Position numbers and translations under genes: made by a program. A DNA stretch of 64,000 bases from Marsupella aquatica (lineage: Eukaryota; Plantae; Marchantiophyta), in the NCBI GenBank assembly GCA_973895155.1, contig OZ316892.1, positions 25,567,233 through 25,631,232 of the forward strand, read 5' to 3'. A model generated the notes under the pieces. That model worked only from the letters and a program-made list of their open reading frames with translations. It made no database searches and was not told the origin of the DNA. This document shows, one piece after another, positions 1 through 64,000 of the stretch (positions are counted from its first letter, which is position 1; the number at the start of each line of letters is the position of its first letter).

Positions 1-3000
1 GGCCTTCTTATTTTGTGAGGTTTCTCTTGTAAGTTGCAATTATTTTTCTTTTGTGGAAGGCCTCCATATGATTCTAATTTTCTTTCCTAAGCTTCCTCAA
101 TTTTCACCAGAATTAAAGTTCTTTGGCTTTGGATATTCACACCGTATCTCCTAGATAAAGTAATTATTGTCTATGAGTATCATGCACATGGGGAATATGG
201 ACAATCAGACAGGTGTAAGCAGTTGTCATTGTTTGAAACGCCCTGTCAATTCTACCTCTCGTCAGGACTTTTGCACCAGCTGCTAAGAGCTTAAAGCGAG
301 GTGCTCCTTAAAGAAGTACTACAGTAGGGGAAAAGTCAAGCAACTCCCGTTGTGGAGGCCCCACACAGCCATTGGCATTTAATGCATGACCCTCAGGCTC
401 ACTACCGTCCTCTCCTTTTGCCAGGAAAAGATGATTGGCTTGTCTCAGTTCCAATGACTTTTAACTTTCAATTGGTGCCCTCGGAGAACTGTGTCTCCAA
501 AATGGTATCTTGTTTAGAGCTGCTTTTTCTTTTTGCTGTTTCTTTTGTCAATTATTAATAACTGTCGAGGTGTTGATGTCTGTATAATTAAGTGGCTCTC
601 CACCAAAGATGTCTAAGTATGATTATAACTATACAATAACTTCACACTCTCGTTCAGGTTGAATCATCCTCACCGGCCAGCTTGTCTCAATCTGGACCAT
701 CAGTGGCATGATTGAAGCTTGCACTGGGGCTTGTATTTGGTGAACAACTTACTGGGTGCACTTTACTTTGTGAATGCCCTTAGTGATTTTTGTCTTTGCA
801 AATTTTGGGGCATTCGTGGAGAAGAATGCACTGTCAAGATTTGTACGGGCTCATACTGACAATTATAGCTCAATACCTGTCCATTGCACAGACTATGGTG
901 TTGTTGCATAAAAGATGTTGATGCATATGAGGTGTCGTTATTTAGAAGAAGTCCATGCGTAAAGGACATCATTTTGCAAAAGATGTCATTGTGAAAAAGA
1001 TACTGTTGACGTAAATGAAAGATGTTGCATAAAGAAAATCATCCTGCAGCCAAGAGATTGTTACGTTTAGGGTTTCATTGCATATAGGACATCATTGCAC
1101 AAAACATCCCGTAGAGTAAAAATGTCATTATGTAAAAACAGTCCATAAAGGGTAGTTTTGGGGTAGTCAAGGGCAGACGCTTGGACGGAGGCTAATAAGA
1201 GGATTTATATGGGCTTCCATAAGAGAAAAGTCCCATTATGGCAGGCATGTTGGCCCACTTAACACCCTTGTAAATTTTTTCATTTTTGGATTGGAGTTGC
1301 AAATGTCACAAACAGGATGCTGTCAGGATTGACATGAGGGGACCATGGCGTGGGAAGTGGGAGGATCAGGAGGAAATCCTATGTGATCCTCCCCCTGCCC
1401 TTCCTCCTCATCCCCTCCCTCTTGTCCAGTTTCTTTTCGGCAACTTTTTGTTTCCCTTCCTTCTTAATTTTCTTTGGCCCTACAAATTTGTAAGAAGACC
1501 ACTGTAAAACAAAGTGGGAGTTTTTAATTAGTACAAATAAATGTTAGACCTTTAAATGTATTCACGTCCTCTTACCAGAGCATTTTTAGCAATAGTAGCC
1601 CCTCAGGACTCAAGCAGAAACTCTTGTTTTGGGGGGCATTACAACTTACAATGCCCTGTAAACAGGACCTTACTATCTACATACTGGACTCTTGTTTTAA
1701 ATTTGGGGTTGACAACAAGGGTGGGATGCAGTCAGTGTTTCCTTTTGTATTTTGGGCAGGTGGCACTGAACGCCTTTGAACACTTAGAAAGACATTGTGT
1801 AATTGACTTGTCCAGTCACATTTTGAAATTAGTTATGACTGTTCACTTGGATAAACATTGTATACTTGACTTGTACCCTCACATTATGACGGCTACATCA
1901 TATGTATAGTCAGTCTGGATTGTTGATTTTAGCAAAAAAAGTTGCTAAAACCTTAAAAAAAAACCTCTTTGCATCTTTTGTGAGCCCCATGACTTTGTTA
2001 GCAATGTGCCAAAATTTGCACATAAAATAAATAGTGATGGGATATAACAGTGGGAGGTGAGGGTGCTAAGTGTAACAGACCTCAATGGGGCCATTGTGAG
2101 TGATTTTGTTACCACTAACCGTAATCATTCTGGGAACCCAGTTTAGCCATGATGTTAACCTTATACAAACCAGTCAGTCAGTTAAGACTCCTCATCAATT
2201 GTAGGACTTGAGATTGTAGTCATTGGGATGAGGAAAGGCAGAGGAGAACGGGCGCACATTCAACTTCTGGTGATTGTCAAAACTACTGAATTCTGAGTGG
2301 AGTTTAGTAAATGGTATCCGGCTGGACGAAGACTGAGCATAGACTCATCGCATTGTACACACTTTATTTGTGGTTCAGACTTGTTCTTTCTAGTGGTTTC
2401 TCCTCCAATTCTGAATTCAACTGTTCATGATTTCTCATCGAGCATGTGAGATCTGGTCATGATCTGGCCAGACATAAAAGAAGAGCTTTAGTCCTCAGTT
2501 CGATCTCTAAGCCTAAGTAACATATATCATATGTTTCAAAATTTACATTGCAATATTTTAGTAGCAAAGGTGCTGGAAAACTGTTTGGATCTCATATTTC
2601 GTGTGGTTCAGCTCACACAATTTTGTTGTCCATCTGTTGTCCATCAACAATTTCTTCAGAGTCCGAATTAAACCTAGATATGGTGAACTTTTGAATATAC
2701 CCAGATGACAACACCAGCAATGTGAAATTGAGTGGTGCAATCTTTTGGATACGGTGAAAGGTTTTCGTGCGGGGATATCATTCCTGATAATATGGACACC
2801 TTGTGGACGAGGTGCTTTCACAATTATAATCGGGAAATCTCACTTAGCATTTCCTGAAAACTGCGTCCATACATGACCACCTCCTCCGTATCTTTCGAAG
2901 TGAAGCCCGACCCCACGATTTGGGTTTCGCACAACTTCGTTTTGTGTAAGTTTACGGTGATCTCTAAATATAACAGCAGGTGACACAACTCCAATCCGGG

Positions 3001-5851
3001 GAAAAAAGCAATGCTTTATTGCAGAAACCGTCCTGTTTCATCGAAAAGCAGGCACACAACGAACAGTACAAGGGTAGGAAACCAATTAAACATCTTATTG
3101 CAGTTTGAGAAGTTTTTCCAATATTTGTTTAGCTATCAAAAGTGTTGCTCATACGGCACGACTGAAGTTTTCCGGCTTCGTGGCTCGTGTGATCCCGGGA
3201 TCATCAACCTCAACTGAAAATACAAGAACAAAATTGTCGCCAAATTCAGCCCAAGGCTCTGGCTGAGAAAGCTTACAAATTAAAGCATTTCAAGAACAGA
3301 AGAGAGGGTGTTCCGGTTAATATTATACTTAACGGTCTTCCAGGTGAAAGTTAACCACTCAATCATATCGCTGAAAAATTCAGTCACCTTGAACTGGAAT
3401 GCATATCGATCAGGAATGGGAGAAAGAGACGCACCGCTTGGTGAGCTGACATAGTCGATTCAAAGTGGCAGGAGGAAGACATTATGCTACACGTACATCA
3501 CAGCTGCTTCAAATCCAGAATCCCATCAATCAATCAATCCAAATCTCAGAAAATGCAGAGTAGTGGGATGCAGAATCTGACAATGCAAGTCGGAGCTCAA
3601 TAAATTCGCCAGGGGAACTAGTCCCAAGGTAATGTCTCCCGTACAATAATATTAGAGGTAGAGCCAAAGGTTATCGTTGGGGGCCATGACGACGAATACG
3701 ATACTGAAGAATCGAAATGAGGAGAGAATCGATTGCCAATCCGCGTCAATCATTACCAGAATGAAAGCGCAAAATACAAGTTGACATGAAATACGGATAT
3801 CTCCATAGCTCGGGTCGTCTGATATGGAACCGCTGAGGTCAAACACGCAAAAAACATCACAAGGTCATGGATAAAAGCACTCCATAAAATCACTCCATGA
3901 AAGTAGGTACAAAAATCACAACTTATACTGTGCACTTGCGAGAAAATTGTCTTTGAAATGCAGCGCTGCATATGCGCATCACTCAATTTAACTGCTCCAG
4001 CTGCATTTCATGACACACTAAGACAGTCGTGTGGCACGGAAAGGATATTATGGTTTATCAGCAAGGCAAGTTGAAAACTTCCTAAGCTGCGCAAAGGAAG
4101 AATGGTGAAACTATAGCATACCTTTTTTTTCGGACCTGCCAGAAGAGTGTTCCCAAACATTGAACTACAATGAAGCAAACATGAAGCAGTTGCTTAAATA
4201 ATCATGATGGCGGCAGGAACTCAACTCCTGCTTCCACTAGATTGCACTGATGTGTTCCAAGAATTGAAGGCTAAATAGTGTACGGAGAACGACACATCCA
4301 TGGCAGGTTCAGGCTACATCAACAAACCTAAACACAACCTTCAAGGACCAGAACGACGTCACATTAAGTCTTAAGATTTTGACAAACCTCACATTGTATC
4401 CACAGCAATTCAGGACAGAACGGCCGAGTTCTTGCAGACCTTTTGAGTCAGCAATTCCTTCATCTAAGATCTCAGTTCTCTGAATTAAAGTTACTGTAAG
4501 AACGGTCGAGTCCTTCATCTAAGATCTCAGTTGTGTGATTCAAAAAAACTATGACGAATGGCGGCCAGAGTCATACCTATTCTGCTCGGCCTCCGTCTCG
4601 GAGAACACCAATCCAATGTTGTAAGGGGAAGACATTTAGGCTACACATCACATAACAAAGCCTAAATGACATTTAGCCTCCCATATGAACACTACTAACT
4701 TAATGCCAATTACACTCGGCATTTTCTAAGATTTTCTACGAAACTCTTTAATCCAACGACGGCGCTTCAAATCTAGCAGATCAGTAAAGCAATTTTGAAA
4801 TTCTAACCTCCAGAAGAATAGAAATTCAGAAGCCACCGACAGGCTCAAAAAGAAATGGACGAATCAAAACCAATCCAGTCTGACAAACTAGTCTATCCGA
4901 AAGATCGGGCGTCGTTTGATAAAAATTCAGAGTACAAACTCCAAGTTTGTGGCGGAGCCAAGAGGTCGAATACGAAACGAGGTGAGAGAAAAAGTAATTA
5001 CCATGGCTGCTTGTGCGCCGACCTTTGAAGCCAAAGCAGCTTCCACTCTTTGTTATTCCAACAGCAGAGCTTAACTTTCCCTGAGGGCTGATATTCCATG
5101 CACAGTAGAAACGGGTGATGAATCATGATTCTTCCAACCTGTTCATATAGAAACGAAGGAGCTTTGCAAAACAAGAAACCTTTCTCGCCTACTTGCCATA
5201 AGAGTGTCTCCAAAAACAGAGCTCTTGCTTCTACAACTCAGTTAGTCGCAACTGCTCTTAGCTATGGAAAGGCTCTAAGCATCACAAAAAGAGTTTAGTG
5301 ACATAGACGTTGAATGATGTGCAGATTGAAAACCTTACCCGGCGTTGAAAAAGGAATAGAACAACTATGTAGCTGACTTACCTGTTCTTGCTGCTTTTCC
5401 AGGAGAGCGTTCGAAAAATAGAGTAGCAATGAAGGAAATGATAAGCGCACGTTGCTTCAATCAAGGCTGCGCCAAAAGTAAACTGCTGCTTCCACAGGAA
5501 AGAACAAATTGGTCTGGAAACATGGTGTGAATTTATGATGGGGGGCACGACAACTCTTTGGCATTTTTGGCTGCCTTGCTGACCTCCTCGCCCGATGCCT
5601 TGTTCCACTCCAACAGAGTGCAGAGGTCATGTGGATGCGAGACGTTCAAGGAAGGCAATAATCTGCACTCTCTGCTCAAAACGAAAGGCACAAATATGAC
5701 AGTAATGAGATGAAACTTTCTGTTTACGAAATGTATTCAAGAATTGAGTTTGCCCGGCTGTTGACTCCTATGACACACGTTAGTTGTATAAACTCCGTTC
5801 ATACCTTCAACGGGAAAGGCAGCTCGAACTGACTGTAACGGAGAGTCCTAC

Positions 5852-8800
5852 CTATTTGAATTTGTAACCCAAGTATTCAACCGAGCTCGTTCCCAAACAA
5901 GGACCTCTTCCATACTGGTAACTCTCAACTCGAGGAGGTTTGATTCGCAGTGCCCATTCTGCATCTGCTCTGGCTCCTTCCTCATCCTGTAATAAGGACT
6001 TCACCAGGCCCCTGTGTTTTAGCCTTTCATAGTCATCTGTTTCTAGCTCTAGCGCTTCATTCAAATCTACCAACGCCCTGTTTAAGTCGCCTATCATCCT
6101 TCTCAGAACTCCCCTTTCCTGCAAGCCATACGGTCTGGCGCCTCCTAATTCAATGTACTCATTGGCATCCGTGAGGGCTCCTTCAAAATCTCCCAGCTTT
6201 GCCTTCACGAAGCATCTTGCGCTGCCATCAAATAGAAGAATTTGAGTGCCTTAAAAGCGAAGACGGATCTCAAAGCCCTGGAGCTCCTTGACTCTCATTC
6301 TCCAAATTGAAGATATTAAAACTCACACCTGAAGATTAAAATCTCACAACAAATCTTAACAATTTGTGGGAATATGGATACTCAAAGTTATCATGGCTCG
6401 CTCGCTCGCTCACTCTCATTCTCTGAATTAAACATATTGTAAGTTACACCTAAAAAATTGAAATCTCATCACGAACCTTAACAATTTGTGGGAAAACGTC
6501 ATGATCCAATTAGATGTTTGAATCTGCATGCCCATTGGACCTTCAATCTAAATTTAGGATCAAGCTGAGAAGTTGTACCTTACAAGCCTACCAACCATAT
6601 CAATGGCCAGAGCATTGTCGTAGGCTTTGAGTGCTCCCTTGTAGTCTCCCATACTTACTAGTGCGTCGCCTTTGCCTTCATAAGCAGCACTGGATAGGTA
6701 CAGTCTCTCCTCCTCATTTTCATTAACTGCCAATTCATAAACTTGTGCACTCCAATATTGTAATCCGCAATCCTGATGCTTATGGTTACAAGTAAGAATT
6801 CTCAAGCTCTTCAAAGAAGGTGGGGCATCCAAAAGGGCCCTCCTAAGATAACTCTTATTTTCAACTACTGCATAACAAATGTACGTTAGTGCCTGGGTTG
6901 CATTCTTTGGTACAGCAGGGCTCACTCCCTCTCCTAGCAGTTCAACAAGCCTCCCCACTGCACCTGGATAAGATCCAATCCTGATTGCATTCACCACCAC
7001 ATCTTTGGAAAAACATGCTAAAGCCCAAGATGCTTGTTGTTGTACATCTGGGCTCACACCCTCTTCTAAAAGTCCAACAAGTCTGTCCACTGCACCTGGG
7101 TAACATCCAATCTTGGTTGCATTTACCACCACATCATAGGAAAGACATCCTAGAGCCCAAGCTGCACTTCTTTGTACATCTCGGCTCACTCCCTCTTCTA
7201 GGAGTCCAACAAGCCTGTCCACTGCACCTGGGTAACATCCAATCTTGGTTGCATTTACCACCACGTCTTTGGAAAGACATCCTAAAGCCCAAGCTGCATT
7301 CTCTTGTACAAGTGGGCTCACTCCCTCTTCTAGGAGTCCAACAAGCCTGTCCACTGCACCTGGGTAACATCCAATCTTGGTTGCATTTACCACCACATCT
7401 TGGGAAAGACATCCTAGAGCCCAAGCTGCTTGCTTTTGTACATGTGGGCTCACTCCCTCTTCTAGGAGTCCAACAAGCCTGTCCACTGCACCTGGGTAAC
7501 ATCCAATCTTGGTTGCATTTACCACCACGTCTTTGGAAAGACATCCTAAAGCCCAAGCTGCTTGCTGTTGTACAAGTGGGCTCACTCCCTCTTCTAGGAG
7601 TCCAACAAGCATGTCCACTGCACCTGGGTAACATCCAATCTTGGTTGCATTTACCACCACGTCTTTGGAAAGACATCCTAAAGCCCAAGCTGCATTCTCT
7701 TGTACAAGTGGGCTCACTCCCTCTTCTAGGAGTCCAACAAGCCTGTCCACTGCACCTGGGTAACATCCAATCTTGGTTGCATTTACCACCACGTCTTTGG
7801 AAAGACATCCTAAAGCCCAAGCTGCTTGCTTTTGTACATGTGGGCTCACTCCCTCTTCTAGGAGTCCAACAAGCCTGTCCACTGCACCTGGGTAACATCC
7901 AATCTTGGTTGCATTTACCACCACATCTTGGGAAAGACATCCTAGAGCCCAAGCTGCTTGCTTTTGTACAAGTGGGCTCACTCCCTCTTCTAGGAGTCCA
8001 ACAAGCCTGTCCACTGCACCTGGGTAACATCCAATCTTGGTTGCATTTACCACCACGTCTTTGGAAAGACATCCTAAAGCCCAAGCTGCTTGCTGTTGTA
8101 CAAGTGGGCTCACTCCCTCTTCTAGGAGTCCAACAAGCCTGTCCACTGCACCTGGGTAACATCCAATCTTGGTTGCATTTACCACCACGTCTTTGGAAAG
8201 ACATCCTAAAGCCCAAGCTGCTTGCTGTTGTACAAGTGGGCTCACTCCCTCTTCTAGGAGTCCAACAAGCCTGTCCACTGCACCTGGGTAACATCCAATC
8301 TTGGTTGCATTTACCACCACGTCTTTGGAAAGACATCCTAAAGCCCAAGCTGCATTCTCTTGTACAAGTGGGCTCACTCCCTCTTCTAGGAGTCCAACAA
8401 GCCTGTCCACTGCACCTGGGTAACATCCAATCTTGGTTGCATTTACCACCACATCATAGGAAAGACATCCTAAAGCCCAAGCTGCATGCTTTTGTACATG
8501 TGGGCTCACTCCCTCTTCTAGGAGTCCAACAAGCCTGTCCACTGCACCTGGGTAACATCCAATCTTGGTTGCATTTACCACCACATCTTGGGAAAGACAT
8601 CCTAGAGCCCAAGCTGCTTGCTTTTGTACAAGTGGGCTCACTCCCTCTTCTAGGAGTCCAACAAGCCTGTCCACTGCACCTGGGTAACATCCAATCTTGG
8701 TTGCATTTACCACCACGTCTTTGGAAAGACATCCTAAAGCCCAAGCTGCTTGCTGTTGTACAAGTGGGCTCACTCCCTCTTCTAGGAGTCCAACAAGCCT

Positions 8801-11800
8801 GTCCACTGCACCTGGGTAACATCCAATCTTGGTTGCATTTACCACCACGTCTTTGGAAAGACATCCTAAAGCCCAAGCTGCATTCTCTTGTACAAGTGGG
8901 CTCACTCCCTCTTCTAGGAGTCCAACAAGCCTGTCCACTGCACCTGGGTAACATCCAATCTTGGTTGCATTTACCACCACATCTTGGGAAAGACATCCTA
9001 AAGCCCAAGCTGCTTCCTCTTGTACAAGTGGGCTCACTCCCTCTTCTAGGAGTCCAACAAGCCTGTCCACTGCACCTGGGTAACATCCAATCTTGGTTGC
9101 ATTTACCACCACATCTTGGGAAAGACATCCTAAAGCCCAAGCTGCTTCCTTTTGTACATGTGGGCTCACTCCCTCTTCTAGGAGTCCAACAAGCCTGTCC
9201 ACTGCACCTGGGTAACATCCAATCTTGGTTGCATTTACCACCACATCATAGGAAAGACATCCTAAAGCCCAAGCTGCATGCTTTTGTACATGTTGGCTCA
9301 CTCCCTCTTCTAGGAGTCCAACAAGCCTGTCCACTGCACCTGGGTAACATCCAATCTTGGTTGCATTTACCACCACATCTTTGGAAAGACATCCTAAAGC
9401 CCGAGCTGCTTGCTCTTGTACAAGTGGGCTCACTCCCTCTTCTAGGAGTCCAACAAGCCTGTCCACTGCACCTGGGTAACATCCAATCTTGGTTGCATTT
9501 ACCACCACATCATAGGAAAGACATCCTAGAGCCCAAGCTGCACTTCTTTGTACATCTCGGCTCACTCCCTCTTCTAGGAGTCCAACAAGCCTGTCCACTG
9601 CACCTGGGTAACATCCAATCTTGGTTGCATTTACCACCACATCTTTGGAAAGACATCCTAAAGCCCGAGCTGCATGCTTTTGTACAAGTGGGCTCACTCC
9701 CTCTTCTAGGAGTCCAACAAGCCTGTCCACTGCACCTGGGTAACATCCAATCTTGGTTGCATTTACCACCACGTCATAGGAAAGACATCCTAAAGCCCAA
9801 GCTGCATTCTCTTGTACAAGTGGGCTCACTCCCTCTTCTAGGAGTCCAACAAGCTTTTCCATTGCACCCAGATAAGATCCAATCTTGGTTGCATTCTCCA
9901 AATCGTTGGACATATTTCCTATTGCCCAAGCTGCACTATTTTGTGCACTATTTTGTGCTTGTGGGCAGGGCCCCTCCCCTAACAATCCGACCAGCTTCTC
10001 CACGGCACCTGGATGTGAGACAATCTTGGTTGCATTTTTGCCCGTTTTCTGTGAAAGATATCCTAATGTCAAGGAAGTGTTTAATTGTATATCTTGGCCA
10101 ACTCCCTCTGCCAAGAGTTCAATCAGTCTCTCAACTGCACCTGAATGAGATCCAATCTTGATTGCATCTCCTACATTGTGAGAAGATAAGCCTTGGAAGA
10201 GATAAAGAACTTCTCTGAGTTGAGGTTGAAAGTCGGAATTTGTTTGGTGGAGAACAGCCATCAACGCAGGAAGGATCTCGTCTTTGCTTTCCTTGAAGAG
10301 AGGCCTTTGGTTTATGAGTGTGAATTGTAGCAAGGCTTGGCATGCACCTGAGATTGTTTCTTGCATACATAGTAAGTCAATAACCTTTTTCTCGTGCAAC
10401 TCACCCAAAAGTAGATATTCTTCAAGAATCTACACATCGCAACGGACTAGGTAAGTTAGTACAGTAGGTCTAGTACAGTCTGACTGTCTTACAGTGAATA
10501 CGCATAGCTGAACAACTTATTCCCCTCCTCTTTTGAGTGTGTGTAACTCAAAGTTGAGGCGAAAGATTCACAGCCATTGAATGTCATATTTGTTGATCCA
10601 AACCTCAAATACTGTATATGCAATTTGAGCTTATAATATATAGACTGGAATCATCCACTCATATATTTTAATGATGATAGTACACAGCTGGCCTCTAAAC
10701 AATCCAAAATTCTAAAATTCTCATTATCGTACGGGTTGAGATTCTAAAGGATTACCTCTTTGGTCGCCTGATGTGATTTCTTTTGCCACTCCTCTTCACC
10801 ATCTGCATTTAGTAGCCAGACGAATGTTCTGATTGAAGACAATGTTGAGATGCCAAGCTTGTCGGTATCATTCACAAATTGATTTACCGGAATCCCAAGG
10901 GTGCTTGCTGCTTTGTTACGCCATGACTCTTGCCCGTACAGAACTAGCAATATAGCAGCAACATTATCTTTTGTAATGTACTCCATCAACTTGGAAAACA
11001 TCAAGGCAATTTCCTCCTTCTTTATCTGACTTATAAAATTTTGTCGCATGGTATGCAAGGACCAACTCCTTTGAGGGTTATCACTTCTTAGATCTGTTGG
11101 GCTCTCTATCTGGAAGAAGTTGATGGTCTCCATGTGCTCACAGCACCTAGAGAATTTAGCCATGCTGGAGTGTATAATCTTGAACAACGTCTTGAAGACT
11201 ACTTCAGGAACAGGCTCGCTTTCAAACACAGATGCTAAGAGTAAAAGAGTTTGCTCTTCACTTGAGAAAGAACTCAACGCCATTTCTATTGATGCTCCCA
11301 TGCTGCGTTTCGAGTAAGTACGACCAAACAGAGTAACAGGTCTTTGGTCATCCCCATTCTGTAGGTCCGAAAGATATCTAACAGTAGATTCCCATTCCTG
11401 TAGTTGTGAAGCTTTTCCAACGCCTATGTTTGTTGCTACATTAGCCAACACCAAAGGGTTGGAAGCAGATTTGTCAATAATCTGATTGATTTGGGCCTGG
11501 CACAGTCAGTAAATATTAATTAGACGTATATGTATAATTGTCAGTAGCGACAATTTCTAGTCTTAGTTCACAGAACCATTTGCTCTCAAAAAATGCCAAT
11601 CCTCAGAAAATACCAGTGAACACTATTGTACGTGAACAAAATGCAGGACTAGGTTCAAACAACTATTACCTGTATATCCGAAGTCACTTCTGGTGGAAAG
11701 CCTTTAACATGGTTTGCAAGAATTTGGTTCGCCTGTTGGGAAGTCGGTAGAGAAATCGTAATTTCAGCACAAATGGCATCAGTCCACAGTCCTGGACGCT

Positions 11801-12770
11801 GAGTAGTGATTAGGTATTTAATCCCTTGCTGTTGCACCAAAAGCCTGTCTACTATCATGGAATCCCACACATCATCGAGTATAATCAGCACCGTTTGATT
11901 TGCTAGTCGAGCTGAAAGTTGCTTGTGCATAGCATCCTCAGATTGCAAAGCGAAAGGCATCTCAACAGCTGAGCTCGCTTCACCTTGGCCAGCTGACGTA
12001 GGAAGAGCTTGGTATCCCAAATCTTGCCACAATTGCAGGAGTAGGCTCTTACAGTCCGCCTTCATACCGCAACGTAAGAAAAATACACCGTCCACAAACC
12101 GTTTGGAAGCAGGGGCGATCTGAGTACCCTGACTTTGCCCTTGGCCGCCTTGAGTTGTGTCTAGGGGATCTACGCCTTCTTGGTAGAGACAAGCCAAGTG
12201 TCTCGCCATGCTGGATTTGCCTTGGCCGGGTCCTCCAGCAACTACCACAATGGGGCCAGTGTTTTCACGTTCCAGAGCCATTCGAACTGCCGTGATGGAT
12301 GCCTCAAATGGCACATATTTCCTATCGGGTACGAATGGCAGACGAGCGACTCGACAGAGAGAGGCCTTTTCAAGTTGCTGTGTTCGTTCTGCTTGCTGAG
12401 CAATCGTTCGTGATAGGGACTCAAAGGCTGTAATAACACTATCCAAAGCTCCAGTTAATGATTCCGGATACAACAGTCTTCTCCCGACCGTACAGCAAGA
12501 ATTTTGTTGTCGCTTCTGTAGCTTAAGTTGTTCCTTGTCTAGGAGCTGAATCGCCAACTCCAGCACGCGCCCAATATATGGGTCGGTGCTCATTCCATAT
12601 CTGTTTAGAAGGGATGTCCAACTGTCTGATTGCTGCTCTAGAACAGCCAATCGTAATGGAAATAACTTCATAGCTTCGGATGTTTTGTACCAATCCAAAG
12701 CAGTCTGTTGGGCAAAGGCAGTAGCCTTAGTGATCAAAGTCACCAACGCATTTGCCTCGGCAACAGCCAT
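5852..12770 (-). CDS. NLR-like STAND protein: helical (RPW8/CC-like) N-terminus - NB-ARC - ARM repeat array - TPR; ~2020 aa, 4 coding exons (12770-11670, 11496-10756, 10429-6579, 6221-5852)
   Basis: Four collinear minus-strand ORFs join in frame at GT-AG sites (phases 0, 0, 2; 6063 nt total). P-loop GGPGQGKS, RNBS-A-like FVDGVFFL, Walker B LIILDDVW, RNBS-B KYLITTQR, GLPL-like IIDKSASNPLVLA just after intron 1, MHD-like WSLHT. 44-aa ARM repeats (..GAVDRLVGLL..VQxxAAWALGCLS). TPR-like helices (KGDALVSMGDYKGALKAYDNAL; AKLGDFEGALTDA; ERGVLRRMIGDLNRALVDLNEALEL). Confidence 0.88.
6985..9900 (-). repeat. Coding tandem array of 132-bp units (44-aa ARM repeats): 21 near-identical copies plus degenerate flanking units
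   Basis: The marker GCATTTACCACC recurs every 132 bp from 7119 to 9759 (21 copies). The protein shows VVVNATKIGCYPGAVD(R/M)LVGLLEEGVS 21 times. Confidence 0.97.
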
Positions 12771-14328
12771 GATAACTTGCGGAATTATCACCTGGCTACT
12801 TGCTTGTTGCTAGCTAATTTGGCACGAGGTAGGACCAGAAGAGGTAGCCACAGGGCCATGCCGACCTGAATAGAGAGCACGAACAGCCTGTCACTGGAAG
12901 CCATCACACCATCTTTCCAAGGACTAGCCAGCTGATTGAAATCTCAAATTCAGCAGACAATACCTATGGAATGCGCTTGCCAACAGATACCGACAGCAAA
13001 ACACGCCAGCAATCAGAACGAACCACGCCCAAGGAGACCATGATTAATCCTCATACTCTGCCTCTGTGTAGCGTTTCTTTCTACATATCTCCACAAGCCT
13101 CGTAACACGTACTCAGGTTGCGGATGTTATAGCCATCTTAGCCTGTGTGATGCAGCAACTGTCATGATCTTGATCTCACTGATTCTCTAGAGTTGGATCA
13201 AGATCTTACAGTATCGTTCTCTCGCAGCCAGTATATCCGAAGCCTGCTGTAAACGTCGGTAGCTGTTGACCGTCGAGTTCAGTCCTTCGTCCCGGAGACA
13301 AGACAAATTGCAGAGTTCCGAGATAAACCTGACCTATAGACGAGCCAATTGTTATCAAGTCCCAAATTTAGTGAATGGTGAAGAAAACAGGAACGAATGG
13401 CAGATTACCCAAACTAAAACGAGTCGCGGCGAAATCAAAGGATGTCTTCCTGAGGGACACACGCGGCATCTTGCTCCCACTGATAATATTGCATCATATG
13501 GGAGCGGTTGGTCTCGAGCATAGCGCAGGGGATATACAATCCCCCAAACACTAAGATCTTTGCATAGAGTCCACACATCCAACGCCAGAAAGCGGAGAGG
13601 GCATAGTGCTATTTAGCTAGCTAGCAGAAAAGCAGGTGACAAGAACCAAGGTGCTGAACTAATGGCTTACCTCACCTCGTTTGCAGAAGAACAACCATAG
13701 CTGGTGGTTGATTTAAAAGCAATGCCCGTATACGCTCATGAGTCGAAGGCTCGTATTGGGGCCTCCCATGGAAGAAGGGCCTCCCGTCACATTTGTAGCT
13801 AACTACGGCCAATTTCCCTCGCCTTCGACCCTGCGCGCTGAGCCGTGGACTGTAAACCTGGCAGCTTGATCAGAGAAATGTACACCAACTTCGATCACAA
13901 TAACATGTACCACATCAAAGACATCGAAAATTGAAGTGATCGCAGAATTAACTTCCTTTCAAATTCCATGGCCTGGGACGAAGCTAAGCTGTAGTGAGCA
14001 GACCTGACAGCTTTCCTAGAGAGACGACTTCATCGACCAGAGAAAACGTACCACATCAGATTAGACACCGACAACTGAACTGCCCATTTCGACACCTCCA
14101 CAGATCCTTACTAGACAGTGCGCTCTTCAGATTGCGTGTGTGACTTCATTTGAGATATCCATCATTCGTGAGCTCAGAGTCTACCGATTGGAGAGATGAT
14201 GTATCTTGAGAATTCCCACCACAACTGAGTTTGGGTCGACTCGCAACCTCGCTAGACAGATTCAACTATACACTGCCTGGAACACTGCCGTGTAGATGCA
14301 AGTCATCTCTCGTCCCAGATAAGGGAAA

Positions 14329-14706
14329 CACGGCTTTGGCCATGCGAGTCCGTAATGGGTCTTTCCGGGAAGTGCATTCCGAAGGGCTCAGTTTCAACAC
14401 CAGAGATTCTCCAGCTTAGTATATTATTATTTAAGCGGATATGAGAAGCAAAAAGAGGGACCACGCGGTATAGTGGTCGGTGATCCAATGCGCCATTACA
14501 ATTACACTCATTGGAACCACGGCTTTGGGCATGCGAGTCCGTAATGGGTCTTTCCGGGAAGGGCATTCCGAAGGGCTCAGTTTCAACACCAGAGATCTCC
14601 AGCTCACTATATTATTATTTAAGCGGATATGAGAAGGAAAAAGAGGGACCACGCGGTATAGTGGTCGGTGATCTAATGCGCCATTACAATTACACACATT
14701 GGAACC
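14329..14706. repeat. Direct tandem duplication, ~189-bp unit x2
   Basis: cacggctttgg(c/g)catgcgagtccgtaatggg...cattggaacca appears at ~14329 and ~14518 with few substitutions. Confidence 0.9.
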
Positions 14707-15214
14707 AAACTTGTAAGTGGTGACATTTCGTAAGAACTAGCGTAATAGTTCATGCCCGTGCGTTCGGTGCCATCGGATCAACACCTGCCAAGGCGTCCCC
14801 ACATACTACCTCCACTTAAAGTAGATTGGATTTCAAGGCCAACATCACCAGATAGTGTCCTAATAACCCGTCCTATTTTATATCCAGTACTCATACTCAC
14901 TGACTAGGGATGCTCAGACTGACCTGGTATGGCTGATGAAAGTAGTGGTTTCAGTCAATCGTGGTAGTCCGATGAATTCCATCGGAGCATCAACTCCACG
15001 TCAACTCACGAGACAAAACAGTTTTTGTGGTGCTTCCTCTCTCTTCCCCCCCGCCCCCCTAGGCCTCCCAAGTTTCTCCACGCTGATGCTGGAAGCATAC
15101 TTCCGATACTAGACTTAAGCGATCACCCCATCACCTCCAGTACACACCTCTAGCTTAGCCAGAATCCAGCATGAAATGGGCGCGCGGCAGCTCGTACGCC
15201 TTGGGCGTGGAGAG

Positions 15215-15435
15215 CTTTGCAACAGTGACAATGAGGGTTTGAGCCCGAATTTGTCAAAATCAATTGCTCCTATGCAAAAACAATTGCACTCTATCCTGTG
15301 TGCATCGCTATACCCGGGGCTACATACCTTGGGCATCGATCTTTGCAACAGTGGCAACGAAGGTTTGAGCCCGAATCGGTCAAAATCAATTGCTTCTAGT
15401 ATGCAAAAACAATTGCACTATATCCTGTGTCCATC
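15215..15435. repeat. Direct duplication, ~126-bp period x2
   Basis: ctttgcaacagtg.caa.ga.ggtttgagcccgaat..gtcaaaatcaattgct...atgcaaaaacaattgcact.tatcctgtgt at ~15215 and ~15341. Confidence 0.85.
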
Positions 15436-15629
15436 TAAATATAGAAATATAGATGGAGAAACTTGTTCTGCTCCTCCTGTATAATAGTTTTGCGCACAGG
15501 GAAGGGACGGTGGTTGCGTTTGGCTCTCTGGCCTTGCTGGTGCTCCTTTTTGGGTTTGTCCCCCCCTTTTGGGGCCATTCCTGGCTGTCTTTATAATTGG
15601 TTATCTTTTGAGACTACCCACTTCCCCTG

Positions 15630-16310
15630 AACACAAAGCCTGGGCGTTGTGTTCGAAAATTGAAATGTTTTAGTCTTGGTAAGAAAAAGTAGTTTTAACT
15701 CGAACACAACATCATTTTAACACAACACCCGGGCTCGAATATGGCCTTGTGTTCGAATATGGCATTGTGTTTGAATGTTCAGGGTTGTGTTTGAGTTTTT
15801 CCTAATCTTGACAGCAATTGAGCACAAAAAGTGCATATTTGTGAATTACAATCAAAGCTTAAGCAAAGTAAATAAAAAGCTGTTGATAACCTTCACATCT
15901 TGACAACAATGCTAGGAGAAATTTATGGAGCAATATTGCCCACACATACTCAATTGAAATGGCACTTGACAACTCTGCAAATAGTTCATCCATGTCCAAA
16001 CTCAGTAGAAATCAGAGAATGATTTTCTAAGCCGTTATTCTATTTTGTTCACCAAATTTGGCCAGGTCTGAAATGGTCTGAAAGCAGTAGCCTTTCATTC
16101 CTGCTTACACTTTAAATTCTATGCCTAGCTATCATTCATGCTTACATCCTAAATTCATCACAATGCCTAAATTTGAGCACAATGCCACTATTCAAACACA
16201 ATGCCACAAGGTAAAAAAATTTCAAAACATAGTGTCAAAACTCAAACACAACGCCCTGGGCGCACTATTCGAATATAACGCCCCATGGCCCACTATTCAA
16301 ATATAGTGCC
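15630..16310. mobile_element. Degenerate non-autonomous DNA transposon/MITE-like remnant with subterminal motif clusters
   Basis: Clusters of (g/t)tgtgttcgaa / ttgtgtttga motifs at 15630-15795 and their complements (tcaaacacaa(c/t)gcc, cactattc(g/a)aa) at 16170-16310. No transposase ORF is present. Confidence 0.4.
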
Positions 16311-19300
16311 TGGTCGCTGTGTTTGGGGGAAGACAATAGGCTAGTAGACCAAACACTTGACTCGTGAGTGCAAAGTACCAGGGGATCTACACCTACATTT
16401 TTCTCTCTGGAAGAAGGCAATGAGCCAAATGAATTAAATGGAGGCAACGACCCAAACGAGGACCCCAACAATACAGCATGTCCAACCAGACAGAGAAGGA
16501 TGAAATGGGAAAAGCCTAAGTCACACTTGGTGAAGGGAAAGGAAGGGAATTAAAGTTGCTTGGTGAATCTTGAAAACAATAATATGTAGGTTGTACCTTA
16601 TGTGATCTGGTCTTTCAACTGCAGCAGGTATACAGGATTCTCCAGGATTAGGAATTTTTATGCTGTAAGTGTTGTTCTACTAGCTAGTGACCGTGACGGC
16701 TTCAAAATAAATGCTTATTTGATATAATCCACTCTCCTGGGAGCACTTCCAAAACTGCCCACATCATGTTAGAACTAAGTGTGTCCGAAGTAAGACAGTA
16801 CTTAGAAGTGGCAAGGAAGTAAGTATCGGGGTAACCATTCTAAGAGTATCCACATGTCATCACATGATTCGTCATCCAGCACTTGTTAATATATAATTGG
16901 TACTTCCTGTTGAACTTTGGTCCATTTCCTTGGAAAGGAGGTGGTTTTGTAGGGCGGGTTGCAGGGCGGTTGCATGGGTAGTAAAAAAAATTCATATTAA
17001 CTTCTCCCCCCACAAATCCATTTTTGCTGTGAAATTGACCTTTGAACAATCACTCAGGCTTTCTTAGATTGATTACATCTGTGATCCATTCTTCTCAGGG
17101 GATGGGTACTCTATCAGTCAGGGCTGATTGTCCATATTTAAATGAATGTCCATCTCAGCTCGCTGTTTCTGAATTTCTCGCCTTCTCTTGTGACATTGGA
17201 TGTTTGGCTCGCCATTGGTCTCTTGTGACACTGGATCATGGTTTTCTCTCCATATTAATCATCATCTCTCTTCTGCCCTGCAATCTTGATACTTTGCCAC
17301 AATCATATGAATACCAGGAGAAATTATAGACTATAAAGTCTTCCCATAATTCTAGAAAGGTCCACTGAAATATAATTATATGTAGTAACTTCCATTCCAA
17401 AACTTCCTCTTCACTTGGCACAACTTTAGCTCATATACAATGAACCGTGTATAAGTGCAGGCTCCTTTGGAAGACACCACCAGCCAGCACTTAATCATGG
17501 AATGCATTATCTAATGGGTATCTTATAAGTGCATATATGGGAAATCACATAACTATATGCACTTCTCCATATGTGCATGGTTTGCACTATCTTATAAGTA
17601 CATGGGAAATCACTTATGCACTTCTCTGTTGTGTTGTCAGGTCACACACATCAGACTCCGCATACCCTGATCGAGTCCTCATATTTGTAACTTTCAGTTG
17701 GATAAGTGCATGAAACTTTACTATGTATGTACGTAGTTGTTTGCTGCACTTATCATAAATGTTTTGCATGTACGCATTGCAGTAATTGATAAATGCATAT
17801 AACTATACACTTATAGACTGAAATGCACTTCTATATTTGTTGTAGAGTACCAATATTTTGTCATCTAGTGAGGGACTTTTGTAACCAAACAGAAGCTAAC
17901 GCCATCTATTAAAGGATCCAAGCTCTCTTGACAGTCCAATGAAGTCTTCACAATACTTCAAAGTCAGGTCCGCTGCACCACTTCTCATCAAGCTGCCCAA
18001 CATGTAGGATGATGACGGTCTGGGCACAGGGTTACGAGGTTGTAATCTTGTGACCTAAAAGTGAAGAAATTAAAGCTGACCAATGGCTCAACCTACAATA
18101 GCTGGAAATTAAAGGTTATTTGAGCATTCTGGAAGCAAGATTCAGACTAAAACCCCAACCCAGACCATCATAATTGTTTACAAACTCAGTACATAATAAA
18201 ATATAAAATACAAACATGATTTTCCAGGCAATAGATTATGGAGATAGCATGGACCTCCAAAAATGGTTACACATGCATGCATGGGTCGGCCTCTAAAAAT
18301 GGTTGCATAGGGGTAATTTTTGTTCTTTACCATAGTTACAAATACCTACAGGAGCGATATTTTGCAAAGTAGAAAGAGAGACACTTTAGCAATATTTTGC
18401 ATTAGAGCGGGAGAAGATTCTCTTTGTCTTCTTGTTTGTTGCTCCTCCAATGAAATTTGATTTTTCTTTCAAGTCTGCTCAAGCTGCACGTTCTTGAAGA
18501 CAACGAACTTTGGGATTCGAAATTAAATGGCTTGAATGTATAAGGTCTCGTATGACTTTAGTTCAAAGCAACCAAGGGCCTAAGTATGTCCATAACCATT
18601 AATATATATATATATAATATCACAAGCTTAGTTTATCTGTTTTCATTCTGACCAGATGTGAATTCACATTTAGCACTTGTATATTGTGCGCTTACGTCGA
18701 GCATCACGATATTCTTGGTACCTTATGGGATATTTGTCGACCTTCTTCTATTCATTGAAATTGGGGCCAAATGTGATGATATTTACTAGGAGAGTTTCTT
18801 GTCTACTGGACTGACAATTTCTGCTTTCTTGCATTTGTTTTTAAATACCAGTTGAAGTATCATTCTGATAGGGTACGTGAGGCTAGGCATAACAAAGAAA
18901 CGGAGCCATAATGGACCACCATTTGGTGGTCCATGGGAGTTTGGGGCCCATAACTTGATGATTATGAGTCATGAAATAATTGATTATGAGTCATGAAATA
19001 ATTTTTATTTCTGCACCTGCAAGGCAACTAGACGTGGAGTAAATATCAGAACACAAACCCAGATGTTTAATGTTGTTAATTAACACAATGAAAATTAATC
19101 TAATGAAACTTACCCCTCGGCAATCTGTAGAGAAAAACTCAAAATGAACAAACAAATCATTGTCAATTTGATGGAAGTGTAGCTTACCTACACCTCAGAT
19201 AGAATATCCCCCAAAACTATAAAGCGTTTGAATTTATGAATATCAAGTTATTGGAATTAGGCTCAAATTTTGGGAAATATGGTCCATGGAGGTTTCAAAG

Positions 19301-20159
19301 GCCAACCTCGGGGTCCATGGGGTTTCAAATTCCATAATAAAGCCTTAATGCGCTTCACTTAAAATATTACTCCAGGGAAACTTCCTACGTTAGGTCCATT
19401 CCATTCATCTAACCATTATTGGGTATCTACTATCCATTGGCCAGGATAATCTAGCAAAAGTAGATCAGGTGTATTCCTAGCATCTTGTCCTTCACACTGA
19501 CAAGGTGACATGCATTCACCAAGCTAAAGTCACAAACCCTTTAAAATTACTCTGGTCCCAATGTGGATCTACAATCTAGACAAATAGGTTGGGCTACCTG
19601 TGGTAGCCTCCTTGCCATACTATTACTTGCAGATAAAAAAGCAACAGCACTGGGCTGATATAACAGAACAATCAAATTTATAGTGGTATGGTAGATTCAT
19701 CCAACCTGCAGGCACATGCCACACTGACTACACTATATGTATAGCATCAGAAAGGGTAGTGAATCCTTCGGGATGTTGGAGGTTTGAACTCCTCATGGGC
19801 ATTCATATAAGGCTTTAATTGGAAGACTGATGTTTGTACCTGTAGATTGAAATGTGTCCTACCTACGGAAAGACCAGGTTAGTACTATCCTCGCAAGCCC
19901 AGTAAGTTTTGTACTATGCAGACATCAAAGTTTCCTATAAGGATACCTTCGTGTGGTCTTGTCAAGCCGACTCAGTTTTGTACTGTGTAGCCATGATGGT
20001 CGAAAAAATGCTTGAACACTACTAGTTTATTATTAAAAAAACCCTGGAACGAATCTTTATTGGACTTAAAGTCATTTGTCATGGATTTCTTTTGTAATTT
20101 CCAGAGGATTCTTGGATAAGAACACACATAATTTTATTCCTTTGTGATTTTTCACTCTT

Positions 20160-20602
20160 TGGGTTTTGGGCATTCTTGGAGAAAAATACACACTTCAGAT
20201 TTGTATAGGCTCATCAGGAGTTTCCTTGTATATATATATGAAACCTCTCCTCTACTATTATTGCAAATAGTTCAAATAAAAATCTCTTAGGTCTCTAACG
20301 TCCTATGACCAAAACATTATTGGGCACTAATAGCCCCTCAAAACACAAACTAGAGTTCTTGGTTTTTGGGCATAATTGTGGAGAAAACTACACACTTCAG
20401 ATTTGTATAGGCTCATCAAGAGTTTCATTGTATATGAAACTTCTCCTCAGTCTATTGTTATTGCAAATAGTTCAAATAAAAAATCTCTTAGGTCTCTAAC
20501 GTCCTAACATTATGGGCACAATAGCATTATAACAATAACATTATGGGCACTAATAGCCCCTCAAAACACAAACTAGAGTTCTCGGTTTGGGTTTTGGGCA
20601 TT
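20160..20602. repeat. AT-rich tandem duplication (~200-bp unit, 2+ copies)
   Basis: ggagaaaa.tacacacttcagatttgtataggctcatca...ggtctctaacgtcct at ~20178 and ~20380; gggcactaatagcccctcaaaacacaaactagagttct at ~20322 and ~20545. Confidence 0.85.
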
Positions 20603-21750
20603 GCGCCTCACAATGCCCTGTTAGTAAACATTACCTTACTATTGTATATACATAGAAACCACTAAATTAATATATACACGAGGAATAAATTGCATGACAC
20701 GCATGAATGGACACGTAGATATGCGATCCCAAAGAAGGGCAAGAGAACAGACACCAAAGGATCGCCGCTGTGGGTGTTTGATCTCGTAGAATTTGTTGTC
20801 TCGTTTTGCTTGAGGTCCGAATAACAAGTAACGTAAGAAGAGTTTCAGTGGAGCCCCGCAGCAAGTATTGCGCAATAACGTAGATCATGGTTCACATTTG
20901 ACGGTATTTCCGAGAGTGAGAACGAATCTCCTCTATCCGCCAGCCCAAACATGTGATTTACAATATAATACACAAGCTTGAGAGATCGAAGCCACAGATC
21001 GAGAATGGAGCGTGGCAACCTCCGTCACCGCCACTACTGCCGGAATAGATCAATGTACCGTTGAAACACAAGAGAGAGAAACTGAGCGCGTCGAATTTGC
21101 AGCTGGTTAAGGGAGATCAGATTGGGAAATAGAAATGGGGAGATGCACAGCGTTAAGACTGCCTGCCTAGGAGAAGAACCAAAAGAAAAATGGAAGAATG
21201 TCGATCGGCGCTATTACCTTTGCAGAGATCGGGATCACGATGATATTGCTTTTCACGCCTTGATTCAAGCTATAGATTGATCCATGTGGACACGTTTCTG
21301 CCAGCAGCGTTACGTAGCGAGCTGCAGGAACGCAAATGAAGGGAGCACTGTCGATCCCTGGTGGTGGTAAAGGGCGTGGATCATTTCGATGTCGACCTGA
21401 CTAACTGCAGCTTTGACAATTCGGAACAAGTACCGGTACTGGATCATCTAGTCAGAGCTTGCCTGCCAGTTTTAAAATTAACCGAAAACGACGTATTTGA
21501 GAGGTCGTTCAGAAGGATTGGACAGGTTCACAAATATTTCCGATTCCCAAATATCATCACTCTCATCCTCTCAAGTTATGATCTGAGTACACTATACTGC
21601 CTCGTCGATTTCTTCGCCAGGGTGCATCTGCAGCAGTACGACATTGGATCTATTACTACAAATAGCAGCCTGGCTAGAACTCGGAATCGTTCGTGCGTTT
21701 CGTTTTCTTCCGTGATTAATGTGCCTACATGAATTAGCTACTTAGTCAAA

Positions 21751-23187
21751 ATGTCTACTCCTGTAGGCTACACTACTCCCACTTCTACCGTTAAAACCGT
21801 ATCTAGAGCCTATACTGTAGTTGTTGTGGTATTTGTGGTTGTCTCCCTTATTAGTTGCGTTGTCCTATGGATCTACATGGCGATAAAGAAGCCCAAGTCG
21901 AACTTCTGGACGTGCTTAGGCTGCTGCCGGATCTGCGTCGGACCGTCACGTATTTCAATGAAGGAGGATCCTTCTGCCCTGGGTGCGGCAGAGAGCACGC
22001 GGAAATCCGATCGTAGAAATTCCTCCCAGAATCCAGAAGTGAGTAAGGCGTTCACATATTGGGAGCTCGTCGAGGCGACCAACGGATTCAGTCCATCAAA
22101 CATTCTCGGGGAAGGCGGTTTTGGTCGGGTGTACAAGGGTACCATAGCTGGGAACCTCGTGGCAGTGAAGCAGCTCAAACGTGGAAGTAGGCAAGGTGAA
22201 AGGGAATTTCGCGCAGAGGTAGAGATCATCAGCAGAGTACACCATCGGCATTTAGTGTCGTTGGTGGGTTACTGTATTTCAGACAGTCACAGGCTTTTAG
22301 TTTACAATTATGTCCCGAATGGCACGCTGCAAGAAGGTCTTCATGGGCCGGGAAAACCTGTCATGGATTGGGCCACCAGAATGAACATTGCTCTGGGAAC
22401 AGCTCGGGGATTAGCTTACTTGCACGAAGACTGCAACCCGAGAATCATACACCGTGATATCAAGGGTTCCAACATTCTACTTGACTTTCAGTCGGGTTTT
22501 CAGTGCGAAGCTAAGGTGGCCGATTTCGGTCTGGCCAAGCTGGCCGACGAGGCTCAAACTCATATGACTACCCGGGTCGTGGGAACCTTTGGGTACATGG
22601 CTCCCGAGTACGCAATGAGTGGTAAGCTCACAGACAAGTCAGATGTGTATTCGTTCGGCGTGGTTCTTCTCGAGCTCATTACGGGTATGAAGGCGGTCGA
22701 TCGGACTCTCCCTGGAGCTGAGTCTCAGCAGAGTCTGGTAGAGTGGGCCAGACCACGTTTGACTGAGGCTTTGGAGACTGGAAATGTGGATGCCCTTGCC
22801 GATCCACATCTGAGGCAAGACTACGAGGAGAAGGAGATGTTCAGAATGGTAGAAGTCGCGGCTATGTGTGTTCGCCGTTCATCACATAGGAGACCCAAAA
22901 TGGCGGACGCGTTGCGCAGCCTTTCAACTGAACATGGAGATCTACATCAAGGAGTTCTGCCCGGTTACAGCAACGACTTGACCGAGGGAGAAGCGGCTGG
23001 GCAGCAGCTGAGTATCTTTCAACGAATGATTAATAGCAGCTCGACCAGTGAGTCCAGTAGTGACAACGGTGGCGACAGGAGGAATGATGCGCGGGCTCCA
23101 TCTCCTTCCACCAATGACTTGGGATCTACCATCGGGGTGTACCCTGATCCATTTCTCATACTTGGTTCCGGGGATGAAATGGTCTGA
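21751..23187 (+). CDS. PERK-family-like membrane-anchored Ser/Thr receptor-like kinase, single exon, 478 aa
   Basis: Hydrophobic TM at aa ~21-45. [64 protein letters not shown] (PERK-type), [32 protein letters not shown]-like tail [10 protein letters not shown]. Confidence 0.92.
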
Positions 23188-26100
23188 AATTCCCAACTCA
23201 CATGGGTCTATCCAACACTAGTACCCTCCTGAGCAATTCTTTCTTAGCCTACTCCAGCTGTTCCCAAGCTGAGCCAGCGCTCTGGTGTACAGAAATTTCG
23301 TCGGTTTGTCGTCAATGCACAATCAACGCAGTCCCCTTGAGCAAGACAGTGACGTAGTCGAGAAATATGTTTTGCGGTCGTGCCCATGGCCCCAACGGAG
23401 AGCAAACGATATATGGCACCCACCATAATTATTAATTTATAACCCAGGCCAAGTGGAGTCCAGGCTTGCAGGCCAGCAACGAGATTGGCTTGCTAGGATG
23501 TCCAAAGGGAATGCTCACACAATACATGCCCTGTGACTAAATTTCTGGCTCTCTCGTCCATCACAACTGATGTGTGCAATAGTGATATGTTACTGACATG
23601 TACTTGGTATGGACTAGAGGTTTCGGGTATTAAAAGGAGAACAAAATTTCGGAAGTGAAATTTTGTACTTGATTGAGCAGAACACTCATGTAATTTTGTA
23701 AGCTCCCAGTAGTGTCATGGCTGGCATAAATTTGATAAGTTGCCAGTGTTTTATATGCAAGTTAGTCCAATTATATCAAAATTAACAAACGAAAGTCCTC
23801 TTTCACCGAGGCTGGCCCAGACTAATATTACAAAATTATGCTGGTCAGATAACTTTGGAGATTTCTGATTGAAATCCTCTGACCAAGAGCTTTTCCACAC
23901 CTGCTCACATTGCTTCTCGCAGGGGAGACGGATCTTATTCTGGGGAGGAACAGAATCATCCATTGCATTGTGCCTCGTCAACACCAAAGTCAAGGTCGCC
24001 AATGAAAATTAACTCGAGTTCAATAGCACCTCACAAAAGAAATCAGGGTTCTTTTGGTTTGGCCGGGGCTTTCACTCCATAGACAGCAGTAGTAAATTAC
24101 TGCCTCCATCAGCAACTAACTTATTCATTGGCACTTGTTGACCGGAAATCTTCATTTGTCTAGTGTTTTTCTTCGCATGACTTAATATTCCAAAGAAAGC
24201 AAGAAGATTAAAGTCACTGGCTGTATTGCTGGGAAAAGACACACGTCCCTTCTTAGGATCGCCCGCCTCATGGGGCCAACGCGAGAAGTAGCCCAAGGTT
24301 AAGGAATTTAAAAAACATTCAAAAGAGGCTATTACTGATCTGGGATAATTCCTTTTGTGACGTTTCCAGTTGGGATATGCCACGTCTGTTGCTCTCACTG
24401 TTGCCTTAGTGAATTGAATCAACCTTCGCGAGTCTGCGTTGCTTCTGCACATAAAGTCATACACCTGTTTGGAACCGCTTGCATTGTTGCACACTATTTT
24501 CCTGTCGTGACCAATGTCCGTGCAAGTCATTTTTGTTTTTTGTATAACAATGATGCCTAGTTTAAGGTCCTAATTAACCATCTCAAACATGTTAGTAATG
24601 GAGCTTAGTCAGGAGCTTTGTTTGGTTTTTTGCATTCACAAAGACCTCCACAAGAATACCGTGCCCCACATGCACATCAATATTGAAAACGCAAACGCCA
24701 ATGGTTGTCTCCAAGCTAATAGAACCTAGTTTGTAAGAATTCGTGTTCGAAAAGAACATTAAAACAGAGGACACTTTCGAACAAGGGGATGTTAGCGTGG
24801 TTTCAAGCACACAATCTCTAAACTTTTTGTCAAAAAGAATAGCGACGACCTGGACTTCAGAATAGAGTTTTTCTACATTGGAATATAAATGGGGATGGTA
24901 AATGGGGATGGAATTAGCCAAACATTTCCCACACCCGTCTCCTACGCTTCCCACACCCGTTACTCTCCTACTTATGAACTGGATCTTGTCCGGGCCGGAG
25001 TTCTCCAAGCAGGTAATAAGAGTTTGAAAATTTGTGTTCTGCCAGCCGTGTCATGCCCTTCAATCAACAATTCGAGCCATGCATGATTTCACATTTTTCA
25101 AGAAGTGTTCAAAGCTAGATCGCTTGTCCATCCACACTTTTGTAGACTCTTCAGTTCACTCTTTGCATGCCCTCTTTGAGCACTGACAGCCTCAACAATT
25201 CATTGAAGGTGAGAGCAGACCAGTTCAAGTTGTGGAGGGGTAGTGAATTAAAGCTCCACTGAAAGTTGTTTTGGTCTTGGGCACCCGTGATCAGAGCAGA
25301 GCAGATCCTGACGATGGTATCTTAATATTTTCCTTTGTGTTGTGGTGACTGATGATTCCAAAAGCCATATAAGCTAAGCTTATCGGGTACGTTGACCCCA
25401 TAACGTAGCAGACTTGGATGCAGAGTATTGATGAGGAACTGCAGCGGTGCCACAGCTCCGAGGGAAATTGTAACACGATGACAAACTGGCAAAAGAATTC
25501 TGCAAGTACGTGAAGTGTGGGAGAAAATGGCGATCAGCAGACTGAGTCACCCACTCACAGAACGACGAAGCAATCCTCCAAGAACTCTGATGAGCTCTGC
25601 CACTGCCTGCTCAAGTGGTTTCCAACTTTCATCGGGAGAATAGAGGCTGACCGGAGCAAAACAATGCCTAGTCAAACATCTCAAACATGATAGTATTGGA
25701 AAGTCAGGAGCTCTGATTGGTCTTTTGCGTCCTCAAGACCTTCCAGCTGAAATTGAAACACGCAGCAAATCAAACGGTTGTTTCCAAGTAGAACCTGGGT
25801 GGTAGGAATTCACGCATGAAAACAACACCAAAACAAGAGGACACTTTCGCACAAGTGTACATCAGCCTGGTTGCAAGGATGCAATCTCTAAACTTTCGCT
25901 GTCAACAAGAATAGACAGGATCTGCACTGAATGGATAAGTACAATGAAATAGGACAGGGGTGAAATCAGCCAAACATCAGGAATGGCTTGGTCTTGCTTT
26001 TATCAATTCCCGATGGTTTGGTCCGCGATGGTTTGGTCCGCGACTGTCCAAAACTCTCATCTGTACTTCATTTCAAGATTCTACTTTCAATGACAAGACT

Positions 26101-27286
26101 TTGTCTCCTCTTGCCCATTGTAATTAACTTCCCTAATTTTGCTCTGGCTTAGACTTCAGAGGACTCTCCAATCTTTATAAATTGAGTGTTTTGAAATCGT
26201 GGAGAAATGGATGAAAAGTACATTCTGGGCGAGAGTTTCGCCCACATCAACATTCAGATGTGAGGGAAACTAATCAAAATTTACCGCGTGCCACTTCATT
26301 CTTCATGGTTACGTATGAGATGGAATTTGATTGGCATTCATTCATACCTGTAACATTCAAGATTCGGTTGAGACCCAGCCATGCAAGTTGTCCTAAGCTT
26401 GATAAGAAATTAAGAGCAGCAGCGTCATCACGCACCAGCTGTGCTTCGCAATTGCAGCATAATTGTGTTCACGAAAGGAAGTCATAGGACAAATCATACG
26501 CAGCATCGCCATGCTTAAGCTGTGCTTAGCAACTGCAACACAAGCATATTCGCAAAATGTAAATTATCGGAGATTTGAGGCTGTGTGCAATCGTGGCAGA
26601 CATTTATGAAAGGTTGTAAGTAATTCAAAGAATTGAAGAACAGAATTCCTTTAAGAATACTGAGCGAGTCTACTCTGTGCTCTTGCAGGAGCATCAAGCC
26701 TGCTGTAGCCATTCCACCGTCAGCCTCGTGTATGAGTGAGGGAGTCCACAAGAGGACCGTCTTGGAAGTTCATGAAGCCTGTGCTCTGACGTCGATCATG
26801 CTGACCGAAGCAGACATCATTGCCACTACGCCCCAAAGGTCATTCGCACATCAGTTGTCTGTCGCCTTCCCATTCGTTCCTTCGATTTGATTTCTTTACA
26901 GCTTTGCTTTGACCTACTCTACTCATTTCGTCCCATTTTGAGCAGCCCCTGGGTGTAACTTTTTCTCCGGATTTGCGGCTGTCATTTCGTGAAGTCAGTG
27001 TACTCTGGCCTTCGTGGGCCCACACAATCGTTCAAGATGGTCATGGAGATCACCACGAGTCAGCGTCTGAGAGGGAATATATAGGTCCTGGAGATGTCTT
27101 CTCTGGCACCAGCGCAACCTGCCGAGAGATCGTTTCAGCTGATTGACTGATTATGGAGATTGTTTTCAAGCCAAGCGACTAGTGATGGAGATCACATTCC
27201 ATCGACAGAATTGTAGTTAGTGAGAGATCATCTCACATCCATTGCCAATAAGTTGTTGCTGCGCCATCTGACCATCTTTGTTGTTG

Positions 27287-29281
27287 ATGGCCAGAGCGAG
27301 CGCTCCAGCGATGGAGAAGGCCCGCTTCATCTGGCCGCTACACTTGTCTATCTTTGGTATTGTGATTGCAGCAAAATGTGTTCTTACGGACATGACCATC
27401 GTGACCTGTCCACCAGTGTGTCCTGGTCAGGACGGGAGCAGTAGCATTGGGACAGCCAGCGAGATCTTCACGGAGAGTGACGATTCCCACAACCTCTATG
27501 GCGCCGCTGGCACGCGCAAATGCACTTCCACAGAGCATTTAGAACCGGACAGTACTGAGGGAGTGAGCGAAATTTTGGGCAAGCTCAATAACAATGCAGG
27601 CGGCGGTGTTGGCAGACAGTCTCTCAAGATAAGGGCGTCGCGCCGGGACTTCCACACCCCCAATGGTTTCGTGTGTCCGGGTCAGACATATGACGCAAAA
27701 TTGGCCAAGGGTCAAACCGACTATCTCAATTCCATCGATTCCTCGACTCATTCTGTCACCCTGCTTCTGCATCGAATGAACTCCATTGTGGAAGTGGATC
27801 ACGCGCGCCATCGATTGACAGTCGAGGCAGGCATGACTCTGCAGAACCTCGCGGACGCAGCCCTGAAGAACGGGATGTCGATTCCTGTGGGAGTCCTCCC
27901 CGTCTATGGCAACCTCACAGTAGGCGGGGTGCTCGCCACATCGGCCCATGGAACTGGGGCAGGCGTGGACAGCTCGCTGGGAGACATCGTCACCATGGTC
28001 AAGTGGGTGAACGGGCAGGGAAAGATCACCACGAGCGATATCGCCGATGAGAAGGGGCGCTTAGAAATTCGGGGTCTGCTTGGGGGAATCGGATTGTTGG
28101 GGGTCCTGTGCGAGGTGACTTTCCGATTGCTGCCTGCGGGAGCGTTGGCCCAGGTGGAGATTTGGACCAAGGAAGACTCGACCATTGCCGCCGATGTCAA
28201 GCACCAATTGCAAGCACAGACCCCTCACATCCTCTACTTCTGGAGACCTGATTTGGGCTACTACCGAGCTCTTTTCTACAAACCTCTCGAATCCGGCGAT
28301 GTGCCGGTGCATCCCTACTATCCTCGGGGAAAGGCGGCCATGATGTTGCCGCCCCCCGAAAGCGTTGCGCAACAGTATTGGGAAAACTTGGCTGTCTTCC
28401 AAGCAGATATTGACGATTCCGGTCCGGGTGCAGACTTGCTCAATGCAGCGATTTGTGAAATGTCGGAAGGATTGAAGTACCTTCCCATATTTGTGGATGG
28501 GGAGGGCGCAATTGTTTCAAACGCTACCATTCCAGCCTCGTACGCGATGATTTCAGGGGAGTGCGAGCCGACTTGCCTGTGGAGTAGACAGTACTTTGGG
28601 GCCACCACGGAGGACAGCGAGTGGGCGATCAGGCTCAGCGATCTGGATGAGTGGATAAAGGATGTGAAGGCGGTCGTCAAGGGGGAGGAAGAGGAGAGAC
28701 AGAAGCAGCTGGACAGGCGGTATGGGAAAGGCAAAGTCCGAGCCTGTATGACGCCAGGATTCTTCTGGATTCGATTTGGGAAGCCCAACGACAATCTGCT
28801 GGCTGTCAGCACGGGTATGGATGAGCCTGTGGTGTACGCCATGATGTTGTTTTATACATCGGTTCTGGTTCCCAATGCTCCTCCGAAGCACGATCACATC
28901 ACGCAGGTCATCGAGCAGCTGAGTGTCTGCAAGTATGGAGCCAGAGCGCATTATGGTAAGAACTTTGATCGCCAGTTTACGAATGAGCACTGTCCATTGC
29001 TTGACAATTTCCCGAAGCAAAATCTCTTGGAGATGAGGAAGCTGCAAGACGAGCATGATCCTTTCAGGGTGTTCGAGTCTGAGCTGTTGGGTCGAATGCT
29101 CGAGAATCGTGGTCCCGACTATGAAGACAAGTGTTCTCTGACGCACAAATGCTACTGTAAAGAGGACTCCCATTGTGCCGACGGATTCAAGTGTCAGCCA
29201 TCGGTGGTTTTCCCTGAATACAAAGTCTGTAAAGTGCAGTTTTCATACGAAGAGACCGAACTAGCGAAAGATGAACTGTGA
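27287..29281 (+). CDS. L-gulonolactone oxidase-like (GULLO/aldonolactone oxidoreductase family) FAD protein, single exon, C-terminal KDEL
   Basis: Signal-peptide-like hydrophobic N-terminus. FAD_binding_4-type motifs (TVEAGMTL, LTVGGVLATSAHGTG, GGIGLLGVLCEVT). ALO-type ARAHYGKN..HDPFRVF. Plant GULLO Cys-rich tail (CYCKEDSHC..FKC..VCK). Start may instead be the ATG at 27311. Confidence 0.85.
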   Translation: MARASAPAMEKARFIWPLHLSIFGIVIAAKCVLTDMTIVTCPPVCPGQDGSSSIGTASEIFTESDDSHNLYGAAGTRKCTSTEHLEPDSTEGVSEILGKLNNNAGGGVGRQSLKIRASRRDFHTPNGFVCPGQTYDAKLAKGQTDYLNSIDSSTHSVTLLLHRMNSIVEVDHARHRLTVEAGMTLQNLADAALKNGMSIPVGVLPVYGNLTVGGVLATSAHGTGAGVDSSLGDIVTMVKWVNGQGKITTSDIADEKGRLEIRGLLGGIGLLGVLCEVTFRLLPAGALAQVEIWTKEDSTIAADVKHQLQAQTPHILYFWRPDLGYYRALFYKPLESGDVPVHPYYPRGKAAMMLPPPESVAQQYWENLAVFQADIDDSGPGADLLNAAICEMSEGLKYLPIFVDGEGAIVSNATIPASYAMISGECEPTCLWSRQYFGATTEDSEWAIRLSDLDEWIKDVKAVVKGEEEERQKQLDRRYGKGKVRACMTPGFFWIRFGKPNDNLLAVSTGMDEPVVYAMMLFYTSVLVPNAPPKHDHITQVIEQLSVCKYGARAHYGKNFDRQFTNEHCPLLDNFPKQNLLEMRKLQDEHDPFRVFESELLGRMLENRGPDYEDKCSLTHKCYCKEDSHCADGFKCQPSVVFPEYKVCKVQFSYEETELAKDEL

Positions 29282-30077
29282 GCTCGCTGGTCCCAAATTG
29301 AACGAGGAGACTCTGGCCATGGTTTATTTGGTCTGGCACGATTTCACGATTAACCCCGGCCAACTACTATCCCATTCAGTACATAACATCCTCGTGTCTT
29401 TGAATGGGTGAATAACAGAGCACTGTTGAACAAGGATTCTTTCATGTTCACTCAGATGGGTGTGTGTTATCGTCAAGAAGCAAATTTCATATCATCAACC
29501 ATGGTGACAGAGTCCCTGCTCTTCTTCTTGTACTAGTTTCTCCTGTGCGCAATGTCTTCAACCAATGAGTTGAAGATTCAATGGACATCGTCTTCGACGA
29601 CCATTGAGTGGAAGATTCAATTCCTAGGATGAACAACCTGTAGTCATCTTTTCTCTAGAAAAACCCTGTAGGTGAGAGCAATTGACGGGCACTAGTAATT
29701 CAACGTTTTCATACTTTTGTGGCCACACTGTTAGCAAGAGGTCATACTGTCACTGGACAAAGTCTCGCACACAATATAAATGAGACAAGGGACCCCTGAG
29801 AAGCATTAACGCAAGTGAAACCTACAATCTCAGGAAGACATCTATGCAAATTAGGATCCAAATATATACATATATATGTCCCTTGGCAATGGGCTAAAGA
29901 ATTGGCAAGAAAATTTTGGACTCATAATCAGAATGCCGTGATGGAGATATCTCAAACATATATGTACGTCATTGGAAAATTTTGGGAAAATTTTGGGTGG
30001 ATGATGCTGTTCCCATCAAAACTATAGATTTTTTGTTCACAGCTAATATTTAAATAAAAGGGGAAATTTTCACTACA

Positions 30078-30256
30078 ATGCTATTTTATGTTTTTGTGGT
30101 CCTAGCTGTAGTGTCAGGCACTATGGTGCACATGAAAAATCCAGTTCATTCTGTTTCATTTTCAATCCTAGTTTTTCAAAATGCTTTTGGTTTACTCTTT
30201 AGGTCTTGATTTCTTTGCTATGATGTTCCTAGTGGTCTATGTAGGGGCTATTGCCA
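30078..30256 (+). pseudogene. nad6: NUMT fragment: mitochondrial nad6 5' end, degraded
   Basis: Translates approximately to MLFYVFVVLAVVSGTMV..KNPVHSV..ILVF..GLDFFAMMFLVVYVGAIA with indels, matching the plant mitochondrial Nad6 N-terminus. Confidence 0.8.
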
Positions 30257-30424
30257 TAGATGGTTATTTAGGTGTGGTTGCACACTTCAGTCATGTAGAT
30301 CTGTAGTCTTGACACTTCTAGTAGGTCATATGCAGTAAAATACACTTATTCAATTATTCCCCACACTTCATGTCTACCAGTTGTCTGAAGTGCATGGTGA
30401 AGTAAGAGCATCCCCTCGGCTGGG

Positions 30425-30543
30425 CATTGGGACTAAGACACAGCCCAGACTCTCAGGGGAGGCTGTAGTGGGGAATCTTGAACAATGGGGGAAAGCCTGA
30501 TCCAGCAATATGGTGTGAGTGAAGAAGGGCAATGCAGCTTGTC
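30425..30543 (+). pseudogene. rrn18: NUMT fragment: mitochondrial small-subunit rRNA (rrn18)
   Basis: tgggactaagacacagcccagactc..gtggggaatcttgaacaatgggggaaagcctgatccagcaatat..gtgagtgaagaagggcaatgc.gcttgt resembles the conserved SSU region, with the plant-mitochondrial-type tail gaagaagggcaatgccgcttgt. Confidence 0.75.
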
Positions 30544-30544
30544 C

Positions 30545-30703
30545 ATAGCTAATTTTGGTACTAATAATACCTCCGGGTTTTGAAGCACATAGCGAAGATT
30601 CCTTTCCATAATCCAATCCTTTGATTCTCACTTCAACAAACTTAAATCCAAGTTGAATTACAGCTCGCACAGCATTTTCTGCGGTTGCTACTAATGGAGT
30701 CAA
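30545..30703 (-). pseudogene. rps11: NUMT fragment: mitochondrial rps11
   Basis: ATAENAVRAVIQLGFKFVEVRIKGLDYGKESSL...GGIISTKI matches the S11 core (..VEVRIKGLGYGKESSLR..GG.IITKI). Confidence 0.75.
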
Positions 30704-31429
30704 CTTTCTAAATACAGGTTCTCAGAAATGTTTCATAAACTGACACTCTTTTAAGGTAATTGTATTTAGAAAGCAGAATTGCAAAAATGAATAACAGATT
30801 CTGCGGTTGCCACTAATGTATAAGCACTAGTAGGTACTAAAGGATAATCTGTTAATATACCTAAAAACTATTCTTCTACAATTTCTAATGCTTTCCAATG
30901 ACAAATATATCACTGGGAATAATCATGATATGGGCATTATTATACTCCTCTTCATCATTTTGATGCTCATTACTATACCCAATTGTAGATGCATAACTCC
31001 TAGTAATTCTAACAGGCAGCACCCACCAGAGAGGTGGGCGGCCATGAACCTCTTGCTTCTCTGAGCAGGATAGTGGGGAAAGCAATTAACACATACTATT
31101 TGTTAGTTTTTGACTTTATTTTTTGCTTTCCCTCAATTATTAATACATCTGTCATAAAGAAATGAATCATATGGAATTAGGCCCTAGTACTATAATAGGG
31201 ATAACTTTAGTAATCTTAGGCATATTTTCATATGCCTTAAAACAAAGGGAACGTTATGTTTCTAGAGGTGTGATTTTTTAACCTAATTTAAATGGGATTT
31301 CAACATATTTATAACATCTCATCAATGTGAAGCCTGAACAAAAATAGTCTTTCAATTTGATCAATATGTATGGACCATTTCAAAATTATTACACCATTTC
31401 AAAATGTTTAAATTTTTGAAGCTGCTATA

Positions 31430-32105
31430 TGGTGAATCCAACTCTCATGTTTTGTCTTCTCATGTTTTGTCTTATTCATATTTGTGTATCATGAATTTTT
31501 ATTTGAATGTACCTTAACAAGGGGCATCCTTTGTATCACATAGACTTTTAATTCATTTTTGGACCCCTTTAAATTTTTGGTATTCTATAGTGTTTTGAAT
31601 TTATTTTGGCAGCCCCCTTAATTTGTATAATTTGCAAACTTTGTTAAGTCCTAGAGAGAAACTAAGAGTTTCATTTTCTACCGCTTTTAAGTTCATGAGT
31701 GAGAGGAATGATTCTAAGAAATGTCAGCATATCCTGTCTTAAGCTCTCCTTGTGGCTTTCTTTCCTAAGTTTATGGTTTTTATTGAATAAAAATCATTAA
31801 TAAGACACACTGAAATACGTGCACAACTTTGTGTAATAAAATTGTACTTTCCATTGGTCACTATGTGCTTTTATTGCATGTGCTTTATTTATATTATTTG
31901 TGTGCACAACTCGTAGCAACTTTGTGTAATAAAATTGTATTTTCCATTGGTCACTATGTGCTTTTATTACATGTATTTTATTTATATTATTTGATTTCAT
32001 TCACATTTAATATGTATTCTAGTCTTACTCTTTAATTTTGTCCACTTAATATCACTACAAGACAAAAAGTAAAGCATGTTCCAGGATGAGCATGCTATAT
32101 CACCA
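31430..32105 (+). mobile_element. AT-rich dispersed repeat, copy 1 (possible non-autonomous Helitron-like element; includes an internal ~96-bp duplication at 31820-31990)
   Basis: Collinear similarity to the reverse complement of 55130-55580 (ggtgaat.caact..gttttgtctt; taacaagg.g.atcctttgtat; tttggacccctttaaattt; cacta.aagacaa..catgttccaggatga.catgctata). Ends in a hairpin. Confidence 0.55.
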
Positions 32106-33404
32106 CTGTACAAAAAAAACTGTCACTGGTTTTCTCCTCTGGCAAACAATCGATTGTAGTCTTATGCTTTACCAGTCTCATGGTTCATTTTCTTTTTGTC
32201 CTTTGAAACCTAAAGCTGACCTATCCAAGGATAAACAATCAACTTCGGAGAGCATGCACCTCTGGTAGCCCACAAGGGTCATACCGAGAACCATGGTTCA
32301 TTTTTGGTTCACCCTGAACTCTAATTCTTGGCGTTCTAGAAGGTAGTGAATAGTAGTGAGATGTTTCACGAGCATCAATGTGAAATGATTGCTCACTCCA
32401 TTGACTGTGAGACAATCGAACTCCCCACAATTATCTCAATCAAGAACAAATTGCTATCGGCTACCCAAGCAAGCAAAAAAGTTGAAAGAGCAAAATCAAC
32501 TCAAGAAGTCGATTGTAACGAGAAAGCTTCAAGCGAGTTAGCGCATCTATTGCATCCGAAGTCCAATTCACACACTCCTCCACTGAACTTGAGTCGCTGG
32601 GAAAATCTAGCTCGACTGTTAGTGCCCATTACAGTGCACAGGTTTTCACACCACTATGAACGAGCAACCCTGTCGTTCACTTTCAGCGGATTGCAGACTT
32701 CTCGTGCATCGCAGACTCGGCCGAAATACAGGCTCGTCGCCCTGTAGGTGCCCAGGGTGTACCTCAACACGCACTGAATCTGGTATTCTGTTGAAAATCG
32801 TACCAGACAAGCTCCTTGATCACAAACTTTACAGAAGCGGTCTTGCTGTTCGAGGAGGGAAATTCGGAATCTGGGGCGAAGCTGAGATGTGCTGACCACG
32901 TAGAGTAATTTTGGTTCTGGGTAAATTAAAGAACCCTGGTGCAACGAGATTCAAACTTTGACAAACAGACATGATTCGTGAACTGCCATGAAATCGATTG
33001 GTTGCTGTATCTTCTAGGGCCTCACTTTGATCTTAGCTACCTTATCCAAAGTGAACACTAAAAGAACCCGAATGAGTTGGTTGGCTCACCGGAATCTTAT
33101 CCAATCACAGACAATTCAAACTGTGTTGACATAATATGCGTTGTGTAAGCACATATATTATCAACACCATAGGCTCGTGCAGAATAATGGATACGTGTTG
33201 TGCAAGTAAGGGAATGGATACTTAAAAACAATATAACGAAGGGAATTGTGTGCCCTTAGTGCGGTTCTGATTATTCGTAAACACCCTACAAAGCAAATTT
33301 GACAGCCCACAGACTACTCAGTTTCAAATCGTTAGCTTTTATCAAACCCTACCAAATTTCTTTGCTTCCCCATCTGATTTCTGCAGAGCGAATTGGCGAG
33401 AAGA

Positions 33405-35166
33405 ATGAACATAGTGTGTGGCGGTGCCGGCGCGTTAGTGGCAGATAGATCGATGAGATTGCTGCAACTAGGTACTTCTACTTCGTTGCAGTTGAATCAG
33501 ATGGTACCAGCAGTCAGTTGCCGTCAGCCTTGGAGTCGTCCAAGTGCACGAGCATCAGCTATGGAGTATGAAGCACAATTAATCACTCTGCCGGTGGATG
33601 ATCAGGTGCCCATTGTGGATTTGGCGGAGCTCAGATGTGGTAGCCTTGACCACTCGACACACCGAGTTGCCGCAGCTTGCCGAGACTGGGGTTTCTTCCA
33701 GGTTTGTCATTCCCATCGTCTGTCCATCCCTCTCAAATTTGCTGTGGAAGCATTGCCCGGGCCCGTCTTCTGTGACCTTTAGCCTTTTCCTACAAGGTGA
33801 AATTAGGGGGACAGAAAATCGAGGGCTTTTCTGAATGTAGACTCTCTCTGGAAGATTGATCGCTAATCCTCTGTTTCGATCTTTTGAGAAAGAAAATGGA
33901 CGGGTATGTTTGGCGGTTGAAGGTAAGGATGCTTTCCCCATGTGCCGCCTCCTCTCCTACCCTAGTCTATGGTTAGAGCTGTTTATTCGAGACACTGAAT
34001 GGGCAATTGCTTCTGATTTCTCTGAATCCTCAGGTTGTCAACCACGGAGTGTCCATGGAGTTTCTCCAGAGGCTCCGCAAGCAATGTTTCGATATGTTTT
34101 CTCTACCTCCGGAGCAAAAAGACAAGATTTCTAGAAGTAGGCAAGGTTCAGGATGGGGCTATGACTTCAGACCAGATCATGGGCCGATGGAGGTGTTACA
34201 ATTAAATCCCTGGGATACCCGCCAAGTCCTCACCTATGCCAACGAATTGTTCCCCAATTCCAGCGAAGATTTCATGTAATCCGCTCTCCCTCAGCTATCC
34301 TCAGTTATTTTGATAATTTCCCCTTTTAAGAAATTACGATGTTTCAATGGCAACACTAGAGCGCCTACGCTTCAAGCAATGCTTACTTTAATGGTCTGCG
34401 ATGACAGAGCTGTATGCGAAGAAGCAAACTTGATGTTTCGCACTCTGGCTATGGAGATTCTGGACCTCTTGATACAGGGTCTGGGAGTGGATGCAAAACA
34501 TTTTCAGGCGCACAAAATTGAGTCTCAGGGGGTCCTGCGTGCCAATTACTATCACCAGTCGAAAGCACCAGATCAAGTGCTTGGCCTAAAGCCACACGTC
34601 GATGGGAACCTCTTCACAATCTTACATCAACAGGATGTCACTGGTCTGGAAGTACTCAAGGATGGAAGATGGATTCCCATCACCCCACGAAGCGATGCGT
34701 TCTGCATCAACGTTGCTGATATCATGCAGGTGGGTTGGCTCACAGATGTCACTTCTGTGGGAATCCTGCATTTCTCATTCTCATTGATGCAATTCTCGTG
34801 GACCAGTCTCTACTACGGTCTGTAGAGTAGACAAATAACATTTCTACAGAATTTTCTAAAGTCCACTCTGTTACTCACAAACGCCGGCCAAGAAGTTGTG
34901 GCCTGCAGGTTCTCTCGAATGGCATATACAGGAGCGTCCAACACCGAGCAGTGGCACCCAAGACACAAGCTCGTCTGTCCCTCGCATACTTCTTCACCCC
35001 TGCAAACGGTGTCACTCTAATTCCGGCTCCAGAGCTAGTAGACGAGGTGCACCCACCTCTGTATCGACCATTCTCTTGGGCGGACTTTGTGGAGGCAGCC
35101 AAAGTTCCAGGCCGACCCTATCCAAGCGTTCTCCCTTTCTTTGAACAAGGGCACGCAGAATCATGA
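33405..35166 (+). CDS. 2-oxoglutarate/Fe(II)-dependent dioxygenase (DOXC class); exons ~33405-33701, 34034-34275, 34408-34729, 34909-35166
   Basis: VPIVDL..AACRDWGFFQ|VVNHGV; LRANYY; HxD (KPHVD); distal His (SVQHRAV); RxS (RLSLAYF). GT-AG junctions are phase-compatible. The start ATG is uncertain (33405, 33453, 33501 or 33561). Confidence 0.9.
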
Positions 35167-36888
35167 GTTTGAGTTGATTCTCAAGCAATTTTGCGGACTG
35201 CAGGCTGCGCTCAACCCATAGCTCACTGCGGCATATTCAAAAGATGATTTCTCAGCAATAGAAAATGCATAGGAGAGAACAGGTGTGTAACATAAAGCCC
35301 GAAGGTGTTTTTTATGTATATAGGAAAACTCCCTAGAAAGAGAGATTGACTTACGACACTGAGTCCTGTACGTCAGAAATGCTCTAAATTGAGTTGCAAA
35401 ACGACCATCATTTAAGTCAATGTTGCAACGAAATGAGTGCATTTGCACTATTAGATTGGCCACTGAAGGTAGAGAAGTCTTCACCACATGTCAATTGCTG
35501 GAGTGGCAGTGTCAGGCCAAGTTTGCTCGTCTGCACACGAAACATGTGCAAGCCGTCATTTGGGAAAAAATTAGCTGACAAGATTTACGCCTAGAATAAC
35601 CAAAATAACTCATGAGAACTCATCTTGCTAAACTCTTTCCCGGACCTCAGAATGATCAAGTTGAGATCCGGCTCCCAGAAACGTGATGGAGGACTTGTCA
35701 AATGTTTTACAGTAGTTTCTAGGGATTGGCGTTACTTAGTTCCAAGGGAAAGCTTCCCTGATCACTTGTGAAAACTCCTGAGCTAGTAAGGGCTCTACCA
35801 TGACTTCCAATGCTTCTGTCAGTCCGTCCGGGACAATAATAGGTCACCGCGAAATATACTGTGTCGCAAGGGAAATTAAGGAGATTTCATGGAGGAATGA
35901 CCAGCGACAACAGGGAAACAAATTCGGGACTGGAAACTATCCTGATTCCTTTAGCTGTTTAGTTGGCGGTACAAAGCCAGGAGTCCGAAAGGAGGGAGGG
36001 GAGCCTAGGTTGCAACTTAGCAGGTTGAATGTGAATGAGTTGATTGCTTAATTTTCACATGTGGTTCTTTCTTCAAGCTGTTGTTCTTTTCACTGCTGAA
36101 ATAGTTTCGTGAATTGACATCTCTCTACAGAGACAATCGTCTGCTGACCAGTGCAACGTTTTGATAGATCGATCCTTGGCTTCATTAAAGTGGTTAAGTC
36201 ATCGTTGTTTCTATTTGAAAATTGTGCTGCAATTTCATGAATAGCAAATTAGAAGTTGCACTTTTCTAGAGAAGCATTCTCTCTGGACGAACGGTCACAA
36301 TTGAGCATAAAAAGATAATTCTGCAAGTGCATTCGTTTAATTGCATAAGAAATGAAATGCGCCTCAAGTTGAGGATTCTTAATGGAGGATGTCTTTCATT
36401 CAACAGAAACTTTACTACAAGCTAGGGCTAAGGACTGTCACCCAAGAAACCATTTCATACAACAGAAACTAAAGACAAGAGATGAGGACTGTCAACCGAG
36501 AATGTTTAGCATATGAGTGGGATTGGAGTATCCAAATATTGTGCTAAACTGTAATATCACCAAATCAATCTAAAATCTGAATAATACTCTCAATGCGCAG
36601 TCAGAATGTGAAAACACGTTTGTACTCTGTGAATGGTGTGGACATAGTAATGTTCATCGATTCTGAAGATTTTGTGTTTGTTTACTTCTACATCAAAATC
36701 AACAGACGAGGACCCTCTCGTCACCCTGTCCTGGCAGAACTGCAATGTTTAATTTAGGGATCTCCAACAAGCATGATTACTGGGAGGGGTGAACCTTAGA
36801 TAGACTGTTAGGTCATAAGAAGCACCATTACTTCTAATCTACTTTCTAAAATATAGTTTGTATTACTCTAATAGTTCTTGCACAATTA

Positions 36889-39800
36889 AAACCAGGGAAA
36901 CCCCCAAAAAAAACTGACTGAAGGAAGGAGGCAGAGAAAAAAGAAGCAATTAAGCGGGGCAAGGAGAAGGAGCACCCCCATAGAGAAATCCATGGGATCC
37001 ACCAGCCCATACTGCCAAAAAGAAGGGGCAGTAACAGTGGGAAGGTGGAACCCCCGAACAAGGGGGACCAACAGGAAAAACTACGCCGAGCGAACCCAAG
37101 CAACCAAATGCAGCCACCATGCACCAATAGCAGCCATCCAATCAGGAAACAGCCAGGAAAGAGACTGGGCAACAGGCATACTCCATTCTCCCCAGACTGC
37201 CACTCACCACCATCTCCATATGCCACCTGCCAACCAAGTCTCAGATCCCAATAAAATCCTTGTGCTCTCACCACCAACGCCATATGTCTCCTGCTGACCA
37301 AGTCTCAGATCCCAATAATCCCTTTGTGCTCCCCTAGTCGCTCTGACTTTTGTAGTCTTGAAAAATGGGCCATGAGAATATTATCTGATGTCCTCCTGCT
37401 CAGCCATAATGCACAGCCAGATGACAGAGAACAGATTCCCCCTTCGGATGCTGAAAAGGGACCAAAGAGGGTGTCCCTAATATGGATCCAATAACAAAGA
37501 GAATATCTTGACTCTCCCCACCACTTCCCGTCGAATAAGATTCAATTTGTCTCCAACCAAAAGGAAGCAGAGTTGAACGGTAGCAGCCATATGCTGTAAG
37601 ACAGTCAGAACCTGACGGAGATGATTGGAATGTTGCCAACCTATGGATACTCGAGTGTTATAGTGGAGGAGTACAAAAATGAGGGAATACACGGAGGCCA
37701 GAAAAGTTTTCTCCAAGGCAGGAATCCTGAGAATAATTGGGAGCAAATATCCATGCTGAGAGTGCCAGCATCCCCACCGACAGTCCGGAGCAGCAACCCC
37801 AATCCTTCCATTACATCCCTCTTATATTTGAGTAGGCCAGACCAGCGGAGAATGGAGAGAGCTTGGTACCCAGAATATAACCAGGACAAGAAACCAATCA
37901 AAAATGACTGCCATAGGAGCACGACAGAAAGCAGACCTTGGCGCGCAAGAGATCCAGACATATGTTATGATCCTATTCTTACCAAGAGAATATGCTAGAA
38001 ACCTGATGGCGGTGACACGAGATGAGCCAAAGGAACCAAAAGAGGATGGTTCCGGAATCTACAATCTATACACGATTCATAATATTCGTGAAATAAAACC
38101 TGGTCTCCAAATAAATGTGCGAGGAGAAAGAATCTATATCCATAGAGAGCAACTGTAGTATCAGTCAGAACGTGAAGAAGAACATCAGCTAGGTGGCGTA
38201 ACACAGATTGGAGAAAGAATCTTGTGCAGAAAAAGAGCCATCGATACCCATCCAATGCTGAGAGAAACAACCCAGCCCATTAGCCCATACTCAGATAATG
38301 GGCCACAATAAGGGATGCCGACCGTGAGATTTCACCGACCAGGGAGCTCCAAAAAACTGTTGAGAGCCCGGACCGCTCCTTCCTCGATCCAGAAGAGACC
38401 CAGACAGCCCCATCTCGGGGAGGAAATGGGTACGGTGAATCAGCTGAGAAGCGAGGAGACACTGACCCTGGCCAGGGGGAGAGAATGACTACATAGACAA
38501 GGTGTGCGGAACAAGAGAAAAGTGAACTAGGAGCGCAAAAATCTTGGTGGTATACCAACCATTGGTAAAAAAAACAACGGGAAAAAACCAGTGGGATATG
38601 GATACCATAATTTGACATAATCCTCGGTGGAATGAGGAACAAAAGTGATTCAGCGAGCAAAACGATATGATAATGGACGTGATAAAAATTTCTCTGCGTA
38701 GTATAACCTTTTTTTCTTTTTTTCTGAATCTGAACAGATTGCTACTGAACGAAGATGCACAACGGCTGCAGATGCTGCTGTAGAAGGATCGGAGAGAAAA
38801 CTATTGATTGGCTAAAATTGGCGGGAGTTACGATTTTTCCAGAGTAACCACAAAGTTTGATATATTACAAATAGACGAGCTGAGAGGCAAGGGGAACGAC
38901 CAAGAGCAAGGTCAAGAAAGGAGGTGAAGGAGTGACCACCCGGGAGGAGAGACACTGCAGAAGCCCGTTCGTAGAACCAAGCAGTCCGGTTCCAGGCCGT
39001 CGTGGCTTGAGTGCACGTAAAAAATATGTGCTTATTATCTTCTGGGTGGCCAATGCAAAGGGGGCATATTCCATCCCCATGACCACACTGGAATGCTCTC
39101 CGGCCGGTGAACAGTCCAGCAGCCAGGACCCGCCATATAAAACTTTTCCCACGATTTGACAAATCAGATCTCCATAAACGCCTCCATCTCCTTTGCCATG
39201 TGGAAGGGGAATCAGATGAGCCCCATCTGATGTTCAGCGAACGAGAGTCTGCGCCAGATTGGTCAATAAATTTATATGCCATAACGCTACTGAGAACCCG
39301 AGGGGAACGGTGATTTTTGAGTCCCTTCCAAAACCATTGACCTGGAACAAAGGAGGAAGAACCAGATGGTGGAGGACCATCCTGCAAAAGCTGAAGTATG
39401 TTGGTAAGAACAATGATATTCAATTCCCCTAGTCCACGTATCCTAGAAATCCTGGCCGAAAAATCAATCCAAGTTCCTAAATGACTGTTCCAAAGATCTA
39501 GTACACATTGAATATTTAATCGGGAGCAAGCAGAAGAAATGAGAGGAAGAGCAGAAGCTGGGAAACATTTAGAGCGAAAGTATATTTTGAGAAGGTCTTC
39601 TATTCGCCATCTAGCAGGAATGGCAAGAGAGGAAGAGCTCCAGAGCAAGTTTCCTCGAATCTGAATCCATGCTTTCCAAATTTCTTCGGTATATCTCATT
39701 CCACGAAAACTCGATGGGGATGAGAAAAGGAATCTGTCCATTGGAGTGTATCCTGATGATCGGAGGAGAACCGACTGTTTCCATGCAGCCAAACGAATGT

Positions 39801-41456
39801 TAGCAGAGAATAGCAATGACCAATCCGAAGAAGGATCAGTAATCATCCTAACCGACCATCTTGCGAGTAGGGCCGAGGCTTGTGTTTGGATATCTTTAAA
39901 TCCAAGACCTCCATCCTGTTTTCTGCAACACATTCGTTCCCAAGGCACAAGAGGTGTTTTTCTGCCACCGTCTTTATTATATCCCCAAAGGAAGTCTTTA
40001 CATGTCTGGCGAATCAAGTTAGAGAGGCTACCAGCTATACGTGTATACATCATATGGTAAACCGTCATTGACAACGAAACTTGTTTTATCAATAGAACAC
40101 GTCCAGTGAAGGACAAATTTTTGTTAGACCAGCTAGAGAGCAGACTCTTTAGTTTTTTCATACAAAAGTCTTGTACCTGTTGGTGGGAAATATCTTGTCC
40201 AAACGGAGCTCCAAGATAGCACGAAATCTGTCCTTGCGGGACAACAATTACATTTGAGTCTATTAGCCATTGCGGAATAGATTCTAGACAAAAAGTAAGG
40301 ACCTCAGTCTTTTCTAAGTTTAACTTTGCTCCCGCAGCCAACTCATAAATCTCCAACTTTTGTCTTATTTCAAGAAAACAGGATTCCATTGCAGGGGTGA
40401 ATACCCCGAGATGATCTGCAAAGAATCGATGGAAAAGAGTAAGATCGTTGTTTATCTTAATGCCTTGCACCTCGCCAGCCAAGAGCGCCGCATCAAAGAA
40501 GTCCATTAATGGCTGGGTGGACAATGCATAAACCAGTGGGGCAAGGGGACAGCCTTGTCGAACGCCACGCAATAAATGGATAGGCTGAGAGAATTGTCCG
40601 TTTACGTGTACCTTCGCTGTGGCATTGGTCATTAGACTCATTATTCTACTGATAAACATCGGACTCAATCCAGACGAAGCCAGAGACTCTCTTATGTATC
40701 TATGATCCACTCGGTCAAAGGCTTAGCAAAATCCATTTTCAGAAACATGCCGGGACATTGTTTGGTTTGAGCCAATCGCTAGCCAACCATGCGATAGATA
40801 TGTTGTCGAGAATCTGCCGTCCAGGGACAAACCCTGTTTGTTGATTATTTACCATCTGAGGAAGAAACCTAACGAGCCGGATAGCAATGAGCTTAGCGAT
40901 TATTTTATAGGAGATGTTTAGGAGAGTAATCGGTCTCCAGTTAGACAGTGACTTCTTGTCAGAGGATTTAGGAACAAGCTTAATAACCCCTTCCAAGAAT
41001 CGTGGTAACATTATACCGTCATTCCAGAAAGAAAGGAGCATAGCAAGAAAACCCGGAGCTATGAAGTCCCAACATCCCAAAAAAACCTCAATGGTAAGAC
41101 CGTCGAGACCGGGAACTTTATTTTTTTGAATTTGCTGTGCAGCACTGAAGAGTTCCACGCTAGTCGGAGCCGAGTCTAGGAAGTGAATGTCAGATTCAGA
41201 TAAGCGAGAGGAGGAGAAACTAAGGATACTCCTCCATGCTGCTATATTCAGCTCAGACTCCGGGGCGTCAGGGGAATACAAGGCACTATAGAATTTACCC
41301 ACCTCAGTGAGGATCAGATTTCTATCAGAAGTGGTCGAACCATCAGCTAGACGCACGATAGGGTTTTGTGCCCACGGGCCCTTTGCGGAATAAAGTTTCG
41401 GGGCTCATTCCCCCTCTTTAAAAATAAAATTTTAAATTTTAAATTTTTTTTAAAAA
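36889..41456. mobile_element. 5'-truncated L1-clade LINE, internally inverted, flanked by a 16-bp target-site duplication AGTTCTTGCACAATTA (36873-36888 and 41457-41472)
   Basis: Exact 16-bp direct repeats at both ends. RT and zf-RVT coding region on the minus strand. A plus-strand AATAAA (41389) and A/T-rich tail lie just before the right TSD. Confidence 0.82.
38812..41356 (-). pseudogene. LINE ORF2 fragment (reverse transcriptase + zf-RVT), inactive
   Basis: KVPGLDG, NWRPITLLNISYKIIAK, QTGFVPGRQILDNI, frameshift near 40725, RGVRQGCPLAP, catalytic motif FADD altered to FADH, YLGAP, CPLC..EDNKHIFFTC. The endonuclease domain is missing. Confidence 0.92.
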
Positions 41457-43025
41457 AGTTCTTGCACAATTATCATTATTTACACCCTACTACGTAAATA
41501 CTTACATTTTATTTATGTTTTCATGGGTTTCACTAAGTTAACACTGGATTCTAAGTGATCCTGTGTACTTTTCAAATGACATGAAGTGTTTCAACTAACC
41601 ATGGGTATCAGCCTCAGATTTTATTATAAAAACCCACTAAGGCTACTCCTCCCTTGACACCTGTATTTGAGTATTCAGAGTTTCCTAGATTGAAGGAGAA
41701 CCATTATCAGACTAAGTCAGGTGAGTCAGGCAAATCTACTCTCCAAGTCTTGCTTCAATTAATTTGATGTAGTTGCCAGCACAATCTTGAGGTAATAATT
41801 TAGCAACAAATTGCCTCATGTGATCAGGCTAACTGATACCTTATTTCTTTTCCTTTTTTAAAAACGACCACTTGTTGTAATCCTAACATTGGGTGGGAGT
41901 GCACTCTAAGTTTGGTCCCAACTTACAGTAATCCTACATACTTCCAAATTGCAAGAAGTCGTTAAACTAGTAGTGTCACTCCTCAGGTTCTGGTCCACTC
42001 AAACCCCATAACAAATAAGAAAACTTCTTCAGAAAGTAAGCAAGTATACATAAAGGGATCATTTTCTTCTCTTGCACTTTGGGTGACAGGGGAGGTGATC
42101 TTACTAATAATGCACAATCCAAACCAAGTGTTGAGAGCTACAGTCTAGAGTGAAGCCTCCATACTGAGCCTCCATACTGTGACCCTAAGGGAACAACAAT
42201 AGTCCATACAGAAAACAAGGAATACTGTGATCCTAAGGGAACAACAGTAGTCCATACATAAATCAAGGATGGAGGCAAAGGTGAAATAATAAGGAATGTT
42301 TTTTTTGTCCCCTCTCTATTTACTTTCAATGAATGGGTTATCAGGCTAGTCCTCCAAATCCCAAAAGATTTGGCCGGGAAGATAAGCCAGGTATAAGCTG
42401 GAAAAATCCAAAAAATACTGGAAACAAGCCAAAAATTTGTGGCCTCCTGCAAAAGCTCATGACCACTGGAGAAAATTATTTTAAGACTCATAGTCATCAT
42501 GTTATAGGCCCAAAACTTCCATATACTACCACCAAAATGTGGTACACAATTTCCATGTACCACCAAAATGTGACACACAGGAGCACCATGACCAAAGTGG
42601 TGGTTCATCCTGGCTCCACTTTCAATTAGAGCTAAGGTAACACTAATTCATGAGCAGAGCCATAAACTTCTTCACCTGAATAACTAACAAAAAACACTAA
42701 TTGGCTGAACAGTTCAAAGCCTACTATCCAGGGGGAAACCTCTATTAAGGCATAAAGTTTGCATGGCGTAAAACTTTACATCCAAAGGACGGGTAATGGG
42801 GCTCTTGTAACACATTCCCAATGGAATAGTGGGATGGATATGGCTGCTCCAAAAGAAAGACTTGCACGAGAGAGTTTGTGATCTGCAAATCATCCCATTA
42901 TCCGGAAAGAGTTCACATCTCGTGGCAGTCTGCTTGTCACTCGTTCAAATGCCATCTTCCAAGAGAGAATGAAGAAAGCAAGATTATGAGCAGAGAATCG
43001 GGAATGACAATTGAATTCCCATTCC

Positions 43026-43297
43026 CTCTCCTCTCCTCTAGAAACTATGAAGAGAATCGATGCGTGTGGACCTCAAGTGAATTCGATTGACCTGGAAGAG
43101 TGCTCTGAAGAAGGTGAATTCTCTCCTCTCTTGTAGAAACTGTGAAGAGAATCGATGCGTGTGGACCTCAAGTGAATTCGATTGACCTGGAAGAGTGCTC
43201 TGAAGAAGGTGAATTTAGACATGGCGATGCGTGTGGACCTCAAGTGAATTCGATTGACCTGGAAGAGCGCTCTGAAGAAGGTGAATTTAGACATGGC
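43026..43297 (+). repeat. Triplicated 5'-UTR segment (core gatgcgtgtggacctcaagtgaattcgattgacctggaagag.gctctgaagaaggtgaatt x3)
   Basis: Core copies at ~43059, ~43155 and ~43227. Confidence 0.92.
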
Positions 43298-43727
43298 GAC
43301 GGTTTTGGCGAGTACGAGTTTCTTGGGTCCTTCTTCCCTTTCTTCTTCTTCTTCTTCTTCTTCTTCTTCTTCTTCATTATCAGTGTTAGTCTGTCGGCGC
43401 AAGCAAGCTGCAAAATCGAATAGGCACCAGCAGCGGATTGTCGGAGGAGCTGCCCGCGCATCATCGGAGCTCGTCGAGCCGTTGGGGTTGTCATCTGCTG
43501 ATCCAGATTTGACATGGCAAATCACTGCAGGCGCCATCGCTGGAGTCACACCATTCGTGATCGCTGGAATTGAATTTAGCAAGCGAATCATTCAGCAAAG
43601 AAGGTGCCAGGTGTGCAACGGCTCGGGGCTCGTCAAGAGGGCGGGGGGCATTATCGTGAGGTGTAATGGCTGTGGGGGCTTCCTCCCTTGGCAGTCTTGG
43701 AGGCGCTTCTTTTCGTCAGGGCGTTAG
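43293..43727 (+). CDS. FIP: Plastid DnaJ-like zinc-finger protein similar to FtsH5-interacting protein (FIP), 144 aa, single exon
   Basis: Ser-rich transit peptide encoded by a (TTC)n SSR. TWQITAGAIAGVTPFVIAGIEFSKRII, CxxCxGxG and CxGCGG, FLPWQSWRRFF, recognised as the FIP/DnaJE1-type signature. Confidence 0.8.
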   Translation: MATVLASTSFLGPSSLSSSSSSSSSSSSLSVLVCRRKQAAKSNRHQQRIVGGAARASSELVEPLGLSSADPDLTWQITAGAIAGVTPFVIAGIEFSKRIIQQRRCQVCNGSGLVKRAGGIIVRCNGCGGFLPWQSWRRFFSSGR

Positions 43728-46586
43728 AGTTCTCACGTGTTGACGAGGTTGTCGAAGAAATGCAGATGACTTTGCTCTGGAGGCCGGACTGAATGGGCAG
43801 GGGAATTTTCAATTCAAATAGATAGAGTGGAATGAATTTAGCGTGCGTCGGGGACCAACAGTGCCATAGAACCAACCATGTGCAAAAATTTCTCGCTGTT
43901 CATGATTGGGAGGCAAACACGAAGGAGACTAATGACAGCAAGAAAATTAAACTCTCAGATGGCTACTGTAGTGACCAACGGATCACATACTGAATGCTGT
44001 GGAATTCCGAATTGGTGGCACAATTTACATTTAGCTGGAGAGCGATAGACCGAGAGACACTGGCTTCTTCTAGGGGAGAAGAGGCTCGTTCCATTGCTTA
44101 TCGAGAAGGGATTCTTGACCCTGGTCAATGATTTGGAAGGTGGTAGTGAGTTAGTGCTTATGCTTAGGGAGCCGGACTAATGAGAAAGGGACATTAGACC
44201 CATGTACAGAGAATGAATGATTGAGTGAATTTGAAGTCCACTGATGGAAGCAGATGGGACCAACATTTCTTAAGGGTACTTGAGTCCAGGATGGGAAGGT
44301 ACACTAGAAAATCTAAATGGGTAACTTGTTTTTCTCATCTGCTAGATTAGATGGTTTAAACCAATCTTCTTTTCTCAGCTCAAATGTGGTCTCGAAATGT
44401 GAGTGGTACATTTCATTGAAGGAAATAGTTTGAAATTTCCCTACAAAGCACTTGTTGTGAAATGAAGATTCACATACAGCCGCAGTGCTGGTGATGATCC
44501 TTCCAAAATTGGCCAGAATTGGGACTAGAAACGGGCAGAAACTTATGCTTTTACGGGTTTCCATTGTGTTCAGACGCTGAGCCTTGCATTTAGACAGTAA
44601 GCTTTTCAGAATCTGGAACCTAGCTGCAGTCAAAATACCTGGATTAAGTGCTCTGAGCATACCTAAGAAAACTCGGATTTGCATCCAGCAAGAACCAGAA
44701 TTCGAAGGTTTGAATCCATAGATTCTTGTCGTACGAAACAGTGAATAGATCGTCAATTTCGACATGTACTCTGTTATTCCAAGCTGAAGTGTGAGAATAT
44801 GATTCCCGTAGCTGCAAATCTGTGTCTCAGAATCTCCCTTTCCAACCCTACGGATTCCATGCCTCAGACCCAGGGACCAAACCGAAGTGCGACTTTTGGA
44901 CTCGGTAAGTACGGGGATGCCATACGTATTCGCTGAACGGTTGTTTGGCACATCGGTTGAGCAACAAATCCTTCAGGCCTGGCTAATTCAATTCAATCTA
45001 AATCGAACCTATGTGTTTCCACCCGTGAAGCCGGTCCCTTGGGAAGATGAAAGATAATTTTTTGTGAAGATGAAAGCAATTTTCTCCCAGATGAAATTGA
45101 ATTTTCATCGTGCTTAGGCAATAAATCAATGCAAAAGAGAACAGGCGGCTGAATTATCAAAACAAACAGGGTAACCAATAAAGGGAGCGCAACAAAGCGT
45201 TATCAAAAATATGTACATGTCGATCATAATATGCTCACTGATTAGATAAGCGTTGGATCAGCATTGTGTTGGAAATAATAAATCTGTCTCCGACCTAACA
45301 GTGATCCCGACTAGATGTTGATTTGACGCACTCTCATTGTTGTTGCATCAGCCACCATGGCTTAGCCAAGCCCCCCCTAATTGCATCGGCCACCATGGCT
45401 TTGCTAAAAAAGCCCCCCACCGGTTCACCTCCCGAATTTTCAGTTGTCGCCGAAAAGATTATTTTATTTTCTGTACTAATCGCTTCTAGTGCGTTCCTGT
45501 CCCACCTCGTTAAATCGCATCCAGCGATGGCCTCATTCACAGCATTTCAGCGGTGATCAAAATCTTACCTGCAACTGGAAACACTGCAATCGCAATTGAA
45601 ATAATTGAGGCTGAGTAAGTGAGCAAAGATACACAACCGTGCTAGGTACAGCAGTAGAGGGGTCCACTGAAGCAAAGCCCATGAGTGGAAGTAAGAGATA
45701 ACGATAACCGAGCAGTGAACAATCCTTCACTAATTGCTCTGTCATTAATCATGATTTTCATCCAAAGTACTAGGCTTTACCTGAACATTTAGACCCTATT
45801 ACTAAATAGGCATGACTCCATTGGGAAGAAGTGTTACCCTTGGTAGCGGTGTCAACATTCATTTTCTCCTAGAGTAGATAGAGAGTTGCAGACATAAAAT
45901 GGAGCCCACTTGGTGTAAGAATAAGTCATGCTACCAGATTACCTTGGCTTGCATTTCAGTCTTTGCTACACTTTTCAGTTTGCTTCTCCGTGTTAAATAT
46001 TTTGATTATATGACTTTTGTCCTTAACCTCTAAGATGTGACTACCTTCCTTCAGGCCCCTTGAGCCAATCGAAGAGTCATGGTAGGAGCTCAAATGTTCC
46101 ATGAGTTGCATTGTGATGCACCTTACCACAACATGCTACTCCTAGTCCCCCTACAATTGGCCATGTCAATTTATGTTGTGCTGAGCCATCCCTATAGTTT
46201 AGCTAGCGCTACATCATGGTAACTATGTTTTGCGATGCCAATTTTGAATTTTGCTGAGCCTATTGTCTGGCCTGCCAGGTATCATGCCTCACAGTTGCAC
46301 ATCTGTGGGTTGCTCCAATTTGATAACCTGAGAGTGCGATTCGGAGCAGCAGCTGTTGTTTGGTCATATATCGCTGTTGAAGGTTCTTGAAAGAATGAAA
46401 ATGGGAGTAGCTCCTATTTTCGAAAGCTTGATTGATGTCTGAATACACTAACTAATAACAGCCTCTGAAGGCATTTGACCGGTTTACATGATTGAGGAGA
46501 AGGAACCTCAAACGGTTCTTCTATGCTCTGAGAAAGCTTAAATAAAATTGCCGTCATAGCAGTAATTTTTACACGTGCCTCAGGGC

Positions 46587-49500
46587 TTACTCGGCAGTTG
46601 CACTGTAGTAAAAAGCTTGAGAATGTAGTGTGTACGAGTCTTTATACTTTCGCCCACAACCAATTCGTACCCCGCCTGTCACCCAGTCATCATGATGCAC
46701 CCATGCATCGCGAGAAAAGTCTAGAATCCCCAAAACCTGCAGAATGCCATAACCTTAAAAACATTTAGATGGGCATATATAATAGTTGCACATTAGAAAG
46801 TGACGAACTGAACAAGATACGAAGCAGTTAACGGTGATCTGTATTAAACGTACCGCTCCGCCTTTCCAGCAAGCTATAGGTGCCTCAGTACGATTTTGGA
46901 GAACCTGCAAAGTCAAAAGTTAGAACCCATACAAAGTAAAGAAAGATGTGCCTAATGACTTCATAAATGACACGTGTAGTCACGACAATATCACAAAACA
47001 TAGGACAAAGATAGATACCGCCACTGTGTCCACAGCTTCATGCGCTGGAATATCGTGTAGAACTCTGCCCAAAAAATGACAAAATATTAGTACATTCTCA
47101 AACGTTAGCACATGACGGAACTTCTACAAAGTTTCTTAACAATGGTATCACATTAGTACTAACTACATCTCACCGTTCCTCAACAGCATCGACGAGGCCC
47201 CTTGTGTAAGCCGTGCCCCCAACCTGTTACCACGTTCGAAACAAAAATGAGATTGGTACAATTCTTCGCAACTTGCAGAAACATTCTCAAAAATTAATTT
47301 TCCGATGAACTCAATATTTGCTCATTGCAGTCTGAATCAAATGTAACCGATTAACTGTGATACAAAGGAGATGCTTTCTGAAGAGTGACATACCAATTGG
47401 ATACTGGCAAAGAGCTTCTTTTGAAGGTCTGGCCGGCCTGCTTTGAGATGGATGGCATAAAATAGTTCAGATTACGTCGACAAAGAGCCCTTCAAGAACC
47501 AGTTTAACATGGCATGACAATTGGGCTTCGAGAACTAAAAAAAACAAATCTACAGGTGATTCCGTACCAGTTGTTAGGATGCTGTTAACAATGGCCCGAG
47601 AGAGACCAAGTGTAGAGTCTTCTGGTGAGGATCGCTGACTTCCAGCGTTATCCTCAGCTACCACCTCTAAAATCCCTGCCACCAATGGCGCTCCTCCATT
47701 ACTTAAGGTTGGAAGCCCCCCATTTGGTCCCTCAGATTTCCTCGACGTTTCAACGATCACGGAATCATCGAGAACGTCTTCATGATCTACATGGAACCTG
47801 CAGGGTTCGGAGAATTCACATTAAAACTGAGCTACTGATGCAAGTCGTATCCCACAGTGGTAAGTGCATACGACTCCTTCCAGACTCCAAGCGTACCCCG
47901 GCCACCTAAATATATTTCACAGTCGGCTTACCCAGGCCTAAGAGGTGCAGGATACTCCTCTGGCGCGAGAAGCGAGGGGTAAAAGAGCCCCATTATGGGC
48001 ACCTGACATACAACAGTATGCTGAACGTTAAGCTCAAATCAAAGCTTGCCACTAGAAGAATTTCGAACACAAGAGGCTTCGTTATCTGAAACCTTATCGA
48101 ACATTCCATTTCACTTCATTGAATAAGGACATGAAGACTCCAAATATCCTCTATCAGACTATCTTTCCTATCCGCCGTCCCTCACTCAAGGGCAACCTGA
48201 ATGGACAAAGCTGTGTCCACCATCATAGATTTTCCAGTTATGTCCAGTGCTTCGTATCTACCAAAACTAAGTAAGAATTAAAATATTTATTTAAATACCA
48301 TGCGTGAATTTAAATTCAAATCGTCTTTAAGGAACCAAAATTTCCCTTCATGCTATATCTAAAATTACGCAAAACTTCTGAAATGAAAAGCGAGCACAAA
48401 AGAGATGATACGAACATTTAATGCCGTAACGGATCCCGTGTACACAACGCTCGGCTTGCCACCTTCGTAACAAGGAATCTCAATCACTGCACTTTGATCC
48501 CCTTCCTAAACGCAAAATTAGCGGGACGACCTCAGTTCAGTTTTTAATTGTGAAACGAGGAACCCCACAAGCTCACTAGATAACCAGGAGCTCCAAATTA
48601 AACCCGAAATCATGTCAAAAGCAGTTTTGGAAATGATCAACTCACCAATCCTAAAATAACAATGCACAGGGTTCAAAGTTTTGTATGACTAACATCTGTA
48701 ACTTCTGGAAGAAACTAATCTATGAAAATAAAAAAGGCCAAAGCAGACTAATCTAATATGGAGAATTCTACAATTCACAGTCGCCGACGGTAATAATTTC
48801 ACGCGGGGGCAGACTTGTGAAATTACTTCATTTACATTTGAAGCCATAATTTACATCCAAACAATGACATTCCGTTTGCATGAACTGTTCAGATGAAAGA
48901 AAACTTACAATTATCAAGCAATATGATTCCTTTATACGTTCAAGGATATGCAAGTCCATGGGATCATCCAGAGGATTGGTGTCAATAGGAGGCCAAGTTT
49001 GCCACCGCTGCTGTATCCAGAGAAGGCATCGTGATACGTCCTACAAGATATCAAGTTACTTTGAGTAAATAGAGACATCATGCTCGCAAAACGATATTGT
49101 AAAATGCATTTGTAAGAGGTCGTCATCAGGTTTCCAAGGAATATTGTGGGAAACTCTGATTTGAACATGGTTGAATCGGAACGGACTAAAGGTTAGAAGA
49201 ACCACGACGCCGAAGGTGATCTGAACAGTTTTGGAATTCACAGCAATGAGTTTCCATTTTCTTTACCTCACCGCCAAAAGGCAGAATGATCCGTGTTGTT
49301 GGGATCGTAACACCGTCCTGAGAACATCAAGAGCAATTTTCAGACGGTAGTAATTTCAGAAGCCTGGAATCATACCCGTTATCAGTGAGATCAAACGAGT
49401 CTCTCACATCAAAGACCGGATGAACATGACAAGCAGCTTCATGGTAGCTCGTAAGGTGCGTCCAGAAGGTTAGGGGACTTGCCTCAATACACACGATGGA

Positions 49501-52464
49501 GGTAACTTGTGCCCCCATATTCACGACACAGGCCGTTGATATTCCATTACCAAACGTTGCTGCTACACTTTCCTGGAGAATACACACCAAAAACAGAGTG
49601 CAGTCAAGTCAACAATTTGCTCAGCGAAAAGTCCAAAATGCTCAGCGAAAAGTCTAAAAAGCTGACTTGAAAAAAGCCATAAAGTAAGGTCCATTTGAGA
49701 ACCTGATGCACAACAGCCGAACGAAAATTAAGGTCCCTCAAGACGATAGACAGCAATTCCTTGATCTCTGTGGCAAGAAATAATGATCAGACACTCCAGA
49801 TTAGTAATTACAAGTATTACTAAGAATATATCCACCATCACTTGTTGCCAAAGTCGCTTCCCACACACAAGGGGCCTCTATAGATATTCCACAAAGGGGT
49901 CAACAAACAAGAAAGGAAGGAATAACGACGAGTATGCTATCAATGGCAAAGGATAGCACTACACAAAGTACAACATCTGCTACTAACAAGAAAATGAAAG
50001 ATTTGGTCTGTCTCTCTGACTATGTAGTTTACAGATATAATAATCTCGTTGCCATAACCCACATGGGTGCGAGCCTATTCAAATGCTGGACAATTTCAAA
50101 CACCTCTACAACAAGCCCAAGTAGTGTTAACCTCGATTGTCCAGTGTGTCAGGAACGACCAAAACAGCTGAAAAATGCCCACGGGTAATGGAGTCCAACG
50201 AGAGCTCCTCAGTCAGCACCCAGTCCCAGATTGAATAGAGGTCATCGCAAACCTATGAAAACCCACAAGAAGTTGCAGAGTCAGGACCAATACCGATATG
50301 TATGGAACCTAGAAGTTGGGGTCATTCTTCAAAAAATGGGCAGAAATGATGTCCAACTCAATGAATGTTGGGTCAAATGGGAATTGCTTCTGTAATGCTT
50401 GCCTGTTGCAAAGGGTATTGTTGCGTGACGTTCAAATGTCCTCTGCAAATTGGCCGCCTTAAGACATATGGTTCACTCACTGCAATTTTAAGGGCCTCGT
50501 CGCCGAATATGTACTTCCGGTACTTAATCGCGTTCAACACCGAAGTCTGTAGAGAGGCTTCAATGTTGGACTTTGAATCCTCTGGTTCTAGCCTCACCTC
50601 CACATGAATTTCCAGGTCTGGTCCATCATGAACTTCGCGCTTAGGTTCAGTAGGGCTCTTGAGTTCAGGCTCCGTAGGAGTCTGACTGTCAAACAGCTTT
50701 TGGATTTCTGCTACGGGTACTTTCAACGTCTCGTCTTCAGAATCCTCAACAATTTCTTCACCCGGGTCCTTCCTTGTTTCTTCTTCGGAATCTTCAACAA
50801 TCTCTTCGGATTCCTTTCGAGTTTCTTCCTCGGAGTCTTCAACGATCTGTTCTTCAAGTTTGCTGGGGGACCCTTCCTTTACGTCTGCAACAATCTCCGG
50901 TTCAGATTCCTTGGCAACTTCATGTTCAGGTTCCTCACTTGCCTCTTCTTTATGGTCTGGACCGAGTTCATATACTTCTGTAGCCCGTCCTGGTGGAGAG
51001 ATACAACTAAGTCAGATGAATCAGATGAGTGCTCGAGTCATAAAAGACACTACATGCCAGGCATTACTAATGGGTTCATGCTGGCATATCAAATGAAGTG
51101 GTCACCTACTTGTGGGGGTGGAGCGATGGTCATCTTCAACCGGACTGCTTGTCGGGGTCAAGAGTTTAGGAACTTGTGCATCAACTTGAGACGGTGGATT
51201 GTTTACCACCACTTCCGTCCATGAAAAAGATTCCTCCTCGTTCAGTTCAATACTTGTCCAATCCTTTCGATGAACCTGATCAACCGGTCCAACATCCGTT
51301 GAAAATTAGTGTCAAATGCTTCCCTAGCCGGTAACGGTATAACCTAACTTTGCCTTTTCGAATTACATTAAGACTCACAAAGCTTCAATTTATTTATCAA
51401 CAATCAGATTATTCGGTTACCTTTGGAGATCCTTCTTGGTCGGGTACAAAAGATTCCATTTTCAGCTGTAACTCAACCTGAACACAAGACACGAACAAAC
51501 TTCAAAAGACAGATCTGAAAAAAACGAGAAAAGTAACAAGAAACGTGTACTTCGCTATTTGTAATCTCTGATTATTTAAGAACGCAAAACGAGGGCATGT
51601 CTCGTGTACTTGAAGTTTGAAGAAGAGAAGGCTTACCATCTGACAAATCTCATCACGTTCAGCCTTTCTGGACCCAGATATCGGTCTTCTTGAGGTCTGC
51701 GAGAAAAAGTTGGCAATTTAGTGAGAGATTGATCCAGATATAATCATTTTTCGTTACCAACAAAGCTTTGACAAGATCTGCAAACCTCCGGCTGAAAAAA
51801 TGAAATGATAACCAGACAGGGTAGATTCATACACACAGACCCCTTGCTCGGCAACTGACCCTTTCTTCCTCTGCTTGTTCTCAATAAAGCCCGGAACCGA
51901 GATGTGCTGTGCTATGCAATGAGGTATAACCAAGGGAGATTGTGCAGTTGCAAGACCAATACGCAAGTTTGCTGAGCCTGCCATACAATCATCATGCACT
52001 CACAAATCAGCAACTAGTGAACATGGTGGTATGAGAATGATAAATGAGCAGTCCTCGCTCAGAATCCCGCTACCATATAAAGGATAGGAAGTGTCTACAT
52101 TCTATAGCCGTCCAGCTGCACCTATCACCACTGATCTGCCAAAGGACTTCATATCAAAGTAAGCCAAAGGAATATACCGAAGTTGATCACCACAATATCG
52201 GATCCACTTTCAGCAATTAGCTGTGATGGCGCAATGGACCGAATATCCTGCGTCGGACACGCACATGTCATGCCCCAAAGCATCCTCAGAGACATACAGA
52301 AACACATGACACGGGATTGATTATATGCATGACCACGGGTAGCAACATTCAACAAAAGACGAGCACTTATTTCCCACATCGGTCATCAAAGATAAAAACA
52401 TCCAACACATGCAGCTACTCTAGGCAGTGGGGTAACGAGAATTAGAGCTCTCCACACATACCAT
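46587..52464 (-). CDS. ARP9: Nuclear actin-related protein 9 (plant ARP9, Arp8 orthologue, INO80 complex), multi-exon
   Basis: ATG-only first coding exon (52464-52462), then DIRSIAPSQLIAESGSDIVVINFG|SANLRIGLA, YIFGDEALKI..RRPICRGHLNV, VCDDLYSIWDWVL, QESVAATFGNGISTACVVNMGAQVTS, GLSRAIVNSI, last exon VLGILDFSRDAW..RKYKDSY, stop at 46587. Confidence 0.88.
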
Positions 52465-53006
52465 CGTATCCCCCCTCCTCTGCTCGATGTAGCTCAGCTT
52501 TTGGGGCACTTATTCATATCAGTGTCCCAGCGTATTGCCGACTGTAACGAAAAAAACTCGCAAATTACCTGTACATAAAGTCCACCCAGTTGTGAATGTT
52601 GAGAATTTTCTAGTAGTTTGTTACATTCGTAAAAATTGAATGCTCTCCCTAACGAAAGTGCTATCCGTTCGTCCGTCTCTCTTCGGGGAGAAATTGCATG
52701 GGACAGGGAAGAACCGGGCAAGATTCTTAATTTTTTTCGGTTTCCTGCTGGACCTTGAAACCCGGGAGTCCCAATAGCCTCAGCGACGTTCAAGTCAACG
52801 GAAGGAACCATCATTGCATAAATTTTAGTCCGTCAAATTCAAAGATAAATGAGTGCTCGCAAAGACAGAGTGTTTGGAGAGCTAAGATTTCTTTGGGGGA
52901 GCTTGAGAAAATGCTTCGACCTAGTTGCGAACTTTACAATATGTACAAGGAGAGAGTACAACGAGAGGCAACAACACTACAGCGAGAGATAACGCTACCG
53001 TTCCTC

Positions 53007-53029
53007 TAGGGTTTCAAAGTGTAGGGTTT
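53007..53029 (-). promoter_or_regulatory. Two telo-box motifs (AAACCCTA) upstream of ARP9
   Basis: TAGGGTTT at 53007-53014 and 53022-53029, in the intergenic region between ARP9 and ARP3. Confidence 0.35.
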
Positions 53030-55129
53030 TCAACGTATAGGGTTCATTTAGTTTCTCCTGAGGGTGAACCATTTCACCAAATTGAGGACGGGACGTATTC
53101 AACAGTGCAAGACGCAGTGCCGAGCACCACACAGAAAAGCGGAGAAAAGAGTTTCGATGCAGGAAGAATGATAAGTGCGAAGGAAGGGATGAAGGAAGGC
53201 AATTTGACCTCAAATGTCGAATGAGTGCATGTGCGCGTGAAGCTTTGCTTCTGCCAAACCCTTACTAGCTTTGCCTAGAGACTGCCTGCTCATAAACCCT
53301 TACAATGTGGTACACGGTGAAGAACCGACGTTGGCCTTCCCATTTGTATTGGAAGGTACTTGTTGAGTTGGGCGATGGGTTTTACAAATCTAGAACCTCC
53401 CATCTTCTCTCGTCCATTCCGCCACGAGTTTCGGCTCACAGGTGAAGATCGAATCGAGCCATCTCCACACCTCCAAAGTAATTTTCGAACGAGGTTTCGA
53501 GACAGTCACTCCCACTCTGAGTTATGGACATTCTGTTTCCTCGAAAAGACGTTTTCATTCGCCACCAAAAACCCAAGAGAGATTAGGTTAGGGACTATTA
53601 AGATGGCTCAAAAAATAATTAATTGTAGAAGGTTTCTGACCTGAGACAAAATTTTAGGAAGTGTTTATTAAGAAACTTGGGAAAACATTTACACTGCATA
53701 TTTCAGAATAATCTATGTATTTTAATGTTGATTTATCACGTACATTGTTTCAAAGTACATGATGCAATCTAGAGAAATTATTTATTGTGCCTAATTTGGA
53801 AAAAATGTTACCTTTTCATGCAGGCATGCACAAACCTGATCATCCCTAGGGTACATAATAAGGTTTCATCAAAATATGACATAAATGGTGTACCACATCC
53901 CTCCATATCATGATAACCTCTTTATTTTCTTTAAATCAATGAGTGCACACCATATATTACCATATTTTGATGTGTGATTACCGGCCGGCAGGGCATAATA
54001 AGCTAGACCAAGGATAAGATACGAGCCTCCAGCCCCCCCCCCCCCTGCTCCAGAGTGTGAACGAGGGGGAAGCAATGAAAGCGGTCAGCAGCAGTAATTG
54101 AACCTCAGTAAAGCTTCCAAGATGGCAGGGTTCCAGCTTGGCTGGTGTTTTAATGTTCAAACCAATCATGCTTATGTCTTGTCTTATTACCTAAAAATGT
54201 CTCACAACCATAGAGGACCAATTGTAGGACAAGTTTTCCATCTAAATCATGTAATATGTAATCTCACTTTTTCTTTCTAAGGTTCTTATGAAAACTCATG
54301 AATTCTGATAGGAAACCTTCACAAGCTGTTAAATTATGGTAACATGTTTTAAGCATGAGATTGGCCTAAGTAAGGGTGCCATTGCACACTTTTTCCTTGC
54401 TCACTGTTGCACTCCTTGAAATCCAATTGTCAAGCCGGCTCATTGACTCTCTGTAGTGTCTGGCTCATTGACTCTCTCACTTATGCTCCACACTCACATT
54501 CAATATCATGTACTATCAACATTATTGTGCAACTCATGGGTGTTTCACTGGTTTCTTCTATAGTATGAGTTGCAGGGTAGCTTTTGGGAGTATCTGCAGC
54601 ACTTCTATCTACTTCCCAATGGATGTCCATCCTTGAACAACTAGTGGCATTCCAGCCCTTCTACCCATTGCATCCTCATGGATCTCGTGGTTTGTCCAAA
54701 AGCATTATCTTACTTTGGTTCCTGCAGAAATTGGTTCTGACAACCCAATTTTCCTGTCTAAATTAAGTTCAGACAAAGGGATAGTGTCCTGCTTTCGACA
54801 AACTGCTTTTTGCCCATGACCTAATACCCTCAGTCCTATCTCCTTGCAACTTTGTTGAACTAGACAATAATTTTCTGTAAAGTGACAAAACCTGGTGAAT
54901 GGTCTATTATTTTGAGTTGGGTCATACTGATAGTAAGCTAAGCTTCCAACTTTAAGACCAATCATTATTATGGCAAAAAGTTATGTATCATGAATTTACT
55001 TAAAGATCAATCATTATTATCTATCATGAATTTTGTAGTCCATAATTTTTTCTGTCTCTAACCTCAACTACTACTACTACTACTACTAAGTTATAAGGTC
55101 CATCCAATTTTTGAGGCTTGAGACCCCTT

Positions 55130-55580
55130 AATATAGTATAGCATGTTCATCCTGGAACATGTCTCTTTCATTGTCTTATAGTGATGTGTAATTCACCTAA
55201 TTTAGTTATGATAAAAGAAGAGAGTAGTATGTAAAGTATATGTTGTGATAGTCAACTCAATAAAACCATAAATTTTGTGAAGGAAACCACGAGGAGAACT
55301 TAGTACATCAGATGTGCACATTGTTCAAAATCATTTCTCCATTCTCATGAGAAAAGATAGAGTCCACTAAGGATTGATTGAAAAGGAAAGAGTAAGCATT
55401 TATGAAGGGAGCCAAAATAAATTCAAAATAATCTAAGCTAATAAATTTAAAAGGGGTCCAAAAGTTAATTCAAAATCTAATTAATAATTAATACAAAGGA
55501 TTCACCTTGTTAGGGCACATTAAAATCAAAATGATACAAAATCTCAATAAGACAAAACAGAAAAGTTGTATTCACCATAG
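55130..55580 (-). mobile_element. AT-rich dispersed repeat, copy 2 (inverted relative to 31430-32105)
   Basis: Collinear similarity to copy 1. Perfect hairpin catgttc-atcctg-gaacatg at ~55142-55161. Confidence 0.55.
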
Positions 55581-56555
55581 AACTTTTAATTATTTTGTCA
55601 CTAAACATGTTCTAATTCACAATATTGCCAATCTGTATTTATGAAAATGTCTGTATATGTATGACAAGTTTACCAAGATAATTAAGGGAACTATATATGG
55701 AAATTGAGATATTTTTGTAAATACAAAAAAAATCATGATAATATTGTAAATTCAAACCTCTTTACTGCCAATATGAATAAATTCAAATATCTTCACTGAC
55801 AATGTACTTAAAAGTTGATTCAGCATATATGTCAAAATTTCTCGGTACCTTTGTATTTTAGACCCCCTAATAATCAGAGTTTAATCTACTTAAAAGTTGA
55901 TTCAGCATATATGTCAAAATTCCTCGGTCCGGGGGAAGTGACTCACGAATAATTTGGTTCGGTCCGGGGGAAGTGAAGGGACCTCTTGTCCTGCCCTGTC
56001 GTGCTGAGCTCAGGCTTTTCGAGTACAGTACTATTGGTACCTTAAATCTCGTCCACTATACACTACGTGCTTGGTCTCCTCGAGACCCACAGCAATCGAT
56101 TGGTTTCAGCAGACTGATGAAACGAAGGTGACGACTTATTTTAGTGTGGGTGTTGACTCCCCGCCTTGCCCGGAACGTGCATGCTCGTTGGATGAATGCA
56201 GAGTTGAATCGAGTTTCAATGTGTAAGGAGCTGCTTGATAATTGAGGAAGGGCTAGAAAATTGCACTCTGGAGTCAAACAAGCTGCCAAGATCTGCTCTG
56301 GGTGCAGCAGACGAGTTTTAGGGTGGACTGGAGAAATTGGAGTTTGGAGCTGGTTTGTGGGGGGATGAAAGGTTGTTTGTACGGGATGAAATTTGTATCC
56401 TTCCGTGATATGAAGGTGGAGGAGCAGAAGATGAAATGAGGATGGAGGACGGAGGGGGCAGAATTGATGGTTAGCGGAGTGGGTCCTGCCTGAGCCGAAT
56501 TGGTAGTGGGGAGGTGAGTGGGTAAGATCAGTGGTGGTCCTGGTGGTGGAGGGTC

Positions 56556-59500
56556 ATGGATCCCACGTCACGGCCTGCGGTTGTCATCGATAATGGCACC
56601 GGGTATGTAGGTTTCACTTCTATTTTTGCAGCAACCGTTCCTTTTCTGTCTCTCATAGAAATGTCAGTTCTCTTATCTGTCTTCAGGGAGACTTCAGATC
56701 CCGTGACCTCTGGAGACTTTGCTAGCCTCTGCAATTGTCAAATTCCAGCTGTTGGTTCTAAGCAGAGCAACGCAAATGATTTTCTTCTACATTGTCTGGC
56801 AGGTATACGAAGATGGGGTTTGCAGGGAACGTGGAGCCCTGTTATATAATCCCTACCGTGGTGGCTGTGAATGAGTCATTTCTCGGGGTCCCGTCCACTC
56901 CAACTGGGAAGGGAGGATGGGGCGGTGCTGCTCTCCACAGCGCAGGCGTGATGGCTGATCTGGACTTTTTCATCGGTGACGAAGCTTTGGCTCGAAAAGA
57001 CGCAAATGCTTACACTTTGAGTTACCCTATTCGTCATGGCCAGGTTCTATTCTGTCCTTTCGATTATTGTCTGAAAAGGATTTTCTCATTTCTGAGCTTG
57101 CAGCGGGGAAAAATGTCATAGACAGGCGTTGGTGGGTTTGAAGTACTGAACAGAATGACCTGGGTCGTAATGTTCACAACTTGCTCGCCCGTCATCGACC
57201 ATTGAGTTTTAGAGTCCAAAATTGAGGCAAGGAACGGAAACTCAGAAGCGGGTGGTCAGTCATATGCTAAACCCAACTATAGAGAGAAATAAGTGGTGAC
57301 TGTGAAATTACTCTACATTGGACTCGAACGAACGTTAGGGCGTAAGGTTTCAGAGTCTGGCTCATTATATTTTTCTCTGTCATGCCGGAGGCACTTTAAA
57401 CGAATAATTTGGTTCGGACAATCATTTGTGTTGGAATACTAAATGTTAATCAGGAACTCCTTGGCACAACCAGTATTTTCTCGGAGAGAAATGTAAGGAA
57501 CTGAGTTGGAATGCTCTCACCTTGGGCTAGTACCACTATTTTCCACAGCAAAGAAATGCATCAGTCACGGATACGGCAGCCAATTCGGCCTTGAAATAAT
57601 GTTATCAGATCGTCGTGAGCCTTGGTTTGTGACTGGGGCAACTGTTAGGTTAGGCCTGTCTCTCACCTCCTGTGCGAAACAAATTTGACTTGTTGTGATG
57701 AGACATGTATGGTCGAACTCTGTCCCAAAAGCTGCACGTTAGCACTTCCCTTGAGCCATTTCAGGATCTCCTCGGTACAAACCTATTCATGCCCGCAGTA
57801 GTTCAAATCCATGTGATGTGATGAAATGGGAAGTGCGGTCTAAACTGGAAAATTGCAACTCATGTCCACTCCACCTTGGGTTTAAGAGCAGCATAATGAA
57901 ACAGAGCTCCATATCTGACTTCAATTTTGTTGACAGGTTGAGAATTGGGACACTATGGAAAGGTTTTGGCAGCAATGCATCTTTAACTATTTGCGCTGCG
58001 ATCCTGAGGATCACTACTTCTTACTTACTGAGAGCCCGCTCACCGCACCCGAGACCCGGGAATACACAGGAGAGATTATGTTTGAGACCTTCAATGTCCC
58101 TGGCCTATACATCGCAGTGCAGGCTGTGTTAGCCCTTGCTGCTGGCTACACGACTTCGAAGGTTGGTTTTTGATACCCCAGTTGTTTATAAAAGGATGAT
58201 TTTCAAAATTATGTATGTCATAGTTGTCATGTTGAGTATTACTCGTCTCACGACATGAAATGGTAGATGTCGTTGGTTTGCTTTTCTGATACTTATGATA
58301 TGTGAGTTCCACGCTGAAATGAGCATTGTTGTTTTGAAGTTAATTCTTAGAGTTTCACCTGGCAGTGTGAAATGACAGGGGTTGTTGTGGATGCGGGCGA
58401 CGGCATGACTCATGTGGTGCCAGTAGCGGATGGATATGTGATTGGAAGCAGCATCAAATCAATACCCATTGCTGGTCGTGACTTGAATAATTTTATACAG
58501 CAGCTCATGCGTGTAAGCTTGTTTCCTCAGAATACCAAATATATAATGATCCTGTCATGAAAACCATGAAAGTTGTGGCCAACCTTGTGGTGCAGAATAG
58601 ATCTTAAAGCTGGGAAGTGAGGTGTATGGTGATGAAGCACGAAGTGAAAGAAGCACCTGGGGTCAACTAATGAATCTGTTGGAGACCTCAACTCTTTCTT
58701 TTGTAATGAGGTGCGGATCCCTAGCTGAATCCCGTCGTTTGGTGATCCTTGTCGGGATCATATCGCAGGAGCGTGGAGAAAATCTGCCGCCCGAAGATTC
58801 ATTGGACATAGCAAGACGAATTAAGGAGACTTATTGTTACACATGTGCTGACATCGTAAAGGTGTCTACTTTTGCACCTTCAATCTCACAAATGCATAGC
58901 ACGAGGGTCTACATTCCTATAGCCTAGTGCTGATATGGATTGAAAATGTAGTGTAAGACTATCATTGGTAGCCTGAAGTCGTCGAAGTAGTCCTAAGGAG
59001 GTGGAGCCACCAGTGCATAGATAGGCAAATTGTGCTCAGTCAAAAGATAAATGTTGGTATATCAATTGTGCACTATTTGGGTCTTGAAAATTGTCAATGC
59101 CTGCACCTTTGGTAGCTTTGCATTATTGCACCCACGCTAGGTGAAGGCTTATAATTTAGTTGAATTTTTGTTTTCTTAGCTCTGCTTGGGAGGACGGTCT
59201 TGATTTGAATGTGATCAGTCAAAATGGCTACGAATGCTCCCTGGACGCTTATGACATACTGGCTTGTGTGATCCAGGAGTTCGGCAAGCATGACAAAGAA
59301 CCTGCAAAGTATATCAAGAAGTGGACAGGCACAAATTCTAAGACCAACATGCCTTACTCATGCGATGTAGGATATGAACGGTTCCTTGCGCCAGAGGTAT
59401 GACTCCAGATCAATTCAAAATGTAAGGAATAGGTTAAAAGAATTGTGCATCCAATATGTTTCGGAATCCAATTGTTCCTCCTAGTATAAGCTGCGAGCTT

Positions 59501-61019
59501 CTGTGGACAGTGGAGGCCGATTGATCTCGGCGGGGATTATGGATGAAAGTAGCGTGTACTTGCTTGTGAGCCTCTATGAACCCCTGAGGATTGAGAACGG
59601 ATGGGAAAGGGAGATTGTTGGTTCAATGTTTCATGGACCACAAGTAATGGCTGAGTGGTGCGTTTCTCCCTGTTATTGCAGGTCTTTTTTTCTCCGGAGA
59701 TCTACAGCAGTGACTTTACGGTCCCTCTTCCTGAAATTGTGGACAAATGCATACAGAGTTCTCCTATTGACACTCGACGAGCTCTGTACAAGGTTTGCTC
59801 ATGAATCTTTTCTACTTTCGCTATCTAGTGCCTTGTCTTCAGTCAGTCTACGATAGGTCCAACAGGTAGGCAACGGATTGGCACACACCTAGTTAATTCG
59901 TGCTGGTCTGAGATGCCCAACTCCCACCAGTTTTCGAGTTTTTGCTACCAAGGTTCAAGAAACGGTCTAAAAGACCTGAAGCGTCCCTGTTTCCTCTCAT
60001 TGCCACGTGGTACAGCTAATGAATCCAGCTTAGACGTGTTCTGGCTGGGATGGTTGAGTATGTGGCTAGGTGGCTGCTACTTCTGCTGGTTGTTTAGCTA
60101 AATGCTCAATAGGATATTGAAGGAAGGAACAATTACGGATCTACCGCAATGACTTTATTGTGGTTTTAGGCATATCGATTGATACGGTGGCAATTAGAAT
60201 TCTTAGCATTTTAGGAGCAGACTATTTGGAAGAATCTTGAGTATTGACCTCGGTGGACTGAGTTGCAATGCTAAGTAGACCGAGTAGTGATAGAATTCTG
60301 ATTCCATGCAACTTGTTTGGGGCTAACATTTTCTGCAACGGTTTTCTGACATTGACTATGGCAACTCCGTCAGAACATTGTTCTTTCTGGAGGCTCGACA
60401 ATGTTCAAGGACTTCCAAAGAAGACTTCAACGTGATGTTAAAAAGATCGTGGATGCACGAGTTACTGCATCCGAGTCTCGAAATGGTGGAAGTCATAAGG
60501 TCTTTATTCTGGTTATAGCCATTTATTTTCTTCTCGGTTTCTTTATCCTAAAAGCTGCACGAGAATCTGTGGGAAAGTAATGTTCGCTGTCTGTCTCTCG
60601 ACTGACGTAAGCGTTGGAAAGACGATGTGGGCATTTTCTGTTCGCTCGAGTCTATGTGAAAGGTTTCTGATTCTGCTGTACTTGTGTGCAGTCCCAGGCT
60701 GTGGATGTAAATGTCGTTGGGCATCACATGCAACGGTATGCTGTGTGGTTTGGAGGCTCCGTCCTTTCTTCTACCCCTGATTTTTATAAGGTGACGAGTT
60801 CTTCTTAGCCCTTGCATCCTTTTGCATGTTTAAATTTCTGCAACTAACATTCAAAGGAAAGCGACAACCCGTAAATGACGTAATAGCCTTTTAAGAGACA
60901 CACAGGCGATTGATATTGAGCTATTGGGTTTTGTGCAGGCATGTCATACCAAGGCAGAGTACGAAGAATATGGATCAAGCATATGTAGAACCAACCCTGT
61001 CTTCAAGGGAATGTATTGA
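56556..61019 (+). CDS. ARP3: Actin-related protein 3 (Arp2/3 complex); exons 56556-56602, 56803-57043, 57937-58161, 58366-58512, 58769-58861, 59277-59396, 59682-59792, 60374-60499, 60692-60790, 60939-61019
   Basis: [16 protein letters not shown]|[63 protein letters not shown]-terminal [11 protein letters not shown]. All introns are GT-AG and in phase. Confidence 0.96.
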
Positions 61020-61749
61020 GTTGTAAAGTTGGAGGAGAATGCAATGTTGCACTCTTCCATTGCTTGTTCATTGTAGCAGAGAGTGCAGCCTTGCATTGTC
61101 TTCCTTGATTTGTTATAGACCTCAAGGTAACTGCGGAATCGAGGTATCAGTACCCATGGGAATATTGTAGAGTGTGAGTTTCATTACTAGATGACAACTC
61201 TTTCCCAGTAGCAGCACTTGATGCTTAGGAGAATTTCTAAATGAGTAGGAAAATTTTCGTTGGCTACTGAAAATGTTTCTTGTTTCCCAATCTCAAACAA
61301 ATAGTGCTGTTTCAATACATCCCGAGCTCCAAAACCAGCGAACTACAGTAGACAGCTTATGCAAGCTGTGAGATCTGTGCTTTACCAGTATGGGATGAAT
61401 CTGTTCTTCAAGAAGATATGTTAGCAGAACATGGCCCACAGCCCGTGGAACTGATTTTGATACTTTCACCTTTTTGGAGGTAGACGTCTTATTGAGTTTA
61501 TTCATTCCCTATTCCCTTTGCATGTCCTCTTGTATAAGACATCGGATGAATGGGAGTTGGAAGATAAGAGATTCAGAATTTGGCTCCAAACGTTGGATTT
61601 GAACAACTAGGAACGGAAAGGAAGGTACCCCATGACGTGCGGAGCGGATGCAAGACGGATTCTCAATTCATCATTTTTTATTGTTTGTTGTTTTCTTTGA
61701 AAAATTCGAAAGTGGATTTTCACTAGAATCCTGCAACCTCCGTGTTGGG

Positions 61750-61842
61750 AACCGCGCTGACCCGTAAAGTTTCAGCAAAAGTATCATCAGGTGAAAACCG
61801 CGCTGACCCGTAAAGTTTCAGCAAAAGTATCATCAGGTGAAA
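61750..61842. repeat. 46-bp perfect tandem duplication
   Basis: aaccgcgctgacccgtaaagtttcagcaaaagtatcatcaggtgaaa x2. Confidence 0.9.
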
Positions 61843-62409
61843 GTAGTATTCTGGGTGTTCTAAAACAGGATCTAGAGAACCTTAAGCCGACAGCCGTGAG
61901 TTCGTCATGCTGGGTGGTAGCGTGAGATCTGGCCAACCCGCCGCCCAGTTTTCGTAATGGCCTCCAAAGTATCAAAGTACAGCTCGGGCAGCACACAGGA
62001 AGGGGAGACATCAATGCCCTCGAAACCGGACTGAACAGCCATCCCTGAATTTGTGGACGTTGTATTCTAAATTTTTCAGTGGGGAACTTCAACCAAAATT
62101 TGAGCATCTTCGACAATCAGTCTTCGCAAGTTTGTTGCCTGTTCTGCCACCACTATTGCTACTTTGATCTGGATATCATCAAGGTCTCTTGCTTCGTGAA
62201 ACAAATTTGCAAAGATTGATAAAGTTTCACAAAGGCATAGTGAACAGACTGTGTTTAGGGGAACACACTAAAACTTTAGTGCACTTTAGTTTTGTCACTT
62301 ATTTTGAGTCTCTCCAATACAAGTTCTCTCTATCTCTCAATTGGTTTTGTAACAATGAGCCTCAGTTATTAAGGGATTTCCTATTATCTAAGCAAATATC
62401 GCTTGGAGA

Positions 62410-63475
62410 TATGGTGCTCACCTTGAATTATCCTACAAGGCTATGTAAACAAGGACTTTGCTATAAATGTACTAGAGTCCCAAAGGACCAACTCACATGT
62501 GCGGGTCCTAAGAAATGCAACCCTTCAGCTGCAGCGAAATATTAGGCAAAAAGAAGATCTTCGATAATGACAAGCAACCAGGAGGATGACTACAAGAAGG
62601 CAGAAAATGCAGGCATGACCTGCAAGGGCCAGAAATTTTCCAGCCCTTGCACTCGGGACGCAGTAAAAACCATCGTCAGGCCTGGCGTAGGAGGGGATGT
62701 GGCAGAAAACTCTCCTCCATACATATTGCAGCATAACTGGAGTTAGGGCCAAAGTTTTTACAACCCTTCACGTGCGAGTTGGGTCTAAATCTTTTCTGGG
62801 CTCACCCTTAATCATCCCACAATGCTCTGTAAACAAGGACTTTGCTAGAATTGTACTAGTCTCCCTAAATCTTTTTGGGGCTCACCCTAAATCAGCCCAC
62901 AATGCTATGTAAACAAGGACTTTACTATACACTAGGCTCATTGAATCTTTTTGGGGCTCACCCTGAATCATCCCACAATGATCTGGACACAAGGACTTTT
63001 CTATAATTAACAAGCCCTATAGGAGGGCCAGCCCATAGGGAGTTGGGCCAAGTTGTTTATGGGGCAGCGGGAAGCACATATGTGCCAGGGGTGACCATTT
63101 TCTTCCATCCGTGATCAAGGAGTCAATTATGGGGCAGCCGGAAGCACATATGTACCAGGGGTGCACATTTTCTTCCATCCATGGTCAGGGAAAATAGTCA
63201 ATCAAATCCAACAGCTGTGGGTCTTTCCCGCCTAAGAGCATTTTTTTATATAAACAAAGGACTAAAAAATGGGAGATCCGTGATTATAGTTATAGATTGT
63301 TATTATTATTATAGACTAGTCTCACAAGAACTTTGCTATAATTAATTATACTAGTCTCCCTGAATCTATTTGGGGCTCACCCGGAAACATCCCACAATGC
63401 TATGTACACAAGGACTTTGCTTATAATTAATTATATTATACTAGTCTCCCTGAAACTTTTTGGGGCTCACCCCTT
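62410..63475. repeat. Degenerate ~75-80-bp minisatellite (about 6 copies) interrupted by a 70-bp duplication
   Basis: ggggctcacc...atcccacaatgct.tgtaaacaaggactttgcta...ctagtctccct recurs at ~62415, 62800, 62877, 62953, 63372 and 63462. tatggggcagc.ggaagcacatatgt.ccaggggtg.cattttcttccatcc appears twice at 63058-63180. Confidence 0.8.
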
Positions 63476-63796
63476 CATCTTCTCATCAGGCTTCCTGTAT
63501 TTGCCGCGTTTTCCCCAAACTCTAGCGTCGTGCTAAATTGGGAACAAACGTGTGGACTTTAGATCATGCTGTCTTCTTGCAATGCTCAGCTGCAGCTGTA
63601 TCTCTCTGTCTGTCTGTCTCCCATCTCTTTGTTTCTGGGGGCTCCACCGACTTTCATCTTCATCTTCTTGTGGAGTTGTGTCTTCTGTCCCCAGCTTGAC
63701 TTACGCCTAAAGAAAGCCCTCCACTTTCCCACCATGCCCTCCGTTCAGTCCTTCCTTGGGTTGTTGACTGGCTCCACCTGTGGATAAGTGGATTCC

Positions 63797-63935
63797 CTTG
63801 GTGATGACTCTCATCATGGGACCCACTTTCTATCTCGAAGCAATTACAGACCCACTTTCTATCTCGAAGCAATTACGATTGTCTTGGTGATGACTCTCAT
63901 CTTGGGACCCACTTTCTATGTCGAAGCAATTACAG
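63797..63935. repeat. Nested short duplications (acccactttctatctcgaagcaattac x3; ttggtgatgactctcatc x2)
   Basis: Directly visible direct repeats. Confidence 0.85.
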
Positions 63936-64000
63936 AGTGCATGGTGGCCTGGTGCTGGTGGGGACGACACCAGTTGGCTAACGCTGTTAATTCCCACGTT

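Follow-up and report, generated by a model that had tools for sequence, protein, structure and literature searches.

A predicted liverwort CC-NB-ARM(-TPR) receptor with near-identical ARM repeats varying on a putative groove helix

The window analysed here, a 64-kb stretch of Marsupella aquatica DNA, carries a gene for a predicted liverwort CC-NB-ARM(-TPR) receptor with mosaic ARM repeats that vary on a putative groove helix. We consider it probable, with moderate confidence, that the protein senses non-self inside the cell and that recombination between repeats re-deals its specificity. The near-identity of the repeats, which differ almost only at predicted groove residues, suggests that repeat shuffling likely creates new recognition surfaces, as in some fungal receptors. 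The gene is likely a member of a family already on record and not of a new class, since Table S3 of PMC12512272 lists the same architecture beside rice RLS1. The array stands out for its homogeneity, which the first-pass annotation mentioned only in the word "homogeneous", and for the restriction of its variation to the groove.

Four minus-strand exons, spliced in frame, give 6,063 nt encoding 2,020 aa with a single terminal stop, and the three introns (173, 326 and 357 nt; 35–37% GC) are all GT-AG, in agreement with the four in-frame exons and roughly 2,020 aa initially proposed (Table 1). Exon 1 ends at the point where several unspliced homologous ORFs cease to align, and exon 3 stays open past the end of the ARM array as far as TPR1. 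In annotated homologs, a single polypeptide contains counterparts of all these parts in identical order. Among the 12 indels listed from other DNA runs, two fall in intron 1 and eight in intron 2. Long plus-strand and alternative-frame ORFs across the array were rejected as shadows of the repeat. A tblastn search of the rest of the 64-kb window returned no further NB-ARC and no paralogous sequence; contigs of other runs contain at least one paralogue, about 89% alike (38 differences in 337 nt).

Table 1 Predicted features of the gene, in window coordinates
Feature	Position	Strand	Basis or remark
Exon 1, aa 1-367	11670..12770	-	N-terminal helical domain and P-loop half of NB-ARC
N-terminal four-helix domain, aa 1-138	12357..12770	-	CC/MLKL/HeLo-like by prediction
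NB-ARC module, aa 144-529, across intron 1	11011..12341	-	Pfam NB-ARC
P-loop GGPGQGKS	12213..12236	-	Sequence; intact
Walker B LIILDDVW	11865..11888	-	Sequence; intact
Intron 1, 173 nt	11497..11669	-	GT-AG, phase 0
Exon 2, aa 368-614	10756..11496	-	ARC1/ARC2 region and beginning of family-conserved helical linker
MHD-equivalent LHT	11050..11058	-	Sequence; Asp missing in most of family
Intron 2, 326 nt	10430..10755	-	GT-AG, phase 0
Exon 3, aa 615-1898	6579..10429	-	Entire ARM array in single exon, and TPR1
ARM solenoid, 25 units, aa 700-1803	6863..10174	-	Family-built ARM profile
21 near-identical core repeats, 132 nt / 44 aa	7055..9826	-	TRF; variable unit positions 2, 3, 6, 7, 10, 17
TPR cap, four units, aa 1859-1994, across intron 3	5933..6697	-	Pfam TPR; units read from sequence
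Intron 3, 357 nt	6222..6578	-	GT-AG, phase 2
Exon 4, aa 1898-2020	5852..6221	-	TPR 2-4, family-conserved C-terminal tail, stop codon

The predicted domain order is a four-helix N-terminus, an NB-ARC module, 25 ARM repeats and four TPRs. The N-terminal domain has no Pfam match, TIR included, and is predicted to be all-helical: a fold of exon 1 from the single sequence reached a pLDDT of only 36, and AF2 with a 64-row alignment predicts four long helices at residues 3–23, 32–58, 64–89 and 103–138 (pLDDT 73–93 per block), in keeping with the helical N-terminus previously noted. Its conserved residues are kept and its first helix is amphipathic. Structural look-alikes in the Atlas (SesA, MLKL_N, Rx_N and RPW8) scored 0.76–0.81, under 0.9, and serve as leads only; the structure searches were dominated by the NB domain. 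A hydrolase-like domain takes its place in 6 of the 28 long homologs, as expected if effector domains are modular. The NB-ARC module was recognized by Pfam above the cut-off (E 6e-06) and has plant NLRs and Apaf-1 as its nearest structures (Z 16–18, rmsd 2.5–3.4). The first-pass annotation had credited it with all recognizable NB-ARC motifs, which holds for the P-loop and Walker B and fails for RNBS-B (YLITTQ), GLPL (SNPL) and MHD (LHT); these depart family-wide from the canonical plant NLR forms, i.e., an Arg in RNBS-B, GLPL and MHD. As the sensor-I Arg and the MHD Asp are missing, the switch of this protein may be non-canonical.

The ARM solenoid comprises 25 units by a family-built profile, close to the number first estimated, and matches Pfam Arm at E 3e-110; no LRR family was found at E<=0.1 in any of the four exon frames, consistent with the earlier statement that an LRR is lacking. 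In PDB sequence comparisons the array matches designed armadillo proteins and importin alpha best. TRF detected a period of 132 with 22.6 copies at 94%, and the 21 core repeats share a mean pairwise identity of 95.6% in nucleotides and 93% in amino acids over 924 aa, exceeding the >85% identity over >=100 aa that PMC4986451 sets for NLRs with high internal conservation. Fifteen of the 21 units are distinct, with exact duplicates in groups of 4, 3 and 2. All 14 shared polymorphic sites lie within codons 1–18 and 25 of 83 site pairs fail the four-gamete test; the repeats are mosaics of one another, and the array has no clear higher-order period. Head-to-tail 132-nt joints recur in contigs of all four DNA runs; contig depth summed over the repeat was set aside as a measure of copy number. 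Among the differences listed in these short contigs, whose new repeat variants mix alleles and paralogs, 26 of 40 fall on groove codons and include residues not present in the window. The TPRs anticipated behind the array were recovered as four units read from the sequence, with a Pfam TPR match below the cut-off (E 5e-06), and a TPR cap 35–58% identical occurs in 15 of the 28 long homologs.

Each core unit has six variable residues, all in helix 3. Five of them, when the sequence is aligned with solved ARMs, correspond to ARM positions 26, 29, 30, 33 and 40, which are predicted to line the concave binding face. Codons 6 and 7 carry four and five different residues, reached through multi-base changes, and the exposed residues of helices 1–2 are invariant. 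In any repeat protein, surface residues are more variable. A minimal-step count, which is crude and ignores recombination, gave a dN/dS of 3.0 for eight groove positions (p=0.014) and 0.18 outside them (p=0.010). pN/pS was 0.94 for the whole unit and 1.06 for helix 3, which also contains two shared synonymous polymorphisms, and the 15:3 split of helix 3 changes does not exceed neutral expectation, so that the selection signal hinges on the groove set chosen and on the crude step count. For the six variable codons, a pairwise comparison gave a pN/pS of 3.5, a value discarded as circular. The same eight groove positions vary most in all five homologous arrays tested (permutation p 5e-05 to 0.033, 35 positions); within helix 3 alone, the groove excess in P0013 is not significant (p=0.07), and differences between the aligned Calypogeia proteins P0002 and P0077 are not concentrated on the groove. 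In importin-type ARMs a conserved Asn grips the peptide backbone; this position is Cys in the present array, and the Asn is retained in homologs P0103, P0105 and P0045. In designed armadillo binders the specificity pocket is made up of positions 29, 30 and 33 (PMC11228518).

Members of the family were found in the liverworts Calypogeia, Marchantia (including MpNBS-LRR15) and Riccia, and of the 76 matches, 30 were looked up; the 24 of these that are named eukaryotic records all come from liverworts. This supports the earlier view that an early-diverging land plant encodes an NLR-like protein whose sensor position is taken by an ARM solenoid. The proposal of a distinct, undescribed class did not stand: Table S3 of PMC12512272 already contains six (NBARC)(ARM)(TPR) proteins, all from Marchantia, among the 62 rows of its CC-NB-ARM cluster, so that the succession of ARM repeats and TPRs, thought to be novel, is largely that of a described family. 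One pair of these six has a long ARM run, and the cluster also contains rice RLS1 and one CC-NB-LRR row. Four homologs were matched to rows of the cluster by Pfam fingerprint, an indirect assignment. A quick NB-ARC tree, computed without P0101, P0103 and P0105, joined the protein to M. paleacea Mapa_011269 (SH-aLRT 97) and separated 32 family rows from 6 outgroups (SH-aLRT 99). A putative kinship to RLS1 itself draws on the published cluster and on the top Atlas match for P0018, a 1,051-aa NB-ARC+Arm Streptophyta cluster (score 0.97). A word-based exon 1 search of longer proteins found none in 7,192 candidates, a profile search with alignment A1 gave 21 matches, mostly ARM-only, with no RLS1-type protein among them, and five M. 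polymorpha gene ids were absent from the main text of the papers and from three supplement files of PMC11906373. Homogenised arrays are lacking in 22 of 28 family members, which have ordinary divergent ARM arrays; the five homologous arrays tested vary on the same face despite differing consensus units and distant NB-ARCs.

The protein resembles the CC-NB-ARM clade (RLS1, LOC_Os02g10900; Mp5g08960, Mp5g10840, Mp5g21860; PMC12512272, PMC10030324) in its helical N-terminus, divergent NB-ARC, ARM solenoid and absence of an LRR. MpNBS-LRR15 (MARPO_0095s0062) has the same four parts, with 29% identity in the NB-ARC and 47% in the TPRs, whereas RLS1 is 1,040 aa long with three annotated ARM motifs and has no TPR in the table of PMC12512272. 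TPR-bearing members from Marchantia and Riccia have divergent repeats (best adjacent identity 0.17–0.56), in contrast to the 21 near-identical units with groove-restricted variation seen here. Canonical CNL, RNL and TNL proteins differ by their C-terminal LRR and canonical RNBS-B, GLPL and MHD. TIR-NB-ARC-TPR proteins (TNP) likewise combine a plant NB-ARC without LRR and C-terminal TPRs; however, the present protein has no TIR match and places an ARM array between NB-ARC and TPR, and TNP form a separate cluster in section 11 of PMC12512272. The array itself follows the pattern of high internal conservation seen in fungal NLRs (HET-D/HET-E WD40; Podospora ANK, TPR and HEAT; PMC4986451, PMC13449251), whose repeats are >85% identical over >100 aa. 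Shared with these are a few hypervariable concave-face positions (placed here by alignment), signs of shuffling and swappable N-terminal effector domains, while the plant host, the ARM repeats, the plant-clade NB-ARC and the additional conserved TPR cap are different. Length polymorphism and allorecognition have been shown in the fungal NLRs. The cross-kingdom survey in PMC13449251 is limited to ANK, TPR, WD40 and LRR; we found no description in the literature of high internal conservation for ARM in a plant NB-ARC protein, although plant examples in that survey may bear on novelty. In designed armadillo proteins (4rzp, 4rv1, 5mfd; PMC11228518), too, the scaffold repeats are identical and helix 3 carries the specificity positions, but these proteins are engineered from 4–7 units of 42 aa with the conserved Asn, compared with 21 natural 44-aa units carrying Cys.

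What is known of NLRs and ARM proteins suggests that unequal crossing-over or gene conversion would keep the scaffold identical while reshuffling groove variants. A microbial or other non-self protein bound in the groove could then release the NB-ARC switch, and oligomerisation would expose the four-helix domain and trigger a cell death or defence signal. In favour of this reading, rice RLS1, from the same published cluster, causes HR-like death once activated (PMC10030324). The conserved TPR cap might stabilise the resting state or recruit a chaperone or partner; it is not expected to act as the variable sensor. Alternatively, the protein could be an RLS1-like regulator or scaffold with an array recently expanded by unequal crossing-over, its groove freed from constraint and its diversity not selected. 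The near-neutral pN/pS values, the synonymous polymorphisms in helix 3, the exact duplicate units and the ordinary divergent arrays of most homologs would fit this explanation, which we nevertheless regard as unlikely: relaxed constraint does not readily account for invariant exposed residues on helices 1–2 next to four and five residues at codons 6 and 7, for the groove dN/dS, or for variation on the same face across arrays with other consensus units and distant NB-ARCs.

Signaling may also depend on a helper NLR or other partner that executes the response, with the degenerate NB-ARC and the helical domain of a sensor unable to signal alone docking on it. RLS1-D requires the partner RMC for rapid death (PMC10030324), and two Marchantia CC-like domains of another clade caused no death in N. 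benthamiana (section 11 of PMC12512272). Together with the family-wide LHT and TTQ in place of MHD and sensor I, these observations lend the idea some substance, but the intact P-loop and Walker B, the conserved residues and amphipathic first helix of the N-terminal domain and the lack of a second NB-ARC or paralogue elsewhere in the window make it rather improbable. The PUF- and TALE-like proteins suggest another comparison, in which the array reads nucleic acid or another repetitive polymer, one unit per register, rather than a protein surface. An invariant scaffold with few polar or aromatic variable residues at i, i+1 and i+4 of one helix and the replaced backbone-binding Asn would suit such a code; we consider it very improbable, as the listed PDB sequence matches are all protein-binding ARMs and three homologs keep the Asn. 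It is equally hard to believe that the exons form no single transcript or that assembly inflated the array. No public contig spans the array and the TPR cap is absent from the annotation of the three closest annotated homologs; however, 15 of 28 long homologs have the cap within one annotated protein, exon 3 stays open into TPR1, the 15 distinct units speak against simple collapse or duplication, and the tandem joints were seen again in four DNA runs.

Among plant NLRs, CC-NB-ARM proteins have so far been regarded as a conserved side branch of small size, and we found no studied members besides RLS1 in the literature. The liverwort branch is expanded, its effector domains are swapped and several subclades carry homogenised groove-variable ARM arrays, which argues that it includes true variable sensors. 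More speculatively, and in our view doubtful, liverworts may have repeatedly evolved recombination-driven receptors in which interchangeable ARM units, each with its own residues at 26/29/30/33/40, make up long arrays that read a ligand one register at a time and are wired to swappable four-helix or hydrolase effectors. If true, these would be naturally occurring immune versions of the designed modular armadillo binders and, in plants, what HET-E alleles are in fungi, built on ARM repeats. With just six variable positions and the rest of the unit fixed, how repeat sequence relates to specificity is an unusually tractable question, with relevance to modular binder design; the family occurs in the model Marchantia polymorpha. 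With this branch, plant immunity gains a second, LRR-independent candidate recognition scaffold.

Spliced together, the four predicted exons of the minus-strand gene keep one reading frame of 2,020 residues without internal stops, and all three predicted introns are AT-rich with GT-AG borders, which bears out the single frame of ~2020 residues proposed in the first-pass annotation. Pfam places the NB-ARC on exon 1 and a very strong Arm match on exon 3, with sub-threshold TPR matches where exon 3 ends and on exon 4; LRRs were not found in the gene's exons, and the NB-ARC, ARM, TPR order without LRR claimed earlier thus stands. A profile built from the family counts 25 ARM units in the protein. 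The AlphaFold2 model of exon 1 (64-row alignment, mean pLDDT 84.5) has four long helices at aa 3-138 followed by a P-loop NTPase, whose best structural matches are plant NLRs and Apaf-1 (Z 16-18, rmsd 2.5-3.4). Language-model look-alikes of the helical domain, which serve as leads only, are SesA, MLKL_N, Rx_N and RPW8 (0.76-0.81). The protein keeps an intact P-loop and Walker B, but RNBS-B (YLITTQ), GLPL (SNPL) and MHD (LHT) are altered family-wide, so that the earlier description of all NB-ARC motifs as recognisable is true of their position and not of their canonical sequence.

Features of the window, in window coordinates
Feature	Position	Strand	Remarks
Predicted exon 1	12770-11670	-	
Predicted exon 2	11496-10756	-	
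Predicted exon 3	10429-6579	-	
Predicted exon 4	6221-5852	-	
Core ARM array	9826-7055	-	21 consecutive 132-nt units
Paralogue contigs	12371-12707; 10321-10796		~89% alike; from DNA runs X1 and X2
One-base deletion	10398		exon 3; on one diverged contig
188-nt tandem repeat	14324-14707		two copies at 95% identity; lies 1.5 kb upstream of the NB-ARC gene
Receptor-like kinase	21733-23187	+	single ORF, N-terminal membrane helix; Pfam Pkinase
L-gulonolactone-oxidase-like FAD enzyme	27272-29281	+	669 aa, no introns
2-oxoglutarate/Fe(II) dioxygenase exons	33378-34825	+	
LINE-type reverse transcriptase	38812-41404	-	two ORFs, zf-RVT
ORF, presumably resembling plastid DnaJ-type zinc-finger proteins	43248-43727	+	serine-rich start, terminal CxxCxGxG-type cysteine motif; no Pfam match

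The core units are on average 95.6% identical in nucleotides and 93% in amino acids, and 15 of the 21 are distinct. All 14 polymorphic sites common to at least two units fall in codons 1-18, corresponding to helix 3 of the ARM unit, and the other 26 codons hold singletons only. The units are mosaic: of 83 informative site pairs, 25 display all four combinations, which requires recombination between units or repeated mutation. The variable residues sit at unit positions 2, 3, 6, 7, 10 and 17, with four different amino acids at position 6 and five at position 7; position 35 adds one singleton. By alignment to importin alpha and designed armadillo proteins, the Trp at unit position 10 is taken to be ARM position 33, and the variable sites are therefore ARM 25, 26, 29, 30, 33 and 40; the groove is assumed to comprise eight positions (ARM 26, 29, 30, 33, 36, 37, 40 and 41). 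Published accounts place the binding pocket on helix 3 (PMC10684580) and the pocket residues of designed binders at 29, 30 and 33 (PMC11228518).

Scanning exon 1 against 1.84 billion representatives returned 76 matches, of which 30 were looked up: 24 are named and come from liverworts (Calypogeia fissa, Marchantia paleacea, Riccia fluitans and R. sorocarpa), five are unnamed and one is an IMG WD40 protein. MpNBS-LRR15 of M. polymorpha sits inside one of the matched clusters. A liverwort is therefore the probable source of the window, and among annotated proteins those of Calypogeia come closest (NB-ARC identity 42%). In a quick maximum-likelihood NB-ARC tree of 38 rows, built without the rice NB-ARM protein RLS1, the gene groups with three Calypogeia proteins (SH-aLRT 97), joined next by M. 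paleacea Mapa_011269 and a Riccia protein (SH-aLRT 97), within a 32-row family (SH-aLRT 99) apart from six outgroups. The same TPR cap occurs in 15 of 28 long homologs. In six of the 28 (P0013, P0101, P0103, P0057, P0060 and P0072) an alpha/beta-hydrolase-like domain replaces the four-helix N-terminus, and three of these carry ARM arrays, giving a Hyd-NB-ARM(-TPR) architecture; since P0013 groups with the gene, this suggests that effector domains were swapped within the family.

In six of the 28 long homologs the array has windows where adjacent units are more than 70% identical, and in two of these the figure exceeds 85%. As these arrays differ in unit length (43, 44 and 45-46 aa) and consensus, and the NB-ARCs of P0103 and P0105 are only 23-24% identical to that of the gene, homogenisation arose more than once. 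The Calypogeia array of P0013 (aa 1015-1401) displays a higher-order period of three units that recurs three times, as block duplication would leave. The Riccia homologs P0054 and P0082 (2,160 aa) have a TPR cap and equally long ARM arrays, but these lack internal conservation (adjacent-unit identity about 0.3); array length and homogeneity are therefore separate properties.

The proposal of a distinct receptor class is not sustained, as Table S3 of PMC12512272 already contains 62 rows clustered as CC-NB-ARM, drawn from ferns, lycophytes, Marchantia and angiosperms and with rice RLS1 among them. Six of these rows are annotated (NBARC)(ARM)(TPR), all from Marchantia, including two that look like orthologues and have a long ARM run. 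That paper's text leaves the TPR form undiscussed. Judging by distinctive Pfam side hits, the homologs P0016, P0045, P0005 and P0078 probably match rows of the cluster, and the top atlas match of another, P0018, is a streptophyte NB-ARC+Arm cluster (1,051 aa, about the size of RLS1; 0.97). One CC-NB-LRR row also falls inside the published cluster, so long-branch attraction is possible and monophyly of the family with RLS1 is putative. NB-ARM proteins are on record from rice and Selaginella (PMC8559963, PMC7145615, PMC9825502); 'ARM' does not occur in the main text of preprint 10.1101/2022.10.19.512840, nor is armadillo mentioned in PMC11906373. In the papers searched, the NB-ARM-TPR subfamily of liverworts has received essentially no study.

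We consider it reasonably probable that the protein as a whole works as a sensor, in which unequal crossing-over or conversion would keep the scaffold uniform and reshuffle groove variants, the groove would bind a non-self protein, the NB-ARC switch would open and the four-helix domain would then signal death or defence, with the TPR cap as a constant regulatory part. Neutral expansion of the array under relaxed constraint appears unlikely. By minimal-step counts that ignore recombination, dN/dS is 3.0 in the groove set (13 replacement vs 7 silent steps, p=0.014) and 0.18 outside it (p=0.010); against selection on the groove, the ratio is 1.06 for the entire helix 3 and 0.94 for the whole unit. 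Groove positions vary more than others across 35 positions in all five homolog arrays compared (p 5e-05 to 0.033; P0077, a near copy of P0002, was omitted), and within helix 3 alone in four of the five (p <0.05), but differences between P0002 and P0077 are not concentrated on the groove. Among 40 tallied of 63 differences between four public DNA runs and one unit, codons 1-18 account for 36 and groove codons for 26, among them a second Trp to Arg route at 33 as well as new residues at 30, 36, 40 and 41; because alleles and paralogues are mixed in these contigs, and the compared stretch is centred on helix 3, these variants lend support to a groove focus, short of proof.

Head-to-tail 132-nt joints in all four DNA runs establish that the tandem array exists outside the gene's assembly. 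Of 12 tallied indels, out of 18 in contigs of these runs, ten fall within introns 1 and 2; another is upstream, and the last affects exon 3 in a diverged contig. The gene is real, and its having been mis-modelled is very improbable. Activated RLS1 is reported to cause HR-like death together with its partner RMC (PMC10030324), and we regard a sensor dependent on a helper as a rather remote alternative to the sensor signalling through its own four-helix domain. At ARM position 37 the gene's units carry Cys in place of the Asn of importin-type ARMs, so that the surface of a folded protein is no less plausible as ligand than an extended peptide; that the array reads nucleic acid seems scarcely credible.

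High-internal-conservation NLRs are stated to occur also in plants, in a survey of ANK, TPR, WD40 and LRR without ARM (PMC13449251). Searches of the open-access literature turned up no plant NB-ARC protein described as carrying an ARM array that is homogenised and groove-variable. Both the domain order and the diversification principle are known; their combination is apparently undescribed and was observed repeatedly among liverworts.

Follow-up and report, generated by a model that had tools for sequence, protein, structure and literature searches.

A liverwort NB-ARC gene with near-identical armadillo repeats that vary at predicted groove positions

We analyzed a 64,000-nucleotide stretch of Marsupella aquatica DNA (the window) that contains a tandem array of near-identical repeats. 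The array forms the armadillo (ARM) repeats of an intact gene of liverwort type that encodes NB-ARC, ARM, and TPR domains. Its likely role is that of an immune receptor's sensor, with a recognition surface diversified by recombination between near-identical repeats.

Gene structure and domain content

The gene bearing the array was predicted to have four exons on the minus strand, with an intact frame and GT-AG introns, and to encode approximately 2,020 amino acids in the order helical N-terminus, NB-ARC, about 25 ARM repeats, and TPR. Exon 1 (11670..12770, modeled from the open reading frame and GT-AG borders) contains the start ATG, an N-terminal helical domain of about 125 amino acids (12396..12770, with approximate borders), and the first part of the NB-ARC domain, which matched PF00931 at 26 bits against a cutoff of 23.5. 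The P-loop (GGPGQGKS, 12213..12236, located in the sequence with a motif table) and, downstream of it in the same exon, the Walker B motif (VLIILDDV) are both intact. The remaining NB-ARC and helical domains are placed by the gene model in exon 2 (10756..11496). Exon 3 (6579..10429) encodes a helical linker, the whole intron-less array, and the first TPR, while exon 4 (5852..6221) encodes TPR repeats, a C-terminal tail typical of the family, and the stop TAG; its Pfam match to TPR_1 (E=4e-6, 26.9 bits) is slightly below the cutoff of 27.8. A preliminary description of this DNA had taken the array for a ligand-recognition surface, and in the NB-ARC protein it does occupy the sensor position.

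With its N-terminal domain, an NB-ARC domain that has both P-loop and Walker B, and C-terminal superstructure repeats (ARM and TPR), the protein has the architecture of a STAND protein or NLR. No LRR family was detected at E values up to 0.1 in the four exon frames, so it is not a canonical plant NB-LRR. A Pfam search with the N-terminal helical domain gave no match; its Atlas feature matches to MLKL_N, MCAfunc, and RPW8 clusters scored 0.81-0.85, where 0.9 is the bar above a mere lead, and as a lead only we list it as a candidate MLKL/RPW8-like cell-death domain. No paralogs of the gene were found inside the window. A stop-free frame of 1,058 amino acids on the plus strand is accounted for by one stop-free unit frame that is repeated (chance about 0.16).

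The repeat array

TRF delimited the tandem array at 6918-9895 on the minus strand, with a period of 132 bp, 22.6 copies, 94% matches, 0% indels, and a score of 5203, and Pfam Arm matched it in 21 stretches (E=3e-110). The 20 core units (7124..9763, minus strand) are 44 amino acids each with a mean nucleotide identity of 96%, and are flanked by more diverged units on the same strand, three at the N-terminal side (9764..10170, left border exact and right approximate) and two at the C-terminal side (6860..7123). The preliminary description of the units was accurate in its main points: all 22 di-residues it listed (EN, KH, RS ... RS, QQ) were recovered in the same order, along with further variable sites (P/R/Q, L/H/D, W/R, and K/Q/Y), two recurrent synonymous variants (TTA/CTA and GAT/GAC), and invariance of most of the 44 residues, since only nine of 44 codons vary among the core units. 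It had missed a single R to M change in the unit at 7520-7651. The variable positions of the core units are 25, 26, 29, 30, 33, and 40, plus one change at position 14; Trp33 is retained in 18 of 20. There are 14 distinct units among 21, and their order has no significant higher-order periodicity (P=0.33).

That the array might be an assembly artefact was a concern raised earlier, but the head-to-tail joints of the unit were present in contigs of all four sequencing runs examined, from two studies, and the array is thus not an invention of the assembly. These contigs are short, and the unit count and order given here are those of the assembly. Runs X3/X4 contained additional variants at unit positions 30, 33, and 36, which may belong to approximately 90%-identical paralogs instead of alleles of the array locus. 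Rough depth ratios ranged from 13 to 23; paralogs are present, and depth is not a copy number.

Distribution of substitutions

The differences among the core units amount to 19 minimal changes, counted without a phylogeny or codon model, 16 of them in amino acids and three synonymous. Of the 92.9 nonsynonymous sites, 15.5 belong to seven helix-3 groove codons, which carry 13 of the 16 nonsynonymous changes (binomial P=3e-8). The nonsynonymous rate relative to the synonymous rate is 9.2-fold in these codons and 0.43-fold elsewhere; against the synonymous sites of the variable patch only, the excess falls to 3.3-fold (P=0.04), and the N/S ratio over the whole unit is 1.9. The nonsynonymous excess that had been expected at the variable codons was therefore found by this counting method, with the groove positions defined after the window's units had been seen and fixed beforehand only for the relatives. 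Heterozygosity was 0.405 in the groove versus 0.029 at other polar, G, or P positions, and other exposed positions were invariant. Seven of 45 site pairs failed the four-gamete test, showing that the units are recombinant. CpG hypermutation was rejected as the origin of the variable sites: the unit contains no CpG, and transversions account for 12 of the 19 variant letters.

Structure model and binding face

An alignment-based model gave a three-helix ARM unit (pLDDT 93) with helix 3 at unit positions 25-39; it replaced a single-sequence fold, a beta-alpha-alpha solenoid (pLDDT 70, TM about 0.3 to ARM proteins), that we dropped. Foldseek searches with the ARM model matched ARM proteins at TM 0.64-0.78, and the matches listed were without exception of the ARM class, mostly importin-alpha, Vac8, beta-catenin, and designed ARM proteins. 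The helical wheel placed the variable positions within 80 degrees of W33. Together with the modeled helix span, this confirmed the expectation that they share one face of helix 3, and homology and helical periodicity predict that this is the concave binding face. The spacing of the variable positions equals that of the randomized pocket residues in designed armadillo binders. In the register taken from importin-alpha alignments, position 37, the site of the peptide-holding Asn ladder in designed binders, is Cys in all 20 core units. The related array P0045 has Asn there in all 13 of its units, so the Cys is not family-wide. Outside the variable sites the unit is net acidic (two basic and four acidic residues).

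Relatives in liverworts

An exhaustive protein search gave 76 matches, whereas a word-based search for longer proteins, using exon 1 as the query, gave none. We looked up 30 of the 76; 25 were named, and all of these were from liverworts, with none from an angiosperm or lycophyte. From 7,997 candidates, a profile search picked out four members of the family and an ARM protein unrelated to them. The cluster of P0078 corresponds to MARPO_0095s0062 / MpNBS-LRR15 (Marchantia Mapoly0095s0062), the example gene of the NHAT class. P0078 aligned with exon 1 at 28% identity (E=4e-43), exon 2 at 22% (E=1e-17), and exon 4 at 53% (E=8e-36), so that the three non-repeat exons align and an ARM array is found in both genes, an end-to-end homology. 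In an NB-ARC tree, 25 family rows including the example gene formed one group with support of 98/97; the outgroup was weakly sampled, with no more than three long-branch rows. An Atlas search with P0078 returned scores of only 0.85-0.86, below the level used as evidence.

In the arrays of three other liverwort genes, too, the seven groove positions varied most (P=0.002 each for P0013 and P0045; 0 of 100,000 shuffles for P0067). The scaffolds of these arrays are only 25-59% identical among themselves and to the window's unit; the arrays have been homogenized separately and vary at the window's groove positions. The closest full-length relative, P0002 (46% identity to exon 2), had no significant groove excess (P=0.11; 8/19 units), and the repeats of P0016, from the cluster of P0078, are only 59% alike. 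Related arrays carry small or hydrophobic residues at sites equivalent to the window's variable ones.

Proposed mechanism and alternative explanations

In the favored reading, unequal crossing-over and gene conversion would homogenize the scaffold and shuffle variants, and selection would retain those at groove positions. A run of neighboring repeats may bind a foreign or modified protein, and binding would switch the NB-ARC domain, after which the N-terminal helical domain would trigger cell death. The immune-receptor role is likely; the cell death reported in a figure legend of PMC12513842 is that of a 22-53% identical relative. An unlikely alternative is neutral turnover, in which a recent tandem expansion under concerted evolution would leave differences only where the protein tolerates them, with no selection for diversity. 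The small number of changes, the whole-unit N/S ratio of 1.9, and the patch-only P value of 0.04 all fit it, as does the location of all three synonymous changes in codons 25-41 (P=0.045), because an older or converted patch could hold both kinds of change, and close paralogs were available as possible donors. However, synonymous sites are freer to change than any surface residue, yet they hold three changes in 33 sites versus 13 in 15.5 groove sites; the exposed residues of helices 1-2 are invariant, and variation recurs at equivalent positions in three separately homogenized arrays.

The remaining alternatives concern what the array reads. A true modular code, with each repeat reading one dipeptide of an extended peptide and repeat order spelling the target, would suit the engineered-pocket spacing of positions 26, 29, 30, and 33 (and 36 in other samples), the retained Trp33, and the limited alphabet that recurs among the distinct units. 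We nevertheless consider it improbable: the Asn with which designed binders grip the peptide backbone is replaced by Cys, an array of 21 repeats would call for an extended ligand some 40 residues long, and neighboring pockets have residues in common. We consider it more likely that several repeats jointly read a protein surface than that each repeat reads one letter. Alternatively, the array could sense polymorphic host proteins, as HET-D/E do HET-C, or be a scaffold, in a self/non-self or developmental role instead of pathogen defense. The best-studied analogues are allorecognition genes (PMC12222747), and rice RLS1, a CC-NB-ARM protein, was first linked to senescence (PMC10030324), but the window gene's family is classed as R genes. 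Vegetative fusion is not known in liverworts, and we regard a self/non-self or developmental role as highly unlikely. Hardly credible is a TALE/PUF-like nucleic-acid reader, in which the E/K/Q/R and N/Q/H/S/E pair would read bases and Trp33 would stack. The alphabet at positions 29/30 resembles that of base-reading residues, but the net acidic unit, the small or hydrophobic residues of related arrays, and listed fold matches made up entirely of ARM proteins all speak against it.

Implications

Diversity of plant immune receptors is usually attributed to LRR point mutation and gene duplication. Here a land-plant receptor family appears, on four or more occasions, to have applied a fungal strategy, that of near-identical repeats with few diversified contact residues, to an ARM scaffold. 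This gives a functional handle on NHAT, which received its name as recently as 2025, and because the variable residues are few and at known positions, repeat swaps can directly test specificity. The natural pocket variants occupy positions that engineers randomize in armadillo binders. A bolder and rather doubtful proposal is that liverworts repeatedly evolved a programmable armadillo receptor library, in which recombination would reshuffle exchangeable modules of 44 residues, each drawing on a small pocket alphabet and contributing a defined specificity, and an NB-ARC cell-death switch would be wired to them. If true, the library would be nature's equivalent of designed armadillo binders, and custom immune receptors for plants could be drawn from it.

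Comparison with known systems

The preliminary description's view of an undescribed system was too strong. The bryophyte resistance-gene class NHAT was named by Dong et al. (2025, PMC12513842), where a figure legend lists Mapoly0095s0062 as the NHAT example among five R-gene types giving cell death on overexpression in tobacco leaves. This example and the window gene are homologous from the N-terminus through NB-ARC and the ARM array to the TPR tail and share one NB-ARC clade, but the example's cluster has 12 diverged ARM repeats with a best internal identity of 59%, whereas the window gene has about 21 near-identical repeats with hypervariable groove sites. The consulted text of PMC12513842 makes no mention of repeat homogenization, and our literature search found no paper on plant NB-ARC genes whose ARM repeats are diversified as described here. 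NLRs with near-identical repeats have been reported in plants generally (PMC13449251), and a 2026 cross-kingdom survey covered repeats of the types ANK, TPR, WD40, and LRR and left out HEAT-type solenoids.

CC-NB-ARM proteins were already known from rice RLS1 and a Selaginella NB-ARC-ARM expansion (PMC10030324, PMC8559963, PMC12512272). Like the window gene, RLS1 has a helical N-terminus, an NB-ARC domain, and ARM repeats in place of LRRs, and it has been linked to HR-like cell death; three ARM motifs and no TPR are described for it (PMC10030324), unlike the approximately 25 ARM repeats and TPR found here.

Designed armadillo proteins and importin-alpha have the same fold as the array, which shares the pocket spacing in its variable sites but is natural, fused to NB-ARC, and built of 44-amino acid units, with Cys replacing the backbone-binding Asn; the array therefore lacks the Asn ladder of modular extended-peptide ARM binders. 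TAL effectors are built of tandem repeats that are nearly identical and carry a hypervariable pair of neighboring residues, the repeat-variable di-residues. They differ from the window gene in fold and host, and in the latter six residues per unit vary recurrently instead of one di-residue. The six variable sites and the replacement of the peptide-holding Asn by Cys leave a strict TALE-like code, and the likeness to TALE RVDs drawn earlier, unsupported.

The comparison that had been drawn with Podospora HET-D/HET-E is apt. High internal conservation has been defined as at least 85% repeat identity over 100 amino acids (Dyrka 2014, PMC4986451), and the array reaches 100%, with a few hypervariable codons that, by the counting method, are probably under diversifying selection at the predicted interaction surface. 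Both are STAND receptors with near-identical sensor repeats, few hypervariable surface codons, and signs of recombination. HET-D/HET-E are fungal NACHT-WD40 proteins, whereas the window gene, from a land plant and composed of NB-ARC, ARM, and TPR, falls outside the fungal HNWD (HET-NACHT-WD40) family; the likeness we draw is one of function and not of homology.

Gene model and repeat array

A search over GT-AG sites predicted a four-exon gene on the minus strand (exon 1, 12770-11670; exon 2, 11496-10756; exon 3, 10429-6579; exon 4, 6221-5852) with a stop-free product of 2,020 aa. Two other donors are possible for the first intron, each lengthening the predicted product by 2-3 aa. The predicted domain order is a helical N-terminal domain, NB-ARC, a helical region, about 25 ARM units (all within one exon), and TPR. 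The NB-ARC domain scored above the PF00931 cutoff, with the P-loop and Walker B intact. The first 140 aa may be akin to the MLKL_N, MCAfunc, and RPW8 clusters (scores 0.81-0.85), which we treat as a lead only. Intron 3 holds a 91-bp element in two copies (6283-6372 and 6404-6494, 79% identity), and a 188-bp tandem duplication, 95% identical, lies at 14324-14707, ~1.5 kb upstream of the start codon.

Tandem Repeats Finder reported a 132-bp unit in 22.6 copies (6918-9895; 94% matches, no indels) inside a minus-strand open frame of 1,289 codons, and Pfam identified the units as Armadillo repeats (E = 3e-110). Cutting this frame into 44-aa units returned the 22 di-residues (unit positions 29/30) of the preliminary description with the same values in the same order, and the other variable sites it had listed also agreed. 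Our core set comprised 20 units (7124-9763, minus strand) and excluded the 5 units at the array edges, which are more diverged. The core units differ from one another at 9 of 44 codons and have a mean nucleotide identity of 96%; among 21 units, 14 distinct versions occur. Sequencing runs X3 and X4 lack a 12-bp duplication that the window carries at 9932-9958, in the first of the diverged ARM units. Antisense to the array is a plus-strand stop-free frame of 1,058 codons (6985-10161), as expected because one stop-free unit frame is repeated.

Within the 64-kb window, the family has no further NB-ARC or ARM gene. A receptor-like kinase (21733-23187), a GULLO-like FAD oxidase (27272-29281), and a 2OG-Fe(II) oxygenase exon (34280-34825), all on the plus strand, are ordinary neighbours; a LINE-like reverse transcriptase and zf-RVT occupy separate frames at 38812-41404 (minus strand).

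The array in sequencing runs

Arrays of this sort can be misassembled by short reads, as PMC12222747 warns, and the preliminary description had named an assembly artefact as an objection. Five runs contain part of the gene, and four, from two studies, were compared, the best of which may be the window's own source. Head-to-tail unit joints occurred in all four, and each covered 30 of 30 bins of the upstream stretch. The array therefore exists as DNA, while the runs do not fix unit number and order per allele. The repeat/flank depth ratio of 13-23 is rough and is not a copy number, with ~90%-identical paralogs present: runs X1 and X2 contain one or two further gene copies at ~90% identity across 9764-12900. 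These could be close paralogs or homeologs able to exchange repeats with the window gene. X3 and X4 have variants that the window core units lack, including at least G36A (13 and 11 contigs), W33G (3 and 3), second- and third-letter changes at codon 30 (3 and 3), the off-groove E20Q (5 and 5), and rarer variants at 24, 27, 32, and 41.

Position of the variable residues and probable selection on them

Modelling the linker and first units from an alignment (pLDDT 93, pTM 0.90) gave three helices per unit, with helix 3 at unit positions 25-39. Foldseek matched designed ARM proteins, Vac8, importin-alpha, and beta-catenin (TM 0.64-0.78), and the importin-alpha alignments put position 33 on an importin Trp and position 37 on an importin Asn. 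On a 100-degree helical wheel, positions 25, 26, 29, 30, 33, 36, 37, and 40 (also 41) lie within 80 degrees of W33, with invariant hydrophobic residues on the opposite side. Designed armadillo pockets have seven randomised residues (5AEI 155, 159, 162, 194, 197, 198, 201; PMC12202725 section 4.1), and PMC11228518 implies a 42-residue offset between designed repeats. Applied to the 5AEI pocket, this offset yields the spacing 0, 3, 4, 7, 10, which is that of positions 26, 29, 30, 33, and 36. The fourth residue in this spacing is presumably the Trp. By homology and helical wheel, the variable positions would lie on the groove face of helix 3.

Minimal changes among the core units numbered 16 nonsynonymous and 3 synonymous, giving a ratio of 1.9 over the whole unit. 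Seven groove codons (26, 29, 30, 33, 36, 37, 40) held 13 of the 16 nonsynonymous changes in 15.5 of 92.9 sites (P = 3e-8), although these counts are small and tree-less and the position set was drawn up after the window units were seen. Relative to the synonymous rate, the nonsynonymous rate was 9.2-fold in groove codons vs. 0.43-fold elsewhere. All three synonymous changes fell within codons 25-41, and against these alone the groove excess was 3.3-fold (P = 0.04). Variant letters comprised 12 transversions and 7 transitions, and the unit has no CpG. Four gametes were present in 7 of 45 informative-site pairs; a higher-order period in the unit order of the window array was not significant (P = 0.33). 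That selection preserves differences at groove residues is moderately supported.

Relatives and the NHAT class

An exhaustive protein search with exon 1 returned 76 proteins within an E-value limit of 0.001; 30 were looked up, and all 25 in named clusters were from liverworts (Calypogeia fissa, Riccia, Marchantia), which makes a liverwort the most probable source of the window. The nearest full-length relative is P0002 (42%). The P0016/P0078 cluster corresponds to MARPO_0095s0062 (MpNBS-LRR15) and is homologous to all three non-repeat exons of the window gene. The Extended Data Fig. 6 legend of PMC12513842 gives MARPO_0095s0062 as the example of the class NHAT, one of five bryophyte R-gene types reported there to cause cell death when overexpressed in N. 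benthamiana. By homology to this example gene, we provisionally place the window gene in the recently named NHAT class. In a 28-row NB-ARC tree, the 25 family rows grouped together (support 98/97) against three long-branch outgroups labelled from Pfam content. Relatives P0013, P0057, P0060, and P0072 carry a longer N-terminus on the same NB-ARC family; it looks like an alpha/beta-hydrolase on reading, with no Pfam match at 1e-4. P0013 falls in the same clade as the window gene, pointing to swapping of N-terminal domains.

The published threshold for high internal conservation (85% over 100 aa; PMC4986451) was passed by 4 of 25 long family proteins: the window gene (100), P0013 (100), P0045 (91), and P0067 (91), with P0002 (74) under it. 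On inspection of the tree, these four are not one group. Scaffold identity was 25-59% between arrays vs. 74-99% within them, and the nearest unit was in the same protein for 71 of 71 units. With the groove set fixed before relatives were scored, variability was higher in the groove than in the rest for P0013 (0.43 vs. 0.10, P = 0.002; 11 of 12 units), P0067 (0.49 vs. 0.11, 0 of 100,000 shuffles; 13 of 16 units, with comparison kept within each of three unit classes), and P0045 (0.52 vs. 0.18, P = 0.002; 13 of the 14 units located by motif), in each case also exceeding other polar positions (0.16-0.22). The excess was not significant for P0002 (0.55 vs. 0.37, P = 0.11; 8 of 19 units). The P0067 array (C. 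fissa) is a three-unit super-repeat (44, 46, and 45 aa) homogenised by class, and P0013 likewise has a three-unit period.

Proposed mechanism and comparison with known systems

Most likely, recombination among units, of which signs were observed, homogenises the scaffold and brings variants into new combinations, while selection would retain the groove differences. From fold and position, neighbouring repeats may jointly bind a foreign or modified protein; from STAND biology and the relative's reported cell death, the NB-ARC switch would then turn on the N-terminal helical domain and the cell would be killed. A code akin to TALE RVDs had been proposed for the array. In designed ARM binders the Asn ladder holds extended peptides (PMC6838082); the Cys at the ladder position in all 20 core units, together with variation at six sites, makes a strictly modular code less likely here.

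The combination of NB-ARC with ARM repeats has precedents in RLS1 (PMC10030324), an expansion in Selaginella (PMC8559963), and the CC-NB-ARMs of ferns (PMC12512272). The Chia preprint, the Marchantia pangenome paper, and PMC12513842 do not use the term "armadillo" in their main texts, and in searches of openly readable full texts we found no account of a plant NB-ARC protein whose ARM array is both homogenised and hypervariable. NLRs whose repeats are nearly identical but diversified at certain sites are described in fungi, to which a 2026 survey covering ANK, TPR, WD40, and LRR and leaving out HEAT-type repeats adds animals, plants, and bacteria (PMC13449251). What appears to be new here is a probable NHAT-class member that would work like the fungal high-internal-conservation NLRs but differs from them in using an ARM scaffold and in having apparently arisen repeatedly in liverworts.
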